DNA of 64,000 nt from Caecitellus pseudoparvulus (Eukaryota > Protista > Bigyra: Bicosoecida). The stretch is from positions 682,001 to 746,000 of the forward strand of contig CBFFRQ010000067.1 of NCBI GenBank assembly GCA_965644315.1, in the 5' to 3' direction. The notes below the pieces were generated by a model. It saw nothing but the letters and a program-made list of their open reading frames with translations. It had not been told where the DNA came from and did not search any database. This document shows positions 1 through 64,000 of this stretch, piece after piece (within the stretch, counting starts at the first letter, position 1; every line of letters begins with the position of its first letter). Made by a program: the position numbers and the translations under genes.

Positions 1-1035
1 GGTGTGGGTGCTGATGTGCGTCTGCGAGTGCCTGTGTCGGCTGAGCTGGGCGAGCAGCTGACTGGGGCGTTGGCTCAGCACGGCACTGCTGTGGCATCCG
101 ATGGCGTTGTGTATGGGCCTGGCAGCGTGGGCGGCGGGGAGGATGGCGTGTTGACGTTGACGCGGTGGGCGCCAGGGTGTGAGGGCGGTCTGGACATGCC
201 GCCGCCTGAGCTGGGCATGGCACGCAGTCTGTCCACTGGCTCTGTGGTGGTGGATGTGCCACCTGTGGCTGCCACCGGGCACGCGTGGCTGCCTGCACAC
301 CAGTGCATCCTGGCTCGTCGGTCTTTCTTCATGCGGCATGCAGTGGCTTCCGGCTTGATCAGTGCGCCAGTGGAGCCCAGTGCTGCAGCGTCCAGTGGTG
401 GCGTGTTCAGCGGGGAGGCGGCCCTGCCCAGCACCGGCGTGGGTCTGCCTGACACCGACCTCAGCACCCACGCAGCTGCCCACATGGTGGAGTTCCTGTA
501 CACTGACCGCATGGGGCGTCTGGCGCTGAGTCAGGCGGCAGCTGCTGGCTTGCACGCAGAGCTGGTCAGTGCACGAGGCATGACCCACGCAGTGGTGTCT
601 GGTGCGGACCCAGCCGAAGCTCTGGCGCAAGGCACCCTGCCACCCCCTGCCGAGGCGCCCTTCTCAGCAGGGGCGGTGCGGGAGGAAGACGCCGTGGAAG
701 ACGCACCTGCTCTGGCCCAGCTGGGCAGCATGCACATGCAGCCGCGCCTGTTGGCCCATGCCCTGCGCAGCATGGTGGCCGGGTACGACCTGTCTGACGC
801 AGAGTCCGCGGTGGGCATGCTGCAGTTCGCGCTGGGGCTGGGCCAGGCGGGGGAGCCGCTGCGGGCTGTGTGCGAGTTCCACCTGCGGCAAACAGTGCCC
901 CGCGAGGACTTGAAGAGCGCTGTGGAAGCGCTTCTTAGCATGCACACCGCGCCCGATGGCCATGAGGGCGGGGAGACCGCGTCCACTCTGCAGTTTCTAC
1001 AGGGCGTCCTCGAAGCCAGGGGGGTGCACGTGTGA
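1..1035 (+). CDS. BTB/POZ-domain protein, 3' part (5' end probably outside the window)
   Basis: Frame is open from the window start. It contains BTB-type motifs 'AHQCILARRSFF' and 'MVEFLYTD' followed by a helical BACK-like segment; stop at 1033-1035. Confidence 0.65.
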   Translation, partial: GVGADVRLRVPVSAELGEQLTGALAQHGTAVASDGVVYGPGSVGGGEDGVLTLTRWAPGCEGGLDMPPPELGMARSLSTGSVVVDVPPVAATGHAWLPAHQCILARRSFFMRHAVASGLISAPVEPSAAASSGGVFSGEAALPSTGVGLPDTDLSTHAAAHMVEFLYTDRMGRLALSQAAAAGLHAELVSARGMTHAVVSGADPAEALAQGTLPPPAEAPFSAGAVREEDAVEDAPALAQLGSMHMQPRLLAHALRSMVAGYDLSDAESAVGMLQFALGLGQAGEPLRAVCEFHLRQTVPREDLKSAVEALLSMHTAPDGHEGGETASTLQFLQGVLEARGVHV

Positions 1036-1458
1036 GGGTTTTGTGGCGTGACGCCACGTGCTGTCGGTCACCTTTGCCTGCCACGCAAGGCAATGCATTT
1101 CGCGCCCGCGTGTAAGTGTTGGAAGATGCAGGCCCTCATAAGCTGCCTGGGCGCGTACTGAAACGGAGCACCCCGTGGGGCAACTGATGCCGACAGAGCC
1201 AGCCGTCGCAGCGACAGTGAGCACCCGTCTCACTTCCCAAGGCGCAGCGTGCCAGTGCATTCAACTTACAAGTGCCCATACTTCCCTTCATCGCAGCATA
1301 TCATACGAGGGCTGTGGATGTTTGCTTTTTTGCGTTTCACGGCGGTTTGCTGCAGGTGGCAGCGGCTACCAAGCTGCCGCCACTTCTTCGCACGCAAGCC
1401 TCGTTACGCACAACGCCAACGCGTAGGGGGAGGGGGGGATCCATCGAATCCGCCCCGC

Positions 1459-4242
1459 ATGCACTTCCTTCCCTATGTGACCATGTCGAGGTTGGGCCTT
1501 GTACCCACACGTGATGCAGGCACAGCCCAGAGTTCCAGCCTCAGCATCCGTGTGCGGCAACCTGTCGAAGTCTTCGCTAGCCAGCCGGAGGCTCGAGAGA
1601 CCACGCCGCCTCCGCGGAGCTCACAGTCGCCTTGGGGGCGCAAGGTCGCTGTGGTGTCACAGGCCCGCTGCTTTGGGGCGCTGCTGTTGCTGGCGTGTCT
1701 GCGAAGCGCAGTGTCCCAGTCCGACCCAAGCAACCGGACAGCCCCCACGCTGCCATGCACTGCCTTTGGGGGCCTGATTGAGCTGGACTCTCCATCTGCA
1801 GTGACGAACTCCACCTCCAGGTGGTACAATGGCCTCTGCCTGCCCTCTGCCCAGCCACCTGGCTCCAGCGCCGTGTACCTGCCCTGCCCGCGACGAGGCT
1901 CCTGCGCACCCCAACGCCAACGCCCCGGCGAGTGTGCACCTGGGCACGAGGGGTTGGTCTGTGGCTCGTGCAAGTCAGGTTGGGCCGCCGCATCTCCATG
2001 TCTGCCCTGCCGTCGCTGTCCAGACACTGGCGTGCCCCCCACCATAGCGAGCGGGGCATTTGCCCTTGTGCAGGTCGCGATTGCCGCTGCCACTGCCGTG
2101 TTCGCTGTGCGGGGGTACGTCTCCGCCCCGGAGAAGCTGTCGACGAGCCTCTTCAGCGGAGGCCTTCGCCTGCTCATGTGGTATGTGGGCATGGCGGGGC
2201 AAATTGGGAGCCTCGTGATCACCGGCTCGAGCACCCTTGCCTCGTCAGCACACACACTTGACCAGTGGGCGACAGTTTGCAACGTCGCGCGGCCGTGGAC
2301 AGGGGCAGATCAAGGCCTGAATGGAACCCTGTACGCTGCAGCAGCTCCCGAATCCAGCACTGCCAACATCATGGCTGCTGCAGGGTCGCTCATCGGTTCC
2401 AGCAGCGTGTCCAGTTTCCCTGGCTTGGGCTGCGTGTCAGGCGGGGGAGACACGGCTTCCTCGCGGGACCCTGGCAGTCTGTCCATGGCAGCCATCGGCT
2501 TCGTCCTGCTGTGCTTGACACTGTCGGCCCTGGACTGGTCGTCCCACCTCGCCCGCAGTGGGTACGCCCTGCCCGCCCCGCGCACCATCCTCTCGGCTCC
2601 AGCCATGTACATGCAGCTGCTCCCGAGCCTGCTGCAGCTGCATGCTCAGCAAGTGGGGCTGCGGCCACAGTACCCTGGGCTGGCATCCCCAAGCAGCCCA
2701 GCAGAGGCCCCAGGAGGCACGGGCACCTTCAGCGCCCTCATGGCCCTTCACTGCCTCGTGGCAACGCTTGGCTTTGCGGGTTTCATGTCATGGCGGCAGT
2801 GGCGCCAGACACGGTCGCCAGGCATGCGGGGCGCGAGCATTCGCAGCTTCTGCGCGAAGGGGTACCGCATTCAGCTGACGCCAGCCCAAGTGCAGTTTGA
2901 ATTGAACGCCATGGGAACGAAAGGCGCTGTTTTGACAAAGGCTGTCGTTGCGGAGGCGTCAGCCGCCGCCGCAGCCTGTTGGGGCTTCGGGGCAGTCTTG
3001 CCGAGCCACGCGTTTGGGTCCCTGCAGCTGCTCCTGGTGGTGGCGCTGGCGTGTGTGTCCTGGCTGACTGTGTCCACCGCCCTGCGCCTGAGCATCGCAG
3101 GCGCTGTGGTATCCCTCAGCTACGGCTTGGTGCGCATGCGGCGGCCATGGTGCTTGGAAGAGCTCAGCGACCTGGACTTGTTGGCGCATGGCGGATTGCT
3201 GACACACATTGCAGCACAAGCCCTGCTCGCTGCCGTCCCCAGCGAAGGGGTGCAAGCCGCCACCAGCGCGGTTTCTGCCTTGGCACACATTGTTGTCCTG
3301 GCTGGCATTGCCTTCGCTGTGGCCCGTGGGTACAGCGGGGCTGTGCGGCAAGTTCTGAGCAAAGTTGCGCTGCGCATACGAGGGTGGTTGCCGGAGCTCG
3401 GCCCGGCAGAGGGCAATGGAGACAGTGCTGTGGGCCAAGTGGAGGACAGTCGCATCCCCACGCTAGTGGAGGTAATAGCTGCACTGGGCTCTCGTGCGTT
3501 TCGTTGCGGGCAGATTCGCGTTGGGCGCCGCACCGGTGCAACCAGCCTTGGCACGCTCCTCAGAAACATGCAAGACATGCCTGTGTCAGGAGAAGAGCAA
3601 GGCGATGGTAGTCGCACCCAGTTGGAGCGTATCCTGGAGAGTCTTGGACCTTCAGCAGGAGCCCTGGTGTCCGTGGCTTCCTTGGACTCGGACGAAGCGG
3701 CTTCACCTTCTGCTCCATCAAGCACGGGCCTGGCCCGCCTGCAGCAGTTGGAACAGGCGGAGCGAGAGCAAACATTACGCCGACAGAGCATATCTGTGGC
3801 TCCGGCCGCCGCTTATGGCACAGTGGCAGCGCGCTCAAGCCCGGCACCGGACTTGCCGAGTAAGCCGCAGTCCCAGACCGACAGTGACATCCTGGAAGCT
3901 CGCGAGCCTATGAGAAGCGTGCAGCTATCCATTAAAGGTATGCTGAGTGGAAGCTTGGAGCTGACACTCCCCATGGATAGCTCGGCCGGTGGACTGCGGG
4001 CGTCAACCGCAAGCTCGAGGCCAGCCTCCCTTCGCGGCAGCCTTGCCAGGCGCCGGTCGTCGGTTAGTCGGAGCAGCAGCATCGATGAGCGCGGCCGGGT
4101 GATGTTCGGTGGCACCCACAGTGGCGAAGTAGCCAACCGCCTCCGGTCTCGCCGAAGCCGCACGTCAAGCATCGCTCCGCCACCTGCTGACGGAAGAGCG
4201 AGCATATCTGTGCGGCCTCCACGCCGATCATCAAGGAAGTGA
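1459..4242 (+). CDS. Multi-pass membrane protein: short ectodomain, Cys-rich module, ~9-TM domain and long Ser/Arg-rich cytoplasmic tail; paralog of 51850..64000
   Basis: ORF 1249..4242; first ATGs at 1318/1459/1483, so the start is uncertain. Signal-like stretch 'FGALLLLACLRSAVSQ'; Cys module 'CPRRGSC..CAPGHEGLVCGSCKSGW..CLPCRRC'; repeated hydrophobic segments; 'GYRIQL', 'PSHAF' and 'RPWCLEELS' align with motifs in the giant protein. Confidence 0.75.
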   Translation: MHFLPYVTMSRLGLVPTRDAGTAQSSSLSIRVRQPVEVFASQPEARETTPPPRSSQSPWGRKVAVVSQARCFGALLLLACLRSAVSQSDPSNRTAPTLPCTAFGGLIELDSPSAVTNSTSRWYNGLCLPSAQPPGSSAVYLPCPRRGSCAPQRQRPGECAPGHEGLVCGSCKSGWAAASPCLPCRRCPDTGVPPTIASGAFALVQVAIAAATAVFAVRGYVSAPEKLSTSLFSGGLRLLMWYVGMAGQIGSLVITGSSTLASSAHTLDQWATVCNVARPWTGADQGLNGTLYAAAAPESSTANIMAAAGSLIGSSSVSSFPGLGCVSGGGDTASSRDPGSLSMAAIGFVLLCLTLSALDWSSHLARSGYALPAPRTILSAPAMYMQLLPSLLQLHAQQVGLRPQYPGLASPSSPAEAPGGTGTFSALMALHCLVATLGFAGFMSWRQWRQTRSPGMRGASIRSFCAKGYRIQLTPAQVQFELNAMGTKGAVLTKAVVAEASAAAAACWGFGAVLPSHAFGSLQLLLVVALACVSWLTVSTALRLSIAGAVVSLSYGLVRMRRPWCLEELSDLDLLAHGGLLTHIAAQALLAAVPSEGVQAATSAVSALAHIVVLAGIAFAVARGYSGAVRQVLSKVALRIRGWLPELGPAEGNGDSAVGQVEDSRIPTLVEVIAALGSRAFRCGQIRVGRRTGATSLGTLLRNMQDMPVSGEEQGDGSRTQLERILESLGPSAGALVSVASLDSDEAASPSAPSSTGLARLQQLEQAEREQTLRRQSISVAPAAAYGTVAARSSPAPDLPSKPQSQTDSDILEAREPMRSVQLSIKGMLSGSLELTLPMDSSAGGLRASTASSRPASLRGSLARRRSSVSRSSSIDERGRVMFGGTHSGEVANRLRSRRSRTSSIAPPPADGRASISVRPPRRSSRK

Positions 4243-4309
4243 CTTCAATTCAACTGCTTGCATTGCAGGATCGTGAAGGAATCACGCACTGGCCGAAGCT
4301 TGGGGTCTC

Positions 4310-6684
4310 TTAATCGACCTCCTCGATCTTGGGGCCGCCAGAGCCGCCGGCAGCGGCAGGGGGGGCGCCGCCAGGCATGCCACCGGGCATGCCACCAGGC
4401 ATACCACCGGGCATACCACCGGGCATACCACCGGGCATGCCGCCAGGCATACCGCCAGGCATGCCGCCTGCAGCGCCCTCAGCGCCGCCGTAGGCCTTGG
4501 CCATGATGGGCATGACCTTGCCCTCCAGCTCCTTCTGCTTCTCCTCGTACTCCTCCTTCTCGCCGGACTGGTTGGCATCCAGCCATGCGACGGCCTCATC
4601 GATGGCGTCGTTGGCGGTCTTCTTGTCCTCCTCAGACAGCTTGTCAGCGAGCTTCTCGTCCTTCAGGGAGTTCTTGACGGAGAAGGCGTAGTTCTCCAGG
4701 GCGTTCTTGGCCTCGATGCGGCTCTTGGCACGCTCATCCTCAGCCTTGAACTTCTCGGCCTCGGACACCATGCGCTCGATGTCGTCAGTGGACAGGCGGC
4801 CCTTCTCGTTCTTGATGCTGATCTTCTGCTCGCGGCCGGTGCTCTTCTCCACGGCAGACACGTGCAGGATGCCATCAGTGGAGATGTCGAAGGTGACCTC
4901 GATCTGAGGCACGCCACGGGGCATGGGGGGAATGTTGTCCAGGTGGAACTTGCCCAGCAGGTTGTTGTCCTTGGTCATGGAGCGCTCGCCCTCGTACACC
5001 TGGATCAGCACGCCAGTCTGGTTGTCGGCGTAGGTGGAGAAAGTCTGGGACTTCTTCGTGGGCACGGTGGTGTTGCGGGGGATGAGGGTGGTCATCACAC
5101 CGCCAGCGGTCTCCAGGCCCAGCGACAGGGGGGTCACATCCAGCAGCAGGATCTCGTCCAGCTTGCCGCCCTTGTCGGCGTTGGTGAGGATGGCAGCCTG
5201 CACGGTGGCACCGTAGGCGACGGCCTCGTCGGGGTTGATGCTCTTGCAGGGGTCCTTGTTGAAGTACTCGGTGAGCATGGACTGGATGCGGGGGATGCGG
5301 GTGGAGCCGCCGACCAGCACGACCTCGTGCACGTTGGACTTGGAGATCTTGGAGTCCTTCAGCACCTGGTCCACAGGCTTGATGGTCTTCTTGAAGTCGG
5401 AGTTGCACAGCTCCTCGAAGCGGGCGCGGGTGATGGTCGTGGAGTAGTCCACACCCTCGAACAGGCTGTCGATCTCAATGAAGGCCTGAGTGGAGGAGGA
5501 CAAGCTGCGCTTGGCACGCTCGCAGGCAGTGCGCAGGCGGCGCTTGGCGCGCTCGGAGGTGGTCAGGTCCTTGCCGCGGTGCTTGCGCTTGAAGTCGGTG
5601 ATGCAGTAGTCCACCAGGCGGTTGTCGAAGTCCTCGCCGCCCAAGTGAGTGTCACCAGCGGTGGCCTTGACCTCGAAGATGCCGTCCTCCATGGTCAGCA
5701 GGGACACATCGAAGGTACCGCCACCCAGGTCGAAGATGAGCACGTTCTTCTCGCCGTCGGTCTTGTCCAGGCCGTACGCGATGGCGGCGGCGGTGGGCTC
5801 GTTGATGATGCGCAGGACGTTCAGGCCGGAGATGGTGCCGGCGTCCTTGGTGGCCTGGCGCTGGCCGTCGTTGAAGTAAGCGGGCACGGTGATGACTGCC
5901 TGCTTCACGTCGCCACCCAGGAAGGCCTCAGCCACCTCCTTCATCTTGACGAGGACCATGGCGGAGATCTCCTCAGGCTGGAAGCGCTTGCTCTCGCCCT
6001 TGTACTGCACCTCGATGAGGGGCTTGTCGCCGGGGCCCTGCACCAGCTTGAAAGGCCAGTGCTTGGTGTCAGCCTGGACCACGGGGTCGGAGAACTTGCG
6101 GCCGATCAGGCGCTTGGCGTCGAACACCGTGTTGGTGGGGTTCATTGCCGTCTGGTTCTTGGCGGCATCGCCGATCAGGCGCTCAGAGTCGGTGAAGGCC
6201 ACATAGGAAGGGGTGGTGCGGTTACCCTGGCTGCAAAGGAGAGGAGGGTGGGGTTGGTGTGAGGTGGAAAGTTCCATGGGCGGGTGCGGAAATAGCGCCG
6301 CGCCAGGGATGGAAATTTCCATCGCTACGGCTTCCACGCGCAGCACACCGTGCACTTACTCGTTGGCGATGATCTCCACACGGTCGTTCTGCCACACACC
6401 GACGCAAGAGTAGGTGGTGCCTGTGCAGTGAGGAGGGAAGGCGGCGTGAAGAACGCGTCAGTTGAGCAGCGGAGCAACGCCAAAGAACATTCGGACACGC
6501 CGAATGCCAGGCAGCGCTGACACGCACCCAGATCGATACCGACGGCAAAGCCGGTTGCCTGTGTATGGTGAAATGGGGTGAATCAGTGCAGTTTCGTGTG
6601 GCAGGGCGCGTGGGCAGCTGGCCCCGTCAAGGCGTGTCAGCGCCAAACACGACGCATTGCACCTACCTCAGCAGCAGCGGCCAT
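4310..6684 (-). CDS. HSP70: Cytosolic heat shock protein 70; exons 6684-6667, 6558-6528, 6420-6360, 6230-4310
   Basis: Spliced reading MAAAAE|[11 protein letters not shown]|[20 protein letters not shown]|[12 protein letters not shown], with GT-AG introns of 108, 107 and 129 nt. [12 protein letters not shown] and [11 protein letters not shown] signatures; GGMP repeats; C-terminal PKIEEVD (cytosolic type). Confidence 0.98.
4373..4468 (-). repeat. 12-bp coding tandem repeat, 8 x GGMP, in the HSP70 C-terminus
   Basis: Eight 'ggcat' units at 12-nt spacing; GGMP repeats are a known feature of cytosolic HSP70s. Confidence 0.95.
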
Positions 6685-7302
6685 GATGAAAGGCTCGTAA
6701 AAGCTTGGATGTGTTCACGTGCGTGGATACACAGGGAGTGTACAGGTTGTTGTCTGTTGCGATGGGATGCGTGTGTTCGTTGGGTTGTTGGATTTGACAA
6801 GTAGGCAGCACTGAAGCCGAGAGAGACCCCCCCCCGCACACCCCTTACTCGTGGACAGGCCCTCTTACCGCTCAGCAGGCCACTAGATAAGCTCGCAGGC
6901 CAAGCAGGGAGAAAGCATGAAGGTTTGGCAGAAGGTTTATCAGTGTCCTGGCCCTTGGGTCTCCCGTCAGACAAGGAAGAGAAGTGGTGCGGATTTTGCC
7001 ACGCTTCGAGCAGCACTCGACGCTCCGCAAGCTGCACAAAACCACGATCCTCAGCCCCACCAATACTGATGGGACATGCTGCGTCGATCATTTGGGCAGC
7101 GGTGCGCTGGGTCCCCTGGCCCATTCCCAAGCATTGTCCAACACATGTCAACACACTTGCTGGTGCCGCACCCACATTTTACTCCTCACTTTGGACGCCT
7201 GGGAGCCACCCGTACGCCCTTACATCAGCGCCACGACCACGCTCACCCTCCTGAAAGATCGAGTGGAGTGCCCAACAGGCTGAAAGACCTTCACGCGTCA
7301 CC

Positions 7303-8046
7303 ATGAGTGCACAGAGCGACTCAGCCGACGCTGAAGCCAAAGTTCCACCACGCCTGGCCTCAGCGTGGAGCTCCTGTGCCTTGTCCAGCTTGGAAACAGA
7401 GCTGAGATCCTCCCACGTATCCACAGCAGTCATTGCCCAGCTGCCCTTGGTGCCCCTGCCCCTTCAGGCACTTGGATTCAGCCACGTGAGAGACAAGCGC
7501 CGTTCAGTGGAAAAAGCGCTCATTGCCATTTCACTTGCCGTGGCACACGCCGAGCCTGTGGTGCGGGCAATCGCGAGGGCAGCCCAGGCGGGGCATCCGC
7601 TTCTGCAGCCCTGCCCTGCACAACCCCCCAGCCTGCCCCTTTTGAATGCGAAGCCGCCGGCAGCGCCCTGCGCCACAGACATGCATGCTTCAGCACCCCC
7701 ACGCGTGCTCAGGCGAGCAGGCTCGTGGGGGGACGCGGCTGTGGCTGTGTCAGAGGCCCTGCGTGACTCCTTGCCTCCTGGGCTTCAGGCTAGCAGCGCC
7801 AAGCTGGCGCACTTGACACCCCGAGGCTTGACGGGTCTGCTGGCGCTGCGAGACTATGAGGCGGAAAGCGCATCTGAGAACAGCTCCATTTTGTACGCCT
7901 TGTGCGCTGCTGTTGTGCGTGCAGGCACCCCTGGTGCAGGGCGGCCGCTGCTGGAGTTGGCTGGCAAGGCGACGTGGAGCATGAAACGCAGCATGGTCCT
8001 GCTCCGAGCCTCCCTGCGCGAAGATGGCGCGCCAAGGCAGGGGTGA
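7303..8046 (+). CDS. Hypothetical protein (247 aa), divergent from HSP70
   Basis: ATG in good context (caccATGa) and an Ala/Leu-rich helical ORF; no motif recognised. Confidence 0.5.
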   Translation: MSAQSDSADAEAKVPPRLASAWSSCALSSLETELRSSHVSTAVIAQLPLVPLPLQALGFSHVRDKRRSVEKALIAISLAVAHAEPVVRAIARAAQAGHPLLQPCPAQPPSLPLLNAKPPAAPCATDMHASAPPRVLRRAGSWGDAAVAVSEALRDSLPPGLQASSAKLAHLTPRGLTGLLALRDYEAESASENSSILYALCAAVVRAGTPGAGRPLLELAGKATWSMKRSMVLLRASLREDGAPRQG

Positions 8047-8540
8047 AGTCAGATATGGCTAGTCACGTGTACATTCAAAGGCATGCCCTTGCAGCTGCTG
8101 AAGCGACGAGCTGGTTGCCGCGTGCCTCGCCGAGCTCTTGTCCAGCGCCAGCTCCGAATTTGCAAGTGCGCTTTGGCTGTCCACACACGCCACAGAGTGC
8201 AGAACCCACACATTCCGGTACAACGACAACTTTAAACGCAGCGATCTCTGCCTCCTTCCACTGTGCATTCCCGGCGTTCGTCGGACCTTGCCCTGCAGCA
8301 ACTGCGCAATGCATGGCGAGGGCTAAGTGGTTGCAGCGACACTCAGCCAAGGTGGGGCCGAAGCTCCCTCAGACGGCAAGCCTCCCGTAGCGCCGCACGA
8401 TGGCAGACGTTCAACAGGCACTGAGTGTGCTGTGTGGCATGGGTGCAGCCAAGGGCAGTCGCGACGGCACACAGGCCCGCATTCGCATTCGTAGGTGATG
8501 CTGCCGAAGCCGCCAACGCCAGGTGCCTCACACAGCCAAC

Positions 8541-10584
8541 ATGCCTGCCCCCTCAGTTTGGCTTGCGTCCCTCATCACTTCCATTTTCCTGGCGTACTCC
8601 ACACTTGGCACGGGCTGGGCGGGCAGCGTGGTGCACTTCAAGCCCTTCCGTGCGCCGGGGGAGACCAGTGAAATCCTCGTTGGACTGGTGTGGGCTGAGC
8701 GCGTGCAGCACGTGAAGGACCCCCTGACTGACCTCCCCACGACCCAGCACAACTTCACCAGCGCTGTGGCAATGCTGGAGGAGCTGGATGGGGTCACCAG
8801 ACCACGCAAGCGGAGACAGGTCACCGACCTGTCTGTCCTGAGCACCGCCCGAGCTCTCCTCATCACGGCCACCGCACTGTCGGCTCTGAAGACGCTGGCG
8901 CTGACGGCGCTGTTCTACGGCGTGCACACTCCGGTCCTGCGCAAGGCCCTGTACTTTGCGGCCGGCACGCTGGCCTTCTCCTGCTCCTTGCTCAGCACGG
9001 TGGCGGTGGTGGTGTGGTCGGGCGCCGATGTCGAGGGTGTCATGTGTGATGCCGTGAACATCCTCATTGACAGCCGGTCACGGAGAGAGGACGTGAACAC
9101 CACTGCCACCTGTGGCCTGGGCTCTGCTTCCGCCCTGTGCATGTTCAACATCGCTCTGTTCATGCTGGAAGGCATCACTGACCTGTACTGGCTGAGGGCA
9201 GACCTGTCAGGTGCTGTGCTGCCGCCGCCCGGAGACCAGCCGGTGCCCTGGACACACACTTTGAACCCCCTCGCATTTTTCGGTTGTGTGTCGTCGGCGG
9301 CATCCCGTGAGCGTGTCAGAGGGCTGCTCCGAATTCGTGCGTTTCGCCTCGGCAACCCTGCACTCCCCCGACACCTCACGCTCCTCACACGTCCCCCCTC
9401 CCTCGCCAGTCATCTTCGGCGCCTTCCTGGTGACCGCTCTGCTCACGTACATTGCTTTTGGGTGGAGCTGGGGTGCAGTGCGCCTGACCCTGCCAACGCC
9501 CCAGAACTCCACCGTGACCCGCCAGGTGAACCTCGGCCTGCAGTGGACACAGAGTGAGCAGCGTGCACTGCCGCTGCCCCCACTCTTGTCGAACACACGC
9601 ACCTCCCCCTCCGCCGCAGACACCACATTCGATTTCGTCAATGCTGGGTCGAGCGAGCCCGGATCCATGCAGGTGTATGAGCCACTTTCCGCACTGCTTC
9701 AGCCCCTGAACGAGGCAGCGGGAGGCGGAAGCAGCACCAACTCCACCGCTCCCCCGGTCCAAGCTGTATCCCCGACATCACAGCCCCACACTGCCTTTGC
9801 CCTCCTTGCCACGGCACTGGCGGTGCAAGGGGCCTGCTGCCTCACGCTCCTGTACACATCCCTTGGCGTCGCTGGACCCAGCTCCCGCACTGCCTTGTGG
9901 CTGTGCACGGTGGCCCTGCCTCTCCTGGCAGCGGCCTGCCTGGCTGCTGGGTCTGCGGTGTGGCTGCAGGCTGGCGTCATGGATGCCGTGTGTTCCTGGC
10001 TTCGGAACACCACCGCTGACTCCGCAGGCACCACTGTGGCTTGCTCCGACCCCGTCAGCTTGCCCCTCGTCGTGACCACTGGCGTCCTCCTGCTGTGCCA
10101 GGCGGTGGGCACGGGCGCTGCCTTGAGGGAGGATGCCCTGGAGGCTGTACAGCACGAGGTGAGCGGCAGCCCAAGCGAGGGGTACGGCCCCTGGGCCCGC
10201 AAGCGAGGAGCCAGTACGGCCCAGCCGACCACGCGGAACCCCATGGTGCAGCGAGGGCGAGCTCAAGCAAGGCCTGGTGAAGGCCGCGATCGAGCCCCCA
10301 GTCTGTCCACCAGCCCCCGGGGCCGAGCCCCCAGTCTGCCCACCACACCTCGGGGACGCGCCCCAAGCCTGCCCACTAGCGGCAGAGACAGAGCGCCAAG
10401 CACCTCCCGTGGCAAGGTGTCGGGGTCGCCCCGCAGGGATGGCGACTCCAAGGCAGAGTCAATGCGAGAGCGAGCAATCAGCTTGAGCCGCCAGGCGCCT
10501 CGAGCCTCGTTTGCCACTGCGTTTGGCCCAGGCTCTGAGCGGACTCTGCGCTCTGGCTCTGTTCTGCGCCGAGGCGCAGTGTGA
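8541..10584 (+). CDS. Membrane protein with two tandem claudin/PMP22/amastin-like 4-TM modules; exons 8541-9336 and 9410-10584
   Basis: A 73-nt intron (GTGCGT at 9337 ... CAG at 9409) joins ORFs 8523 and 9286 in frame (..GLLRIL|IFGAFLV..). Each half has TM1, W-x(n)-GL-x-W, three more TMs and a Cys pair in the second loop. Confidence 0.65.
10291..10404 (+). repeat. 33-nt coding repeat, 4 copies of RAPS(L)
   Basis: RAPS codons start at 10291, 10324, 10357 and 10390. Confidence 0.85.
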
Positions 10585-10866
10585 GGCTTCACCAGCACTT
10601 TTCTTGTTCCACTGTCACATCCAATCTGTCGCTCGAGGCCCAGGTGCGCAGTCCGTGCCTCTCGCGTTTCCTGGAGCACCGCACACCCCACTTTCGGCAT
10701 TCTGACAAAAGCAACACAGGTTGAAGACGCAAGAAGGGGATACAGAAGCGCGTTTACCCACAGATCCCACGATTTTCATCCTTCCGCTGACGATATTCCA
10801 GCACATCAGGGCGAGAGCCCTCCACTTATACACCCCGCAACGCCAGCGAAACGCCGAGCCCCTGCC

Positions 10867-11213
10867 ATGGCTGGGCAAGGCACCCAGGCGAAGACTCTCC
10901 GCGTGCACCTTCTGACAGGTCTATTCACTGATGTTACATGGTCGTCCGCTTCAACTGTGGAGGTGAGGAAGGCTTTCTTGATGCCTGCAGCAGCCCGGAG
11001 CAGAGCCCAGCTAACATGGCTCGATGCCAGATCACAGCAGCTTCCTCTCCCCCACGGCAGGAAGTGCAGCAGGCCATCGCAGAAGTGAGCGGGAAGCCAG
11101 CCGATTCCTTTGAGGTGCTGAGGTATGGCGAGCCGCTGGGGGCTGCCTCGGCCACTCTGGCCTCTCTGGGCATCGTGAGTGGAGATACAGTGCGGATGCG
11201 GCGCGTGCTGTGA
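10867..11213 (+). CDS. Small ubiquitin-like protein (~82 aa) without C-terminal di-Gly; exons 10867-10962 and 11061-11213
   Basis: A 98-nt GTGAGG..CAG intron joins two short ORFs into KTLRVHLLTG..STVE|EVQQAIAEVSGKPADSFEVLRYGEPL..TLASLGIVSGDTVRMRRVL, which is collinear with the ubiquitin beta-grasp pattern. Confidence 0.7.
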
Positions 11214-11732
11214 ATCGGCCGCACGATGAAAGTGGGCAGGCAGTTCTGGAAAACGCATGATCATGCCGTGCGTGTGTGGCGTGGGGGAGGGGCGGAGAAT
11301 CCCGCCACGCTTGCAGAGACGAGTCAGGGGCACCCTTGTGCATGCGGCAAGTCAACGCCAGAAGGTGGAGGGACAGCAGGCTTCGATGCCGCACTGTACA
11401 AGTGCTGCTGGCACAGGGAAGCCGCCCAGCCTGCCCTTCGGCATGGCAACCAATGCATGTAACATATTTTCAGCCTTCCCACTGCACCACGTGGAGCGCT
11501 GTCCGCCCTGGTGCCACCGGCTGGGTGTGGGCTTGGCAAGTGATTGGTACTCAGAAACGCACACCCCTCACAGCGCACTCACCAGCCCATGCACTCCAAA
11601 ACCCAAACCCTCCTCCCGTGGCAAGCCCTTCCTCACAGTCTCCACACGTATCCCACCTTCCCTAGCCGCTAAAGGCGGCATACGGAAGCAAACGCGAGGG
11701 GTGCGAAACGTCCAGCTGGTGCGGCAGCCAGC

Positions 11733-13946
11733 ATGGCTCACGAAGGCGGTGGTGGCCCTCGGGGCGGTGCTGGCGAAGATGAAGACGCCCCCATCGACGT
11801 GCGCAAGCTGCTGGAGCAACACAAGCTGTCCAGGGTGCACAATGCTGCCGACATCATTGCAAAGACCACCTGGCTCTCGGAGGATGGGCCGGAACTGACC
11901 ACTCTGGCAGCTGCCACACGCGCCTTGCGCCACGCAGCAAGAGGTGCGTGCGCCCGGTTCTGCGTCACGGGCCTACCTGCAACGCTGGGACTTGCTAGGC
12001 GCCCACAACAGCGCCTGCCTGACCCCATTTGGCGTGCACTTACGGCATCGGAAACGGCTGTGAATGTCGCGGTGTGACGGCGCACACGAGGCGGCTTGCC
12101 ATGTGCGCCGCCTCGCGTGCAGCCAGGTTTCTTTGCCTCATCACTGGTACCATATAGTGTTGCGATTGCAGTGGGAGTGGCGTGTGCCGGGTTCCGCGTG
12201 CCTGCCTGCACCTGCGTACACCTGCCATGCTCGACGCTGCCATGCAAGGCGCCGCCGTCACCATGTGCTGCTGCCGCCTCCCTGCACAGGCGGCACAGAG
12301 GACAGTGCCAAGGCCATCGAGGCCATCAAGGCCTTGACAGCAAAGGACGCAGCTCCAGGCGCGTTGGCGGCAGCCCTGGACATGCCTGACGCTCGTGGCA
12401 ACACTGCGCTCATGCTGGCAGCCAGATGGGGCAACATCCGCCTCGTGGAGGAGTTGGTTGCCCTGGGCGCCAACCCAAATGCTGCGGCCTGCTACTATGA
12501 ATTTGGGCCCAGTGTGGACCCATCCCGGGCGGAAGCAGACGTCGGGCGAGGCGCCAACGGCGAGCGGGGTTTTCGGTGCCTCACAGCGGACGTGCTCACT
12601 GCCCCCGACTTGCGGGCCGATGACGTGCTCACTGCGGCCCTCAAGCCGCCTGATGGCAGCGCCAAGAGCCGTCGGTCACACCGCAATGCGACGGGCGAAG
12701 CGACGCTGACTGGGGAGGGCAAGGAAGCCAAGAAGTTGCTGTACCCAACGTGGGGCCAACTCATCGTTGAAACGCCCCTGCACAACGCTGCCGAGCAAAC
12801 CCGCGGCGCGCTGGCTGCCATCCTGGCGCGCGAGGGCGTCTGTGTCAACTTGGCCATTTCGCCCGAAGGCTGGACACCCCTGCATGTGGCTGCCAACACC
12901 GTCAAGCTTGGGCAACTGTGCGTTCCGTTGCTGCCGATGGCGCTGCCTGGCCTGGCTTTCCTCATGCACCCGCACCCTCCTCCCCTCACAGATCCGCCGT
13001 GGAGATGCTGCTGAGCAAGGGCGCCTGTGTGAACGCCAAGGACTCCATCGGGATGACACCCCTGGCATGGGTGTGCACGAGCCCCCGCCCACCCAACCTC
13101 CGCCCCGCGGCAGAGGAGGTTGCCATGGCCCTCATCCGAAACGGCGCCGTGGTGAACGGACCAGTGGACCACAGTGGCTCCACCTGCCTGCACGGCGCGG
13201 CTGTGCTCGGGTACTCTGCCGTCGCTGAGGAATTGGTCAAGGCTGGCGCCGACATGGAGGTGCAGGGGGAGAGCGGGCTGACACCGCTGCTGGTCGCCCT
13301 CAGCGTGTCCCGGTCTCAGGCTGCCCTCACCCTCATCCGCCTGGGCGCCGACGTGAACAAGCGCCGGCGGGAAGGGCGCAGCACTGCGCTGCACTGGGCA
13401 GGTGGCAATGGCAACGAGGCGGTGGTGGCGGCACTGCTCAAGGCGGGGGCCAGCGTGAACGCCCTGGACCACCACTGTGTGTCCCCCCTCCTCGCAGCCG
13501 CCGCGCGAGGCCAGCTGCAGGCCTGCCGCATCCTCACCAGGTGGGGGGCCAACGACCGCCTGTACAACCTTGACGGCCATGCTCCGTACAGCCTGGCCCG
13601 CCTCAAGGGCTACGGCGCCACGGCGCAGTTCCTGGAGCGGTACCGCCGCCACATCCGGCCCTGGCGCCACGGCGTCATGGCCTTCCGGGCGCAGGTGATG
13701 GAGCAGCAGCCCGCCTTGAAGGAGAAGATTGCGCGGGAGTGGCGCACATCGCAAGAGACACTGCGGGAGCGGGCTGGGGCGGGACCCAGCAGGTACACGG
13801 GGGCGGGCGGTGCCAGCACCTTCGCAGGCAGTGTCAGGGGGGGCGCCCCCAGCGAAGTCACCAGCTCATCACACCGCTCTCCGCCAGGTGGGAGCCGGGG
13901 TGCTGGTGCTTCGGTTGCCGCCACCACTGCCGCGGTGAGGCCGTAG
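11733..13946 (+). CDS. Ankyrin-repeat protein; exons 11733-11943, 12290-12917, 12992-13946
   Basis: GNTALMLAARWGN, GWTPLHVAA, GMTPLAW, GSTCLHGAA, GLTPLLVA and STALHWAGGNGN motifs. Frames are joined by GTGCGT..CAG introns (346 and 74 nt) with correct phase. Confidence 0.85.
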
Positions 13947-14062
13947 CCTTTGCTGTGGTGGCCGGGGGACAAGAACGCCGCCCCGGCTCTGGTGTTGGTA
14001 CATACAATGCAGTTTTCTCATGCACTGTGCGCAGGCAAGCATGCATTCCCCGCCCGCGCAGC

Positions 14063-14695
14063 TCACAGCATGTCCATGCCAAAGCCCAAGCGCTGCTTGA
14101 TGCCGCCGAAGATGTACTGGCCCCAACCCTTGGTCACTGTCTCCAGCACGCCCTGGTGGCCGAACTTGTCCGTGGCGGGAATGCCTTCCTGCTGCAGCTC
14201 CACGACACAGGTGCCAGGGCTGGAGCTAGAAATTGTGATGGTCACCTTCGACGCGTCGCCCTCTGCCCAGGTGCTGAAACGCCACGATGTGACGATCTCC
14301 TCCCCCCGCTTCAAACTCTCATACTTCCCCGACACTGCACCGTCCATGATGCTCCACTCCGCCCCTTCCTCTGCCTTGCCTGTCGCTGGTGCTCCGGTGT
14401 ACCGCTGCGCCGAGAAGTGGCAGCGGAGCAACGTGCGCCAGGCAAGCGACTACCCACAGCGCCCGCCAAACGCACCATGATGTCCCGCACGTCCGTCAGG
14501 GCGTCATACATGACCTCTGCTGATGCGTACACCTTAGCAGACAAGCTGTACGACTTGTACTCCTTCTTCTCGGCTCGCACGCCTGCGATGAAATCGACCA
14601 GCGTGCGGAAAATGACCTGCCCACACTTCTCGAACAAAGCTCGCTATGCGCGCCTTGATAGTCTGCCAGGAGCACTCACGCAGGCCGTCCATCAT
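14063..14695 (-). CDS. AHA1: AHSA1/START-like domain protein (Hsp90 activator Aha1 C-domain); exons 14695-14680, 14582-14476, 14404-14063; 5' end uncertain
   Basis: Spliced ..YDALTDVRDIM|RYTGAPA..WSIMDGAVSGKYESL..IVTSWRFSTW..SKVTITI..LQQEGIP..GWGQYIFGGIKQRLGFG matches the Aha1 C-terminal domain. Introns of 97 and 71 nt are in phase. Confidence 0.8.
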
Positions 14696-15153
14696 GGCAG
14701 GTTCAGCCTCCTTCCCCTCCTTTCCCTCCTGCGCATAAGCAGCCATGCCCACTTGTTTAACTTGCCCGCAGCCAGGTGCTTCCCTGTGCACAGTCAACAA
14801 AAGCAGCCGTCAACGCTGTGGTGCCTGCAAGCAACATTCCGCTGATGGTGGCGATATTGACCGATTTGTCGCAGTTTGTTATTTGGCGTCAACTTGGGAA
14901 TGCACCTGCAACTGCAAACTTGGTCAAGCAACCGACCCTCACACCCTGCCACGTGAACAAGCGCTATCCATTCGCGGTCCCGATTCAAATCCCCTCCTCG
15001 GACATGATGTGGTTCGGGTAGGCACGGTACCGCTCTGTCTACCTGGCTTTCTCGATTTCTGCGCCTGCGTCCCTTGTTAGCTGCATCCAGGAGTAGTTAT
15101 CGCCAGGCGCGGCCAGCGGAAATTGACCACACGCAAACCGATTTCTGCAAGAA

Positions 15154-16470
15154 ATGGCTGCAAGCTCCTCTCAGGACAAGGGCAGGCGGTGGATGGGCGC
15201 GTGCCTTACTTCATGGCCTCGATTCGCCGCCATCCTCGGGCTGGCGGTGCTGTGTGTGGTCGTCGTGGCCATGATTGGCCGCGGCGACACACCCACCGGC
15301 GTCGACTCTGCAAACGGCCCAGCTGGCGCGGAGCACGCCCCTATCAGCAGCGGCGGAATCCTGGCACCCCCTGCAGCTGGAAAAGCGCCATCGGATGCGT
15401 TTTTGCGTGGAAAGACGCCGCAGGACGGCCCGAAGCCCAGCTCCAACCTGCCCAACTCGGCTGTGGCAGGCCTCAGCGCGACCAAGCCACCCAAGCCAGC
15501 AGCTGACTCGGTGGCAGCCAAGTTCAAGGCTGCTTTCCCAGATGCCCCGGCAGTGCAGGTGCTCGTGCTGACCTACAAGCGCGTCAAGCCCCTGGGCAGA
15601 CTGCTCAAGAGCCTCAAGGACGCGAACTACACGGGCCTGCCCCCCCACCACCTGCGGGTGTGTGTGGACCGCCCCGCGAAGGACCCCGTACACACGGAGG
15701 TGCTCGACTCCCTCAAGGACTTCGACTGGCCCCACGGCAACTTCGAGGTGGGCCTGCAGCGGGAACACCAGGCCTTGGCGGGGCAGTGGATCAATTGCTG
15801 GGACGGCGCCAGCATGGAGCGGCAGTTCGCACCGTCCGGGTCCCCCCCCATGGATGACTCTGCCGCCTCCATCAGCATGGTCCTGGAGGACGACATGGAC
15901 GTGTCGCCCCAGTGGGCTCAGTGGCAGGTGCGCGCTGCCATCGCCTACCGAGACAACAAACAAATCCAAGGCTTCAGCCTGCAGCGTCCCCAGATCCGGG
16001 CAGTGGACGCCCAGCCGGTGCAGAAGTTCCTGCCGTCTGGCCAGCTCGTCGTGGGATACCGCCTGCTGGGCTCGTGGGGCTACGGCGCCTACCGTAGCAT
16101 GTGGCGGAAGTTTGTAGCATGGCAGAAGGCGGCCGCGGCGGCTGATGAGGATCCCAGCGTGCCAGGCCTGGTCATGTCGCGGTGGTGGGCCAACTTCAAG
16201 CGCACAGGCCGCACGCACACCATGTGGACCATGTGGTTCATCAAGTACTGCGCCGACAACGACGTTTTCACGCTGTTTGGCAACCTGGGCGGCCGCAACG
16301 CGTGGGGTGCGAACTGGCGCGAGGCTGGGGAGCACTTCAGCGGCAAGAGCCCAGGGCCAGATTCAGACGTCATCAAAGTGTGGAAGCCTGAGTATGGAGT
16401 GTTCCCCGAGAAGCCCTACCTCATGGACTGGAGCGGCGAGGAGGTGAAGCTTTCTCGGGCACTGCGTTGA
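15154..16470 (+). CDS. Type II membrane GT-A-fold glycosyltransferase
   Basis: N-terminal TM anchor, Pro/Ala stem, 'VLVLTYKR..LGRLLKSL', 'VCVD', and a DxD-type 'VLEDDMDVSP'; strong GC3 bias. Confidence 0.85.
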   Translation: MAASSSQDKGRRWMGACLTSWPRFAAILGLAVLCVVVVAMIGRGDTPTGVDSANGPAGAEHAPISSGGILAPPAAGKAPSDAFLRGKTPQDGPKPSSNLPNSAVAGLSATKPPKPAADSVAAKFKAAFPDAPAVQVLVLTYKRVKPLGRLLKSLKDANYTGLPPHHLRVCVDRPAKDPVHTEVLDSLKDFDWPHGNFEVGLQREHQALAGQWINCWDGASMERQFAPSGSPPMDDSAASISMVLEDDMDVSPQWAQWQVRAAIAYRDNKQIQGFSLQRPQIRAVDAQPVQKFLPSGQLVVGYRLLGSWGYGAYRSMWRKFVAWQKAAAAADEDPSVPGLVMSRWWANFKRTGRTHTMWTMWFIKYCADNDVFTLFGNLGGRNAWGANWREAGEHFSGKSPGPDSDVIKVWKPEYGVFPEKPYLMDWSGEEVKLSRALR

Positions 16471-16838
16471 AACCGCGCCTGTGGTCGTGTATTCCAATGC
16501 AATGCCATGGACACTGCCACGGTCCACTTGGTTTTGGTGGGTGTGTTTAACGGAGTGTGGTGGTGGTTCAAGGCTTGTCCAAGGCTTCCATGTAAGTGCT
16601 TTCACACGAGGAGCAAGAAGCTTCAGTGACTCAAACATCTCTCTGCTTCGGTCTCTCACTTGCACAGCATTTCACGCTCCTGGCCACGGAATCCCTACTT
16701 TGGCAAATTTAACGTATGCCTGCAGGTGAGCACCGGGCAGCACACTCCATGCACTCCCAAGTGCATTCCCTCACCCACTTCACACGCTGAGTTGGGGCTG
16801 TCAAGGTTGGGCGTGTGATTTGGGCCAGGCTGGCCCTC

Positions 16839-18658
16839 ATGGCAGTGACCAAATGGAGCAGCGCTGCGAAGTGGAGGTGGTTTAGCGTGATGCTGCTGGG
16901 GTTGATGATCGAATGGGGTGCGATCTACATCTTCCTTGTTCCCTTACTCACACGGTTTGGCGCCTCGCCTGTCGTGGCCTCCTTCGCTTGGTGCGGTCGT
17001 TTCACACACGTTTCGAGCTGTGCAGCCCTCATTTGAGCGCAGCCCCCCCCCCTCATTCTTGTGCGTGCAGGATTCCATCACCACTCATTCAGCTCGTGCT
17101 GGGCCCTTGGTTGGGAAAACGCAGCGACGCCCTCCCTGATTCAGGCGTGCTTGGGAGGCGACTTCCATTCCTCATCGGGCTGGCTGGGACGACAGCTCTG
17201 CTGCTGGCTGTCTTCCCGTGGCTGCCGCGTCTCGCCGGCGGCGTGGTGCCGCAGCCCAACTCCCCCGCCCAAGTGCCCGTCATCATCCTCCTCATCCTCG
17301 CCACTGTCATTCTGGACTGCTCCAGCTCCCTGCAAGAGGAGTTCCTTCGTGCGCTGGTGCCCGACCTGGCCACTGGCGCAGGCCCCGGAGCAGTTGCCCA
17401 GGGCCACGCGACGCTGAGCGTGGCAGCAGGCATCGGCCAGGGGGCAGGGTATGGCCTCGGCGCTCTTCCATGGGCCTCTCTGCTCGGCCACTCCGAGGCG
17501 CGCGGTGTCGCAGTAGCCACAGGCGGCTCCGGTGCGGCCACGCTGGCTGTCCTCTATGCCGCGCTGGCTCTGTATTTGATCTGTTGTGTCGTGGGCATCA
17601 GTACTGCGGTGGCGTGGCGACAACAGCGCCGTGCACAGGTGGTGCTTGCTCCTGTGCAGCCAGACCTGCCTGTCGCCCTGCCACCGCTCGCCATCAGTGA
17701 CTCCGGCAACGCACCACTGCACCTGGCGGGCACCCCCCTGACTCCTGACCTACTGCGACTGTGTGCACATCAGTTTTTGGCGGCGCTGGTGCTGTGGCCT
17801 GTGTGGTCCTTCAGCACTGCGTTTTTTGGGGAGTCAGTGTTTGGAGGTGACTCCCAGGCGCTGCCAGGCTCCGCTTCTGCGAAGCGATACGCCTTGGGCG
17901 TGCAGGTGGGCTCAGGCGCTCTGGGCTGCATGTCTCTTTTGGCTGCCTGTGCCTCTCTGGTCTTGCCACGCCTGCTGCAGCTGGGCCGATCGGCTGCTGC
18001 GACCTGCCCAGATGGCCCAGGCAGCGGAGCGCGGGACACCACAGCACTGCTGGCAGGGGAGGAAAGCAGCCAGCACCTCCCCACCGGCAAAGGACGCTTT
18101 TTGCAAGGGAGCGTGTTTGTCCTTGCCCAGGCAGCGGTGGCTGTGGTGCTGGGAGGCGCGGCGGTGGGGGGAGTCGCTGCCCGCCCTCCACACCCTGCAC
18201 AACCCCTGCCGCCACACACAATCCTCATGGCAGCTGCCGCCTTTGTCGGAGTGGCCCTCACGGGACTGTGCTGGGCTGTGAACAATGTCTACGCGTTTGC
18301 ACTGTTGCCGACCACACTGCCTTCCCAGCACATGCCGCATGAGCCCTCGCCAGACCAAGGTGTGGACGGCACAGAGCCAGCGCACAGCGACACCGAAGCA
18401 ACCCCCCTCCCACGCAAGCCAGGGGCTGAGAGCGAGCGCCCTATGGCCCTATACACGAGTTTACTGTACTTGAGCCAGACCATGCCCCAGGTCATCGCCG
18501 CCCTCGCGGTGGGGCCCCTGGCACAGTACACTGCCGTGGGCTTTGGCGGGCCCATGATCCTGGCTGCTGGCGCTGCTGCCTTGACTGCCGCCACCGCCAG
18601 CACTTGCATGTGGCCTTTGCTCAGTTCAGACCGTCTTGGCATGCCCCTCCCTGGCTAG
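16839..18658 (+). CDS. SLC45/sucrose-transporter (SUT)-like MFS carrier; exons 16839-16990 and 17071-18658
   Basis: An 80-nt intron gives ..ASFAW|IPSPLIQLVLGPWLGKRSD..GRRLPF. Also 'ILD..RALVPDL', 'FFGESVFGGD..YALGVQVGSGAL' and 'PQVI'; about 12 hydrophobic segments. Confidence 0.85.
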
Positions 18659-19165
18659 CTGCGCGGGGTGGTGAGGGAGATGCAAGGGCTTGTCAAGAGG
18701 GGGGTTGAAGGGGGCGTCCCCACTTCACATTCGCGCATTTCAGTTCGCCCAGCTCATGCAAACTCCGAAAACCGCCGACAAGTGAAGCTTCCGGCATTGA
18801 CCAGCTTTGCTTCCCAATGCCTTCGGGGAATAGCCTTGGAAGCAGGTTGTGCATGTGCCACGAGTGCTGACACCAGAGGTCGGCTTCATGTCATTTTTCA
18901 TACAGGTGCGTGCTCAGTGCAGAGCAAGTGCAGGTGTCGTGTGCAATGAAGAAAACCTTGTCTTAAGTACGCTAGTGATGAGACTTTCACCTCCTACTCA
19001 TTCTCGAGCACACTCTGTGGCGTTGTGTCTTGTGGCTGGTGCCAGAACAACTTCCGCACCTCACTCTGCACCTACCTGCTCCTCCACAGACACCCCGGCT
19101 GGTTGCACAGCACCTGGGACTGAGTTTCTCAACTCAACTTGCATTGCCACACGCCCTCCTCTGCC

Positions 19166-21963
19166 TCACTGAATGCAACACGAGTCTGCCTCGGCTGCGC
19201 CTTGGGCGTCGTGTGCCCCAACTTCCCACGCAGCAATGGGCGCTCCAGCGTGCCATACACACGCACCAGAAGGACCCCGCACGCCCAGTAGGTAGTTCTG
19301 ACAGAGGTGCAGGCTGCCCATGAAGTTGTTCGTCCTCGACACGCTCAGGTGGCCTGCGGGCAGGTCCCGCAACGGTCCCTCCGCCCGCCGCCCAGCTTGC
19401 AGCCGCCGCCAGTGATGTGCCACTGTCAAGTGCAGCTGACCAAGACTCCACAGGGCTGTGCTATGCAGCACGTCTACAACGTACACCTTGCACGCCTGGT
19501 TGCATGAGATGCTGACAGCGGCGAGGCCGGTTGAAGCGTCGAAATCTGCAGCGCCGATGCGGCACGCCGAGCTATAGTACCTGGGCGCCGCTTGTTCCGA
19601 GCCAGGGGCAACGGTCGGGAACAATGCTGCTCTGAAGGTACCTGCTGTGTTCCCCGTGATGATTTCTCCAGCATGCGTGAAGGCCACGAGCGCCCCAGAC
19701 CTGGCGTCTCCGCACGTGCCAGGAAGAATCTGCGCAGTGTCGCCTCCCAGCGCAAAGCCAGGCACAGCACTCCACCCTTGCCCAGCCTCACCCGGCATCG
19801 CTCCTCGTGTGGCCACATCCCACACTGCTGTGGGGGGCAGTGGCAGCAGGCCTGTGGCTGCCATCACCGCCAGAGCCTTCGCCGAGTCACTCGGTGCGCT
19901 GAGGGAAGCCTGCGCAACGCAGGAGCCACCGCGCGGCAGCGGCAGCTGCTGCGCAGTCAGCCACTCTGCAGGCGCCTCCGCTGCAGTTCCCGCAGCTGCA
20001 GCTGCTTCGCCTGGCTGTGCAATCTGTGGCATGGAGCAGCAGCCACCAACCCCTCGCCACACGAGCACTTCTCCGCTGTACGTTCCGGCCGTGACAGTCA
20101 CGCGGTCCAGCAGGCGCAACAGGTCAGGGTCTGTGACACTGGGCTGAGCAGGCAGGGCTGTGTAGGTGTGCAGGCCGGACGTGGCCGCACCGTCTCCTTG
20201 GTTTGCGCCCGCCTCGCCGGCCCACACCGCTTCGCAAGCAGCATCGCCACTTGGGAGGACGCTTTCCAAAGGCCCTGGGAAGTACAGGCTGTCAATGCAC
20301 TGAGGCGGGACACGTCCAGCCTCTGCATCCACCTTTGACACCTTGCGCATGACAGTGCACCGCGCTGGGCACCCGTTCACGCCCAGCAGGCCTGCCACGA
20401 GTGGCGGCGAGCGGAGCGTTTCCTCTGGCAGCGTGGCGTGCTCAAAGGGGCCCAGTCCAGCAGCCAGGTCTTCAGGCAATTCAACCCGCGGGACTGGGTC
20501 AGTTTGGTGCAGTGGGTCATACAGGACAGTGTGACTGTGGAAGGCCGTGCGAGTGTGCAGCCTGGCAGTGTCCGCTGGGGCCGGCGCTTGCTCGAGTCCG
20601 GTTTGCGTCTCACCCCCCAGCGACAGGGACAAGGACGTGATTACCAAAGACTTGTCTCGTCGCAAAGTGCGCTGTTGGCGGGTCCAAGCCTGGCCCAGGG
20701 CCATGGCGGGATTGACTTCCCCGGGGCCAGCGCTGGACGTCCAAGTCGCTGGCCGTGCCAGGTAGCGCAGGACGTTTCCGTCGAGGGCATTGAACAGGAC
20801 GATGAGCCCATTCGAAAGCCCCACAGCGGCCAGCACGACACGAGTCCCTGAAGAGGCACCTCGCAAGACTGGATGGGCCAAGTCTCCTGAACCCACTCCT
20901 GTCGCCGCTGCGTCTGCCCATGGCGAGGGATTTTCTTTCGATGCGGAAAGTGGCGCAAGGTGCATGCAAATTGGCTCAGTGCTGGAGCTTGGCTTGGCTT
21001 GTGCACGATCACATAGCACGTGCCCTGCTGTAGCGCGCTGTGGCAACACCAGGTACGTGGTGCGTGAGTCTCCCTCGGCACCCCACCAAATCTGGGCGGC
21101 ATGCAGCATGCCACCTGCTCCCACCTGCGTCCCAGATCGCAGCAGGCAGGAAGCGGAGTGGTGCCACACACGATCTTGCACCTTTTCCAAGGTTGAGAAG
21201 TCTGCGCCTGCCTCTTTGACTGTTCGTGCCCAGTCTTGGCCCGTGGCGCTGGGCTGCACCTGTCCTGTCACTGCGTTCACAGCCAACACCCCTGCACTAA
21301 CTGCCACGTCGGCGCGAATAGCTTGCAGCTGTGGACCAGGCTGCCTCTCAAATTTATGTTTGGATCCTTCCAACTTCATGAAGGGCAAGGTGAAGCGTTT
21401 CGCACTGAACATACCAAGCACAGTGGGAGGAGCGCCTGCGGCTGCGGGGTCCAACAGCGACAGTGGCTTGCCGCCCATACACGCGTCCAGCACCAACTGG
21501 TCCGTCACGAGGCACTGCACGGCTGCAGTGCCTTGAACAGATACCCGGCACGCCGTGCCGTTCCGCGGAAAGGAGCTCATAGGCTCGTCCTCGTCCGGCG
21601 TGGGCAGGCCACTGGCTGCGGCCGCAAGCCAGGCTCTGCGGGCGCGAAAGTTGGCCAGCTGCAGGCTTCTAACGGAGAAGCTGCGCTCAGCAGCGTCCAG
21701 AGTGCCGGGGCATGTCAGCCTTGCTCGCTCTCTCCACAGGGTCTCGTGCCGCACGGCTGCACTCCAGCGCAGGCAAACCTGGCAAATGAGGAGGAAGCGC
21801 CTGAGATTGCAACAGTGCATCGTGGAGCGCGTGGAGCCAATAAGCTTACCAGGGCATAGTGCTGCAGGTCCTCGTCAAGGAGAAACTCAGTGATGGCAAC
21901 GTGGTGCGTCAAATCCAAGGCCTGAGCTGCAACGGAGGCAGCCTCGCCGGCACCAGCCGCCAT
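19166..21963 (-). CDS. F-box protein with degenerate WD40-like body and C-terminal CaaX (CCIQ); exons 21963-21850 and 21778-19166
   Basis: A 71-nt GTAAGC..CAG intron gives 'AITEFLLDEDLQHYAL|VCLRWSAAVRHETLWR' (F-box pattern). WD-like strands 'LAAVGLSNGLIVLFN' and 'VTAGTYSGEVLVW'; ends DSCCIQ*. Confidence 0.7.
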
Positions 21964-22422
21964 GATGGTTGGGAAACGATGGTGAAACGGCAGGTGCACC
22001 TTCAGCCGGCTTGTGTTGCCTGAAACTGGGCTGGCAAAGCGAGTGCAAGCAAGTGAAGATCTACCTTGTGCGCGTTTTGTTGAAAGGACCAACCTTTTGC
22101 TGAGAGGGCAACTGGCACACCCCCTCATCGACCCATGCAGCACTGTCCGAGAATTGCCAGCAACACGTCTCCTGCTGAACACCCAAGCTCACTCTCGCGC
22201 ACAGCATTCCAGGCTTCACCGGCCCGTAACCACTACCTAGACGCAGGGACGAGGGGCGCTGCACTCGCCTGTTTCGGCCTCTCAATGTGCATTCTGGCTG
22301 GCCCCAGTTGGCATGCCACTTGTCCAACCACCGGTCGACTGCACATGCCTGCTGCACGAGCACCGTGCATCGATGTGCATCAAGGCTGACTTCAAGCGCA
22401 ACTCAAGCGTGCCCAGCCACTC

Positions 22423-23008
22423 TCAGGCCGGGTAAGGCTGCAGGATGTCTTCACTGGTCAGGTGCAGTGCGTTGTACACGGCGGTCCACGTGAGGACAAA
22501 GAGCGCCACTGACGGCATGAGAGCCTCTGTGAGCAGCTCCTGTCCACCTCCGAATGAGTCAACGTCCACCTGCAGGTACCCCGTGTAGTATGCCAATGGG
22601 GGCAGGAGGATGAGGGCCAGGCCGCTGTGCAGGGGGAACGAGAAGCCTCTGAGGGTGCTGGGGCAGTGGCAGGTGTGCGGGGCGCGGGCCAGCCTCACCC
22701 GCCGAAGCCAGCAGTGCCAGTGAGGCCCACTACCCCGATGATGATAGCAGCCAAGATGGAAAGGCCTGCCCGCATCCAGAAAATGACATCCTTCAACTCC
22801 GGGAAGTCGTCCTGTGCCAGGCAGGCCAGTGCAAAGTGGGCCAGCGTTCCGCCAGCGTTTCATGTGCCCCGCTGCTGGCAAGGGTGCTGACGCGCAAGAC
22901 TGCAGCGGCCAAGCCAAGAAGCCAGCAGAGCCAACCCACCTTAGTGTACCCAGCATCATACCTCAGCGCCATCTGCACGATTTCCTGCACGGACTTCTGC
23001 TTCGCCAT
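22423..23008 (-). CDS. RAB5IF: Rab5-interacting family protein (C20orf24/RAB5IF/OPTI, EMC6-related); exons 23008-22940, 22811-22699, 22624-22423
   Basis: Spliced 'ELKDVIFWMRAGLSILAAIIIGVVGLTG..YYTGYLQVDVDSFGGGQELLTEALMPSVALFVLTWTAVY' follows the family pattern; both introns are GT-AG and in phase. Confidence 0.85.
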
Positions 23009-23219
23009 GGTGTCTTGGCTTGCTGGATGTCGCTGGTGTGTGGTGTGGTCGGGGGGGCGCTGGGTCAGCTGCCTGTGTGGGCTGTGAACGACAATGCTGC
23101 CTCAAGTTGCGCCTCAGAGCAGGTAGTCTTGCTGGGGCTGGAAAGTGTGGCGAGTACGGCTCCGCGGCACGTACAGACACAGGGTGCATTCAGAAAGAAA
23201 TAGAATCAACGCAAGCACT

Positions 23220-26200
23220 CTACTGTTCGCTGGACTCCAAGCTGTCCGTGCGACCAGGCTGTGGCTCATCCAAACTCAGCAGCCCTGACGAGCCGAGCGT
23301 CGCCTCCAAGTCGTCAGCTCCCAGCGAGTCTGACAGCGGCCGGCTGGCTGGTCGCTTGGACACCACCGCCCGAGAGCGCGTGCTGGGCCGCCTGGCCACC
23401 AAGGCCTCTTTGGCAGCCTGCTTGCTGGCCAGGGGCGAGGGGGTGGAGGGTGCCGACGCGCCCTCCACTGCGCAACAAGTGCAGCGCGCCATGGCAGCGT
23501 TGACATTGTCCAGGACTCTTTGAGCGGCGGCTGGGCCCAGGACCACCCGGGTGAGGTCAAAGCCGATATTGCATGCGAAGACAGCGGACATGCCCACCAC
23601 TAGTACCATGAGGAGGTTGGTGGTGTTGGACTCACGCGCTGCGCGCTCAGCTGCCTCCGCGCCTTCTCGACCAGTGCTCACTTCGAAGTTGGTGTCGGCT
23701 GCTGCGGAGGTGGCAGTGTAGTGCAGCGCCATAACGCAGCACAAGTGCACCATGGAGGCGGAGGTGGCTAGGAGGTTGGACCGACGGGAGGCGTACGGCC
23801 ACACCATGACTGTGATGAGGGTGTGCAGGAGCAGGACGCAGCAAATGCTCAGCACTTGCTCGTTGGGGTGGGACAGCGTGGCACCCACCAGGGCCACCCA
23901 CAGCACCCGGGCGTGCTCCACGACACTCCACCAGTACCTGCCATTCGAGTGCACGATCCAGGCTGTGAGGGGGTTGGACACGCTGTCTTGCTCCAGCACG
24001 TCTCCGCGCTCGTCCCGGGGCACCGGCGGCAGGACAACATCCGTCCCGCCGCGCTGCAGCTTCAACGCCGCGGCCATGAGCGCCCCCTGGCTGGGAGCGG
24101 AGGGCCCCCGCACCACCTGCTCTGCATGCAGGCCGGCCGTGCTGAGCGACACCACAGCGTCAGCGAGCCCCCTCATCCAGGGGTCCACACCCTCCTGGTT
24201 GCCGTCACTGGAAGGCTTGCTGGTCGCGGCAGGCGAGGCGGGGCGTCGAGGGCGACAGAGCCAGGTGAGGGAGGGGTGCAGGGAGGAGGGGGAAGTGGCC
24301 ACCAGCCCCCCCCAAACCATGCACAACGGCCAGGCGATGAGGAAGGTGACGCCAAACAGCACCGCCACCACCATGGCCCCCGCGTACCGATCGCTAGACG
24401 TGCTCTGCGTCACATCTGAGCGCAGCAGGTGCTCGCCACGCACTGACGTGTGCAGGGTGTCGAAGGTCGCAAACACCGACCGCGCGAGCGTGCTGTAGGC
24501 GAGGCAGAGGGAGCAGCCCACGACAGAAGCCAGGCCCAGCACGAGGCTGCTGCGCCAGTCGTACAGGCTGACCCACGGCCCCTGCTCCGAGGGGCGGGGT
24601 GGCGGCAGCCCTGCCCCGTCCACGTCACTCGGTGTCGGGTCCTCCTCCACGCCATCCTGCTGCACAGGGCGGCGCTGGCGACTGGCTCGGGCGACAGGCG
24701 GAGCGCTGGCGGGAGGAGGGCGTAGCGCACGGTGGATGGCCCCGGTGACCGTCGCGAACAGACTGGGCAGGAAGATGCACCAGAACACCGACCAAAACAT
24801 GGACGAGATGACGTCACCGCCAGCGGAGCGAGTGGGCCCATAGGCACACACCCAATTCAGCAGGTCCAGTCCAAACACGTCTCCCCACCCGCCCACTGCC
24901 TCAAACACTCGTCCAATGCCAGGGGCCACCGCCAGCTCCAGTGCGCCTGACAGCATGGAGAATAGCTGCGCCCACTGCCAGAACAGGCGAATGTGTGTTC
25001 CAAACTCGTCAACTGCGCTGAAATGTGCATAGGCGTACAGGTCTTGGTCCTTCGAGGGGGGACTCTCTTGGCCTGGGCAGGTGGCCATGACAGCCGGCGA
25101 AGGACGAGGGCGACACGCGACCCGCCCACAGCAACCCTGCCCCCGCAGCGCCACCACACCCTGGAACGAGCGGCAGCCCCGTGACCAGCACGCTCCTGGC
25201 TGCTGCTCATGCTGCAAGGCAGGGTGGTGCGTGCCCCACGTCAAGCTGCGGGGGGCGGGCATGCCTTGCTTGGCCTGGGCCGGCACTCGCATGAGGTGCA
25301 GTGCCAGCACTGGCACCAGGATGGACACGAGAAGAATGGACAAGGACGCGAGCGAAGCACCAGCTGGGCTCCAACAGGTGACACACGAACCAAACACGCG
25401 CAACCAGCCAGCGTCACAGGCAAAGCAGAGGGCTCCCGTATGTCCTGTTGCACACTCCACCACTGACTGACCTGCAGGTGCTGCTGCGGAGAGAGAGATG
25501 TTCGCCGCCACCGACTGGCACGCGTCGAAGTTGATGCAGGGGTAGATGGGGGTGGAGGTGGTGATGTCATCGAAACCCACGTCGTTCGTGAGCCACCAGC
25601 CATCACGCAGTGACAGCAGGCCACCTGAACACGCCGCGCCTCGTGGGGGGCACTGCATGCACTCGCTGGCGCCAACGTGGGAGAACGTGTTGCCACGGCA
25701 TGGCTGGCAGCTCTGCGCCAGCAGCGCAGCGGAAGCGGTCGTGCTGAGGTCATTGGGCGGCAGGGTGCCATTGCCCTGCCCTGCAGGCACCTGCGCTAGT
25801 CCAGCACCTGCTGCCGCACCCTCCAATGCCGCTGCCGCCGCCACGTCCGTGCGAAACTGCCCCCGCTGGCAGGGTCTACAGGGCTTCAGTGTATCCAGCA
25901 AGTCAGCGATGGTGATGCCCCCCACTACAGGGATAGTGCCAGGCGCCTCCAGCCCTGGCTTGCACCTGCAGCTGAGCGCATCAGATTCCAGGACTTGGGT
26001 TGCAGCGTGGCAGGAGGCGGGCATTATCTCCACCAGCCGATCCCGCGCGCCACCCACGATGCTGATGCCGCCATACGTCACCTCCAGGCTCAGCTGCCCC
26101 AACACATGCGCCTGGGATGCCTGGATGCGCACCGTTCGCGTCGCGGACCCGTGAGGTGTGACGAACCGCCAAGCTGAGGCAGGCAGGCGCACCCAGGGGG

Positions 26201-27716
26201 CAGCGGGGTGCACGCGTGCAAACACAGCCACACGAAGGGGGTCCAGCTGTCGCAGAGTGGGCTCGCCATATGCATCTCGAAGGAAGATGTCAGCGTACAC
26301 TTCGCCGTTTGCGGGGACGGAGGCAACTTGGCCAGGGGACAGGTCGGCGCCGGTGTTCGCGGCACCCGTCAGGCCACCCTGGCGCAGGGTGAGCGTGGAT
26401 GTGGCGGGGAAGGGCACACCGATGTCCAGGGTCACCGACACAGTCACAGTGCCGCGGTCCACCTCGGCGGGGTCGGCATCAGTGCACAGGTTGCCTGCCG
26501 TGGAGTTGTCCAGCGGGCAGTTGATGACTCCGAACTCTGCGACGTACTCTCCCGCACCTGCGGGGAAATTCACCTTGCCAGCGTCCACGCTGACTGCCAG
26601 CGTCAGTTGGATAGGCGTGGCCTGGGTGGGCAGTGCCTCCGGTGCGTTCAGCACACGCAGCCAGCTTGGCGTGGTGGCGTTGTCGATTTCCAGGCGCTGC
26701 TGGCGCTCAGAGGCGAGGCTGAAGACGAAGACCGACGAGGAGTACTCAGACAGTGGGAAGAGGCGTGTGCTGACGATGGTTGGGCACACCCACAAATTGG
26801 CCACGCGCACACGCCACTCGACGGGGTCGGGAGTGTGCAGCGGATCTGACGTCGTCACAACCACGGAGGACGTGTACAGCCCCTTCGTCAAGTTGCCAGT
26901 GTCCGCAAACAAGTGCAGAGGGTGAGATGACATGGGTGGAACAGTGCCGTTAACGGGCGATCCCTGCTGCACTCCCCAAGCTGGCTGCAACGCAGCGGGC
27001 ACGGCTGGGTCAGGCACCACCTCAGCAGACCAGTCCAGCGGCGCAGTGCCGTCGTTCATGATGTCCATGGTGATGTTGACACGCCCCCCTGGCAAGGCCA
27101 TCTGGTCAATGGCATCGGAAGGCACGAGGACGGCGGCTGGAGCCACGACCTGCACGGAAATGGGCAGGAAAGCTTGCACTTGCCAGTCGTCCATGTCAAA
27201 GACGGACACTTGCCAGTCCCACGTCCCAGGCTCCAGCTCCCCCGTGGAGATGCGCACAGCGAAGCCCCCAGCACTGTCCAGTACCTCCATGCCCAGGCGC
27301 TGCGTAGCGCCCAGTGTCCACCTCCGGCCCTCTTCAGCTTGGACCTGCACGACCAGCGTTTCATTCCGCGGGTACGCCACAACCAGGTTCGCGGTGGGGG
27401 GCTGCAGGCAGATTGGGGAGCCGCAAGAAGTGGACAAGATTCGATCCACTCCGCCCTCTGCATCAGTCTCTGCCTCTGCGATGCCGCTTGGCGCAAGATT
27501 TCCAGCAGCTCTTTGGTGCAGTGCACTTGCTCTCCTCTCCAGCGCAGAGCCTGCAGTATGCGAAGGACAAGCGGTGTCACAGGGAAACGAGGGCATAAGG
27601 GACTGGCCATGCATGAAACACGACGTACCCGACGCACTGCATGCTCGCAGCGAGGCAGCTAGTGCTGCCAGCGCCGCAAGCAGCGGCAAGGTGAGCCGCC
27701 GCAGCCGCCGCCCCAT
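23220..27716 (-). CDS. Large surface protein (1498 aa): signal peptide, Ig-like (BACON/ASH-like and filamin-like) domains, Cys-rich repeats, ~9-TM domain
   Basis: Signal 'LPLLAALAALAASLRACSA'; 'NDGTAPLDW..PVNGTVPP..GLYTSSVVVTTSDP'; 'LRDAYGEP..LEVTYGG..IVGG'; CxxC repeats ending 'CATGHTGALCFACDAGW'; TM region with 'YWWSVVEHARVL..WPYASRRSN'. Confidence 0.85.
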   Translation of the reverse strand: MGRRLRRLTLPLLAALAALAASLRACSASGTSCFMHGQSLMPSFPCDTACPSHTAGSALERRASALHQRAAGNLAPSGIAEAETDAEGGVDRILSTSCGSPICLQPPTANLVVAYPRNETLVVQVQAEEGRRWTLGATQRLGMEVLDSAGGFAVRISTGELEPGTWDWQVSVFDMDDWQVQAFLPISVQVVAPAAVLVPSDAIDQMALPGGRVNITMDIMNDGTAPLDWSAEVVPDPAVPAALQPAWGVQQGSPVNGTVPPMSSHPLHLFADTGNLTKGLYTSSVVVTTSDPLHTPDPVEWRVRVANLWVCPTIVSTRLFPLSEYSSSVFVFSLASERQQRLEIDNATTPSWLRVLNAPEALPTQATPIQLTLAVSVDAGKVNFPAGAGEYVAEFGVINCPLDNSTAGNLCTDADPAEVDRGTVTVSVTLDIGVPFPATSTLTLRQGGLTGAANTGADLSPGQVASVPANGEVYADIFLRDAYGEPTLRQLDPLRVAVFARVHPAAPWVRLPASAWRFVTPHGSATRTVRIQASQAHVLGQLSLEVTYGGISIVGGARDRLVEIMPASCHAATQVLESDALSCRCKPGLEAPGTIPVVGGITIADLLDTLKPCRPCQRGQFRTDVAAAAALEGAAAGAGLAQVPAGQGNGTLPPNDLSTTASAALLAQSCQPCRGNTFSHVGASECMQCPPRGAACSGGLLSLRDGWWLTNDVGFDDITTSTPIYPCINFDACQSVAANISLSAAAPAGQSVVECATGHTGALCFACDAGWLRVFGSCVTCWSPAGASLASLSILLVSILVPVLALHLMRVPAQAKQGMPAPRSLTWGTHHPALQHEQQPGACWSRGCRSFQGVVALRGQGCCGRVACRPRPSPAVMATCPGQESPPSKDQDLYAYAHFSAVDEFGTHIRLFWQWAQLFSMLSGALELAVAPGIGRVFEAVGGWGDVFGLDLLNWVCAYGPTRSAGGDVISSMFWSVFWCIFLPSLFATVTGAIHRALRPPPASAPPVARASRQRRPVQQDGVEEDPTPSDVDGAGLPPPRPSEQGPWVSLYDWRSSLVLGLASVVGCSLCLAYSTLARSVFATFDTLHTSVRGEHLLRSDVTQSTSSDRYAGAMVVAVLFGVTFLIAWPLCMVWGGLVATSPSSLHPSLTWLCRPRRPASPAATSKPSSDGNQEGVDPWMRGLADAVVSLSTAGLHAEQVVRGPSAPSQGALMAAALKLQRGGTDVVLPPVPRDERGDVLEQDSVSNPLTAWIVHSNGRYWWSVVEHARVLWVALVGATLSHPNEQVLSICCVLLLHTLITVMVWPYASRRSNLLATSASMVHLCCVMALHYTATSAAADTNFEVSTGREGAEAAERAARESNTTNLLMVLVVGMSAVFACNIGFDLTRVVLGPAAAQRVLDNVNAAMARCTCCAVEGASAPSTPSPLASKQAAKEALVARRPSTRSRAVVSKRPASRPLSDSLGADDLEATLGSSGLLSLDEPQPGRTDSLESSEQ

Positions 27717-28347
27717 GGCACGTTGTCCCTTGCCAGACAGGGCAGTGAGTCAAGGTAAGAGTCGGAGCAGGGTGCAAGCCAACTGGCTGGCATGCAGTGG
27801 TGCTTGCCAGCCGTGCACTTGCTCCAACGGTGGCGGCGAGGCAGTGGGTCCACCCCTCGCACTTGGGAGAGCGCGTGGCAGGCACTTGGAGCCCAATTTT
27901 TTCTGTTTTGGGGCTGAGCAGACCGCCCCTGTCTGCGTGAGGGCGCGTGTGAGGTGAGAAATTGTTCACTTCAGCATGCGAACCGCGTCACGTTGGTTTG
28001 TGAGAATTCGGAGGAGCTTTGCAGGCATGTGTGCAGGCCTGACCCTCACTGTGTGCTCGTGACCCCCCCTCAGGGTACACCTGAGCCCCCCTCCACACGC
28101 CTCACAACGGCGTGTAACTTTCACGCCACACGCACGTGGCGCGAAGTGCCCTGACGCACGCCTTTGTGGCAAGCAGCCGACCCCAACTCCCCAAAAACAA
28201 CCACTATGTAAGCGACTCAGCCACCTCAAGTGACCTCTCTCTCGCTCTGCTGGCTGGAATTTCCGGTTTGCTGTCGTGGTGACGGCCTCAGGCGGTGTCG
28301 CTCGCCACCTTCTGACGCTGCACGCCGGCCACTCTTTCGTCGACACC

Positions 28348-29774
28348 ATGGCGTGCATGCCCCCTGTAGACGCTGTGCCCGCTGCATCGTTTCACAGAGC
28401 GCTTCTTGTGCGTACTCACACGGCGCAGCTGCCCGCATGTGGGCTGTAGCGCACGCCAACCCCCCCTCTGCGTTCAGCTGGCCCGGGGTTGGGACGCCTC
28501 GCCTTTCCCAGCGCTGCAAGCAGCTCAAGGCCTGCCACCCGTTTCGGCGGAGCGCCAGGCTGGCTACACGCTGCAGCTGATTAGAGACGTCTCCGGAGAT
28601 AACACTCAGGCTGTTGGGCGTGCGCTCTCTGCTGGCGTGCGCGCGGACACGGCGAACAAGTTCGGACAAACAGTGCGTGGTCGTGTCAGGCTGTGACGTA
28701 TGCACTCTCACCTTTGCCATGCCGAAGCGTGCCCCCCATGCTGTCTGGGTGCACGGCAACGCCATGCAAGATGATTGGTGTTTGTGCCCCCGACTGCTGC
28801 ACACGCGCCTCTGGCCTCCACGAGGTGTAGGCCGCTGCAGATGCGCCCAGTGAAGCTCTTGCGGTAATTGGTTCGGGCCCACGCTCCGCAGTCAACTTTA
28901 GCTCCGCTCTGCCCAGTCCCGAAGCACGCTTACCCTTCCCCCCTATATCCCACAGTTACTGCATCATGCGTGCCGGCATGGCGCCTTGGAGGTAGCCCGT
29001 CTGCTGCTCAGTCGGGGCGCCGACGTCAGCGCAGCTGACGATGGAGGCAAAACTGCCCTGCATGACGCTGCTTGGTCTGCTGCACCCAACATGGAACTTG
29101 CGGAGCTGCTGCTGGACACAAACGAGAGTCTACTTCGCGCCCAAGACAAGTTGCAGGCGGTGCCGCTGGACTATGCGCACCCCTCCACCTGGAAGGCTTG
29201 GGCTGTGTTTCTCACACGCCACGCCGGGAAGTGGTGGCCGCTGCTGCGCAGCCCAAAGGCAGATGCATCGGACACTGCCCAAGTGGCGCTGAAACCACCT
29301 GAAGTCGCCGCTGCCTCTCCCTGTGCTGTCAACGGCGGGGCGGCGCGGTCAACTGCGCCGTCAGCTGCTCTGCAACGCTCAGCTTCAATTCCAGCTGCCG
29401 CTGCAGCTGCCTCAGGCGACCCCACAGCCAGCACAGCAGCCAAGCGTGCCCGCCATGGGGGAACACTGAGTCCTGCCACGCGTCATGCCGGTGGCTTTCA
29501 CCTCTCGCTAACAGGCAGCGGACATGAGGCCGGCACAGCGGACATTTTTGCGCACGAGCATCAGCCACACATCAGTGGCTTGCCGCCAGCACCGGCGCTG
29601 AAGCTGGACAAGCTTCCCCCTCCAGGTCAAGTTCAGCTACTGGGAGAGATCGACGACAGCGATGACGAGGATGTGCAGCTGGGGGGTGGTGGGATTGGGC
29701 GAGCTGGCGCGTGTGATTCCTTGTCAGTGCTTAGCAGCGCGCCGAACCCCGCAAGCTCCAGCGGCATGTGGTGA
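28348..29774 (+). CDS. Ankyrin-repeat protein with low-complexity C-terminal half; exons 28348-28407, 28478-28672, 28956-29774
   Basis: Spliced 'TANKFGQT|LLHHACRHGALEVARLLLSRGADVSAADDGGKTALHDAAW..PLDYA..WKAWAVFL'; both GTGCGT..CAG introns are in phase. Confidence 0.8.
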
Positions 29775-30078
29775 AGGCGCTTAGGCACGAAGCCCCCTCT
29801 GTAAATATAGCATTCTCAGGATAGATTCACCGGCTGGCACTGCCCTCGAGCTCTGCATTGTGCCGGCCCTGCGTGGGCCGTGCGGCATCTCGGCTTTTTG
29901 CTCGGCCGGCCACGAACAAATCCCGCCTCCAGAACCTGCACAGTGAAACACCTCCTCCCCCCGTCCCCCGTCGGAGGGCAAGCGTCTTGCATCTCCGTTT
30001 GGCATGGCAGCAAGGACCAGCCAGGCTGTGCGTAGGATGCATAGCTCGGCATCCACAGCTCTGCGTCGACACCGAATC

Positions 30079-31092
30079 ATGAGTATTGCGTGCACCGAGG
30101 AGGACATTGGCGTCTATGAGAGCTGCAGCTGGGAAGAAGGTTCGGAAGATCAGGAGGGTACAGGGATTCGTGCCCGTTTCCGCCGCCCACAGCCTTCTGC
30201 TTCGGCAGGCGTGGCTGCGGAAATTGCGAGCCAAATCGTAGGCGTGGTGCAGCAAGCGGCAGACACTGACGACAGTGTCGCAACACTGCCCATTATGTAC
30301 GACTACTCTTCTAGAGGGGGGCACATGGAGGCTCGATGTGGGCAGCAGGCCCCTTCTGCGTTGCAGGAGCTGCAAGCTGCCGTGTGGGACGCGCTCGCGG
30401 CTGCTGGCTTCCCCGCGCACTTTCACAGCAGCCGCCGGGCCTTCAGCGACAGCCTCGGCCTGCCCCTGCGTCTGGAGATGGACACACTGCAGGAGAGGGA
30501 GTCTGTCGTGCGGAAGTGGCTGTCCTGGGCACAACCTTCCTGGGCGGCAGGCGCGAACTTTGCAGTCGCAGACGCTGCTTGGGCTTGCAGAGATCTGCAC
30601 ACCGACCTGCTGTACTGGGCGGGTGTCATGGCCAGCCCAGGGACGCGAAGCTACTACCCTGGCGTACTGGTGGACAACTACGGGTACATGGGCGTGGATT
30701 TCTCCGTTGACCTGGCCTGGGCCGCGCACCTCACCAGTGACGCTGAGTGGCGCAGCGCAGTGCTGGCGGCTGTACGAGGTGCCGCCGCCTCTGCGCCTGC
30801 TCCCCCCATGGCGACAGTGGAGGCCCGCACTCCACCATTCACTAAGCAAGCACTCGACCAAGACGCCGACGGCGCCTCCCTGGCGGCAGCCGTGGCTGGC
30901 GTGGTGCACGACGCACCAGCCCCATTCACAGCTGACGCGGACAGCAACTGTGACGCGGCAGCCTGTCTCAGCTTGGCCCTGCGCATGGAGCAGCACCTGA
31001 CGCCTCACTTTGTGGCCACATTTGCCGAGTCAGACCAAGTCGCGGCCGACATCCGCAGTCGATGCACTGACCCGGCGTTCGCTGAGACCTGA
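30079..31092 (+). CDS. Hypothetical protein (~340 aa)
   Basis: Long ORF with coding-like composition, convergent on the WD40 gene (54-nt gap); start uncertain; no family recognised. Confidence 0.6.
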   Translation: MSIACTEEDIGVYESCSWEEGSEDQEGTGIRARFRRPQPSASAGVAAEIASQIVGVVQQAADTDDSVATLPIMYDYSSRGGHMEARCGQQAPSALQELQAAVWDALAAAGFPAHFHSSRRAFSDSLGLPLRLEMDTLQERESVVRKWLSWAQPSWAAGANFAVADAAWACRDLHTDLLYWAGVMASPGTRSYYPGVLVDNYGYMGVDFSVDLAWAAHLTSDAEWRSAVLAAVRGAAASAPAPPMATVEARTPPFTKQALDQDADGASLAAAVAGVVHDAPAPFTADADSNCDAAACLSLALRMEQHLTPHFVATFAESDQVAADIRSRCTDPAFAET

Positions 31093-31146
31093 GCGGCGCC
31101 TCAGCCCAACTCACACACTGCATTGTTCCTCACCGCGGCGGGCGGC

Positions 31147-34100
31147 TCACGTGGCGTCTGACACAGCCTGCACAATGCGCTGCAGCTCTGCACACGTGTT
31201 GTCCAACTCAGGGTCAGCCGGCACACTCACCATCCCCCCAGCGATGACCTTGGCCATGCGGCGCAAGGAAGCATGCGTGCTGCCGTCGCCCAGCTCGGGC
31301 AGCCATAGCCCCAGCGTAGGCCAGCCCACAGAAACGGCCGCCCGCACCAATGCACCCGCCTTCTGTGCCTCTTGGCTCAGGCCCACCTCGCCTTCGCCTT
31401 GCGCCTCCACCTCGACAGCTGACCCGTCGCCGCGACCAGCGCCGCCGACGAACGACGACGCGCCAACCGCAGGCAGCTTGGGCAGGCTGTCGTCGGACGA
31501 GCCAGCAGCTGCGACGCCGGTGGGGGGCAGCGGGCCTGTGCGCGCGACGTCAGCAGCTGTCCACCAGAGCAGGCTGCCATCGCCCGTGCCGGCGACGACG
31601 CCACCGGACACTGTCGTGCCAAGTGAAACCAAGTCACAGCCGCCTGCAGCCAGGAGGGAGGTGTGCCCCAGAGTGTCCCAGGCACATACCGTGCCAGAAG
31701 CGCCCGCCCCGATGACCGTGCCGTCTCGCAGCGCGACCAGGCAGGTGGCAAAGCCCCAGGAGCCCGGTGCTCGCCGCAGCGGCACAGCCGCGTCCAAATC
31801 CCACACGGCAAGCCGTCCGTCAGCTGTGGCGACAGCCACGTCGCTGATGCTGCCCACTGCCGCCATGGCAGTGATAGGGCTCGTGAACAGTGGGCGACCG
31901 CCTCCTGCGTCGGTGGCATTGCCTTGCGATGTCCCCGCAGCGGCCAGCACTTTCAGGAAACCCTTGCCGTCCACTGTGCCTGCAATGGCCACCGCCAGCC
32001 CCCCTCGAATGGGAGCCAGGGCTGCCACACGCCCCGGGCACGTGGTGGTGCACAGTTCCTGCCCTGTTCCCCGCTGGATGTCCCACACCGTCACTGTGCA
32101 GTTATGGGCAGTGGCGATGAGGTGCCCGTTCAGCACCGCCAGCGTGGACGGTGCAGCCGGCATGGCGATTTGCAAGTCCAGACTCAAGTCAGCCGTCAAC
32201 AGCGACAACCCATTGGGCGTGCCCAGAACACAACGCCCGTCAGGAAGACGACCCATGGGGCAGCCCTTGCTCGAGGTCAGCCCTGGCACGCGCAGTGCGC
32301 ACTGGCCCCGCACTGGGTCCACCCCGACGCCGTCGCCGCTGGCGCTTGCAGTGACAGCCAGGAGGCAGGAATCGTCGCCGGCGCCACACACCGCCACGAA
32401 GTCGGCAGGCAGGCCGCCCGACCATTTCGGCGGCGGGGCTCGGGTCAGCGCCGTGCTCAGCACTGCGACGCTGCCGTCACCCAGCCCCGCGCAAAGCGTG
32501 CCTGTCGCCAGCTCCAGCACAGCAACGCACTGCGCACTGGGACAAGGCAACACTGCCGTCAGGTCCAGCTTCTGCCTGCCCACTCTCCACACCCGCATGT
32601 CTCCCGCAGCGGGGTGCAGGGTGCAGAGTGAGTCACCTCCCAGCCACACTGTGGCGGCGCACTGCTGCTCTGTCTCCACACTCTCCAGGCAGCAGGGCGT
32701 GCTGCCGCCCAGCAGGGACAGCGTGCCGTCTCGCTGGGCCACCACCACCCCATGCTGTGTCGGCACAGCCCCCGCAACAGACCCGCTGCCGCGCAGCAGA
32801 GAAGCAGGCCACGCGCACCCTCCGCTGCCTGCGCCGTCGACCCACTGAGCCACGGAGCCATCAGCGTGGACCAGGATGCAGCCACCCTGCCCAGACGTGA
32901 TGGCAGACACTGCACTGGTAGTGGTGGCTGGGTGGCTCTGCAGGACTGACCCGGGACTCTGTCCGCCTCCCTCCACCAACATGGCACGGCCGTCATCAAG
33001 CCCAAGAATGAGGGATCCAGGGCGCCACCCAGCAGCCAGGCAGGATATGCTGCTGTCCCCCGTGCTAACAGGCGTGCCTCCTCGGCCCGGCAGGCTGTCT
33101 TCCTCGAGCGGATTGAGGAAGTGCAGGGCTGAGGTGGTGGCCACGGCCAGCACGGGGCCAGGCAGCATGGCCACGCCACGAATGGCCCCCAAGCCAGTGA
33201 CGGTCGCGATGACCGCGCCCAGCTCCACACTCCACACGTGCACGCGGTCCACACCAAGCAGGGCAGCACACAGTCCCTCCCCTGCAGCGACGGCGGTGGG
33301 GGGACTGGAGGCCGCACTCTCCGCTGCCAGGTGGCGGCAGTGCACGTCCACCAGCTCAGGCACAATGTGCAGGCCCTGTGTCGTGACCAGAAGTGTCTGT
33401 TCTTGCTGCAGGGCCAGCAGCGCCACAGGCGAGCCCGGCAGGGTGCACACCCCCACCAGTTGTCCGCTGCTGCCGCTCCACATGCTCAGGCGACCGTCAG
33501 ACGACACGCCTGCCAAGTCACCCCACGGCAGCTGCAGGAAGGCCACCAGGGGCGAGGTGTTGCCTGCCCTGTGCAGACTGTGCACAGTGTCCCCACTCTG
33601 CACGTCCAGCATGCGGGCACTGCCGTCGGCGAACCCTGCAATGACGTGCCCAGTGTCCAAGCCCAGCAGGCAACTGACACCCTCGCCGACGGCCTGTCCC
33701 ACGAGCTTCTCACGCTTGCCAGTCATGGTGTCCCAAATGCCCAGGCTCCCACGCCCAGCATGGCCCAGGACCAGCTGCCCCGTCTGTGTCACAGTCGCCT
33801 GCACAGGCCCCGGCGCTCGGGTTGGGTACGACAACTTCAACGCAGACACTGGCAGCCCGACGATGCCAAGCACGGTCTCTGCCGTTCCTGCCGCGTCACC
33901 GGCTGCGACTGAAGCTGGCGCACTTGGCGTGGGAGCTGGGACCCTTGCCGGCTCAAGGTCGCTTGCACCAGCTTTCCAGCCCTTGTACCCAGACTCGGGC
34001 CAGTCCACTTCGATGCAGTCAGGGTGCTTTATGCCTTTGACCACGCCAAGCTCTCTCGTTCCAGATCTCAGACTGCCCCACCCGAATTTGGGGCTGGTCA

Positions 34101-37100
34101 CAGAGCTCTTGATGCGAACCTCATCACCGACTCGGAAACGGGGAAGATCAGTGGGACCCACAGCCGGTGCCAGCTGCAACTCACTCACTGCTGCAGTCCA
34201 GTTTTGCTGCACGACGAAGTGCACTTTCGCTTTCGTGCCGTCCATTGAGGCCAGGTAGCCGACATGCCCCGCCTCCACGCTGCCCCAGCCGTACTGGGGT
34301 GATGTCACGTCAGGCCTCACGATCACATAGTCACCCACTTTCAGGGAACCTGAGTCACCTCCGCCCCCCGACGCACGCATCATCTCAGGCGCATGCGCCG
34401 CCCAGTTCTTCTGCGACGGGAAGTCCACGCGGATCTTCTGGTCTGACTCCACCTTCACCACGGTGCCGACATGGCCGTGCTTGACGCTGCCCCACCCGAA
34501 CTTTGGAGTCGACACAGTGGGTCGCACTTGCACGAGGTCGCCGACTCTGAATGGGCCTGAGTCACCTCCGCCCCCCGACGCACGCATCATCTCAGGCGCG
34601 TGCGCCGCCCAGTTCTTCTGCGACGGGAAGTCCACGCGGATTTTCTGGTCTGACTCCACCTTCACCACGGTGCCAACATGTCCATGCTTGACACTGCCCC
34701 ACCCGAACTTGGGCGAAGTCACTGTCGGTCGCACTTGCACGAGGTCGCCGACTCTGAATGGGCCTGAGTCACCTCCGCCACCTGACGCACGCATCATCTC
34801 AGGTGCATGCGCCGCCCAGTTCTTCTGCGACGGGAAGTCCACGCGGATCTTCTGGTCTCCTGATTCGAGTTTCACTACGGTGCCGACATGGCCGTGCTTG
34901 ACACTGCCCCAGCCATACTTGGGTGCTGCCACGGTAGGTCGCACCTGCACCTGATCCCCGACTTTCAGACCACAGTACGGCTCAGAGCTGGTGGGCATGG
35001 CTGGTTGCAGGACAGCACCAGCAGCAGTGCAGCCCGGGTCAACAAGGCCCCTGCCACCTTCGATGCACGCCTCGGCATGCTGCAGCTCCACGTTCCACAC
35101 TTTGATCGAAGTGCCTGTCCAGTTCACCATCACAGAGCCGTCCGACACGTCCATGCTCTCGACAACGCCCACCTGCTCTGGGCTTGGCAGGGCCGAACCA
35201 AAGCGTGGGGAGTCCACGTCTGCCACGACACGGACACGGTCACCCTTTGCATAGACACCAGGGACCAGGCGCTCCAGCTCAGAGGCAAGCGCCTTCCACG
35301 AAGGGTTGCAGTGAAACGCAACTCGGTAGCTGTGGTCATCGGAATCCACTTTGCCCAGGTCTGCGACGACGCGGCCGACGGCAGTCTTGTCTCGGGACAG
35401 TGAGCCCCACTTGTACTTCGGCTCTTCAATGTGGGAGCACACCCTCACCAAGTCGCCCAGCGCGAAGGCGGCGCAGGCAGGCTCAAGCTCCGGCGCCAGT
35501 GCCACCCAGCCTGACTGCGCCGGGAAGTCGGCTTTCCACTTCAAGGCAGGGCCTGTGGGGCCGACGAGGGTGCCGACGTGCCCGTGCCGCACACTGCCCC
35601 AGCCGAACTGCACTGACGCCAGCCCAGACCGCACACGCACACGCAGGCCGGGGTGGGGGTCAGCCATGCCCACTCGCCTCATCTCAGGCGCATGGGCCGC
35701 CCAGCCACTCCGCTGCGGGAAGTCCACGTACAGCTTCTCTCGACTGCACAGCTTCACAACCACCCCCACGTCGCCCTTGCTCACGGACCCCCACTTGTAC
35801 TTGGGCTCCGCCACATCCTCTCGCACGGTGACGAGGTCGCCAACGCGGAAGCCGTGGCTGCCGACGAGCTCCAGCTCCAAGTTGGAGCAGCGCCAGGAGG
35901 ACTGGTGTGGGAAGTCCACCGTCACACTGCTGCCTGTGACTGCCTTCACCTTGCCTGCGTCGCGCCAGCGGTGGGAGCCCATGCCGAGCTTGGGCACGGC
36001 GACGCCTTCCTTCAGCCGCACGAGGTCGCCGACGAGGAACACGCCGGGACGCACCGCGACCAGCTGGTTCATGTCCGCCGACCAGCTGGACTGGATGTCA
36101 GAGAAGCACACTCTCCAGGCACCCGACGGCGGGGCCTCCACGACGATGCCCAGGTCGCCCGCTCGCACACTGCCCCAGCCGTGTGTCACCGACGTCAAGC
36201 TGGGGTCAACTCGCACCAGGCTGCCCTTGCCCAGAATGCCAGACTGCAAGCGCTCCTCTGCCATGGCGGCGACCTGTGCACTGATTTGTTCGGGCGTTTG
36301 GACGGCGCTCGCGGCGGCAACGTCGGCGGCGGCGACGGGTGGGGGTGGCATCGTCGGGGCGCCTGCCGAAGCAGGCTCATCGTCCACCTCCCTCAGCTTG
36401 CCCAGCTTGCCCAGCTTGCTCTTGGGGCGGGGGGAGGATGCCACACCCGGCGAGTCCAGAACAGGGGACACCAGCGTCGCCTCCCGCAGAACATCCTCCA
36501 CGTCCAGCACGGCAGCTGACAGTGTGCCTGCAACTGCGACCTTGGCGCCGCCTGCCAGCGACACGAGGCTGTGCACTGGCCCCAGGCCGTGGTTGAAGAT
36601 GGTGGCACAGGGCGTGGCAGAGCCGATGTGCCACAGGCACAAGGTGGACCCCGTCGCACTCATGGCACATGCTTCGCCAGCGGTGGGTGCCAGGGCAGTG
36701 ATGGGGCCTTGCTGCTTGGGCAGCTCCTGCACCACGCTGCCGCTGGTGACATCCCAGATGAACAGGGAGCCATCTGCGTGGCCTGTCATGACCTGCCCTG
36801 TAAACAGAACCACTGCAGCCGTCGGGGTGGGCATGCTGCTCAGGTGCTTGAGAGCGTCAGCCATGCCGCCGCTCTCAGCCCCCCCGTCAGTAGTGCTCCC
36901 CGTCTGGGACACGCCGGGGTACATGGGCATGTCACCGTAGGCGGACATTATTGGTGCTGCGCCTGCGCCGGCGTACGCAGGTGCAGGCGCCCCGACGGCA
37001 GGCGGTGCGGAGGGCAGCGGCATGCCGGGTGTGGGCGTGAAGCCGTGCGGCGAGGCTGTGCCTTGGCTGTCAGCAGGCAGGTGGGGCGCCAACAACGTGC

Positions 37101-38793
37101 GAGCCCAGGCAGTGTCACTGCGCAGGGCACGTGCAAATGCCTGCAAGGCCTGTCCTGCTGCCAGCAGTCGGCCGGCGCCTTCTCGTACAGCGGCAGCATT
37201 GGCGTCCCTACCTGCAGCTGCCAAGTGCGCCACAGCCGCAGCGAGGAAGGCCCCTGCACTCTGCAGGAAGGCCCCGCGTTCAGGCAGCGCCGTGGAGGTA
37301 TCCAGGTACGCCAGGTCAGGGCTCAGGAGGGCTCGGAGGGGCTCCACCAGGGCAGAGGGAGGCACTCCGGAGGCAAGGTCTTGCAAGATGCTGTGAGACT
37401 CGAAGCGGGAGGAATCCCCTGACAGCTGCAGCGCCAGCAGTGCGCCGCCATCTGCAAAGGTGTTCAGCAATGCCTCCACGTCCACAGCGCCCAGGGAGCC
37501 GGCCAGGGGCGCTGCCGCGAGGCGTGAACGAACGGGTGTCAGTACCGAGGCCCGGAAATCATCATCGGCACACAGCTGCCCGCTATCGGCGCTAAACTTG
37601 GAAGGCAGCTGCAACGCCACACGGGGGGCTACGTCAGATGCATCATGCACCTGCTGAAGCATGGGGAGCGCCGCTGCAGCAGCTTGCAGCGCCGGCCACG
37701 TGACAGGTGCGTGGGAGGCGGGAAGAGCGCCCACCAGGGCAGGGAGGGCCTGGGCGGCGGACTGCACCAGCGTGATGGCTGTGGTGATGACGTGCACCAA
37801 GCCTGACAGTGCTCGGCCGGTGATGTCGTCGACACCGCCACCCACTGCACTGTTGATGGCCTCGGCATGCGCAGTGCAAACCGAGTGCGCGACATTCAAC
37901 AGGCGCACCAGCGGCGCGGCACTGGCGGCCTGGAGGGCATCGCGGGCCGTGGAGGAGCAAGGCTTGCCCCCCTGAGACATGTGAGGCACGGCGAGAGCCG
38001 TGCGGAGGGCAGCGCCGACATCTGCGACGGCTTCTGCAACTTCCAGTGCGCCACGCCGAAGCGCGTCAGCTGCTGCTGGCCACGGCGCCTCGCAGGTCAT
38101 GGTAATGAGGGCCACCACGGCACCAGTGGCTGCACCCCAGTCCACCTCTGCATCAGCAGCCTTGCTTTCGTCCTGCTGAGTCGAGGCAAGCACTTGCGTC
38201 AGTGCGGGCAGGCTGAGCGAGTGCGGAACTTGATCCACCACGCCAGCTGGCGCAGCCCACGTCTGTTCAGCCTGCACAGCAGGCAGGTCGCCCTGGGCGG
38301 CATGGTGGATGCACACCGCTAGAAGGGGCGCCAGACGGGAAGCTCGTAAGGGTCCAGTGGTTGGGCGGCATGCCTCACCAGCTTGCTCTGCGGCCTCCTG
38401 CAGTGCAGCAAGGCTTTCTGCAGGCGCGCTGCCCTCAACGCGCAGCTGCCGCCTCACGCGGGCGAGGCAGGACTGCAGGTGCACAAATGCATCACCTATG
38501 TCCTGCGCGGCATCCGTCGCGTCTTGCCGTTCAGCGGCAGAGGAGGCTGCCAAGTTGGCAAATGCCGACGCTGCAGCCCCAGCCACCTGCTGCGCCTCTT
38601 GCAGCAGCTCAGGGAGTCTCTGGGCACCCCCTGAGGCTGCTGCAGGAATGACACTTGTACAGACATGCAGGAGGTAGGCGATGCTGTCTCCAGGGCCAGG
38701 GGCAGCGCCCCTGCACGTGAGTGCCTTCCACGGCGCCGCTGCTTCCCAGCCAACACATTGGCTCGCGATACGCTGCAAGTCAGAGCCTGACAT
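31147..38793 (-). CDS. 2548-aa protein: helical N-terminus, WD40 repeats, 11 KEG/HERC2-like (Mib SH3-type) repeats, further WD40 repeats
   Basis: Uninterrupted ORF. WD motifs 'TGHADGSLFIWD', 'ATADGRLAVWD', 'HNCTVTVWD'; repeat consensus F(R/K)VGDxVxV..PK(Y/F)(G/K)WGSV..G.VG.V..VDFP.Q..W.A...E. Confidence 0.88.
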   Translation of the reverse strand: MSGSDLQRIASQCVGWEAAAPWKALTCRGAAPGPGDSIAYLLHVCTSVIPAAASGGAQRLPELLQEAQQVAGAAASAFANLAASSAAERQDATDAAQDIGDAFVHLQSCLARVRRQLRVEGSAPAESLAALQEAAEQAGEACRPTTGPLRASRLAPLLAVCIHHAAQGDLPAVQAEQTWAAPAGVVDQVPHSLSLPALTQVLASTQQDESKAADAEVDWGAATGAVVALITMTCEAPWPAAADALRRGALEVAEAVADVGAALRTALAVPHMSQGGKPCSSTARDALQAASAAPLVRLLNVAHSVCTAHAEAINSAVGGGVDDITGRALSGLVHVITTAITLVQSAAQALPALVGALPASHAPVTWPALQAAAAALPMLQQVHDASDVAPRVALQLPSKFSADSGQLCADDDFRASVLTPVRSRLAAAPLAGSLGAVDVEALLNTFADGGALLALQLSGDSSRFESHSILQDLASGVPPSALVEPLRALLSPDLAYLDTSTALPERGAFLQSAGAFLAAAVAHLAAAGRDANAAAVREGAGRLLAAGQALQAFARALRSDTAWARTLLAPHLPADSQGTASPHGFTPTPGMPLPSAPPAVGAPAPAYAGAGAAPIMSAYGDMPMYPGVSQTGSTTDGGAESGGMADALKHLSSMPTPTAAVVLFTGQVMTGHADGSLFIWDVTSGSVVQELPKQQGPITALAPTAGEACAMSATGSTLCLWHIGSATPCATIFNHGLGPVHSLVSLAGGAKVAVAGTLSAAVLDVEDVLREATLVSPVLDSPGVASSPRPKSKLGKLGKLREVDDEPASAGAPTMPPPPVAAADVAAASAVQTPEQISAQVAAMAEERLQSGILGKGSLVRVDPSLTSVTHGWGSVRAGDLGIVVEAPPSGAWRVCFSDIQSSWSADMNQLVAVRPGVFLVGDLVRLKEGVAVPKLGMGSHRWRDAGKVKAVTGSSVTVDFPHQSSWRCSNLELELVGSHGFRVGDLVTVREDVAEPKYKWGSVSKGDVGVVVKLCSREKLYVDFPQRSGWAAHAPEMRRVGMADPHPGLRVRVRSGLASVQFGWGSVRHGHVGTLVGPTGPALKWKADFPAQSGWVALAPELEPACAAFALGDLVRVCSHIEEPKYKWGSLSRDKTAVGRVVADLGKVDSDDHSYRVAFHCNPSWKALASELERLVPGVYAKGDRVRVVADVDSPRFGSALPSPEQVGVVESMDVSDGSVMVNWTGTSIKVWNVELQHAEACIEGGRGLVDPGCTAAGAVLQPAMPTSSEPYCGLKVGDQVQVRPTVAAPKYGWGSVKHGHVGTVVKLESGDQKIRVDFPSQKNWAAHAPEMMRASGGGGDSGPFRVGDLVQVRPTVTSPKFGWGSVKHGHVGTVVKVESDQKIRVDFPSQKNWAAHAPEMMRASGGGGDSGPFRVGDLVQVRPTVSTPKFGWGSVKHGHVGTVVKVESDQKIRVDFPSQKNWAAHAPEMMRASGGGGDSGSLKVGDYVIVRPDVTSPQYGWGSVEAGHVGYLASMDGTKAKVHFVVQQNWTAAVSELQLAPAVGPTDLPRFRVGDEVRIKSSVTSPKFGWGSLRSGTRELGVVKGIKHPDCIEVDWPESGYKGWKAGASDLEPARVPAPTPSAPASVAAGDAAGTAETVLGIVGLPVSALKLSYPTRAPGPVQATVTQTGQLVLGHAGRGSLGIWDTMTGKREKLVGQAVGEGVSCLLGLDTGHVIAGFADGSARMLDVQSGDTVHSLHRAGNTSPLVAFLQLPWGDLAGVSSDGRLSMWSGSSGQLVGVCTLPGSPVALLALQQEQTLLVTTQGLHIVPELVDVHCRHLAAESAASSPPTAVAAGEGLCAALLGVDRVHVWSVELGAVIATVTGLGAIRGVAMLPGPVLAVATTSALHFLNPLEEDSLPGRGGTPVSTGDSSISCLAAGWRPGSLILGLDDGRAMLVEGGGQSPGSVLQSHPATTTSAVSAITSGQGGCILVHADGSVAQWVDGAGSGGCAWPASLLRGSGSVAGAVPTQHGVVVAQRDGTLSLLGGSTPCCLESVETEQQCAATVWLGGDSLCTLHPAAGDMRVWRVGRQKLDLTAVLPCPSAQCVAVLELATGTLCAGLGDGSVAVLSTALTRAPPPKWSGGLPADFVAVCGAGDDSCLLAVTASASGDGVGVDPVRGQCALRVPGLTSSKGCPMGRLPDGRCVLGTPNGLSLLTADLSLDLQIAMPAAPSTLAVLNGHLIATAHNCTVTVWDIQRGTGQELCTTTCPGRVAALAPIRGGLAVAIAGTVDGKGFLKVLAAAGTSQGNATDAGGGRPLFTSPITAMAAVGSISDVAVATADGRLAVWDLDAAVPLRRAPGSWGFATCLVALRDGTVIGAGASGTVCAWDTLGHTSLLAAGGCDLVSLGTTVSGGVVAGTGDGSLLWWTAADVARTGPLPPTGVAAAGSSDDSLPKLPAVGASSFVGGAGRGDGSAVEVEAQGEGEVGLSQEAQKAGALVRAAVSVGWPTLGLWLPELGDGSTHASLRRMAKVIAGGMVSVPADPELDNTCAELQRIVQAVSDAT
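34349..34965 (-). repeat. Three near-identical ~207-bp tandem coding repeats (HERC2-like units 7-9)
   Basis: 'cctgagtcacctccgcc' recurs at 34349, 34556 and 34763 (period 207 nt, 69 aa). Confidence 0.95.
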
Positions 38794-39003
38794 GCTGCAG
38801 GGAGAGGATCCAAGAAGTTAACGACAACGGTTGCACCCTGCGTACAGCTCGTCACGTGTAATTTTGCGTGCCTGTGCGACTGTTGCTTCGGCGTGTTGGG
38901 TTGGCGTGGTGGCTCGCGTGTTTCGCAGTAAACCCCGCGGCAGGCAGGGGCGGTGCCCGGGAGGAAAGGGCGCAGGCCGGGACTGTCCATGTACATTTCA
39001 AAG

Positions 39004-40216
39004 TCACGCCAGCTTGGCGCCGACGGGGTAGGCAGTGTCTGACAGCACACCGCACTGGCCGCACACCTTCACTGGCGCAGTGTCACCCTTGCAGGCCGAG
39101 CCGTCCTGAGGCGTGGAGTCAATGCCGCACTTGTTGGCGTCACCGCCATAGCGGGCCAGGCGGATGTAGCCGTGCTCGCCCCACGTGGGGGACCAGGAGT
39201 TGCGGATGAGCCAGTAGTCCTGCCCAGTGGCCTCGTCTGTGCCATACCCCATCAGCACCACGGCGTGGTCAATGTCAATGTTCTTCGCGAAGTCGCAGCC
39301 AGTGTACACGCCGCCGCCGTAGGTGGACCAGGCGCTGGCGTCCACAGACACGGCCACGGGGCCGATCAGGGCGACGGCCTGGGCCAGGGCGGTGTAGTTG
39401 TTGGCAGGCAGGTTCACGTGGCCGTCAATGGCCACCACGGACTTGGTCTTGGAAGTCATGTTGCAGGCGGGCGTGTGGCCGTAGAAGCTGTTGTACGGCA
39501 TCTGCCACTCGGAGGTCATGCCGCCAAAGGCCTTCACGTAGTCCCACGCGATCTGGGCAGTGGCGCCGGAGCACCCGCCCGTGCCACCGCACTGCTGGGG
39601 GTTGGGCGCGCACTGCACCAGCTGCTCCACGCCCAGGTCGTGCAAGTAGCCCGTGTTGATGGCGACATGGGACTCCAGCACCTCAGTGGCGGCAAATGCC
39701 CAGCAAGAGCCGCAGTGGCCCTGGTTCTTCACAGCCGTCGCCACACCCTCCTTGCGCCAGTCCACGCTCTTGGGCAGTGCGGAGAGGGGCGTGGAGGCCA
39801 CATCAGGGGGCAGCGTGAACTGCGAGCCGGCCTTCAAGTTGTGGCTGGCGGCGCCCTTGGAGCGGCCGAAGAACGTCTTCATGTCGGCGGCGGTGTGGTC
39901 TGTGAAGCGGTTCACAGCCTTGCGCCACGTCTGCCCTGGCGCGGCGTTGTGCGTCAGGATGTCCGCGACGTTGGCGTGGAAGGCAGCCTCTGCATGCTTC
40001 CACTGAGGAGAGCCAGGGGTGTAGTCCTTGCCGAACTCCTGTGCGGGGGTGGAGGGTGCGGGGCGTGAGCAATGTTGCTGGCGCGCTGGCGCGTCAGTTT
40101 CCGCAGCTCCTCACCATCACGTAGTCGGCGAAGGAATACTTGGTCAGGTCAGCAGGCACAGCTGCCACAAAGGAGGCAGCAGCTGCCACGAGCAGGATGC
40201 TGGCAATGGTCTTCAT
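39004..40216 (-). CDS. Papain-family (C1A) cathepsin L-like cysteine protease with signal peptide and I29 propeptide; exons 40216-40115 and 40038-39004
   Basis: MKTIASILLVAAAASFVAA signal; 76-nt intron; 'VNRFTD' propeptide motif; 'LPKSVDWR'; catalytic QGHCGSCWAF, DHAV and IRNSW. Confidence 0.95.
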
Positions 40217-40841
40217 CTGCGGGGCTCGACGTCGGCGCAAGGGGTGCAAGGCGTGTGGCGAGACTTGGCTGCACTGGCGTGGTGTCCGCTGCGCTGACCG
40301 CGAGTCGGCGCGCACCTAGCAGCGCACAGCCGTCAACGGGCAAACAATAATGGAAGCGACAACGTACCGTGACTGTTCCTTGCGAGCCGGAGCACTTCGT
40401 CCCGTCAAGAAGGCTGACTGTGAGGAAGAGAGTGGACGTGCAAGAAACGCTCCACTTGGACGGTCCAAGGTTGCAGCAGAACTCACAGCACAGCAGGGGG
40501 AGACGTCGGCAAAGCTGGGTGTGTATACGGGTGTTTTGTGTTTTGAGTGTGGTCTGTATTTGCGCCCGCCTGCGCCTCAGGGGGCATGGGTGTCCAGGTG
40601 TAGCCCCCCTGGCGATGGGCAAGCTCGTCTCACGCTGAATGCAGTGTCGCCCGCCACGCAGGTTCGGGGGCAGCCGCCTGTAGTGCTGTATGAGTCCTGA
40701 GCAGCGTAGCTGCCCAGTTTCAAGCCCCCCGCAGGCTGCCCTGCCATGTCCTCTTCGCCAGCCGAGCTGTTGCTGAAGTTCTGGCCGCGAGCCGCTGCCA
40801 AGCTGCATAGACACAGCGACGGCGTGAGAAGCCTGTGCGTC

Positions 40842-42953
40842 CTATTCTTGCGAAAGTGGCAAAGGCGACACAGGCTCTACCGCTACAGGGGCGTCGTCTG
40901 CCTGCAGGATAGGGGCGGCGCCTTGATCTTTCTGCTGCCGTGGCGCGGTCGCTTGAGGGTTGCGCGCTGCCCAGAACAGGAACACACGCCGCCTGCGCCC
41001 CCAGGAGCACACCAACTCTGCCCAACCATCCAGTCCAGGTGCCAGGCGCCCCGCTGCAACCCACAGCTGCAGCAAGCTTTGGGGAGGGCTGACATCATTG
41101 TCCATCAGTGTGCGGAGAATTGGCAGCAGCTCGGCGGCCGAGGCAGTGCAGGGCTTGTACCGGCAGTCGCACCGCGCACACGCCTCAAGGTGCATGCGTG
41201 TTAGCATGGTGAAGGGGTCGAAGGGTCCGCCAGGGGCAGCCGCTTCGCCCAGCTCTTGAGCGAGGTTGCGACAAGTCTGGGCGAGAAACGCCCGCTGTTT
41301 CTGCACTTTGCCTTGAGCGCTGGACTTGTGATGCGCCTCCCCTCCCTGGGCTTGTCTTGCAGAGCCAGGGGCACGACGAGTGCTGCCTTGAACTGCCAGT
41401 GTTCCCGTTGCAGCGACCAGGCGCAAGCGTGGAGAGGCCGTGCCTCGTTGCTGCGACGTGTGGCGGTGGCGGCGGGGCGAGCCTGCTTGCAGCCTGGCAC
41501 GGGCAGAGCGAGCTGGTGGAGGCGAGGACAGAGTTGACCCAGCAGCATGCGCAGTCTTGGTCTCTTGTGAGCCCCTGGTGTGGGTGCCTGGGGTGTGCAG
41601 CGGGCTCTGTCGTGGTTTCTGCTTGCTCCTCGATTTGCGCAGCGCCGCAGCGAGCTTCTCAGCGGCCTGGCGACCTGCGACAGCGGTACGCAGGAGGTCG
41701 CTGCTCGAAGGTTGACCTTGCATGGCTGCAGGCGCCGGCAAATCGGCCACTAGGGGCCACACGAGGCGAGGCGGCTCCTCGGCAGCTTCGCCACCGGCAG
41801 CCGCCCACTCGCAGCCACAGCCAAAAAGGGCGTCAACTATGTCGCCGACGTGCCGAATACATGCGGACCAAGTGGAAGCACGGTGCTGTGCATGCGCGCT
41901 GACCACCCGGCCTTTCGGTGGCGATGCAAGGCGCAGCGCTGACAGAGCCCACGCGACCACCCCTGCGACAGGCGATGGCGCCCCAGTGCAAGGCACTGCC
42001 ATCAGCGTCTGCACGTCCTCCTCCTCTGCAGAGTACAGCATGAAGTTGAAAAATTCGCGCAAGTGTGAGACGTGCACCGGTGGCCTGTGCTGCAGGGCTG
42101 TGTGCAGCCAGTGCTGCTCAGCTTGCGCAGGTGTGAGGGAGCGACGGCTGGCACCGCCCTCCCGATCGAACGCGTCTGCACCCATGTCTGACAGCAGCCA
42201 CCGCACGACTGTGGGCTGTTCCAGTGGACTGCTCAGTGCCAGCACCAGCAAGCTGGGAGCCGCGCCCCAGCCGGCCAGCGGCACTCGAGTGGACAGCGGC
42301 AGCCCAGCCTGCACGAAGGCTTGCAGGAGGGAGCAGGGCTGCCCAGCCAGGAGCGCCGCCAAGGTGGCATTGGAGCCTTGTGGGCCAATGCCTGGGATCT
42401 CCACCGTGCCGAACTGGTCAGGCGAGAACACGGTGAAGAACGCACGCAGAGCAGCCACAACGTTTGCATGCCCGGGTGGCCCTGCGTATGTGCGCATGCA
42501 CGGTCGCCGGTACGCGCCTGCGCCTGCCCAGGTGACAATCACACGCCCCATGCTGCGAGCAAAGTCTTCCTGGCTGGAGGCCGTCGCGTGCAAGTGCCGG
42601 ACAAGGGCGGCCCAGGAGCCCCCCCGTGTCGGCTGCGCCGGCGCCACCTGCCCCAGCATGGCCACGATGCGCTGCGGCGGCAACGCGCCAGCTTCCAGCA
42701 GGCCGCCGACGACAGCCCCCAGTCCCGGACAAGCAACGATGTGGTGCACGTGCGTCATGCCTGCAGCCAGCCAGGAGCGCACCTGGGCCAAGATGGAGGG
42801 AGGCACGCCGCTGCCAGCACCAGCCGTCCCAGCCACGCCAACCTTGTGTCCCAGCACCTCTCCACCCGCGGCACCGTGGCCCTTCTTTGCGAGGCTACGC
42901 GAAAGCGTAGTGAGGGCCTCTGGGATCGCGTGGGGGTCCTCTTTGTGCTGCAT
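40842..42953 (-). CDS. Hypothetical protein (~700 aa), possibly with degenerate ankyrin-like helices
   Basis: Long ORF; 'SLLVLALSS..VVRWLLSDMGAD' resembles an ankyrin unit; C-terminal 'HLEACARCDCRYKPC' Cys cluster. Confidence 0.6.
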   Translation of the reverse strand: MQHKEDPHAIPEALTTLSRSLAKKGHGAAGGEVLGHKVGVAGTAGAGSGVPPSILAQVRSWLAAGMTHVHHIVACPGLGAVVGGLLEAGALPPQRIVAMLGQVAPAQPTRGGSWAALVRHLHATASSQEDFARSMGRVIVTWAGAGAYRRPCMRTYAGPPGHANVVAALRAFFTVFSPDQFGTVEIPGIGPQGSNATLAALLAGQPCSLLQAFVQAGLPLSTRVPLAGWGAAPSLLVLALSSPLEQPTVVRWLLSDMGADAFDREGGASRRSLTPAQAEQHWLHTALQHRPPVHVSHLREFFNFMLYSAEEEDVQTLMAVPCTGAPSPVAGVVAWALSALRLASPPKGRVVSAHAQHRASTWSACIRHVGDIVDALFGCGCEWAAAGGEAAEEPPRLVWPLVADLPAPAAMQGQPSSSDLLRTAVAGRQAAEKLAAALRKSRSKQKPRQSPLHTPGTHTRGSQETKTAHAAGSTLSSPPPARSARARLQAGSPRRHRHTSQQRGTASPRLRLVAATGTLAVQGSTRRAPGSARQAQGGEAHHKSSAQGKVQKQRAFLAQTCRNLAQELGEAAAPGGPFDPFTMLTRMHLEACARCDCRYKPCTASAAELLPILRTLMDNDVSPPQSLLQLWVAAGRLAPGLDGWAELVCSWGRRRRVFLFWAARNPQATAPRQQKDQGAAPILQADDAPVAVEPVSPLPLSQE

Positions 42954-44573
42954 CCTGGACCGGCTGTCGGCGGCAATCAAGTAGCGTTTTTGAGGGTCGC
43001 TGCCTCAGCGGCTGCTTTGCGCCGAGCTTGCGTTGCAGAAAAGGCCTACCCGCCCCCCGAAAAGCGGACACGCGCACGTTTCAAATATGTGGCACACGCG
43101 CCACACTGTTGTTCAGGGGCCGAGTCCTGTGGCGCACAGACGGCAGTGGTGCAGTGAGGTGCTGTCGCAGCGACAGAATTGTGAGTCGGCAGTTGGGTTT
43201 TCCTGGAGCTGCCCAGGTTGTAAGCGGGGCCTTTGCTGTGCATAGACACAGTGCTGCCTTCACAGCGAATGGGCGCCCTTTTGTGTGTCAGTTTGGGGGC
43301 GCCGTTCTTTTCTTCCCCGGGCAGGACTGGAGCACGTTCAGGTTCGCCAGTGTCTTCGCACCGCCGCTTCGGAAGGCATGGGAGCTCTGTAGTGAAGGGG
43401 AGCAGGGAGTGTCCCCATGCATGCTTTGTCCCAGGCTCCCCCTTGCGCTCACTGACACGCGGCCATGTGCGCAGCAGGCTGCGGAGACGGCGCACGAAGC
43501 AGCAGGTTGTAGGCTCGAAGAATAAGGCTGACAGTTCAGCCCCGACGCCCTGTCATGTTGGACAAGGCCCGAAGATTGATGCATGGTATGGTTGTGTGCA
43601 GAGGCTTGCCATGCTCCTGGGCGTGGGGCATGGTTGAATCTGCGTTTCGTTGTGCGCAGTGACCTGTCACGGACTTGCTTCGCTGTGGCATGTCACCTAC
43701 GAGCTCGCCACCTTGCACGGAGCTCCCCCCCCTGTCCGTCGCTTGTCCACATTGCACGACCTTCGGTGGCTAGCGTGTGTCCAGGGTCTTGCCAGGGCGC
43801 CTTGGGCGATGTACGGCGGATGGGCGGCGCGCCGGGGTGCGGCTGGCTTCGCCAAGCCGCGCCAGGGCTCCACTGGCACTGTTTTGGTTGCCAACTCGCG
43901 GTACAGGATGCCCTCAGCAGCGCAACGTGCTCGATTCGACTCAAAGGCAATCGTGACCTGCGCTGCAGCCGCGGAGAGGGCCCGGTGGCCAACGTTGCCG
44001 CTCAGAAGCCAGCACCTTTCACTTGCGCGGCCGGTGCCGAAGCCCGGAACTGACGTAGCCCACAGAAATCGGCCGCGAGCGCCTTTCTCGCACGCGTTCG
44101 CTAAGCACATGCGGGAAGGCGAGAAAAAGACACGGCCTGCCCAGATCTGGATCGCAATGGTGGTGCAGGGTGCCTTCTCCAGCGGCAAACCTCACCAAAC
44201 AGGTGCGGAGCATTGAGCCCCATTCCCGCACCTTCGCACCTGCAACACCCGTTCCCCACCGCAGCGCGCGAGCCTAGCGGTACCACAACTCACGCTAGAG
44301 CACACAAGGCTAAAGCCTACAAAGTCCTTCACGTCCACTGTCTGCTTGACGGAGGTGCGGTCCCTGCAGGCGTGTTCGGTGCACTTTTCGCGCCGTGTAG
44401 CACCTTGCCACCACTCCCGCCGCTCCCTCCCGCTCTACATGCAGCCCCCCCAAACAATGCAGCCCTGACATTCGCCCCAGGTTGCAGGCCAGTCCACCTC
44501 ACCTGCCAAACCCAAACTACAACCACACTCCCCCCCTCGCACACCTTTTCGCTGTCTGTTACCCCACAAACAG

Positions 44574-46185
44574 CGTGTGCCGACTGCACCAGCTGGCGCG
44601 CATCAAAATCCGCAGGCTGTTGCAGGCAGCTGAGCGGGAGGCTGCCGCCGTCGCTGTCTTCTTCGGTACACTCACGCTCCAGCTCCGCGGCATGGAGAGC
44701 GCAGAGGGTTCAGGGCCATCGCGCGCCCCCCACGAACTCGTCGCATTGTTGCTGCAGCAGGCCCGTGACATGGCACGGCAGCAGCAGTCGGTTATCGCTG
44801 CTGCCAATGCGTACACTGCCCAAGTTGGTGCACTGCAGCAACAAACTCAGCAGCAGCTGGAACTGTGGAGAGTGAGTGCAGCGAGGCCCCTGCAGGCCCC
44901 ACACCTGCACAGAAATGCTTCACACCCCTATGCACAGCTCATCGCGCTGCAGAGAGCTTCTGGCGCGGGGCTGGTGACAGAAGCCACGCTGCATTCGCTC
45001 CGCGCGTCTGCACATGGCGATGGTGGTGAGATGGGGCCGGCGGCAGGCCCACCCGTGCAGGACGCTGCCGCCTTCTCCTCCTCGGGCAGCTTTGTGACAC
45101 AACAGACCAGCCACACCTCGGCCCCCATGGCCTTCGTCCCGCCCCCCCACATGCCTCCGCACCAGTACCACCACGTGCAAGGCGGTCAAGCGGCGAATAT
45201 GGCGCACTTTCCATCCGGCCCCGGCTCTCACACCGCCATCGGGCAGGCAGGCGCCGCACATGGAGACCCGCATGTGCGCAGTGGCACGCCAGGAGTGTAC
45301 ACCCAGCCAGCGTGGGGGCACGTGGCGCCGTCTTTCAGGGGCTGGACCCGGCCACGATCTCCTGCGGCAGTGGAGGGCGGACCTTGGGAAGCACAGCAGC
45401 CAAGTGCCAAGCGCCCGCGGGGGGGAGACAGCACTGCACCAGTGACACCACCTGCATCCTCGGCAATGCTCCCGCCTGCCGCTTCTGTCCCGGGGCAGTC
45501 TGCCTCTCCTGTGCAAGGGCAGGTCTCCCACGGCATGTCGAAGAACCCCATTGACCGGCCCAAGTCTGGCAAGCACAAAGGCATCCCCTGCGCCAAGTGG
45601 ACCCACATTGCGGCACAAACCCTGGAATCCGTGCAGGCAGGGCGGGGAGGCGGCGTCTCTGATGGAGCTGGCAAGCGTGCCCCCTGTGACGTGTGTGGGC
45701 GGGCGGTGCTGGTGGATTCCGCATACACCCTGGCTCGGCACTACGCCACCCTCGTGTGCCGCAAGCACAGGGCCAGTGCCATGGGCATGACTTTGGGCGA
45801 GTTGGGCCCTGGCTGGACCTACGAGCAGGGGAATTGGGAGTCGCTGTACGGCGTGCCAGCTGAAGGCACCTTCGCCATGGCAGGGCTGCCTTCCTCGCCC
45901 CCCTCTGACCAGGAGCAGGCTCAGCGCACGCGCAGCAGCGGCCTTTCGGTGCCCACTACCCCTGCTTGGATGTCTTCTAGCCACAATGACCCGGCGAGCC
46001 AGGCGTGGCCGAGCGACAGGCCCCATCACGACGCACTGGCTGACGGAGCAGGGCTGCCACCTGCAGCGCGTGCTTTCCCCTTGACTTCGGCAGCTCAACC
46101 GGTAAGCGCCTCGTCAGCACCCGGCACGGAGATGGAGCACAGTGTGAACAGCATGCCACTTCATCTAGAAACTTCTGCGGTATGA
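44574..46185 (+). CDS. Low-complexity protein with coiled coil, NLS-like motif and putative C2HC/C2H2 zinc finger; 5' end unresolved
   Basis: The ORF-track start is not an ATG; probable acceptor at 44573; possible in-frame 66-nt intron 44872-44937. Contains 'PSAKRPR' and 'CDVCGRAVLVDSAYTLARHYATLVCRKH'. Confidence 0.6.
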
Positions 46186-48559
46186 GTGGCCACGAGGGGG
46201 CGAGGCGTGAGCAGGGGCCTCAGTTCAGCAGCGGTCCTTGCAGCCTCCGCCGCACGCCAACGGGCCCGCCCTGCCTGAGCCGTGCAGTCCTTCTCGATAT
46301 AGAGTCTGAGAGCCCCACATACTTCACCTTTCTGTCCAATGCACATACCCTCGTCAAGCCGGGCAACTCAACCACTCTCACCGGCGGCTGCTGCGGCTCG
46401 AACATCTGCTGCTTTGCACAAGGCTGCAACTGGGGCTCGCCCTGCTCATAGCACGCCGAAGATCAAGCAAGTCATACACGCGCAAGGCAATGATTACATG
46501 TGCGCGGCGCCGAGTTGCATTTCCGCCAGCGCCATGTCAAGGCTGTGACGTTGGCGTGCAGGTGCGCCACAAGCTCCACGCCACATGCCACGGGCCCAAC
46601 TTCCGCAGGCGCTCGCCACCCGCCACCTTGGTCGGCAACAATCAAGCAGGCAGCCACCCTACAAGGATGAGGAATCTAGGCTGCATTGCGCTCTTCAGGC
46701 AGTGCTTCCCAGCGCCGCAGTGGGCTGTACCAGGTGAACGCATTTCACTTCGCACGTACTGCACGGTTGCAGGACGCGCAGGCAGCACTCAGGGCACCCT
46801 ACAGGATCCCATTACAGCTGGAGGGCTATAGCCTGCTTTTGGAGCGACTGGTGCTGGCGGAATCTTATAGAAATCAGTGCTGATGCCGGAAACTGCTTGG
46901 CAGCTCAGGTTGGCTGTGCTGACGTCAGGAGCTGCAGGGAATACTGATTCGCGAAAAGCCCACCAACCACATGTGCTTCAGCTGGCTCCACCTGGCCCTT
47001 GCTGGGCCAACCACTTGAGCCACTGGTACATGGCCAAGGCGCTGGCCCTGCAAGCCCCGAAGCGGCTGCAGCAGGGGTGTCGGGGGTGTCTGTCACATCA
47101 GGTACTTGCACGGCTCGCAATGCTTCAGATGAAATCATACAATAGGCTCGATAAAAACAGTCACATAAGCTCAGAACTTCCGTCCCCAGCTGCTCCGGGG
47201 CATGTCTGGTGCTGTTCTGGCGTGCTGAAAGTGGCGGGGGGTATGTGGCTTGGCGTGGTGCCTCAGCAACACTACACTGCCTGCTTGCGCCCTCCCCATT
47301 TGGTGAATCGGCTCAAGGCTGAAAAATTGAAATGACACGCATCAAAGGTTACATATGGTTTGCCGCATCATGCGAATCGCCTCTCTGTTTGCGATACATG
47401 GAGTGATGAGCGTGCAGCCCGACATGGTGCTGGTGCACCACGCACCGAGCTAGCTTCTGCACCTTCAAACTTGGCTGGGCGAGGGTGTGTGCGTGCCCCT
47501 GTACGTCTGGAAAGTATGCGACTCGACTGAAGCGAGACAAGTCTGGTGTTTTGTGCTGATGCTTGCTCTGCGCCGTGTTTGCCAGGCATGGGCTCCCTGC
47601 CTCAACAGCCGCTCACTCTGGCTTGCAACCACAAGCCCCAGACAAGCGTGCTCCTGTGCCGGATGCGCATTCCTTTTCCGAAACAGTGCGGTAGAGGTTG
47701 GTATGAAAGGGCACCCAGGGGCATGTCAACAGACTCGTGGGGCGGCTGCGTGGCTCCACTGGCTTGCAAGTGCACTGCAGCTGGCGCACCACCACCGCAC
47801 ACTCTGTGTCGCCCTGGATGAAGGCTGTATGAGCGATTAGCTCAAAAAGCAAGCAAGCTGAGTATCATACTGTAGGGACAGTTTGCAGATTGGTTCGCGG
47901 GACGTCAGTCGCCCTTGTGCTGCCTCGAGTATCAGCTGAAGAAGCTTGGCCTGCTGCCCAGCACAGCTGGCCAACACTTCCGCAAAGAAAGCGCCAGCTG
48001 TCCTTGAGCCAGCGTGCGAGGCGGAAGTTCAAGGCCAAGGCACATGAAGTCACTTCACGGCGCGCCCCCTCGCGGTTTGATGCGCCAGAGAGGCAGGGCC
48101 GAGTGCCCAGACCGCAGCAGTATTGCTGCAACGTTCAGCTGTACAATCCACGAGTACAGAGTGATCTGGAGGGTGACAGGCTTCAAAAACATGGAAGACT
48201 GTTATTGAATTCTCGCGAGGGGCATCACGTCCCCGATTTCAGTGGCTCTGGAGTGGGCGTGGTGCCCAGCTTCGGCAGCGGCCACAGCTGAAATCGCTGC
48301 ACCACCATCCGCAGAACCCGATCCCGCACCCTGAGCCAGCGCTGCGCCAAGCACAGACACCACGCCTGGATTTCAGCTTGTGAAACCAACTCACGTGCGA
48401 AAATGGAATGGCACCGAAGTCTAGGGTCACTGTGCGGTGTGTCCGTGTGTCGTTTTCTATTTCTCCGCAACTGGAAGGGGTATTGCTCTTGCCCGCGCAC
48501 TGGGCTCTGGGCAAACGCGAGCAACACGGTGCATTGCTGTTTTTCCCAAGCCTCACATG

Positions 48560-49789
48560 TTAGCCCACGGTAGGCGCCTCGTCCTGCCCACACACCACGC
48601 GCATCTGGCCCAGGGAAGGCAAGTACCACCACGCCCGGTCGCCCTGCAGCCCGTGCAAGTCTCCGCCGCCACTGAGGCTGATCTGGGACCCGGCAGTCTC
48701 TGCGCCAGGCACTGCTGGAGTCTCTGTCAGGAAGGCGCCCCCCACTGGGTGCAGGCCGGGCGTGGGCATCTCCACCGCCGCCTCTTCCCAACCCCCAGGC
48801 CCGAACCAGCCAAAGAGAGCCTTGGCCCCGGCCAGCCACGCCCGGCCCTCATCCGAGTTTGGCACCACCAGCAGGATGGCGGGGGCGTCCTCTGGACACG
48901 GCACGTCCGTGGCAGGCTGCGCGATGTACCCATCTGTGGCACTGACGTGGTAGGCTGAGGGCGTGGCCCACACGGGTGGGTCGCCCTCCAAGCGCCACAG
49001 GGCTGGTATGCGCGTGTCCAGCCTGTCCCCTGCTCCCGCCAGGTCCCAAGCAGGGGGTGTGAGGGCCACGCCCCACGGCAGGGCGGCCGCCTCCCCCTCA
49101 GACTCCACCACGCCGGCCAGGCTGTCCAGGGCGTACGTGAGCACCTGGCGCACCTGCCAGGCAGCGTCGCTGTATCCAGACAGCCCCACACGCACCGCCA
49201 GCACTGGGCCCACCAGGCCGCCTGACGTCACCGCCTCCGCAAGTGGTTGCGGCTTCAACAGCCCCACGGACGCTGGCAAGGGTGCCACGGCACTGCCAGG
49301 GGACTTGTCCAGGGCAGGGTTGGCCTGTCCACTACTCGGTGTGCTCGGACTTGGAGCGGGAGCGGTGCTCTTGCCTGTGCCGCCGCTGGCGCCTTCTTCA
49401 GGGATGGGAATGGCAGCGCCAGTGTCGGCGTTGGCGTCGCGCCAGGAGCTGTACTGCCACCAAGCCGTGAAGAGACCCACGGGCACGCCGAAATACACCC
49501 AGTAGGATCGTAGAGTGAAGTGGAAGGGCGGGCTTCCCTGTGTGGAGGGCGGCAACGAGGAGCGAAGTGTGCCTGGCCAGCTGCGGAATTAGCACCGACA
49601 CGCCGCACACACGGGAGGCGGCCCTGGCGGGGACACACGCGCGCCCCTCAAAGACTGCACGGACAGCGGCTTGCCAGAGCTCGTCTGCCAGCCCTCCTGC
49701 ACGCCGCCACTGCGCCGTGACGCTGCTGACGTGTGCAGCATTCGCCGGCTGGAAGCCCGAGCGGCGAGAGCGGATGCCCGGCCTAGCAT
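48560..49789 (-). CDS. Putative mitochondrial single-pass membrane protein; exons 49789-49613 and 49537-48560
   Basis: Presequence-like MLGRASALAARASSRRMLHTSAASRR; in-phase 75-nt intron with a gctaat branch site; TM 'YWVYFGVPVGLFTAWW'. Confidence 0.6.
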
Positions 49790-49914
49790 GGTGCCCTTTG
49801 CGACGCTGGTGACGCTGGCTGTGCCACGAGGACAAGCAAAACCAACGCACAAGGCTTGCTTCGCCACGCCTGTAGGTTTTGGTACCACGCCGGATGTGAA
49901 TTGTGCTGAACACG

Positions 49915-51569
49915 TCACTGCCCCGTGGGCCAAATGATCGCCCCATCCTCCTCATCCTCCTCCACAGCCGCCAAAGCCACCGCGGGCTCTGGGGCCTTGT
50001 CCACGGGGGGGGGTGGGGGAATGGCGCTTGCCGCGGCTTTCGTCGCGCGGCCGCCCCGGCCCCTCCTGCGTTTCCCATGTGCAGCGCGAATGGCGCCCAG
50101 GTCAATGTCCGCCTCGTCGTCAAACTCCAAACCCTCACTGCCACTGCCACTGCCATCATCAGCCTCGCCTGGTTCAGCAGCGTCTGCGGCACGGCCGCGC
50201 TTCTTGCCGCCTGCGCGTTTCGGCCGGGCTGCGGCGCTGACGAAACTCTTGCCCTCCACTGCCTGAAACGCAGCAGCGGAGGCGTCCGCCGCTGACACGC
50301 CAGTCTTCACAAACCCCGTCAACCCCCCCTTCTGCCTCGCAGCAGCCTTGCCAGATGACCCCCCCCCTTCACCCCCCTTTCTGCCCCGACGCCCTGACTC
50401 GGCAACCGTACTGGCCCCTGCCACGGGGGCAGTGGGGCTGACACTCCCACTGTCAACGTTCCCAGATGCCCCGCTGCCCGGTGCAGGTGGGGGCACGGGC
50501 GATCCCGCTTCACCCGTACCCTCCCGCTGTGCCCGATTCTCACCGGCAGTGGTGGCCGCTGCGGCGAAGGCTGCCTCGCGGGAGAGAGCGCCAGTGGACG
50601 CCATGAAACGGCCCATGGCCCCCTCCGTGCGGGCCAGTGGTGCCACGGCGCTCTTCTCAGCGCCATGCCGCTCATGCGTTGTGGACGCACCAGCCGAGTC
50701 TCCCCAACTCCGCTCAGCCGGGAAGTCGCCAACCCCCAGAACTGTGCTGAAGGGCAGGACGGAGCGAGCGGTAGAGGCGACGTCAGCCTCGGTCACTGTG
50801 CGTTTCGCCCCGCGCCGCTGCGCTGTGCGAGCTGCCGAAGCGGCCAGAGCTGTCAGAAACGCCTCCACGCTCTTCCCCAGCGCCAGGACAGCCTCTCGAG
50901 ACACTGCGTGGATGTCGGGGTCACCGGCCACCACACGGCGCAAGCGAGCAAATGGGAACATTTGAGAGTCCAGCGCCACCTCGCCTTGCTTCCCCCCCTT
51001 GGCCTTGCTGGTCTGTGCAATCGGCACGCCTCGTGCCAGCAGCTGCGAATGCCACGCGAGGGTTGTGAAATGGGGAGCAGCGGAGCAGCTTGCGGTAAGA
51101 GGCCACACTCACATCAGCCTTCAAGCGACCCACACGCGCCTTGTCAGCAGCCGCTGCCTCCTCGTACTTCTGCAGGGCAGGGGTGAGAGGGGCACGCGGG
51201 TGCGGAATTTGAACCAGCGACACCAAGCTTCGCGGGCCTGGTCCTCCTTCGGGCCACACCGAACGCACTTTGCGGTCCTCATCGGAGAGATTCCTCCACT
51301 TCTCGCCAGTGAGCTTCGCCAGGGTCCCCACGCTCTCCCCTGTGACGCACAGGCGCAAGTGCAGTGCTCTAGCTGCCCGCCGTTCAAATGCCGCACACCA
51401 CGCAGCTCGGCAGCTATGCCGTACCTGGGTGCTCAGCCTTGAGCTCCTCCCGCACCTCCGCAGCGAAGATAAAGTACGCTGACTGTGCCTTGGGCAGCTT
51501 CACAGGCTCCAAAGGCGCCTCAGCACCCGTCGGACTGCCTTCCTCTGCCTTGGATTCGAGCTGGCTCAT
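49915..51569 (-). CDS. HMG-box plus histone-fold (NF-YC/POLE4/CHRAC-like) fusion protein; exons 51569-51425, 51339-51269, 51169-51113, 51042-49915
   Basis: Spliced HMG box 'LPKAQSAYFIFAAEVREELKAEHPG|ESVGTLAKLTGEKWRNLSDEDRK|KYEEAAAADKAR' followed by 'FPFARLRRVVAGDPDIHAVSREAVLALGKSVEAFL..KRTVTEADV'; all three introns are GT-AG and in phase. Confidence 0.85.
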
Positions 51570-51849
51570 GGGTACTTGCAGTCAGCCTAGCTCGAGGTCT
51601 CAGGCCACTGCAGAGGGCCAAGCAGCATGGATCTGTGTGCAGTAGTGTACCGAGCATGCCAGGGTGTGGGATTTGTGCCGGGCGGGCTCGCGCAAGGTAC
51701 CCAGGCCTGTGAGAGCCTGGGTGCAATCTGCAAGCTTCAGCAAGCATGCATTCACACGGTGGCCCACAGAGAGATCTCGACACAAAGGAGAGTGGCAGGA
51801 AAGAAAGACAAAGCAACACTTATATCGCCCCCCTCCACGGCCCTGCGAC

Positions 51850-54800
51850 CTACACCCCGCCACTGCGACCACGCGAACGAGTGGGCGCGAACTGCGGGTC
51901 GGGCCGAGTTGCTTTGGGCACTGCCAGGGTCGCCTGCAGAGCAGCGGCCAGTCGCGTGGACATGCCGGGAGCCGACACAGAGGCCCCCCGCAGGGCTGTA
52001 GGGGAGGTGATCATGGCTGCAGCCGATAGGGAGGGTGCGCGACCCTGGCGACCGCCGGCGCTCGCTTCTGCGACGACGCGAGCATCGTCGGCTGCCCGAG
52101 GGCGGTTGCACCTCGCACACGCCGACGCCGAGTCGCCGTCAATGCCCATCAAATCCTCACTTGCAGCGATGAGCTGGGCGCCGTCCAGTGCCAGGGCTTG
52201 CCCGGCACTGGGCATGGCCATGTGTGCAAGCTGCACCCACTGCTGCCGGCCGCTGCAGATGCTGTTCGATCGCTGCGACCTGGCGGGGGGCGCCGCACAC
52301 AGCCCCACACGCACACACAGCGCCCTCAACACATCGCCCGCACCTGGCAAGGCCGAGGCGCCCACAGATCCAGCAGGTGGACGTGGGAGCGCGGGCAGGG
52401 CGGAGCGGAACCAGTCTGCCAGGGCGGCGGACCCTGCTCGTGCATACTGTGACGCGCCTCGCGCGGCGGCAAGAACAAGGGACAGCGCCGTCAGGCCGTG
52501 TACACACAGCATGAACACCGCCACTGCCGAGGACCCGGGAGCTGCCAGGGCCAGTACAATGTGCAGCAGGACTGCCAGGCCCACTTGCATGTCCTTGGTG
52601 TTCAGCTCTTTCAACGAGTACGGGCGCAGGGCATATGTGGCTGCAAGCATGACCAGCAGGCTACCTCCAATTACCAATGCACGCAGCAACGTGCTGGTGG
52701 TCAGCCACAGTGCGCAGAGGATGACGGCACTCTGCAAACTTCGCAGGAGAGCGAAGCCGTGACTCGGCACCCACCGAGCCACCCCACAGCAGCGGCTTTC
52801 CAGCCGTCGACTCATGCGTACGGACAGCGTGACGGCGATGCTGCTGCCATCCGCGTCCATCGATTTTTTTGCGTCCTTCATGGCCTGACGTGCCACTGCC
52901 GCAGCTTGGTTGGGGTTCAGCTGCAGGCGGTACCCTGCTGTGAGGACGGACAGCGTGGCACTGGCGTGGTGCTGTGTGTCCAGCAACTGCCCGGTCTGCG
53001 AACGCAACACGGCGAGGAAGGCGAGCGGGAAGACAAGGGCGTTCAAGATGAGGAACAGGGCCATGCCGGCGACGAGGGCGTCGTTGCCCACTCGCACAGC
53101 CAGGGAGGAAGGGAAGGCGTACTCCTGCCCTTGCACCACCCAGCCAGGAGCCAGCACTTGCAAGGCACTGCCGACGGCCGTGCCCCACAACACCAAGTAC
53201 AAAGACAGCACGAAGCGACAGAGAGTCCAGATCCAGATGGAGGTGGGACTGACCGCCCGTTCTTCTCGGGCCTTGGTTCTGGCCAGCACGGAGCGCGAGG
53301 AGGTACCGTCGTGCTCGTCGCCAGCACCGCCCTCAGACGTCGCGAAGAGGGGGTTCGCCGCTGCTGTGGTGGCAAAAATGCTGCCCCGCTTCGCCACGGT
53401 GCTGTTGCGGGTGGAGGAGGAAGCCGTGCGCTTCGCTACGCGGTGCAGTTGGTGGCTGGACAGCGTTGTGGACGAGCGAGCTGCCCTGCTCGCGGATCGT
53501 GCAGTCACGCGTTGCCACAAGCCGCGGCGGTGCGAAATGCACACAATGAGCCCCCACACGATGAGCAGCAGAAGGGAGGCAATGACGACTGTGCTCCACG
53601 CCATGGACAGGAATGCCCTGTCGCCCCCGCTGCAAGAGGTGGAAGTGATCGCGCCGAGCGGCAAGCCCCCCACGAGACCTGCCGCCGCGCCGAATGCGGC
53701 GTTGATCAGATCGCCAGCTGGCGTGTCTGACTCACCGGCCGCAGAATCGTACGCAGCAGCATCACTCCACCAGCCTGTCGTCCCGTTGGCGGGGCGGTGA
53801 GCCAGCACCATGTCCCTGTGGGACGCTGCTGACCTGCCACACGCCTCCTGCCACTGCTGCATACTGACAGCGCGCTGTCGCAAGCCGAGACTGGGCTCAG
53901 AAAAGGGCGCCAAGGCAATGGCCACGTACCCCATGAGTGCAAAGTAGCTGGCGAGGATGCGCACCGCCCCGATGAACAGGTCTTGTTCCAGCTTGCCCCG
54001 CTCCACAACACCTTGGTAGGAAAAGTACCCAAGCGCCACCACCAGCGCACAGGCAGCCAGACCCAGCAGCCAGTTCCACACTTGACCCGTGTCCTCGCAA
54101 GGCCTGCACGGCGCACAGGGCGAGCCGTCCTGGGCAGTGAAGCCCACCTTGCACGCGGCACACGCCCCACCCTCATGCCCCGCTGCGCACCGCAGGCGCG
54201 TGCCGCTCAGGCCGCCCACCTCACACGAGCCGAAACGCGGACACACTGCAACGCTGGAACCCGCCTCTGCTAGTGCCTCGGCGGTCTCACAGTCTCGGCA
54301 CCATGTGCCAGGCAGAGGGTGGTGAGGGCCACCGCCACTGCCCCCTGTCGCATTGCCGCCTGGAGGTCGCGGCCCGTCGCACGTGCCCCACCACGGCTCT
54401 TGGCACGGAGACGGGCTTGGCGACGGGGACACGGCAGGACCTCGTGCCGTTGAAGTAGAGGGAGACGGCGAGAGAGATGGCTGGGGCGTAGTCGTCTGAC
54501 TTGGGAACGCGGGGGGCGGTGTTGAGAAGGGTGTCTCGCTCGGCGAGACACCTGGACTGGGGCTTCTGCTCAAAGACACTGCCACAGTCGTCGAAGCGGT
54601 TGCGAGAGGCGATGCTGTCGCACTGGCGGCCGGGGTCTGCTGCTGTGGCGTCGTGGTCACGGTTGCACTGGTGGTTGGAGTTTCCGCGCTCGGGGATGAG
54701 GATGAGCTTGGGACGGCAGGTTGCCAGGGTGGCAGGGACAGCTGGGCCACCTGCCTGCACTGGCCTCGGAGCTGGGCTGGCTGAGGACTGAAGACTGCCT

Positions 54801-57800
54801 CGTGGCGCAGAAGCCACGTCGCACCACCGTTTGTGTCCCAAGGTGAGCCTGCCACGAGCAGCGGCTCACCGTGCACTGACACGGATGTCGCCAGTGCCGC
54901 ACCCAATCCCTGGCCGTCATCCAGAGATGCCCCCAGGTCAACATCCAGGCGGCCGGGGAGCACAGACATGCCATAGAAGGCCGGGACCAACTTTCCATCC
55001 GCCCAGTCTGTGCCGAGGCGGTAGGATGCGATGGAGCCCTGGCCTGCGTTCACCCCAGGCGCGCCGACGAAGAGATCAATCGCTCCAGTCACAGGCACGT
55101 CAGGCACCATCCCCAACGCCGCTCCAAACTTGGCGGTTGAGTTTTCGAAGTCTCCTGCGGCGTTGTTTGTGGGCTGAACTCGCAAGAGGTGGATCAGGCT
55201 GCCCGCTGTCGTGTTCAGGGACATCACCCACACACCGTGGGAGCCCCCAGGCCCTGCCAGCTCGTCCAGCACCGTTCCGACTGTGAGCACCATGTGGGAG
55301 TAGCCAGGCACTGGTGTCCAGGCAACGGACGTGCCCAGACCTGTGGCATCGGAAAGCGCCAAGCCAGTCAAATCGTTGGAGCCTGTGTGTACACACGCTG
55401 CCGAGGACAGGACCACACCCATGACAGGTGAAATGTACACCGTGAACAGCACAACCGCACCTGGCTCCTGTCCTGGTCCCGGGCGTTGAAACATTGGTGC
55501 ACCCACAGCGAGCACCGCAGCAGGGTTCCCGCTTACGGTCTGCTCTCCACAGAACGCGAGGGAAGCACCGAATTCCATGGGTCCTGACCCGACTGGCATT
55601 GCCTCGCGGATCTGGGGCATGCTCGGGGTCACAGCTGACGCCCCAAGCATTGCGCCTTGAGCATCCAAGGCAAGCAGGTACACGGTGTCGTTCCCAGGGG
55701 CCCCCACTGCGAGGTCTGGCTCACCGTCAGCAGTGATATCTCCAAGGGCTGCCAAAGACGCCCCAAAACGGTCGCCCACCTTCAACTGCAGTGGAGACGC
55801 AGCAAGCCAGTGCAGCGGGGCTCGGGGCACAAGGCCTTCGGAAATGCTCAGGTGCACAACAGCCACGTCGCCTCTTCCTAGCACACCTGGCGCACCAGTG
55901 GCAACCCACATGCTGTCTGAGTCTACTTGCCCGCCATTGCAAAGCACAGCCACGGCTGCGCCGAATTCGACGTTTGGACCCAGGGTCATGCCGAGAAATG
56001 GTTGCCCGGGTGAAACGAAGGGACTTCCCGTCGAGGCCCGGTGATAGTTGCCCAGGGCGGCAAACGCTGCGAATTGGTGGACACTGCGGTCGCGGATTTG
56101 CGGCAGTTCAGCTGTGGAGTTGGCGGTTTTGGGCAACAGGTTCACATCCACGCGGAACAATGCCACAACACCCTCAGCGGGCTGCATGGTGTCGAGGTTT
56201 CGGGACAGGGATGGCGAGCCAACGGCTGCCCACGTCGCATCACCAAAGCGGAAGCTCGTCAACGATGCATGGCGGAAGCTCGTCAATGGACCGTATTCTT
56301 GAGTAGTCGTGTTCAAGAGAAGCAAGCCCAAGTCTGTGGCTGTTCCCGTGCCCAAGGAGCCTACGTACACTCCTCCAGTGTCGTTCTGCGCGGCGCCGTC
56401 ATGCTCCGCAGCCGCGAGGAGGGACACTTGGCTCGCAGGCCAAGCACCCAACACGGCGACAGAAGAGCCCCATGCCGAAGTTCCAGGGGGCGCGCCCAGC
56501 ACCCGGCTCACGTTAATCGTCAACACAGCCGTCAACTCAGCCAGCACGATCGTCTCTTCTCCAGTACAGCCGACGGCAAGGGTGATCCAGCTGCCGGTTT
56601 CACTTGGGAAAGCAGCCAGGCTGCTTCCAGCCTTGGCACCCGCATCTCCGGGCATGTCTGCCCAGGGCCCAGCTGGATGGTGAGGGCCCAGGGTAAGTTG
56701 CAGTCCATTGGTATCTGGGATGCCATCTTGCTTCAGAGCAGTGAGGAACACGCGCCCCACACGGTTGTAGCCCACAATGCTCGAACCAGGCGCACCGATG
56801 GCAAGGACCGGCGGAGTGCTTGCAAACCCTTGCTGCAGTCGAACAAATGCCGACCCAAGTTCTTGCACAGTAATGCCAGTTGCTGGCCCAGGCGTAGATG
56901 AGAAGCTGTGAAAGTCGGCCACCTGCCCTGACGGAGAGAGAAATAGAATATACACGCAGCCGGTGGGACCCTGGTCTGGTGCGCCGACGACAAGGTCAGG
57001 GGTGCCGTTCCCATCAAGGTCGCTCAAGGGAGCAACTGCAGCACCGAGCCGGCTGTGGGCTGGGATGCCTGCGAACGCATCGTGAGAAGAGCCCAGGAAA
57101 GTCGTGTGCACTACCGAGAGACCATTTGCTGGCCTGGGAGAAATGTGGAGCAGCAGCACTCCGCCGGAGGGGTCCACAGATTGGATGGAGCTTGTGCCCA
57201 TGTAGGTTGTGCCGGGCAGCCCAACAGCCAGCACGCCCACGTCGGGGTCAGAACCAGGTGTTGTAGTCAGGGGGCCAAGAAAAGCGAGAGACGCACCAAG
57301 CTCAGCGTCCAAGCTGATCGCATGGGGTGGGGGAGGCAGTACCCCTGCGTGCAGCAGACTGCTGCCAAGCACCGCTGGCGGCTCAGGCGCCGGACTGTCC
57401 TCGCCGCTCACAAGGCAGAAGTCGGACAGAGATGGTGCCTGAAACGATCGCTGCAGCCACATTTCACGCAATTCCCCGAATTCTGACATTGGGCGCCCTG
57501 CAAACAGATACAACTTTGTTCGGGTTGACCAGGGTGCCCGTCCTAGGCTGGTGCCTGTGCCAAGGTCACCAGGGAGAGGTTCGGACACCACGCCAAAGTG
57601 CTGGCCGATGCGTGTCACACCAGCAACCGTCCAAGGAGAGGAGGTGCGATTGACGTCCAGGAGCAAGAAGGCCCCTGCTTCCGCAGCATCTCCCTCACGT
57701 AGACCCTCTGCGCCCACAGCGATGGTGAACAGTGCCTCATCTGGGTTGCGGCCGAGGCTCGTGAGCGAGCTGCCGAGTGTTGCGCCAGGGTGTAAGGTGC

Positions 57801-60800
57801 TCTGCAAGGCAAGTGACACGTCGTCGAACACATGAACACCTACAAGGCTTTCCCCGGCGCCAAGTTCGAGAAGGAGCAGTGTTCCCGCAGCCCCCCAGCC
57901 TGGAGCACCGACAAACAGCTGGGCACAAGCGCCGCCACCCGCGCCTTCGTGCTGTGCACCAGCAACTGCTGCAAGACTCGTCCCGAATAGTGCGCCTGCA
58001 CCAATGAAAGGCGTGAGTGTGGCGTTGTCTGCCGACAGTATAACATGCTTCACGAGGCCTGCGCCTCCCCAGTACATCATGATGACTGCGCCGCTGCTCG
58101 CGAAGTCGCCTGTGCCTCCACCATACTCAGGAGCACCAGCGGCAGAGACCAGGTCCACTTGCGATGGCCCGTTCGGCTCTCCCGCAAATCCAATACTAGC
58201 CACAGATGAGCCGATCTTGGAGCCTGTCAGCGCAGAGGGTCCAAGCAACGGGCTTGGTGCGTTCGTGTCCGAGCTGCTCGCCGCTGCAACAAGTTCACCG
58301 GTTGCTGCTAAATGAAGCATAGTCACAGCGCCAAAGTATGAATCAGTTCCAGGAGCTCCCGCCAGCAGAGATTCGGCACCATACTGTGGCAAGTGCCCGG
58401 CGGGGGCCAGGGAAGCACCCCAGCGGCGGAGCGAACTCGACCATGCAGGGGTATGGGGCAGGTCATCAAAGGACACTTCCTGTATCAGCCGCAATGCGCC
58501 GGAATCTCCCCAAATGACATCCACTCCACCCGTACCGGAGTCTGCCATCGGAGACCCTACGGCAATGCTTGCGTCGCCATTTCTCTCGTCAATGAAGTGC
58601 AAGGCGATGATCGCGGAGCCGTACTGACTCGGCAGACCGCTTGGAGATGCATGGGCAGACATGGATACAGTTGCAGGCCGGTGACCGTCACATGTTCCAG
58701 GCAGCACACTACCCGAGTTTGGCAGCGTCAGCTTCCAGGCTGTGCCATGGCGGGCGGTGGCATCATCGAAATCCTGAGACGCACCCACAAGCAAGCCAAC
58801 CTTGCCTGTGCTCGTTTCGTCAGCGGCTGCCAGCGCAGACCCGAAGCGTGCGCCTTGTGAAAGCGCGCTGTTCAAGCCTTCGGAATAGGGGCGCACTTCA
58901 TGCAGAGGGGTCCAGGTGCCTGATGCGTTCAACGCTAGTACGTGCACAAGTCCATGGGAACCAGCGCCTGGATGTCCCACTGCAAGCTCAGGCACGCCGT
59001 CAGCCCACAAGTCCCCGATCGGAGCTACGGCAGCCCCGAAACGCCCCCCCGCAAGTGACAAGAGGCCAAGGCTTGCCGGCTCCATCAGCACCATGCGGCG
59101 CAAGGTGAACCCTGGACCTCGAAGCAGGATCCCCACGGCGCCGGAACCGTCCACGCCATACCCGGGCATACCCATGGCAAGGTCGCAAAGTCCATCCCCG
59201 TCAATGTCAGGCAGCGCTGCAAGCGAGGCGCCAGCTTCGTGTCCGCTGCGATCAGCCAGCAAGCTACCTGCGGCGTCTGGAAAGTGGCTGTGCAAGGCTG
59301 CTACGACGGGGCGGTATTGACTGTCCAGGGCGACAAACACAATGGCGCCGGCGTGGTGAGCAACTTCTGAACCAAGCGGTGCTCCAACGACTATTTCTGG
59401 GCCCGCGTGAGTGGTGTCCTTGCCAACGAGTGCTGTGATGGCGCTGCCAAACTCGGAAGAGTTTGACACCGGCCCAGCTCCCACTAGTTCGCAATCGGCC
59501 CCCGTCAGGGCAGCCCTCACTGAATCAAAGCCAACGCCATTCAGCTTCACAAACCAGACGACTCCACCCACATCCAGACCTTCGTCTCCGGGGGACCCAA
59601 TTGCGATAGTGTTGGCTGCCACTCGAGCAAGCGCTGAGCCGAATCGACCATGTACATGTCGTGGAGGAAGGGAGGCGCTGGAGAACAAGGTACTGTCAGG
59701 AGTGAGCTTCAGCACGCTTTCCACGTCTCCCGAGGGGTTCTGCATCAAGAACGCGACGACGCCCGGTTTATCACCTGGGTTCGTCTGCATGTTTGGGGCG
59801 CCGACAACAAACGCCAGGTCATCTAGAAAAGCAACTGCGGTGCCAAACTCGGGGGGCTGCAAAGACGCCCAAGTAGACAGCTGGGGAGGATCATCGACCC
59901 GGAATGGCGTGAAACTCTGCACAATACCAGAGCTCAGAATTGGCACTGAGCATGCACATGGAGAAGAGGTTGACCCATGCGCGACAGTCAAACTTGTTCG
60001 AAGCACGTGCACGAGGCCTTGCGTGGCAGCATTGCCTGGAGCACCGATTGCCAGCGTCACTCCACCTGTCTCAGGATCCACCAAGGACGCCAGACTCGTG
60101 CCAAAGTCGTCCCCGATGGACATGTTGGTTGCGTAGTTCCCATCTTCCAAGGAAAGAGCCTGCCAGCCTGCAATGGACATGTTGCCGGGTTCATGCTCTA
60201 AGTACAGCACTACAACTTGACTCGTGTCAGTGACGTGGCGCCCGGGTGCTCCGATCAGCAGGTCTGCCACACCATTGCCATCAATGTCGCCTGGGGACGC
60301 TAGCGCAGCACCGAACTGCAGCCCAGTCAAGCCAGCACCTCGCAACTCTGGCCTGGTGGCAGGAATGAGCTGCAGGCCCTGTACGGTCGCGTTGGGGCTG
60401 AGGAACACGAGTACAACCCCCCCAGAATGAGTGCCATCAAGCTCTAGGTTCGGGGCACCCACAGCAAGGTCACATCCTCCGTCTAAGTCCAGGTCCGACA
60501 CCAAGGCAAGTGAGTGGCCAAAGCGGGCGCTGCGCGGGACAGGGGTAAGGCCGGGCACGTCACTGTGATCAATGAGCACCGAGCCGGTCACTGATGCAAA
60601 GGAGACATGCATGAACAGCAAAAACACTTGCCCGGATCCAGGGGCACCGGCAGCCACATCTGGAACTTCGTCCAAATTCCGGTCGCCGAGCCCCACAGCT
60701 GCAGCGCCAAATGCATGTGCAGGGGCAATGCCCAGGGAGGACAGGTGTGGGTCAAGGGTAGCGTTGATGTAAGTTGTCGTGACACCGGTCACGGGGCCGT

Positions 60801-63800
60801 TGCGCAGGAACCACAGGCTGCCTACTGCCCCGCTGTCGCCGTCTGGAACAGAGCCCACGAGCCAGTCCTGAACGCCGTCGCCGTCGACATCCCCAGCTGC
60901 CGCAACGGAGGACGCAAAACTTTCGATACTTGTCGATTCAAGCTCTACGGGGTTGCCACTGTACACACCTTGCACTTCAGGAAAGCCCCAGGGCTGTGCC
61001 TCAGACTGGGGTGGCCGCAGCGTGACGTTCCCCACCCAGCCCATGCCCCCACCTCGCTCTTCGCCAGGGACTCCAACACCAAGGAGTGGAGCTGAGCAGG
61101 TCAACTCATCACACGGCAAGAACGCCAGCGCCATTCCCAAGATCCCTCCCTCGTCCTGCATGCTCAGGGCAGCAGTACCTTGTGCGGCAACCCCGCTCAG
61201 TTGCTGGCTTGAAAGGACAAAAGGAGCGGGACTCCAGAGGGGCAGGGGCTGAAGGAGTTCGCTTGAGAAATTTGCAACCCACACATCCCCTCCCTCTGGC
61301 CGCTTCCCGCTGAACATCGGCCCCCCAGCAGCGAGAGTGATCCCTCCTGAGGGATGATAGTAGCTTGCCAACGCCTGTCCTAGTCTTGGTGACTGCGAAA
61401 ACTCCACCTCGGATAGAATCCCGCTTCCGACTCGCGCATCTTCAGTTGCACCCCAAGCCACAGCAGGTTCATAGTCTGCGACAGGAGACTGAGCCAAGAG
61501 CATCAGGTGGAAGCCACCAGCGTTTGATGCCCCTACAGAGCGCCCTGGCATCCCGACTGAGAGCAGAGCGCCCCCGCTTTCACGATCAATGCCCAGACCC
61601 GCAACCGAAGCACCAAACAAACATGGGCCGAAGCACTGGGCCAGCAGGCCGTGAGAAGGGGCTGGAGACGCTTCACTGACGGGTTTCAACGTGTGATGGA
61701 AAATCGGGCGACCTTGCACGTTGAGACGCAGAAGAATAATGCAAGACCGCAACCTGTCGTGTGTGGTCGCTCCCACAAGAATGTCAGGCAACTGCAGGCT
61801 GTTGGGCGACGGCAGGGCTGCCAAGGAAATACCCATTTCTGTGAACTCCGCCAGGCTGCTGTCATCCTCAAGCGTGTCGCAGAGAAGCGCGGTGTTGGCG
61901 ACTAGGCCTTCGTGGGGTGCACCAGGGTCAGCCTTCAAGGAAAACCGCCACAAATCGCACTCGCTCGATTGTGGTGCGCCAACAACGAGCTCAGGGACGC
62001 CGTCCCTGCTACGGTCGCCGACGAACACAACGGAGCTTCCAAACTGACTGATCTCAGCAGCGGGGGTGCTTGACGTTGTGTAGATCAAGTCCGGCGCCCA
62101 GATGGTCTGGTCCAGGAGAAGGACTTGGGAGGACAGTTGCAGAGTCCCGGCTGATGGGGCTTCCAAGCCAAACACGGTGACTTTACCACCTGAGCTCTCA
62201 CCTGGTGCTCCAACAGCAAGCTCAGCCTCAAACTGGGTGCTTGGTCGGAGGAACGCCGGCGCAACCGCAATTGCAGCGCCAAACCTATCATTCGCGGAGG
62301 GTGTGAATGGGCCGAAAGAATCACCTGCCCCGAATTCGAACACAAGTGATGGAGCTGCTGGCGAGGAAAAGTCAACAATCATCACTGATCCCGCGTAAGT
62401 CATAGTACCCGGTGCTCCGACAAGCAGCGTGGGCTGCAACTCTTCGCTGGCATTTGCAGACTGCAACCAAGCCAGCGCTGAGCCGATGTGAACAGTGTCT
62501 ACAGCCTCAGCCAGGGTGGATGAGATGTTGTGCGTTCCCGACAGAGAAGCGGGTTGGACGAAGCGCCGTGGCTGTCCCGGGTGCACAAGGTCTGAGCGAT
62601 CCCAAGGCGCTGACGAGTTGATGGCAAAGAGGCGTCCAGGAGGGCCACCTTCGATTTGCTCCACCACCCACCAGGCAAGCCCTTCTCCGAGGTGCCCGGG
62701 AAGTGCGAGCACAGCTTCGCCAAAGCCAGAGCCAAAGCCAGCCCCAAAACCACCTTGCCCGTTTGGTCCTGGATGCAGCACTTCGTACCCTTGCTCGACG
62801 ATCACCGAAGGGTCTCCGCCGTCCCACTGGAGGTCAACCGTCCAAACACGACCTTCCCTGCGGTCGCCCTGGCCATCTGCTGTGTAGTTTGCTGCAGAGA
62901 CAAGAAGGTCTGCGACACCGTTTCCTGCACTGTCCCCCATGCTCGCCAGGGCCGAACCGAACCTTCCGTACGGCTGCAAGTTACCAGCCAAGCCGCCAGG
63001 CTGCAGAGATGAGATCAGGTGCGCTGTCAATGGCGCCCCAGATGGCATGGATAGCTCAACAAGCACAACAGCCCCGTCTCGTGCATGAACGCCTGAAAAA
63101 CCGGGAACACCCACCGCCAGAAGACGCAGAGCGTTGTCTGGTCCACTATACAAGGGGGCCAGGGAGCTCCCGAACAGGGGCTTGTCGCTTGTCGGCAACC
63201 ACGATGAAAGGTTTGTGTTTGTCTCCCCCGACACCTCCTGCCACGGCTGCTGCGGACTCGGCTTGCCGCTTTGCTCAAGGTGAACGATGGCCACAACGCC
63301 CCGTCCTTTGGACGCAGTAACAATGCTCGCAGGCGAGTCTCCGCGGGGTGCCCCGATGGCCACGTCTGGCACTCCGTCGCCACTCAGATCCCCGACCGCC
63401 GTCACAGCAGCACCAAACCACGTCGCAACATCTGCATGCACTGATAGGATACCAGCGGCTCCATGACCCCAGTCTATTCGTGTCAAGGGCTCACCGCCAG
63501 CAGTGAGGCAGACAACGACAACCCTGCCTTTTGCGCCGGCCTGCGGGACTGCCGGAGCGCCAACAATGATATCCTCTACCCGGTCGCCGTTCACATCACC
63601 CACCAGCGCGACGCTGGCTCCAAACTGCAAGTTGTGCCAGTTTGGCGTGTTGGCCGATCCTTGGGGCGTAATTCGCTTGCAGCTTTGCACGCTACCGTCG
63701 TTGCCGGTGAATAAAATGGCGACGCTGCCGATGAACGGATGCCCGGTGAAAAAGTTGAACTTCGGGTTCCCAATCACAAGTTCAGGGTTGCCATCACGGT

Positions 63801-64000
63801 TCAGGTCTCCCGCATATGCCAGCCCCGTTCCCACCGCATGAGTCAAGGAGCAGAGCCCCATGTTGCCCAGGTCTGTCACATGGAAGCCCTCCACGCCAGC
63901 TTCGAGTCGACGCCGGCCAAGCGAGCCAGGGATCATCGCATCTTCAGAGACAGGCAGAAGGCTGCATGCTGAGAGAGCGTGGTCTGGGTCGAGTGGGAGG
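51850..64000 (-). CDS. Giant FG-GAP (integrin-alpha-type beta-propeller) repeat surface protein with Ser/Thr/Pro stalk, Cys-rich module and ~9-TM domain; 5' end probably outside the window
   Basis: ORF of >4028 aa that stays open to base 64000. 42 FG-GAP units (e.g. FGASVALVGDVNGDRVEDIIVGAP); stalk ~54720-54410; 'CAAGHEGGACAACKVGF'; TM segments ~54080-52460. Confidence 0.92.
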   Translation of the reverse strand, partial: LPLDPDHALSACSLLPVSEDAMIPGSLGRRRLEAGVEGFHVTDLGNMGLCSLTHAVGTGLAYAGDLNRDGNPELVIGNPKFNFFTGHPFIGSVAILFTGNDGSVQSCKRITPQGSANTPNWHNLQFGASVALVGDVNGDRVEDIIVGAPAVPQAGAKGRVVVVCLTAGGEPLTRIDWGHGAAGILSVHADVATWFGAAVTAVGDLSGDGVPDVAIGAPRGDSPASIVTASKGRGVVAIVHLEQSGKPSPQQPWQEVSGETNTNLSSWLPTSDKPLFGSSLAPLYSGPDNALRLLAVGVPGFSGVHARDGAVVLVELSMPSGAPLTAHLISSLQPGGLAGNLQPYGRFGSALASMGDSAGNGVADLLVSAANYTADGQGDRREGRVWTVDLQWDGGDPSVIVEQGYEVLHPGPNGQGGFGAGFGSGFGEAVLALPGHLGEGLAWWVVEQIEGGPPGRLFAINSSAPWDRSDLVHPGQPRRFVQPASLSGTHNISSTLAEAVDTVHIGSALAWLQSANASEELQPTLLVGAPGTMTYAGSVMIVDFSSPAAPSLVFEFGAGDSFGPFTPSANDRFGAAIAVAPAFLRPSTQFEAELAVGAPGESSGGKVTVFGLEAPSAGTLQLSSQVLLLDQTIWAPDLIYTTSSTPAAEISQFGSSVVFVGDRSRDGVPELVVGAPQSSECDLWRFSLKADPGAPHEGLVANTALLCDTLEDDSSLAEFTEMGISLAALPSPNSLQLPDILVGATTHDRLRSCIILLRLNVQGRPIFHHTLKPVSEASPAPSHGLLAQCFGPCLFGASVAGLGIDRESGGALLSVGMPGRSVGASNAGGFHLMLLAQSPVADYEPAVAWGATEDARVGSGILSEVEFSQSPRLGQALASYYHPSGGITLAAGGPMFSGKRPEGGDVWVANFSSELLQPLPLWSPAPFVLSSQQLSGVAAQGTAALSMQDEGGILGMALAFLPCDELTCSAPLLGVGVPGEERGGGMGWVGNVTLRPPQSEAQPWGFPEVQGVYSGNPVELESTSIESFASSVAAAGDVDGDGVQDWLVGSVPDGDSGAVGSLWFLRNGPVTGVTTTYINATLDPHLSSLGIAPAHAFGAAAVGLGDRNLDEVPDVAAGAPGSGQVFLLFMHVSFASVTGSVLIDHSDVPGLTPVPRSARFGHSLALVSDLDLDGGCDLAVGAPNLELDGTHSGGVVLVFLSPNATVQGLQLIPATRPELRGAGLTGLQFGAALASPGDIDGNGVADLLIGAPGRHVTDTSQVVVLYLEHEPGNMSIAGWQALSLEDGNYATNMSIGDDFGTSLASLVDPETGGVTLAIGAPGNAATQGLVHVLRTSLTVAHGSTSSPCACSVPILSSGIVQSFTPFRVDDPPQLSTWASLQPPEFGTAVAFLDDLAFVVGAPNMQTNPGDKPGVVAFLMQNPSGDVESVLKLTPDSTLFSSASLPPRHVHGRFGSALARVAANTIAIGSPGDEGLDVGGVVWFVKLNGVGFDSVRAALTGADCELVGAGPVSNSSEFGSAITALVGKDTTHAGPEIVVGAPLGSEVAHHAGAIVFVALDSQYRPVVAALHSHFPDAAGSLLADRSGHEAGASLAALPDIDGDGLCDLAMGMPGYGVDGSGAVGILLRGPGFTLRRMVLMEPASLGLLSLAGGRFGAAVAPIGDLWADGVPELAVGHPGAGSHGLVHVLALNASGTWTPLHEVRPYSEGLNSALSQGARFGSALAAADETSTGKVGLLVGASQDFDDATARHGTAWKLTLPNSGSVLPGTCDGHRPATVSMSAHASPSGLPSQYGSAIIALHFIDERNGDASIAVGSPMADSGTGGVDVIWGDSGALRLIQEVSFDDLPHTPAWSSSLRRWGASLAPAGHLPQYGAESLLAGAPGTDSYFGAVTMLHLAATGELVAAASSSDTNAPSPLLGPSALTGSKIGSSVASIGFAGEPNGPSQVDLVSAAGAPEYGGGTGDFASSGAVIMMYWGGAGLVKHVILSADNATLTPFIGAGALFGTSLAAVAGAQHEGAGGGACAQLFVGAPGWGAAGTLLLLELGAGESLVGVHVFDDVSLALQSTLHPGATLGSSLTSLGRNPDEALFTIAVGAEGLREGDAAEAGAFLLLDVNRTSSPWTVAGVTRIGQHFGVVSEPLPGDLGTGTSLGRAPWSTRTKLYLFAGRPMSEFGELREMWLQRSFQAPSLSDFCLVSGEDSPAPEPPAVLGSSLLHAGVLPPPPHAISLDAELGASLAFLGPLTTTPGSDPDVGVLAVGLPGTTYMGTSSIQSVDPSGGVLLLHISPRPANGLSVVHTTFLGSSHDAFAGIPAHSRLGAAVAPLSDLDGNGTPDLVVGAPDQGPTGCVYILFLSPSGQVADFHSFSSTPGPATGITVQELGSAFVRLQQGFASTPPVLAIGAPGSSIVGYNRVGRVFLTALKQDGIPDTNGLQLTLGPHHPAGPWADMPGDAGAKAGSSLAAFPSETGSWITLAVGCTGEETIVLAELTAVLTINVSRVLGAPPGTSAWGSSVAVLGAWPASQVSLLAAAEHDGAAQNDTGGVYVGSLGTGTATDLGLLLLNTTTQEYGPLTSFRHASLTSFRFGDATWAAVGSPSLSRNLDTMQPAEGVVALFRVDVNLLPKTANSTAELPQIRDRSVHQFAAFAALGNYHRASTGSPFVSPGQPFLGMTLGPNVEFGAAVAVLCNGGQVDSDSMWVATGAPGVLGRGDVAVVHLSISEGLVPRAPLHWLAASPLQLKVGDRFGASLAALGDITADGEPDLAVGAPGNDTVYLLALDAQGAMLGASAVTPSMPQIREAMPVGSGPMEFGASLAFCGEQTVSGNPAAVLAVGAPMFQRPGPGQEPGAVVLFTVYISPVMGVVLSSAACVHTGSNDLTGLALSDATGLGTSVAWTPVPGYSHMVLTVGTVLDELAGPGGSHGVWVMSLNTTAGSLIHLLRVQPTNNAAGDFENSTAKFGAALGMVPDVPVTGAIDLFVGAPGVNAGQGSIASYRLGTDWADGKLVPAFYGMSVLPGRLDVDLGASLDDGQGLGAALATSVSVHGEPLLVAGSPWDTNGGATWLLRHEAVFSPQPAQLRGQCRQVAQLSLPPWQPAVPSSSSSPSAETPTTSATVTTTPQQQTPAASATASPLATASTTVAVSLSRSPSPGVSPSETPFSTPPPAFPSQTTTPQPSLSPSPSTSTARGPAVSPSPSPSPCQEPWWGTCDGPRPPGGNATGGSGGGPHHPLPGTWCRDCETAEALAEAGSSVAVCPRFGSCEVGGLSGTRLRCAAGHEGGACAACKVGFTAQDGSPCAPCRPCEDTGQVWNWLLGLAACALVVALGYFSYQGVVERGKLEQDLFIGAVRILASYFALMGYVAIALAPFSEPSLGLRQRAVSMQQWQEACGRSAASHRDMVLAHRPANGTTGWWSDAAAYDSAAGESDTPAGDLINAAFGAAAGLVGGLPLGAITSTSCSGGDRAFLSMAWSTVVIASLLLLIVWGLIVCISHRRGLWQRVTARSASRAARSSTTLSSHQLHRVAKRTASSSTRNSTVAKRGSIFATTAAANPLFATSEGGAGDEHDGTSSRSVLARTKAREERAVSPTSIWIWTLCRFVLSLYLVLWGTAVGSALQVLAPGWVVQGQEYAFPSSLAVRVGNDALVAGMALFLILNALVFPLAFLAVLRSQTGQLLDTQHHASATLSVLTAGYRLQLNPNQAAAVARQAMKDAKKSMDADGSSIAVTLSVRMSRRLESRCCGVARWVPSHGFALLRSLQSAVILCALWLTTSTLLRALVIGGSLLVMLAATYALRPYSLKELNTKDMQVGLAVLLHIVLALAAPGSSAVAVFMLCVHGLTALSLVLAAARGASQYARAGSAALADWFRSALPALPRPPAGSVGASALPGAGDVLRALCVRVGLCAAPPARSQRSNSICSGRQQWVQLAHMAMPSAGQALALDGAQLIAASEDLMGIDGDSASACARCNRPRAADDARVVAEASAGGRQGRAPSLSAAAMITSPTALRGASVSAPGMSTRLAAALQATLAVPKATRPDPQFAPTRSRGRSGGV

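Follow-up and report, generated by a model that had tools for sequence, protein, structure and literature searches.

The window, a 64,000-nucleotide stretch of the Caecitellus pseudoparvulus genome, ends in a single open reading frame on the minus strand (51850-63936) that encodes 4028 amino acids from its in-window ATG (Table 1). Upstream the frame stays open for 298 further codons, continuing 830 nt past base 64000, and measures 4326 codons from stop to stop. At ~64% GC, chance would place a stop roughly every 37 codons, so a stop-free frame of this length is far beyond chance. We located a putative start methionine at window-equivalent position ~64734 with a sequence that, judged by eye, is signal-peptide-like (MGRALVALIGICSLAAGS), giving a predicted product of ~4,294 aa. 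The gene is thus ~13 kb long and uninterrupted, and a spliced model is unnecessary. The initial annotation had seen an unbroken frame of more than 12 kb and suggested looking for the signal peptide upstream of 64000; the true start does lie outside the window. On balance, we read the locus as a single gene without introns, encoding a surface receptor of ~4,300 aa.

Table 1. Features of the reading frame in window coordinates. Amino acids are counted from the in-window ATG (63934-63936), and the last residue is aa 4028.
Feature	Amino acids	Window position	Strand	Remarks
Whole in-window gene part		51850..64000	(-)	Stop codon 51850-51852, in-window ATG 63934-63936
End of N-terminal region		63841..64000	(-)	~298 aa before the repeats, mostly beyond the window
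FG-GAP block 1	33-482	62491..63840	(-)	Five clear units and one gap fitting a degenerate sixth
FG-GAP block 2	483-932	61141..62490	(-)	Six units
FG-GAP block 3	933-1360	59857..61140	(-)	Six units; modelled six-bladed beta-propeller, 24 strands
FG-GAP block 4	1361-1768	58633..59856	(-)	Six units; modelled second six-bladed propeller
FG-GAP block 5	1769-2210	57307..58632	(-)	Five units and one gap fitting a degenerate sixth
FG-GAP block 6	2211-2655	55972..57306	(-)	Six units, two weak
FG-GAP block 7	2656-3054	54775..55971	(-)	Six units, one weak
S/T/P-rich mucin-like stalk	3055-3190 (136 aa)	54367..54774	(-)	48-62% S/T/P
Juxtamembrane Cys-rich module	3191-3282	54091..54366	(-)	CPRxGxC...CxxGHxGxxCxxC...CxxCxxC; DUF7630-like
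Nine-helix membrane domain	3283-3828	52453..54090	(-)	Hydropathy, AF2 model, hhalign to PF06011-positive paralogs
Cytoplasmic tail	3829-4028 (200 aa)	51853..52452	(-)	

The N-terminal ~266 aa match no Pfam family, and a paralog search of the genome found the region to be unique to this gene there. Strings resembling WxGL and WxDG raised the idea of a C-type lectin, which we rejected given the missing Pfam match and paralogs; Atlas recognition of the region also fell below the level of real families. Weak Pfam matches to JAMP, S1FA, New_glue and DUF308 stayed below cut-off over short stretches, and we put them down to chance. A scan for bacterial promoters and terminators at the 3' end was empty and is irrelevant to a eukaryote. 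Searching protein collections with the whole protein returned a best match that was 32% identical across 17% of the query, so the exact protein is absent from the collection searched. A word-index search with the module alignment, confined to a length band and hence of no weight, gave no match.

Most of the product consists of FG-GAP repeats, for which Pfam reports E = 2.9e-39 across 10 stretches. With an HMM trained on the repeats of this protein, we identified 37 units at i-E < 0.01 and three weak ones in register, compared with zero to one match in shuffled controls (n = 10). Two gaps of ~160 aa in the array each leave room for one degenerate unit, which brings the total to 40-42. The 42 units counted in the initial annotation therefore hold up as 37 firm, three weak and two unit-sized gaps, but they form seven blocks of six and not six of seven. 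Its estimate that about a third carry DxDGDG-like loops agrees with our count of Ca-type loops, 11 units by a strict definition (D-x-D/N-x-D/N-G-x-x-D/E-type) and 13 by a relaxed one. Block 1 has such loops in units 1, 2, 3 and 5.

The grouping by six emerged when windows of six units were compared along the array. The best non-overlapping partner lay at lag 6, 12 or 30 for 20 of 37 windows and at lag 7, 14 or 21 for none of the 37, and we accordingly rejected a seven-blade organisation. Scans unit by unit and with four-unit windows were flat, with no period, and self-BLAST for long internal repeats returned the identity match only. An AF2 model covering two of the seven blocks (medium confidence; pLDDT 67.5, pTM 0.50) divides where the two blocks meet, giving one domain of 24 strands and one of 23, and a low-confidence linker at aa ~1319-1358 separates the modelled propellers of blocks 3 and 4. 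Six-bladed templates were covered nearly whole by the propeller model (NHL, 271/281 residues at 3.1 A; GH93, 328/365 at 3.6 A). The alignments to integrin alpha propellers extended over ~335 residues at 3.8-4.6 A (Z 24-27, 17-21% identity), and the best of them spans chain residues 2-432. The units are arranged in sixes and probably form seven successive six-bladed propellers, the blade number being read from the one two-block model.

Below the propellers, the chain passes through the stalk and Cys-rich module into the membrane. The module places 12 cysteines within aa 3178-3280, eight at positions invariant among 19 paralogs. DUF7630 (PF24633) matches it at E = 0.063 and 13.9 bits, where the cut-off is 27; the 19 subfamily members without exception give weak matches (best 3.8e-6), and distant database relatives reach or nearly reach the cut-off. 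For the membrane part, hydropathy gives 8-10 peaks and the AF2 model of the membrane module (pLDDT 77.9, pTM 0.79) has nine membrane-length helices; TM2 is followed by an outer loop of 99 aa and TM3 by an inner loop of 93 aa that is disordered and R/S/T-rich (window 53248-53526). Lysines and arginines number 16 on the inside loops and six on the outside loops, obeying the positive-inside rule, and the model together with this count fits a topology with the N terminus out and the C terminus in. Close paralogs keep the first ~60 aa of the tail; what follows is low-complexity, with a FAPTRSR motif close to the end; Pfam recognised no signalling domain in it. The stalk, Cys-rich module, cytoplasmic tail and about nine hydrophobic helices had all been noticed in the first reading of the sequence.

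To our knowledge, the PF06011 'TRP-like' domain has been studied in fungi only, where it sits beneath a small lipid-binding head. Pfam finds nothing for PF06011 at E <= 10 in this protein or the 19 subfamily members, hence all fall below the gathering cut-off. In profile comparison, hhalign aligned the whole module with PF06011-positive paralogs of the same genome at 98.5% probability (E 2.2e-15, 378 columns), and the TM part alone at a moderate 78% (E 1.8e-5), against 0.2-0.3% for reversed controls. The nearest ESM Atlas clusters carry DUF7630, Ephrin_rec_like and TRP, an Atlas PF06011 cluster gave a TM of 0.59 by row over 219 residues, and the Atlas feature score was 0.94. Foldseek against solved structures returned nothing at E <= 0.001 for the module, and in a VIA-wide fold search the best matches (Z 8.2) were unrelated helical bundles, within the noise range for helical models. 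The profile and Atlas comparisons suggest that the membrane domain is a remote, diverged relative of the 'TRP-like' domain of fungal Pkd2/Flc proteins (PF06011). The TRP/Pkd2-Flc-like C-terminal domain for which the initial annotation had proposed a search was thus a sound suggestion at the level of distant homology only.

With the proteins of that fungal group (S. pombe Pkd2, S. cerevisiae Flc1-3, Aspergillus TrpR and Cryptococcus Flc1), ours shares a large outside N-terminal part, a polytopic domain and a cytoplasmic tail. They differ in carrying an ML-like TRP_N head, for which our protein has no Pfam match, whereas here the outside part consists of FG-GAP propellers totalling ~3,000 aa, followed by the mucin stalk and the DUF7630-like Cys module. 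In S. pombe Pkd2, the N-terminal domain lies outside and the tail inside, and the protein provides stretch-activated Ca2+ permeability (PMC9727806).

The membrane module is far from unique in this genome. We found it in 59 places, corresponding to about 40 loci (at least 40), with FG-GAP heads on at least 13 of their open frames; genome-wide, we counted at least 102 places for DUF7630 and 26 for PF06011, seven of the latter above the Pfam cut-off. The nearest paralogs, at 37-44% identity in the module, repeat the order of FG-GAP units, S/T/P stretch, Cys module and TM part, and the membrane domain, including outer-loop Cys/Trp and an inner 'GYRxQ' segment, is kept in paralogs at 24-44% identity. 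Metagenomic proteins P0009 and P0013 have the same layout; with no more than 34-39% identity to this genome in the module, they come from other organisms. The fusion of FG-GAP units to a membrane part also occurs in metagenomic P0001, and both P0001 and P0009 are S/T/P-rich at the position of the stalk. The protein comes from a large family that sets one and the same Cys-plus-nine-helix cassette beneath many different ectodomains, a receptor class with dozens of members in this genome. Direct coupling of the ectodomain to a polytopic domain in one product, as first proposed for this locus alone, is a layout kept in paralogs and other organisms.

Against a related strain, 30 of the 39 differences listed fall at codon position 3, the TM part and tail included; the third-position bias runs throughout, and the gene is under purifying selection. 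Short contigs of a marine metatranscriptome, which may contain DNA, map to the TM part, stalk and propeller part, in pieces rather than as one continuous mRNA. The contigs aligned to the gene contain no splice joints, and one of 1990 nt from the related strain runs unbroken across the TM part, Cys module and stalk.

We compared this architecture with known adhesion receptors. FG-GAP blades with D-x-D/N-x-D/N-G-x-x-D/E cation loops are shared with integrin alpha, which has one seven-bladed propeller, legs and one TM helix; here the propellers are modelled as six-bladed, seven stand in tandem, legs are missing and nine helices cross the membrane. The cation loops, unlike those of integrin alpha, are not limited to the last blades. 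Thigh and calf domains (Integrin_alpha2) have no Pfam match on the whole protein at E <= 1, and no GFF[KRN][RK] occurs anywhere in it, bearing out the initial annotation's remark that these features, a single TM helix and GFFKR were absent. Its further analogy with adhesion GPCRs and polycystins is sustained for layout only, in that adhesion GPCRs and polycystin-1 likewise combine a long adhesive ectodomain, a mucin-like stalk and a multi-pass domain in one chain. Domains and folds do not follow: Pfam finds no GAIN/GPS, REJ, PLAT, 7tm_2 or PKD_channel in the protein, GPCR chains appear only among the noise-level fold matches of the membrane module, and the Foldseek and VIA matches listed include neither TRP nor polycystin chains. 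The protein is neither an integrin alpha, an adhesion GPCR nor a polycystin.

Closer parallels come from other stramenopiles. The initial annotation had allowed that the architecture might already be a described family, and in part it is: Kang et al. noted stramenopile FG-GAP proteins with at least seven TM helices in 2020 and excluded them from integrins (10.1101/2020.04.29.069435). Pirsonia diadema has an expanded integrin-like FG-GAP/EGF family of 360-2,680 aa with EGF domains, published in 2026 (PMC13524835). Shared with ours are an origin in heterotrophic or parasitic stramenopile-type protists, FG-GAP surface exposure, variable TM numbers and family expansion, and such families have been proposed to serve host or prey contact (10.1101/2020.04.29.069435; PMC13524835). 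The six-blade organisation, the DUF7630/PF06011-like cassette and a domain analysis of the membrane part are absent from both papers.

How might such a protein work? Light-harvesting genes were not found in the genome, making a heterotroph likely, and a sensor that depends on Ca2+ and responds to prey or substrate would be plausible. Prey, substrate or matrix would serve as surface ligand of the ectodomain, with cations needed for binding, and binding or pulling would be transmitted through a stiff, presumably disulfide-rich Cys module to the membrane domain. This domain could then act like fission-yeast Pkd2, as a stretch-activated Ca2+-permeable pathway; alternatively, signalling might proceed through the inner loop and tail. 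The role as contact sensor or mechanosensor is something we only infer. Taken as a whole, a receptor with this architecture and family membership that binds ligand and signals in a Pkd2-like manner or by its tail is the reading we modestly favour. A broader conjecture, which we regard as quite unlikely, is that the ~100 DUF7630/nine-helix genes constitute modular recognition, with swappable ectodomains (FG-GAP, LRR, cadherin-like and others) directly gating a Pkd2/Flc-type Ca2+-permeable module, so that touch would inform the cell of prey or surfaces through channels gated by ligand or force, and with six-bladed FG-GAP as a propeller type separate from that of integrins.

The protein might instead be a passive adhesin or coat protein, its rod and stalk attaching the cell or forming a glycocalyx and its nine helices merely an anchor or sorting device. 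That three quarters of the protein is ectodomain, that one cassette underlies many heads, as expected of a generic anchor, and that the tail lacks a recognisable signalling domain all suit this idea. A single helix would suffice as an anchor, however, and the nine-helix domain has been kept under purifying selection with its outer-loop Cys/Trp and 'GYRxQ' segment across paralogs as diverged as those described above. Fungal relatives work in Ca2+ homeostasis (PMC9727806). We therefore consider a purely passive role rather unlikely.

We think it improbable that the protein resides on endomembranes (ER, Golgi or phagosome), its FG-GAP part facing the lumen, and works in transport, homeostasis or phagosome processing. 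The relation to PF06011 would accommodate this, since PMC9600462 assigns yeast Flc members to calcium homeostasis regulation and flavin transport, and lumen and outside share one topology. On the other side, multi-propeller rods of 3,000 aa on mucin stalks typify exposed surface proteins, and fission-yeast Pkd2 is placed at the plasma membrane in PMC9727806. It is much harder still to credit that the locus is not one gene, being a secreted FG-GAP gene joined in frame to an adjacent membrane gene, or a decaying or mis-assembled copy. A full-length transcript was not among the RNA contigs and the exact protein is absent from the collections searched, but the 4326 codons without a stop, the 1990-nt contig, the third-position bias and the recurrence of the fusion, seen in P0001, P0009 and P0013 as well as in no fewer than 13 open frames of this genome, all speak for a single gene. 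Least credible of all is a true integrin alpha homologue pairing with a beta subunit, for despite blades with integrin-type cation loops and integrin propellers at 17-21% identity among the best structural matches, the seven successive six-blade blocks, missing thigh/calf and GFFKR, nine helices in place of one and the exclusion by Kang et al. of stramenopile FG-GAP proteins with at least seven TM helices (10.1101/2020.04.29.069435) contradict it.

Stramenopile FG-GAP proteins with many TM helices (2020) and an expanded integrin-like family in a stramenopile parasite (2026) were already known; new here are the six-unit organisation and the profile alignment of the membrane module with PF06011-positive paralogs. 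A PF06011-like domain is found in this genome beneath adhesive rods thousands of residues long, in dozens of copies and with different heads. The tandem arrangement of six-bladed FG-GAP propellers bears on the origin of the integrin alpha head. If the module conducts or signals, adhesion and ion signalling would be combined in one chain in a bacterivorous protist, and this would represent a contact-sensing route that arose independently of integrins and adhesion GPCRs.

The gene studied here lies in the window G000:C67:682001-746000 and occupies a minus-strand open frame that runs from window position 63936 to a stop at 51850-51852, giving 4028 aa from the in-window ATG. The frame is stop-free to base 64000 and, in the next 4 kb examined, for 298 more codons, or 4326 codons stop-to-stop. 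At 60-66% GC one stop is expected per ~37 codons, so a frame of this length is beyond chance. Codon 33 of the extension encodes Met, after which the sequence reads MGRALVALIGICSLAAGS, with one basic residue, a hydrophobic core of 13 residues and small residues. Judged by eye, this start looks like a signal peptide, which the initial annotation had expected upstream of base 64000. Because the in-window Met lacks a signal-peptide-like start, the product is likely to be ~4,294 aa long and to begin ~734 nt past the window end (C67:746734). From this Met to the end of the neighbouring frame there are ~290 nt, leaving little space for a further exon. The region following the putative signal peptide matched no Pfam family, had no paralog in the genome and was not recognised by the Atlas.

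We aligned contigs from four public runs to window positions 51500-57400 and found no joints in them. A related-strain run covers every bin of this interval at 95-99% identity, and a single 1,990-nt contig (52673-54662) reaches from the membrane part through the Cys module into the stalk with 43 substitutions and 0 gaps. Third codon positions hold 30 of the 39 listed in-ORF differences, tail and membrane part included, which indicates that purifying selection acts on this reading frame. In run X4, from a related strain, small insertions (CCGG, C, C) lie directly 3' of the stop codon (51716-51827) and the ORF is free of indels, consistent with a non-coding 3' region beginning at the stop. A marine metatranscriptome contributed evidence of expression, in contigs 98-99% identical to the gene; at 150-275 nt, these are short fragments rather than one continuous mRNA, and they could reflect DNA carry-over.

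Pfam recognises FG-GAP in ten stretches (E 2.9e-39) as well as FG-GAP_3 (E 1e-12). An iterated self-repeat HMM identified 37 units at i-E<0.01 and, in register with them, three weaker ones, the distance between units being 63-87 aa; ten shuffles of the repeat region gave 0-1 matches. Two ~160-aa gaps each fit one degenerate unit, and the 42 units originally counted are thereby recovered as 40, or 42 with the gaps. The strict cation-loop pattern occurs in 11 units and a relaxed pattern in two more, in line with the earlier estimate that about a third retain Ca-type loops. Simple lag statistics across units were nearly flat. Each six-unit window was then compared with every six-unit window that did not overlap it; for 20 of the 37, the best partner was 6, 12 or 30 units away, and for none was it 7, 14 or 21 units away. 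Long or degenerate units fall at positions 6, 12, 18, 30 and 36.

We modelled blocks 3 and 4 (aa 915-1790) from a 14-row alignment in which two rows are internal blocks in six-phase (pLDDT 67.5, pTM 0.50). A low-confidence stretch (aa ~1319-1358) splits the model precisely at the block 3/4 border, and the resulting domains contain 24 and 23 strands, corresponding to six four-stranded blades apiece. Both domains match integrin alpha propellers (Z 24-27, ~335 residues aligned, rmsd 3.8-4.6 A, 17-21% identity), with the best match spanning chain residues 2-432. Six-bladed templates were nearly fully covered and at lower rmsd: TRIM2 NHL (271/281 residues, 3.1 A), GH93 arabinofuranosidase (328/365, 3.6 A), EupfF (306/339, 3.4 A) and paraoxonase (288/338, 3.4 A). 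We rejected a seven-blade organisation on the period-six partner lags and the two six-bladed model domains. We read the ectodomain as seven predicted six-bladed FG-GAP propellers, with medium confidence and two of the blocks modelled.

The S/T/P stalk, Cys-rich module and cytoplasmic tail of the initial annotation were borne out by composition, conservation and a 200-aa tail. The module carries twelve Cys within aa 3178-3280, eight of them invariant in an alignment of the protein with 18 paralogs (CPRxGxC...CxxGHxGxxCxxCxxG...CxxCxxC). A Trp and two Cys in the outer loop that follows TM2, several residues within the helices and a GYR motif are likewise fully or almost fully conserved. An AF2 model of the aligned module (pLDDT 77.9, pTM 0.79) contains nine membrane-length helices, matching the number first suggested. 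In this model the 99-aa outer loop is structured, the 93-aa inner loop, rich in R/S/T, is disordered, and inner segments ahead of TM6 are helical. Lys and Arg near the helices number 16 inside and 6 outside, which we took as N-out, C-in. The first ~60 residues of the tail are conserved in close paralogs, and three of six tails compared share an [FL]APTRS[RK] motif near the C-terminus that may be a sorting or docking signal.

Coordinates of the gene's parts, matching transcript contigs and related genes (aa counted from the in-window ATG)
Feature	Position	Strand	Detail
Putative signal peptide to first FG-GAP unit	L009:937-1734, just outside window	-	~230 aa
FG-GAP block starts	aa 33, 483, 933, 1361, 1769, 2211, 2656		~400-450 aa per block
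S/T/P stalk	aa 3055-3190		48-62% S/T/P
TM1-TM9 (AF2)	aa 3283-3311, 3316-3341, 3441-3470, 3564-3595, 3619-3646, 3725-3745, 3749-3770, 3776-3798, 3803-3828		
Cytoplasmic tail	window 51853-52452	-	200 aa
Metatranscriptome contigs, membrane part	window 52325-53605		
Metatranscriptome contigs, Cys module/stalk	window 54322-54593		
Metatranscriptome contigs, propeller part	window 55915-56850		
Second same-class gene (L036)	window 1879-3330	+	1026-aa open frame
L036, DUF7630	C67:683879-684019	+	
L036, module C-half	C67:684677-685330	+	E 1.7e-7
Third DUF7630 match	window 25374-25457	-	E 5.6e-4
Head-to-tail neighbour (L009/L010)	G000:C67:747027-757991	-	3655-aa open frame, FG-GAP giant
Best PF06011 match of genome (L037)	G000:C141:9933-11921	+	E 6.4e-12

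No Pfam family exceeded threshold on the membrane module; the Cys-rich family DUF7630 reached E 0.063 on this protein and weakly matched all 19 subfamily members (best 3.8e-6), and PF06011, the TRP family of fungal Pkd2/Flc proteins, matched none of the 19 at E<=10. Foldseek returned no solved structure for the module model at E<=0.001, the VIA-wide best Z (8.2) belonged to unrelated helical bundles, and no TRP, polycystin or GPCR fold stood out among the solved-structure matches of either search. An ESM Atlas fold search gave TM 0.42-0.53 to several eukaryotic clusters carrying DUF7630, Ephrin_rec_like with TRP (PF06011), LRR with DUF7630, or Chlam_PMP; for one PF06011 cluster, 219 residues aligned at 3.0 A (TM 0.59 by row). 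The Atlas feature search scored 0.93-0.95 to the same kinds of cluster. Profile comparison against nine aligned PF06011-side modules of the genome yielded a probability of 98.5% for the whole module (E 2.2e-15, 378 columns) and 78% for the TM part alone (E 1.8e-5), across the last helices, where PF06011 matches its own targets. Reversed controls gave 0.2-0.3%. On these matches, the module is probably a diverged branch of a DUF7630 and PF06011-like superfamily that lies below Pfam's threshold for membership. The proposed TRP/Pkd2-Flc-like C-terminal domain is thus supported as probable distant homology via paralogs, but not as a direct PF06011 match.

Across the 30.6-Mb assembly (215 contigs), the module profile matched 59 places in ~40 loci, DUF7630 at least 102 places and PF06011 26 places, seven over cut-off; PF06011-matching frames also hold DUF7630 ~1 kb upstream. 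The best PF06011 match contains 7 in-frame TGA codons, which could mean that the copy is broken, that introns interrupt it or that its contig has another origin. Chloroa_b-bind (PF00504, light-harvesting) had no match anywhere in the genome, which suggests a non-photosynthetic organism and fits a heterotroph. The window itself contains another gene of this class, which is a row of the module alignment, and a third DUF7630 match, below cut-off, inside a 1509-aa open frame that may encode a further receptor of the superfamily. Directly upstream, the frame of the head-to-tail neighbour closes at 747027, ~200 nt above the opening of the studied frame (746830). It encodes FG-GAP repeats, several hydrophobic helices and a Cys module that has diverged further (CPNPLAC...CAAGHEGELCASC), and the two genes form, by their sequences, a tandem FG-GAP receptor pair from different branches.

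When all of 1.84 billion representative proteins were searched with an HMM of the module alignment, only 27 covered the whole module at E<=1e-30; ~1,000 others match the Cys module and first helices only. All seven weaker matches scanned have DUF7630 adjoining the membrane part, most bear other heads (Ephrin_rec_like arrays, LRR+CUB, Chlam_PMP), and one shows a sub-threshold PF06011 match. The strong matches include three metagenomic FG-GAP proteins, P0001 (3299 aa), P0009 (4760 aa) and P0013 (5074 aa). P0001, ~37% identical to the studied protein, appears to be either the C44 paralog or the equivalent protein on a scaffold from a marine metagenome. The closest matches of the P0009 and P0013 modules in this genome reach no more than 34-39% identity, the best for P0009 being the studied gene, and both proteins therefore come from other organisms. 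In P0009 an S/T/P stretch again immediately precedes the Cys module, and in P0013 the FG-GAP part is likewise followed by the module. Because FG-GAP and cassette also combine in at least 13 open frames here, the fusion is, on these comparisons, old and maintained.

Unlike integrin alpha, the protein has tandem six-blade blocks and nine helices and lacks legs and GFFKR, the last two absences as initially annotated; on these four grounds we rejected an integrin alpha identity. The architecture has a partial precedent: Kang et al. expressly left out FG-GAP proteins of stramenopiles 'with 7 transmembrane or more', one of them from Cafeteria (10.1101/2020.04.29.069435). In the diatom parasite Pirsonia, 445 integrin-like FG-GAP/EGF genes with variable TM number were reported in 2026, and a host-contact role was proposed (PMC13524835). 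The literature searched does not mention DUF7630, and the PF06011 papers in it concern fungi only. Fission-yeast Pkd2 is the sole relative with a tested mechanism; its N-terminal domain lies outside and its tail inside, and once reconstituted it becomes permeable to Ca2+ in response to stretching of the membrane (PMC9727806).

A purely adhesive role is a serious rival. Given Pkd2 stretch activation and the anatomy of the protein, we prefer, by analogy, to infer a tethered binder coupled to a Pkd2-like membrane domain. The long ectodomain would bind, and pull or occupancy would pass via a stiff Cys module to the membrane domain. As a feature, the protein is real and clearly defined, and its FG-GAP six-blade rod is a new form within a partly known receptor class, with a putative receptor function.
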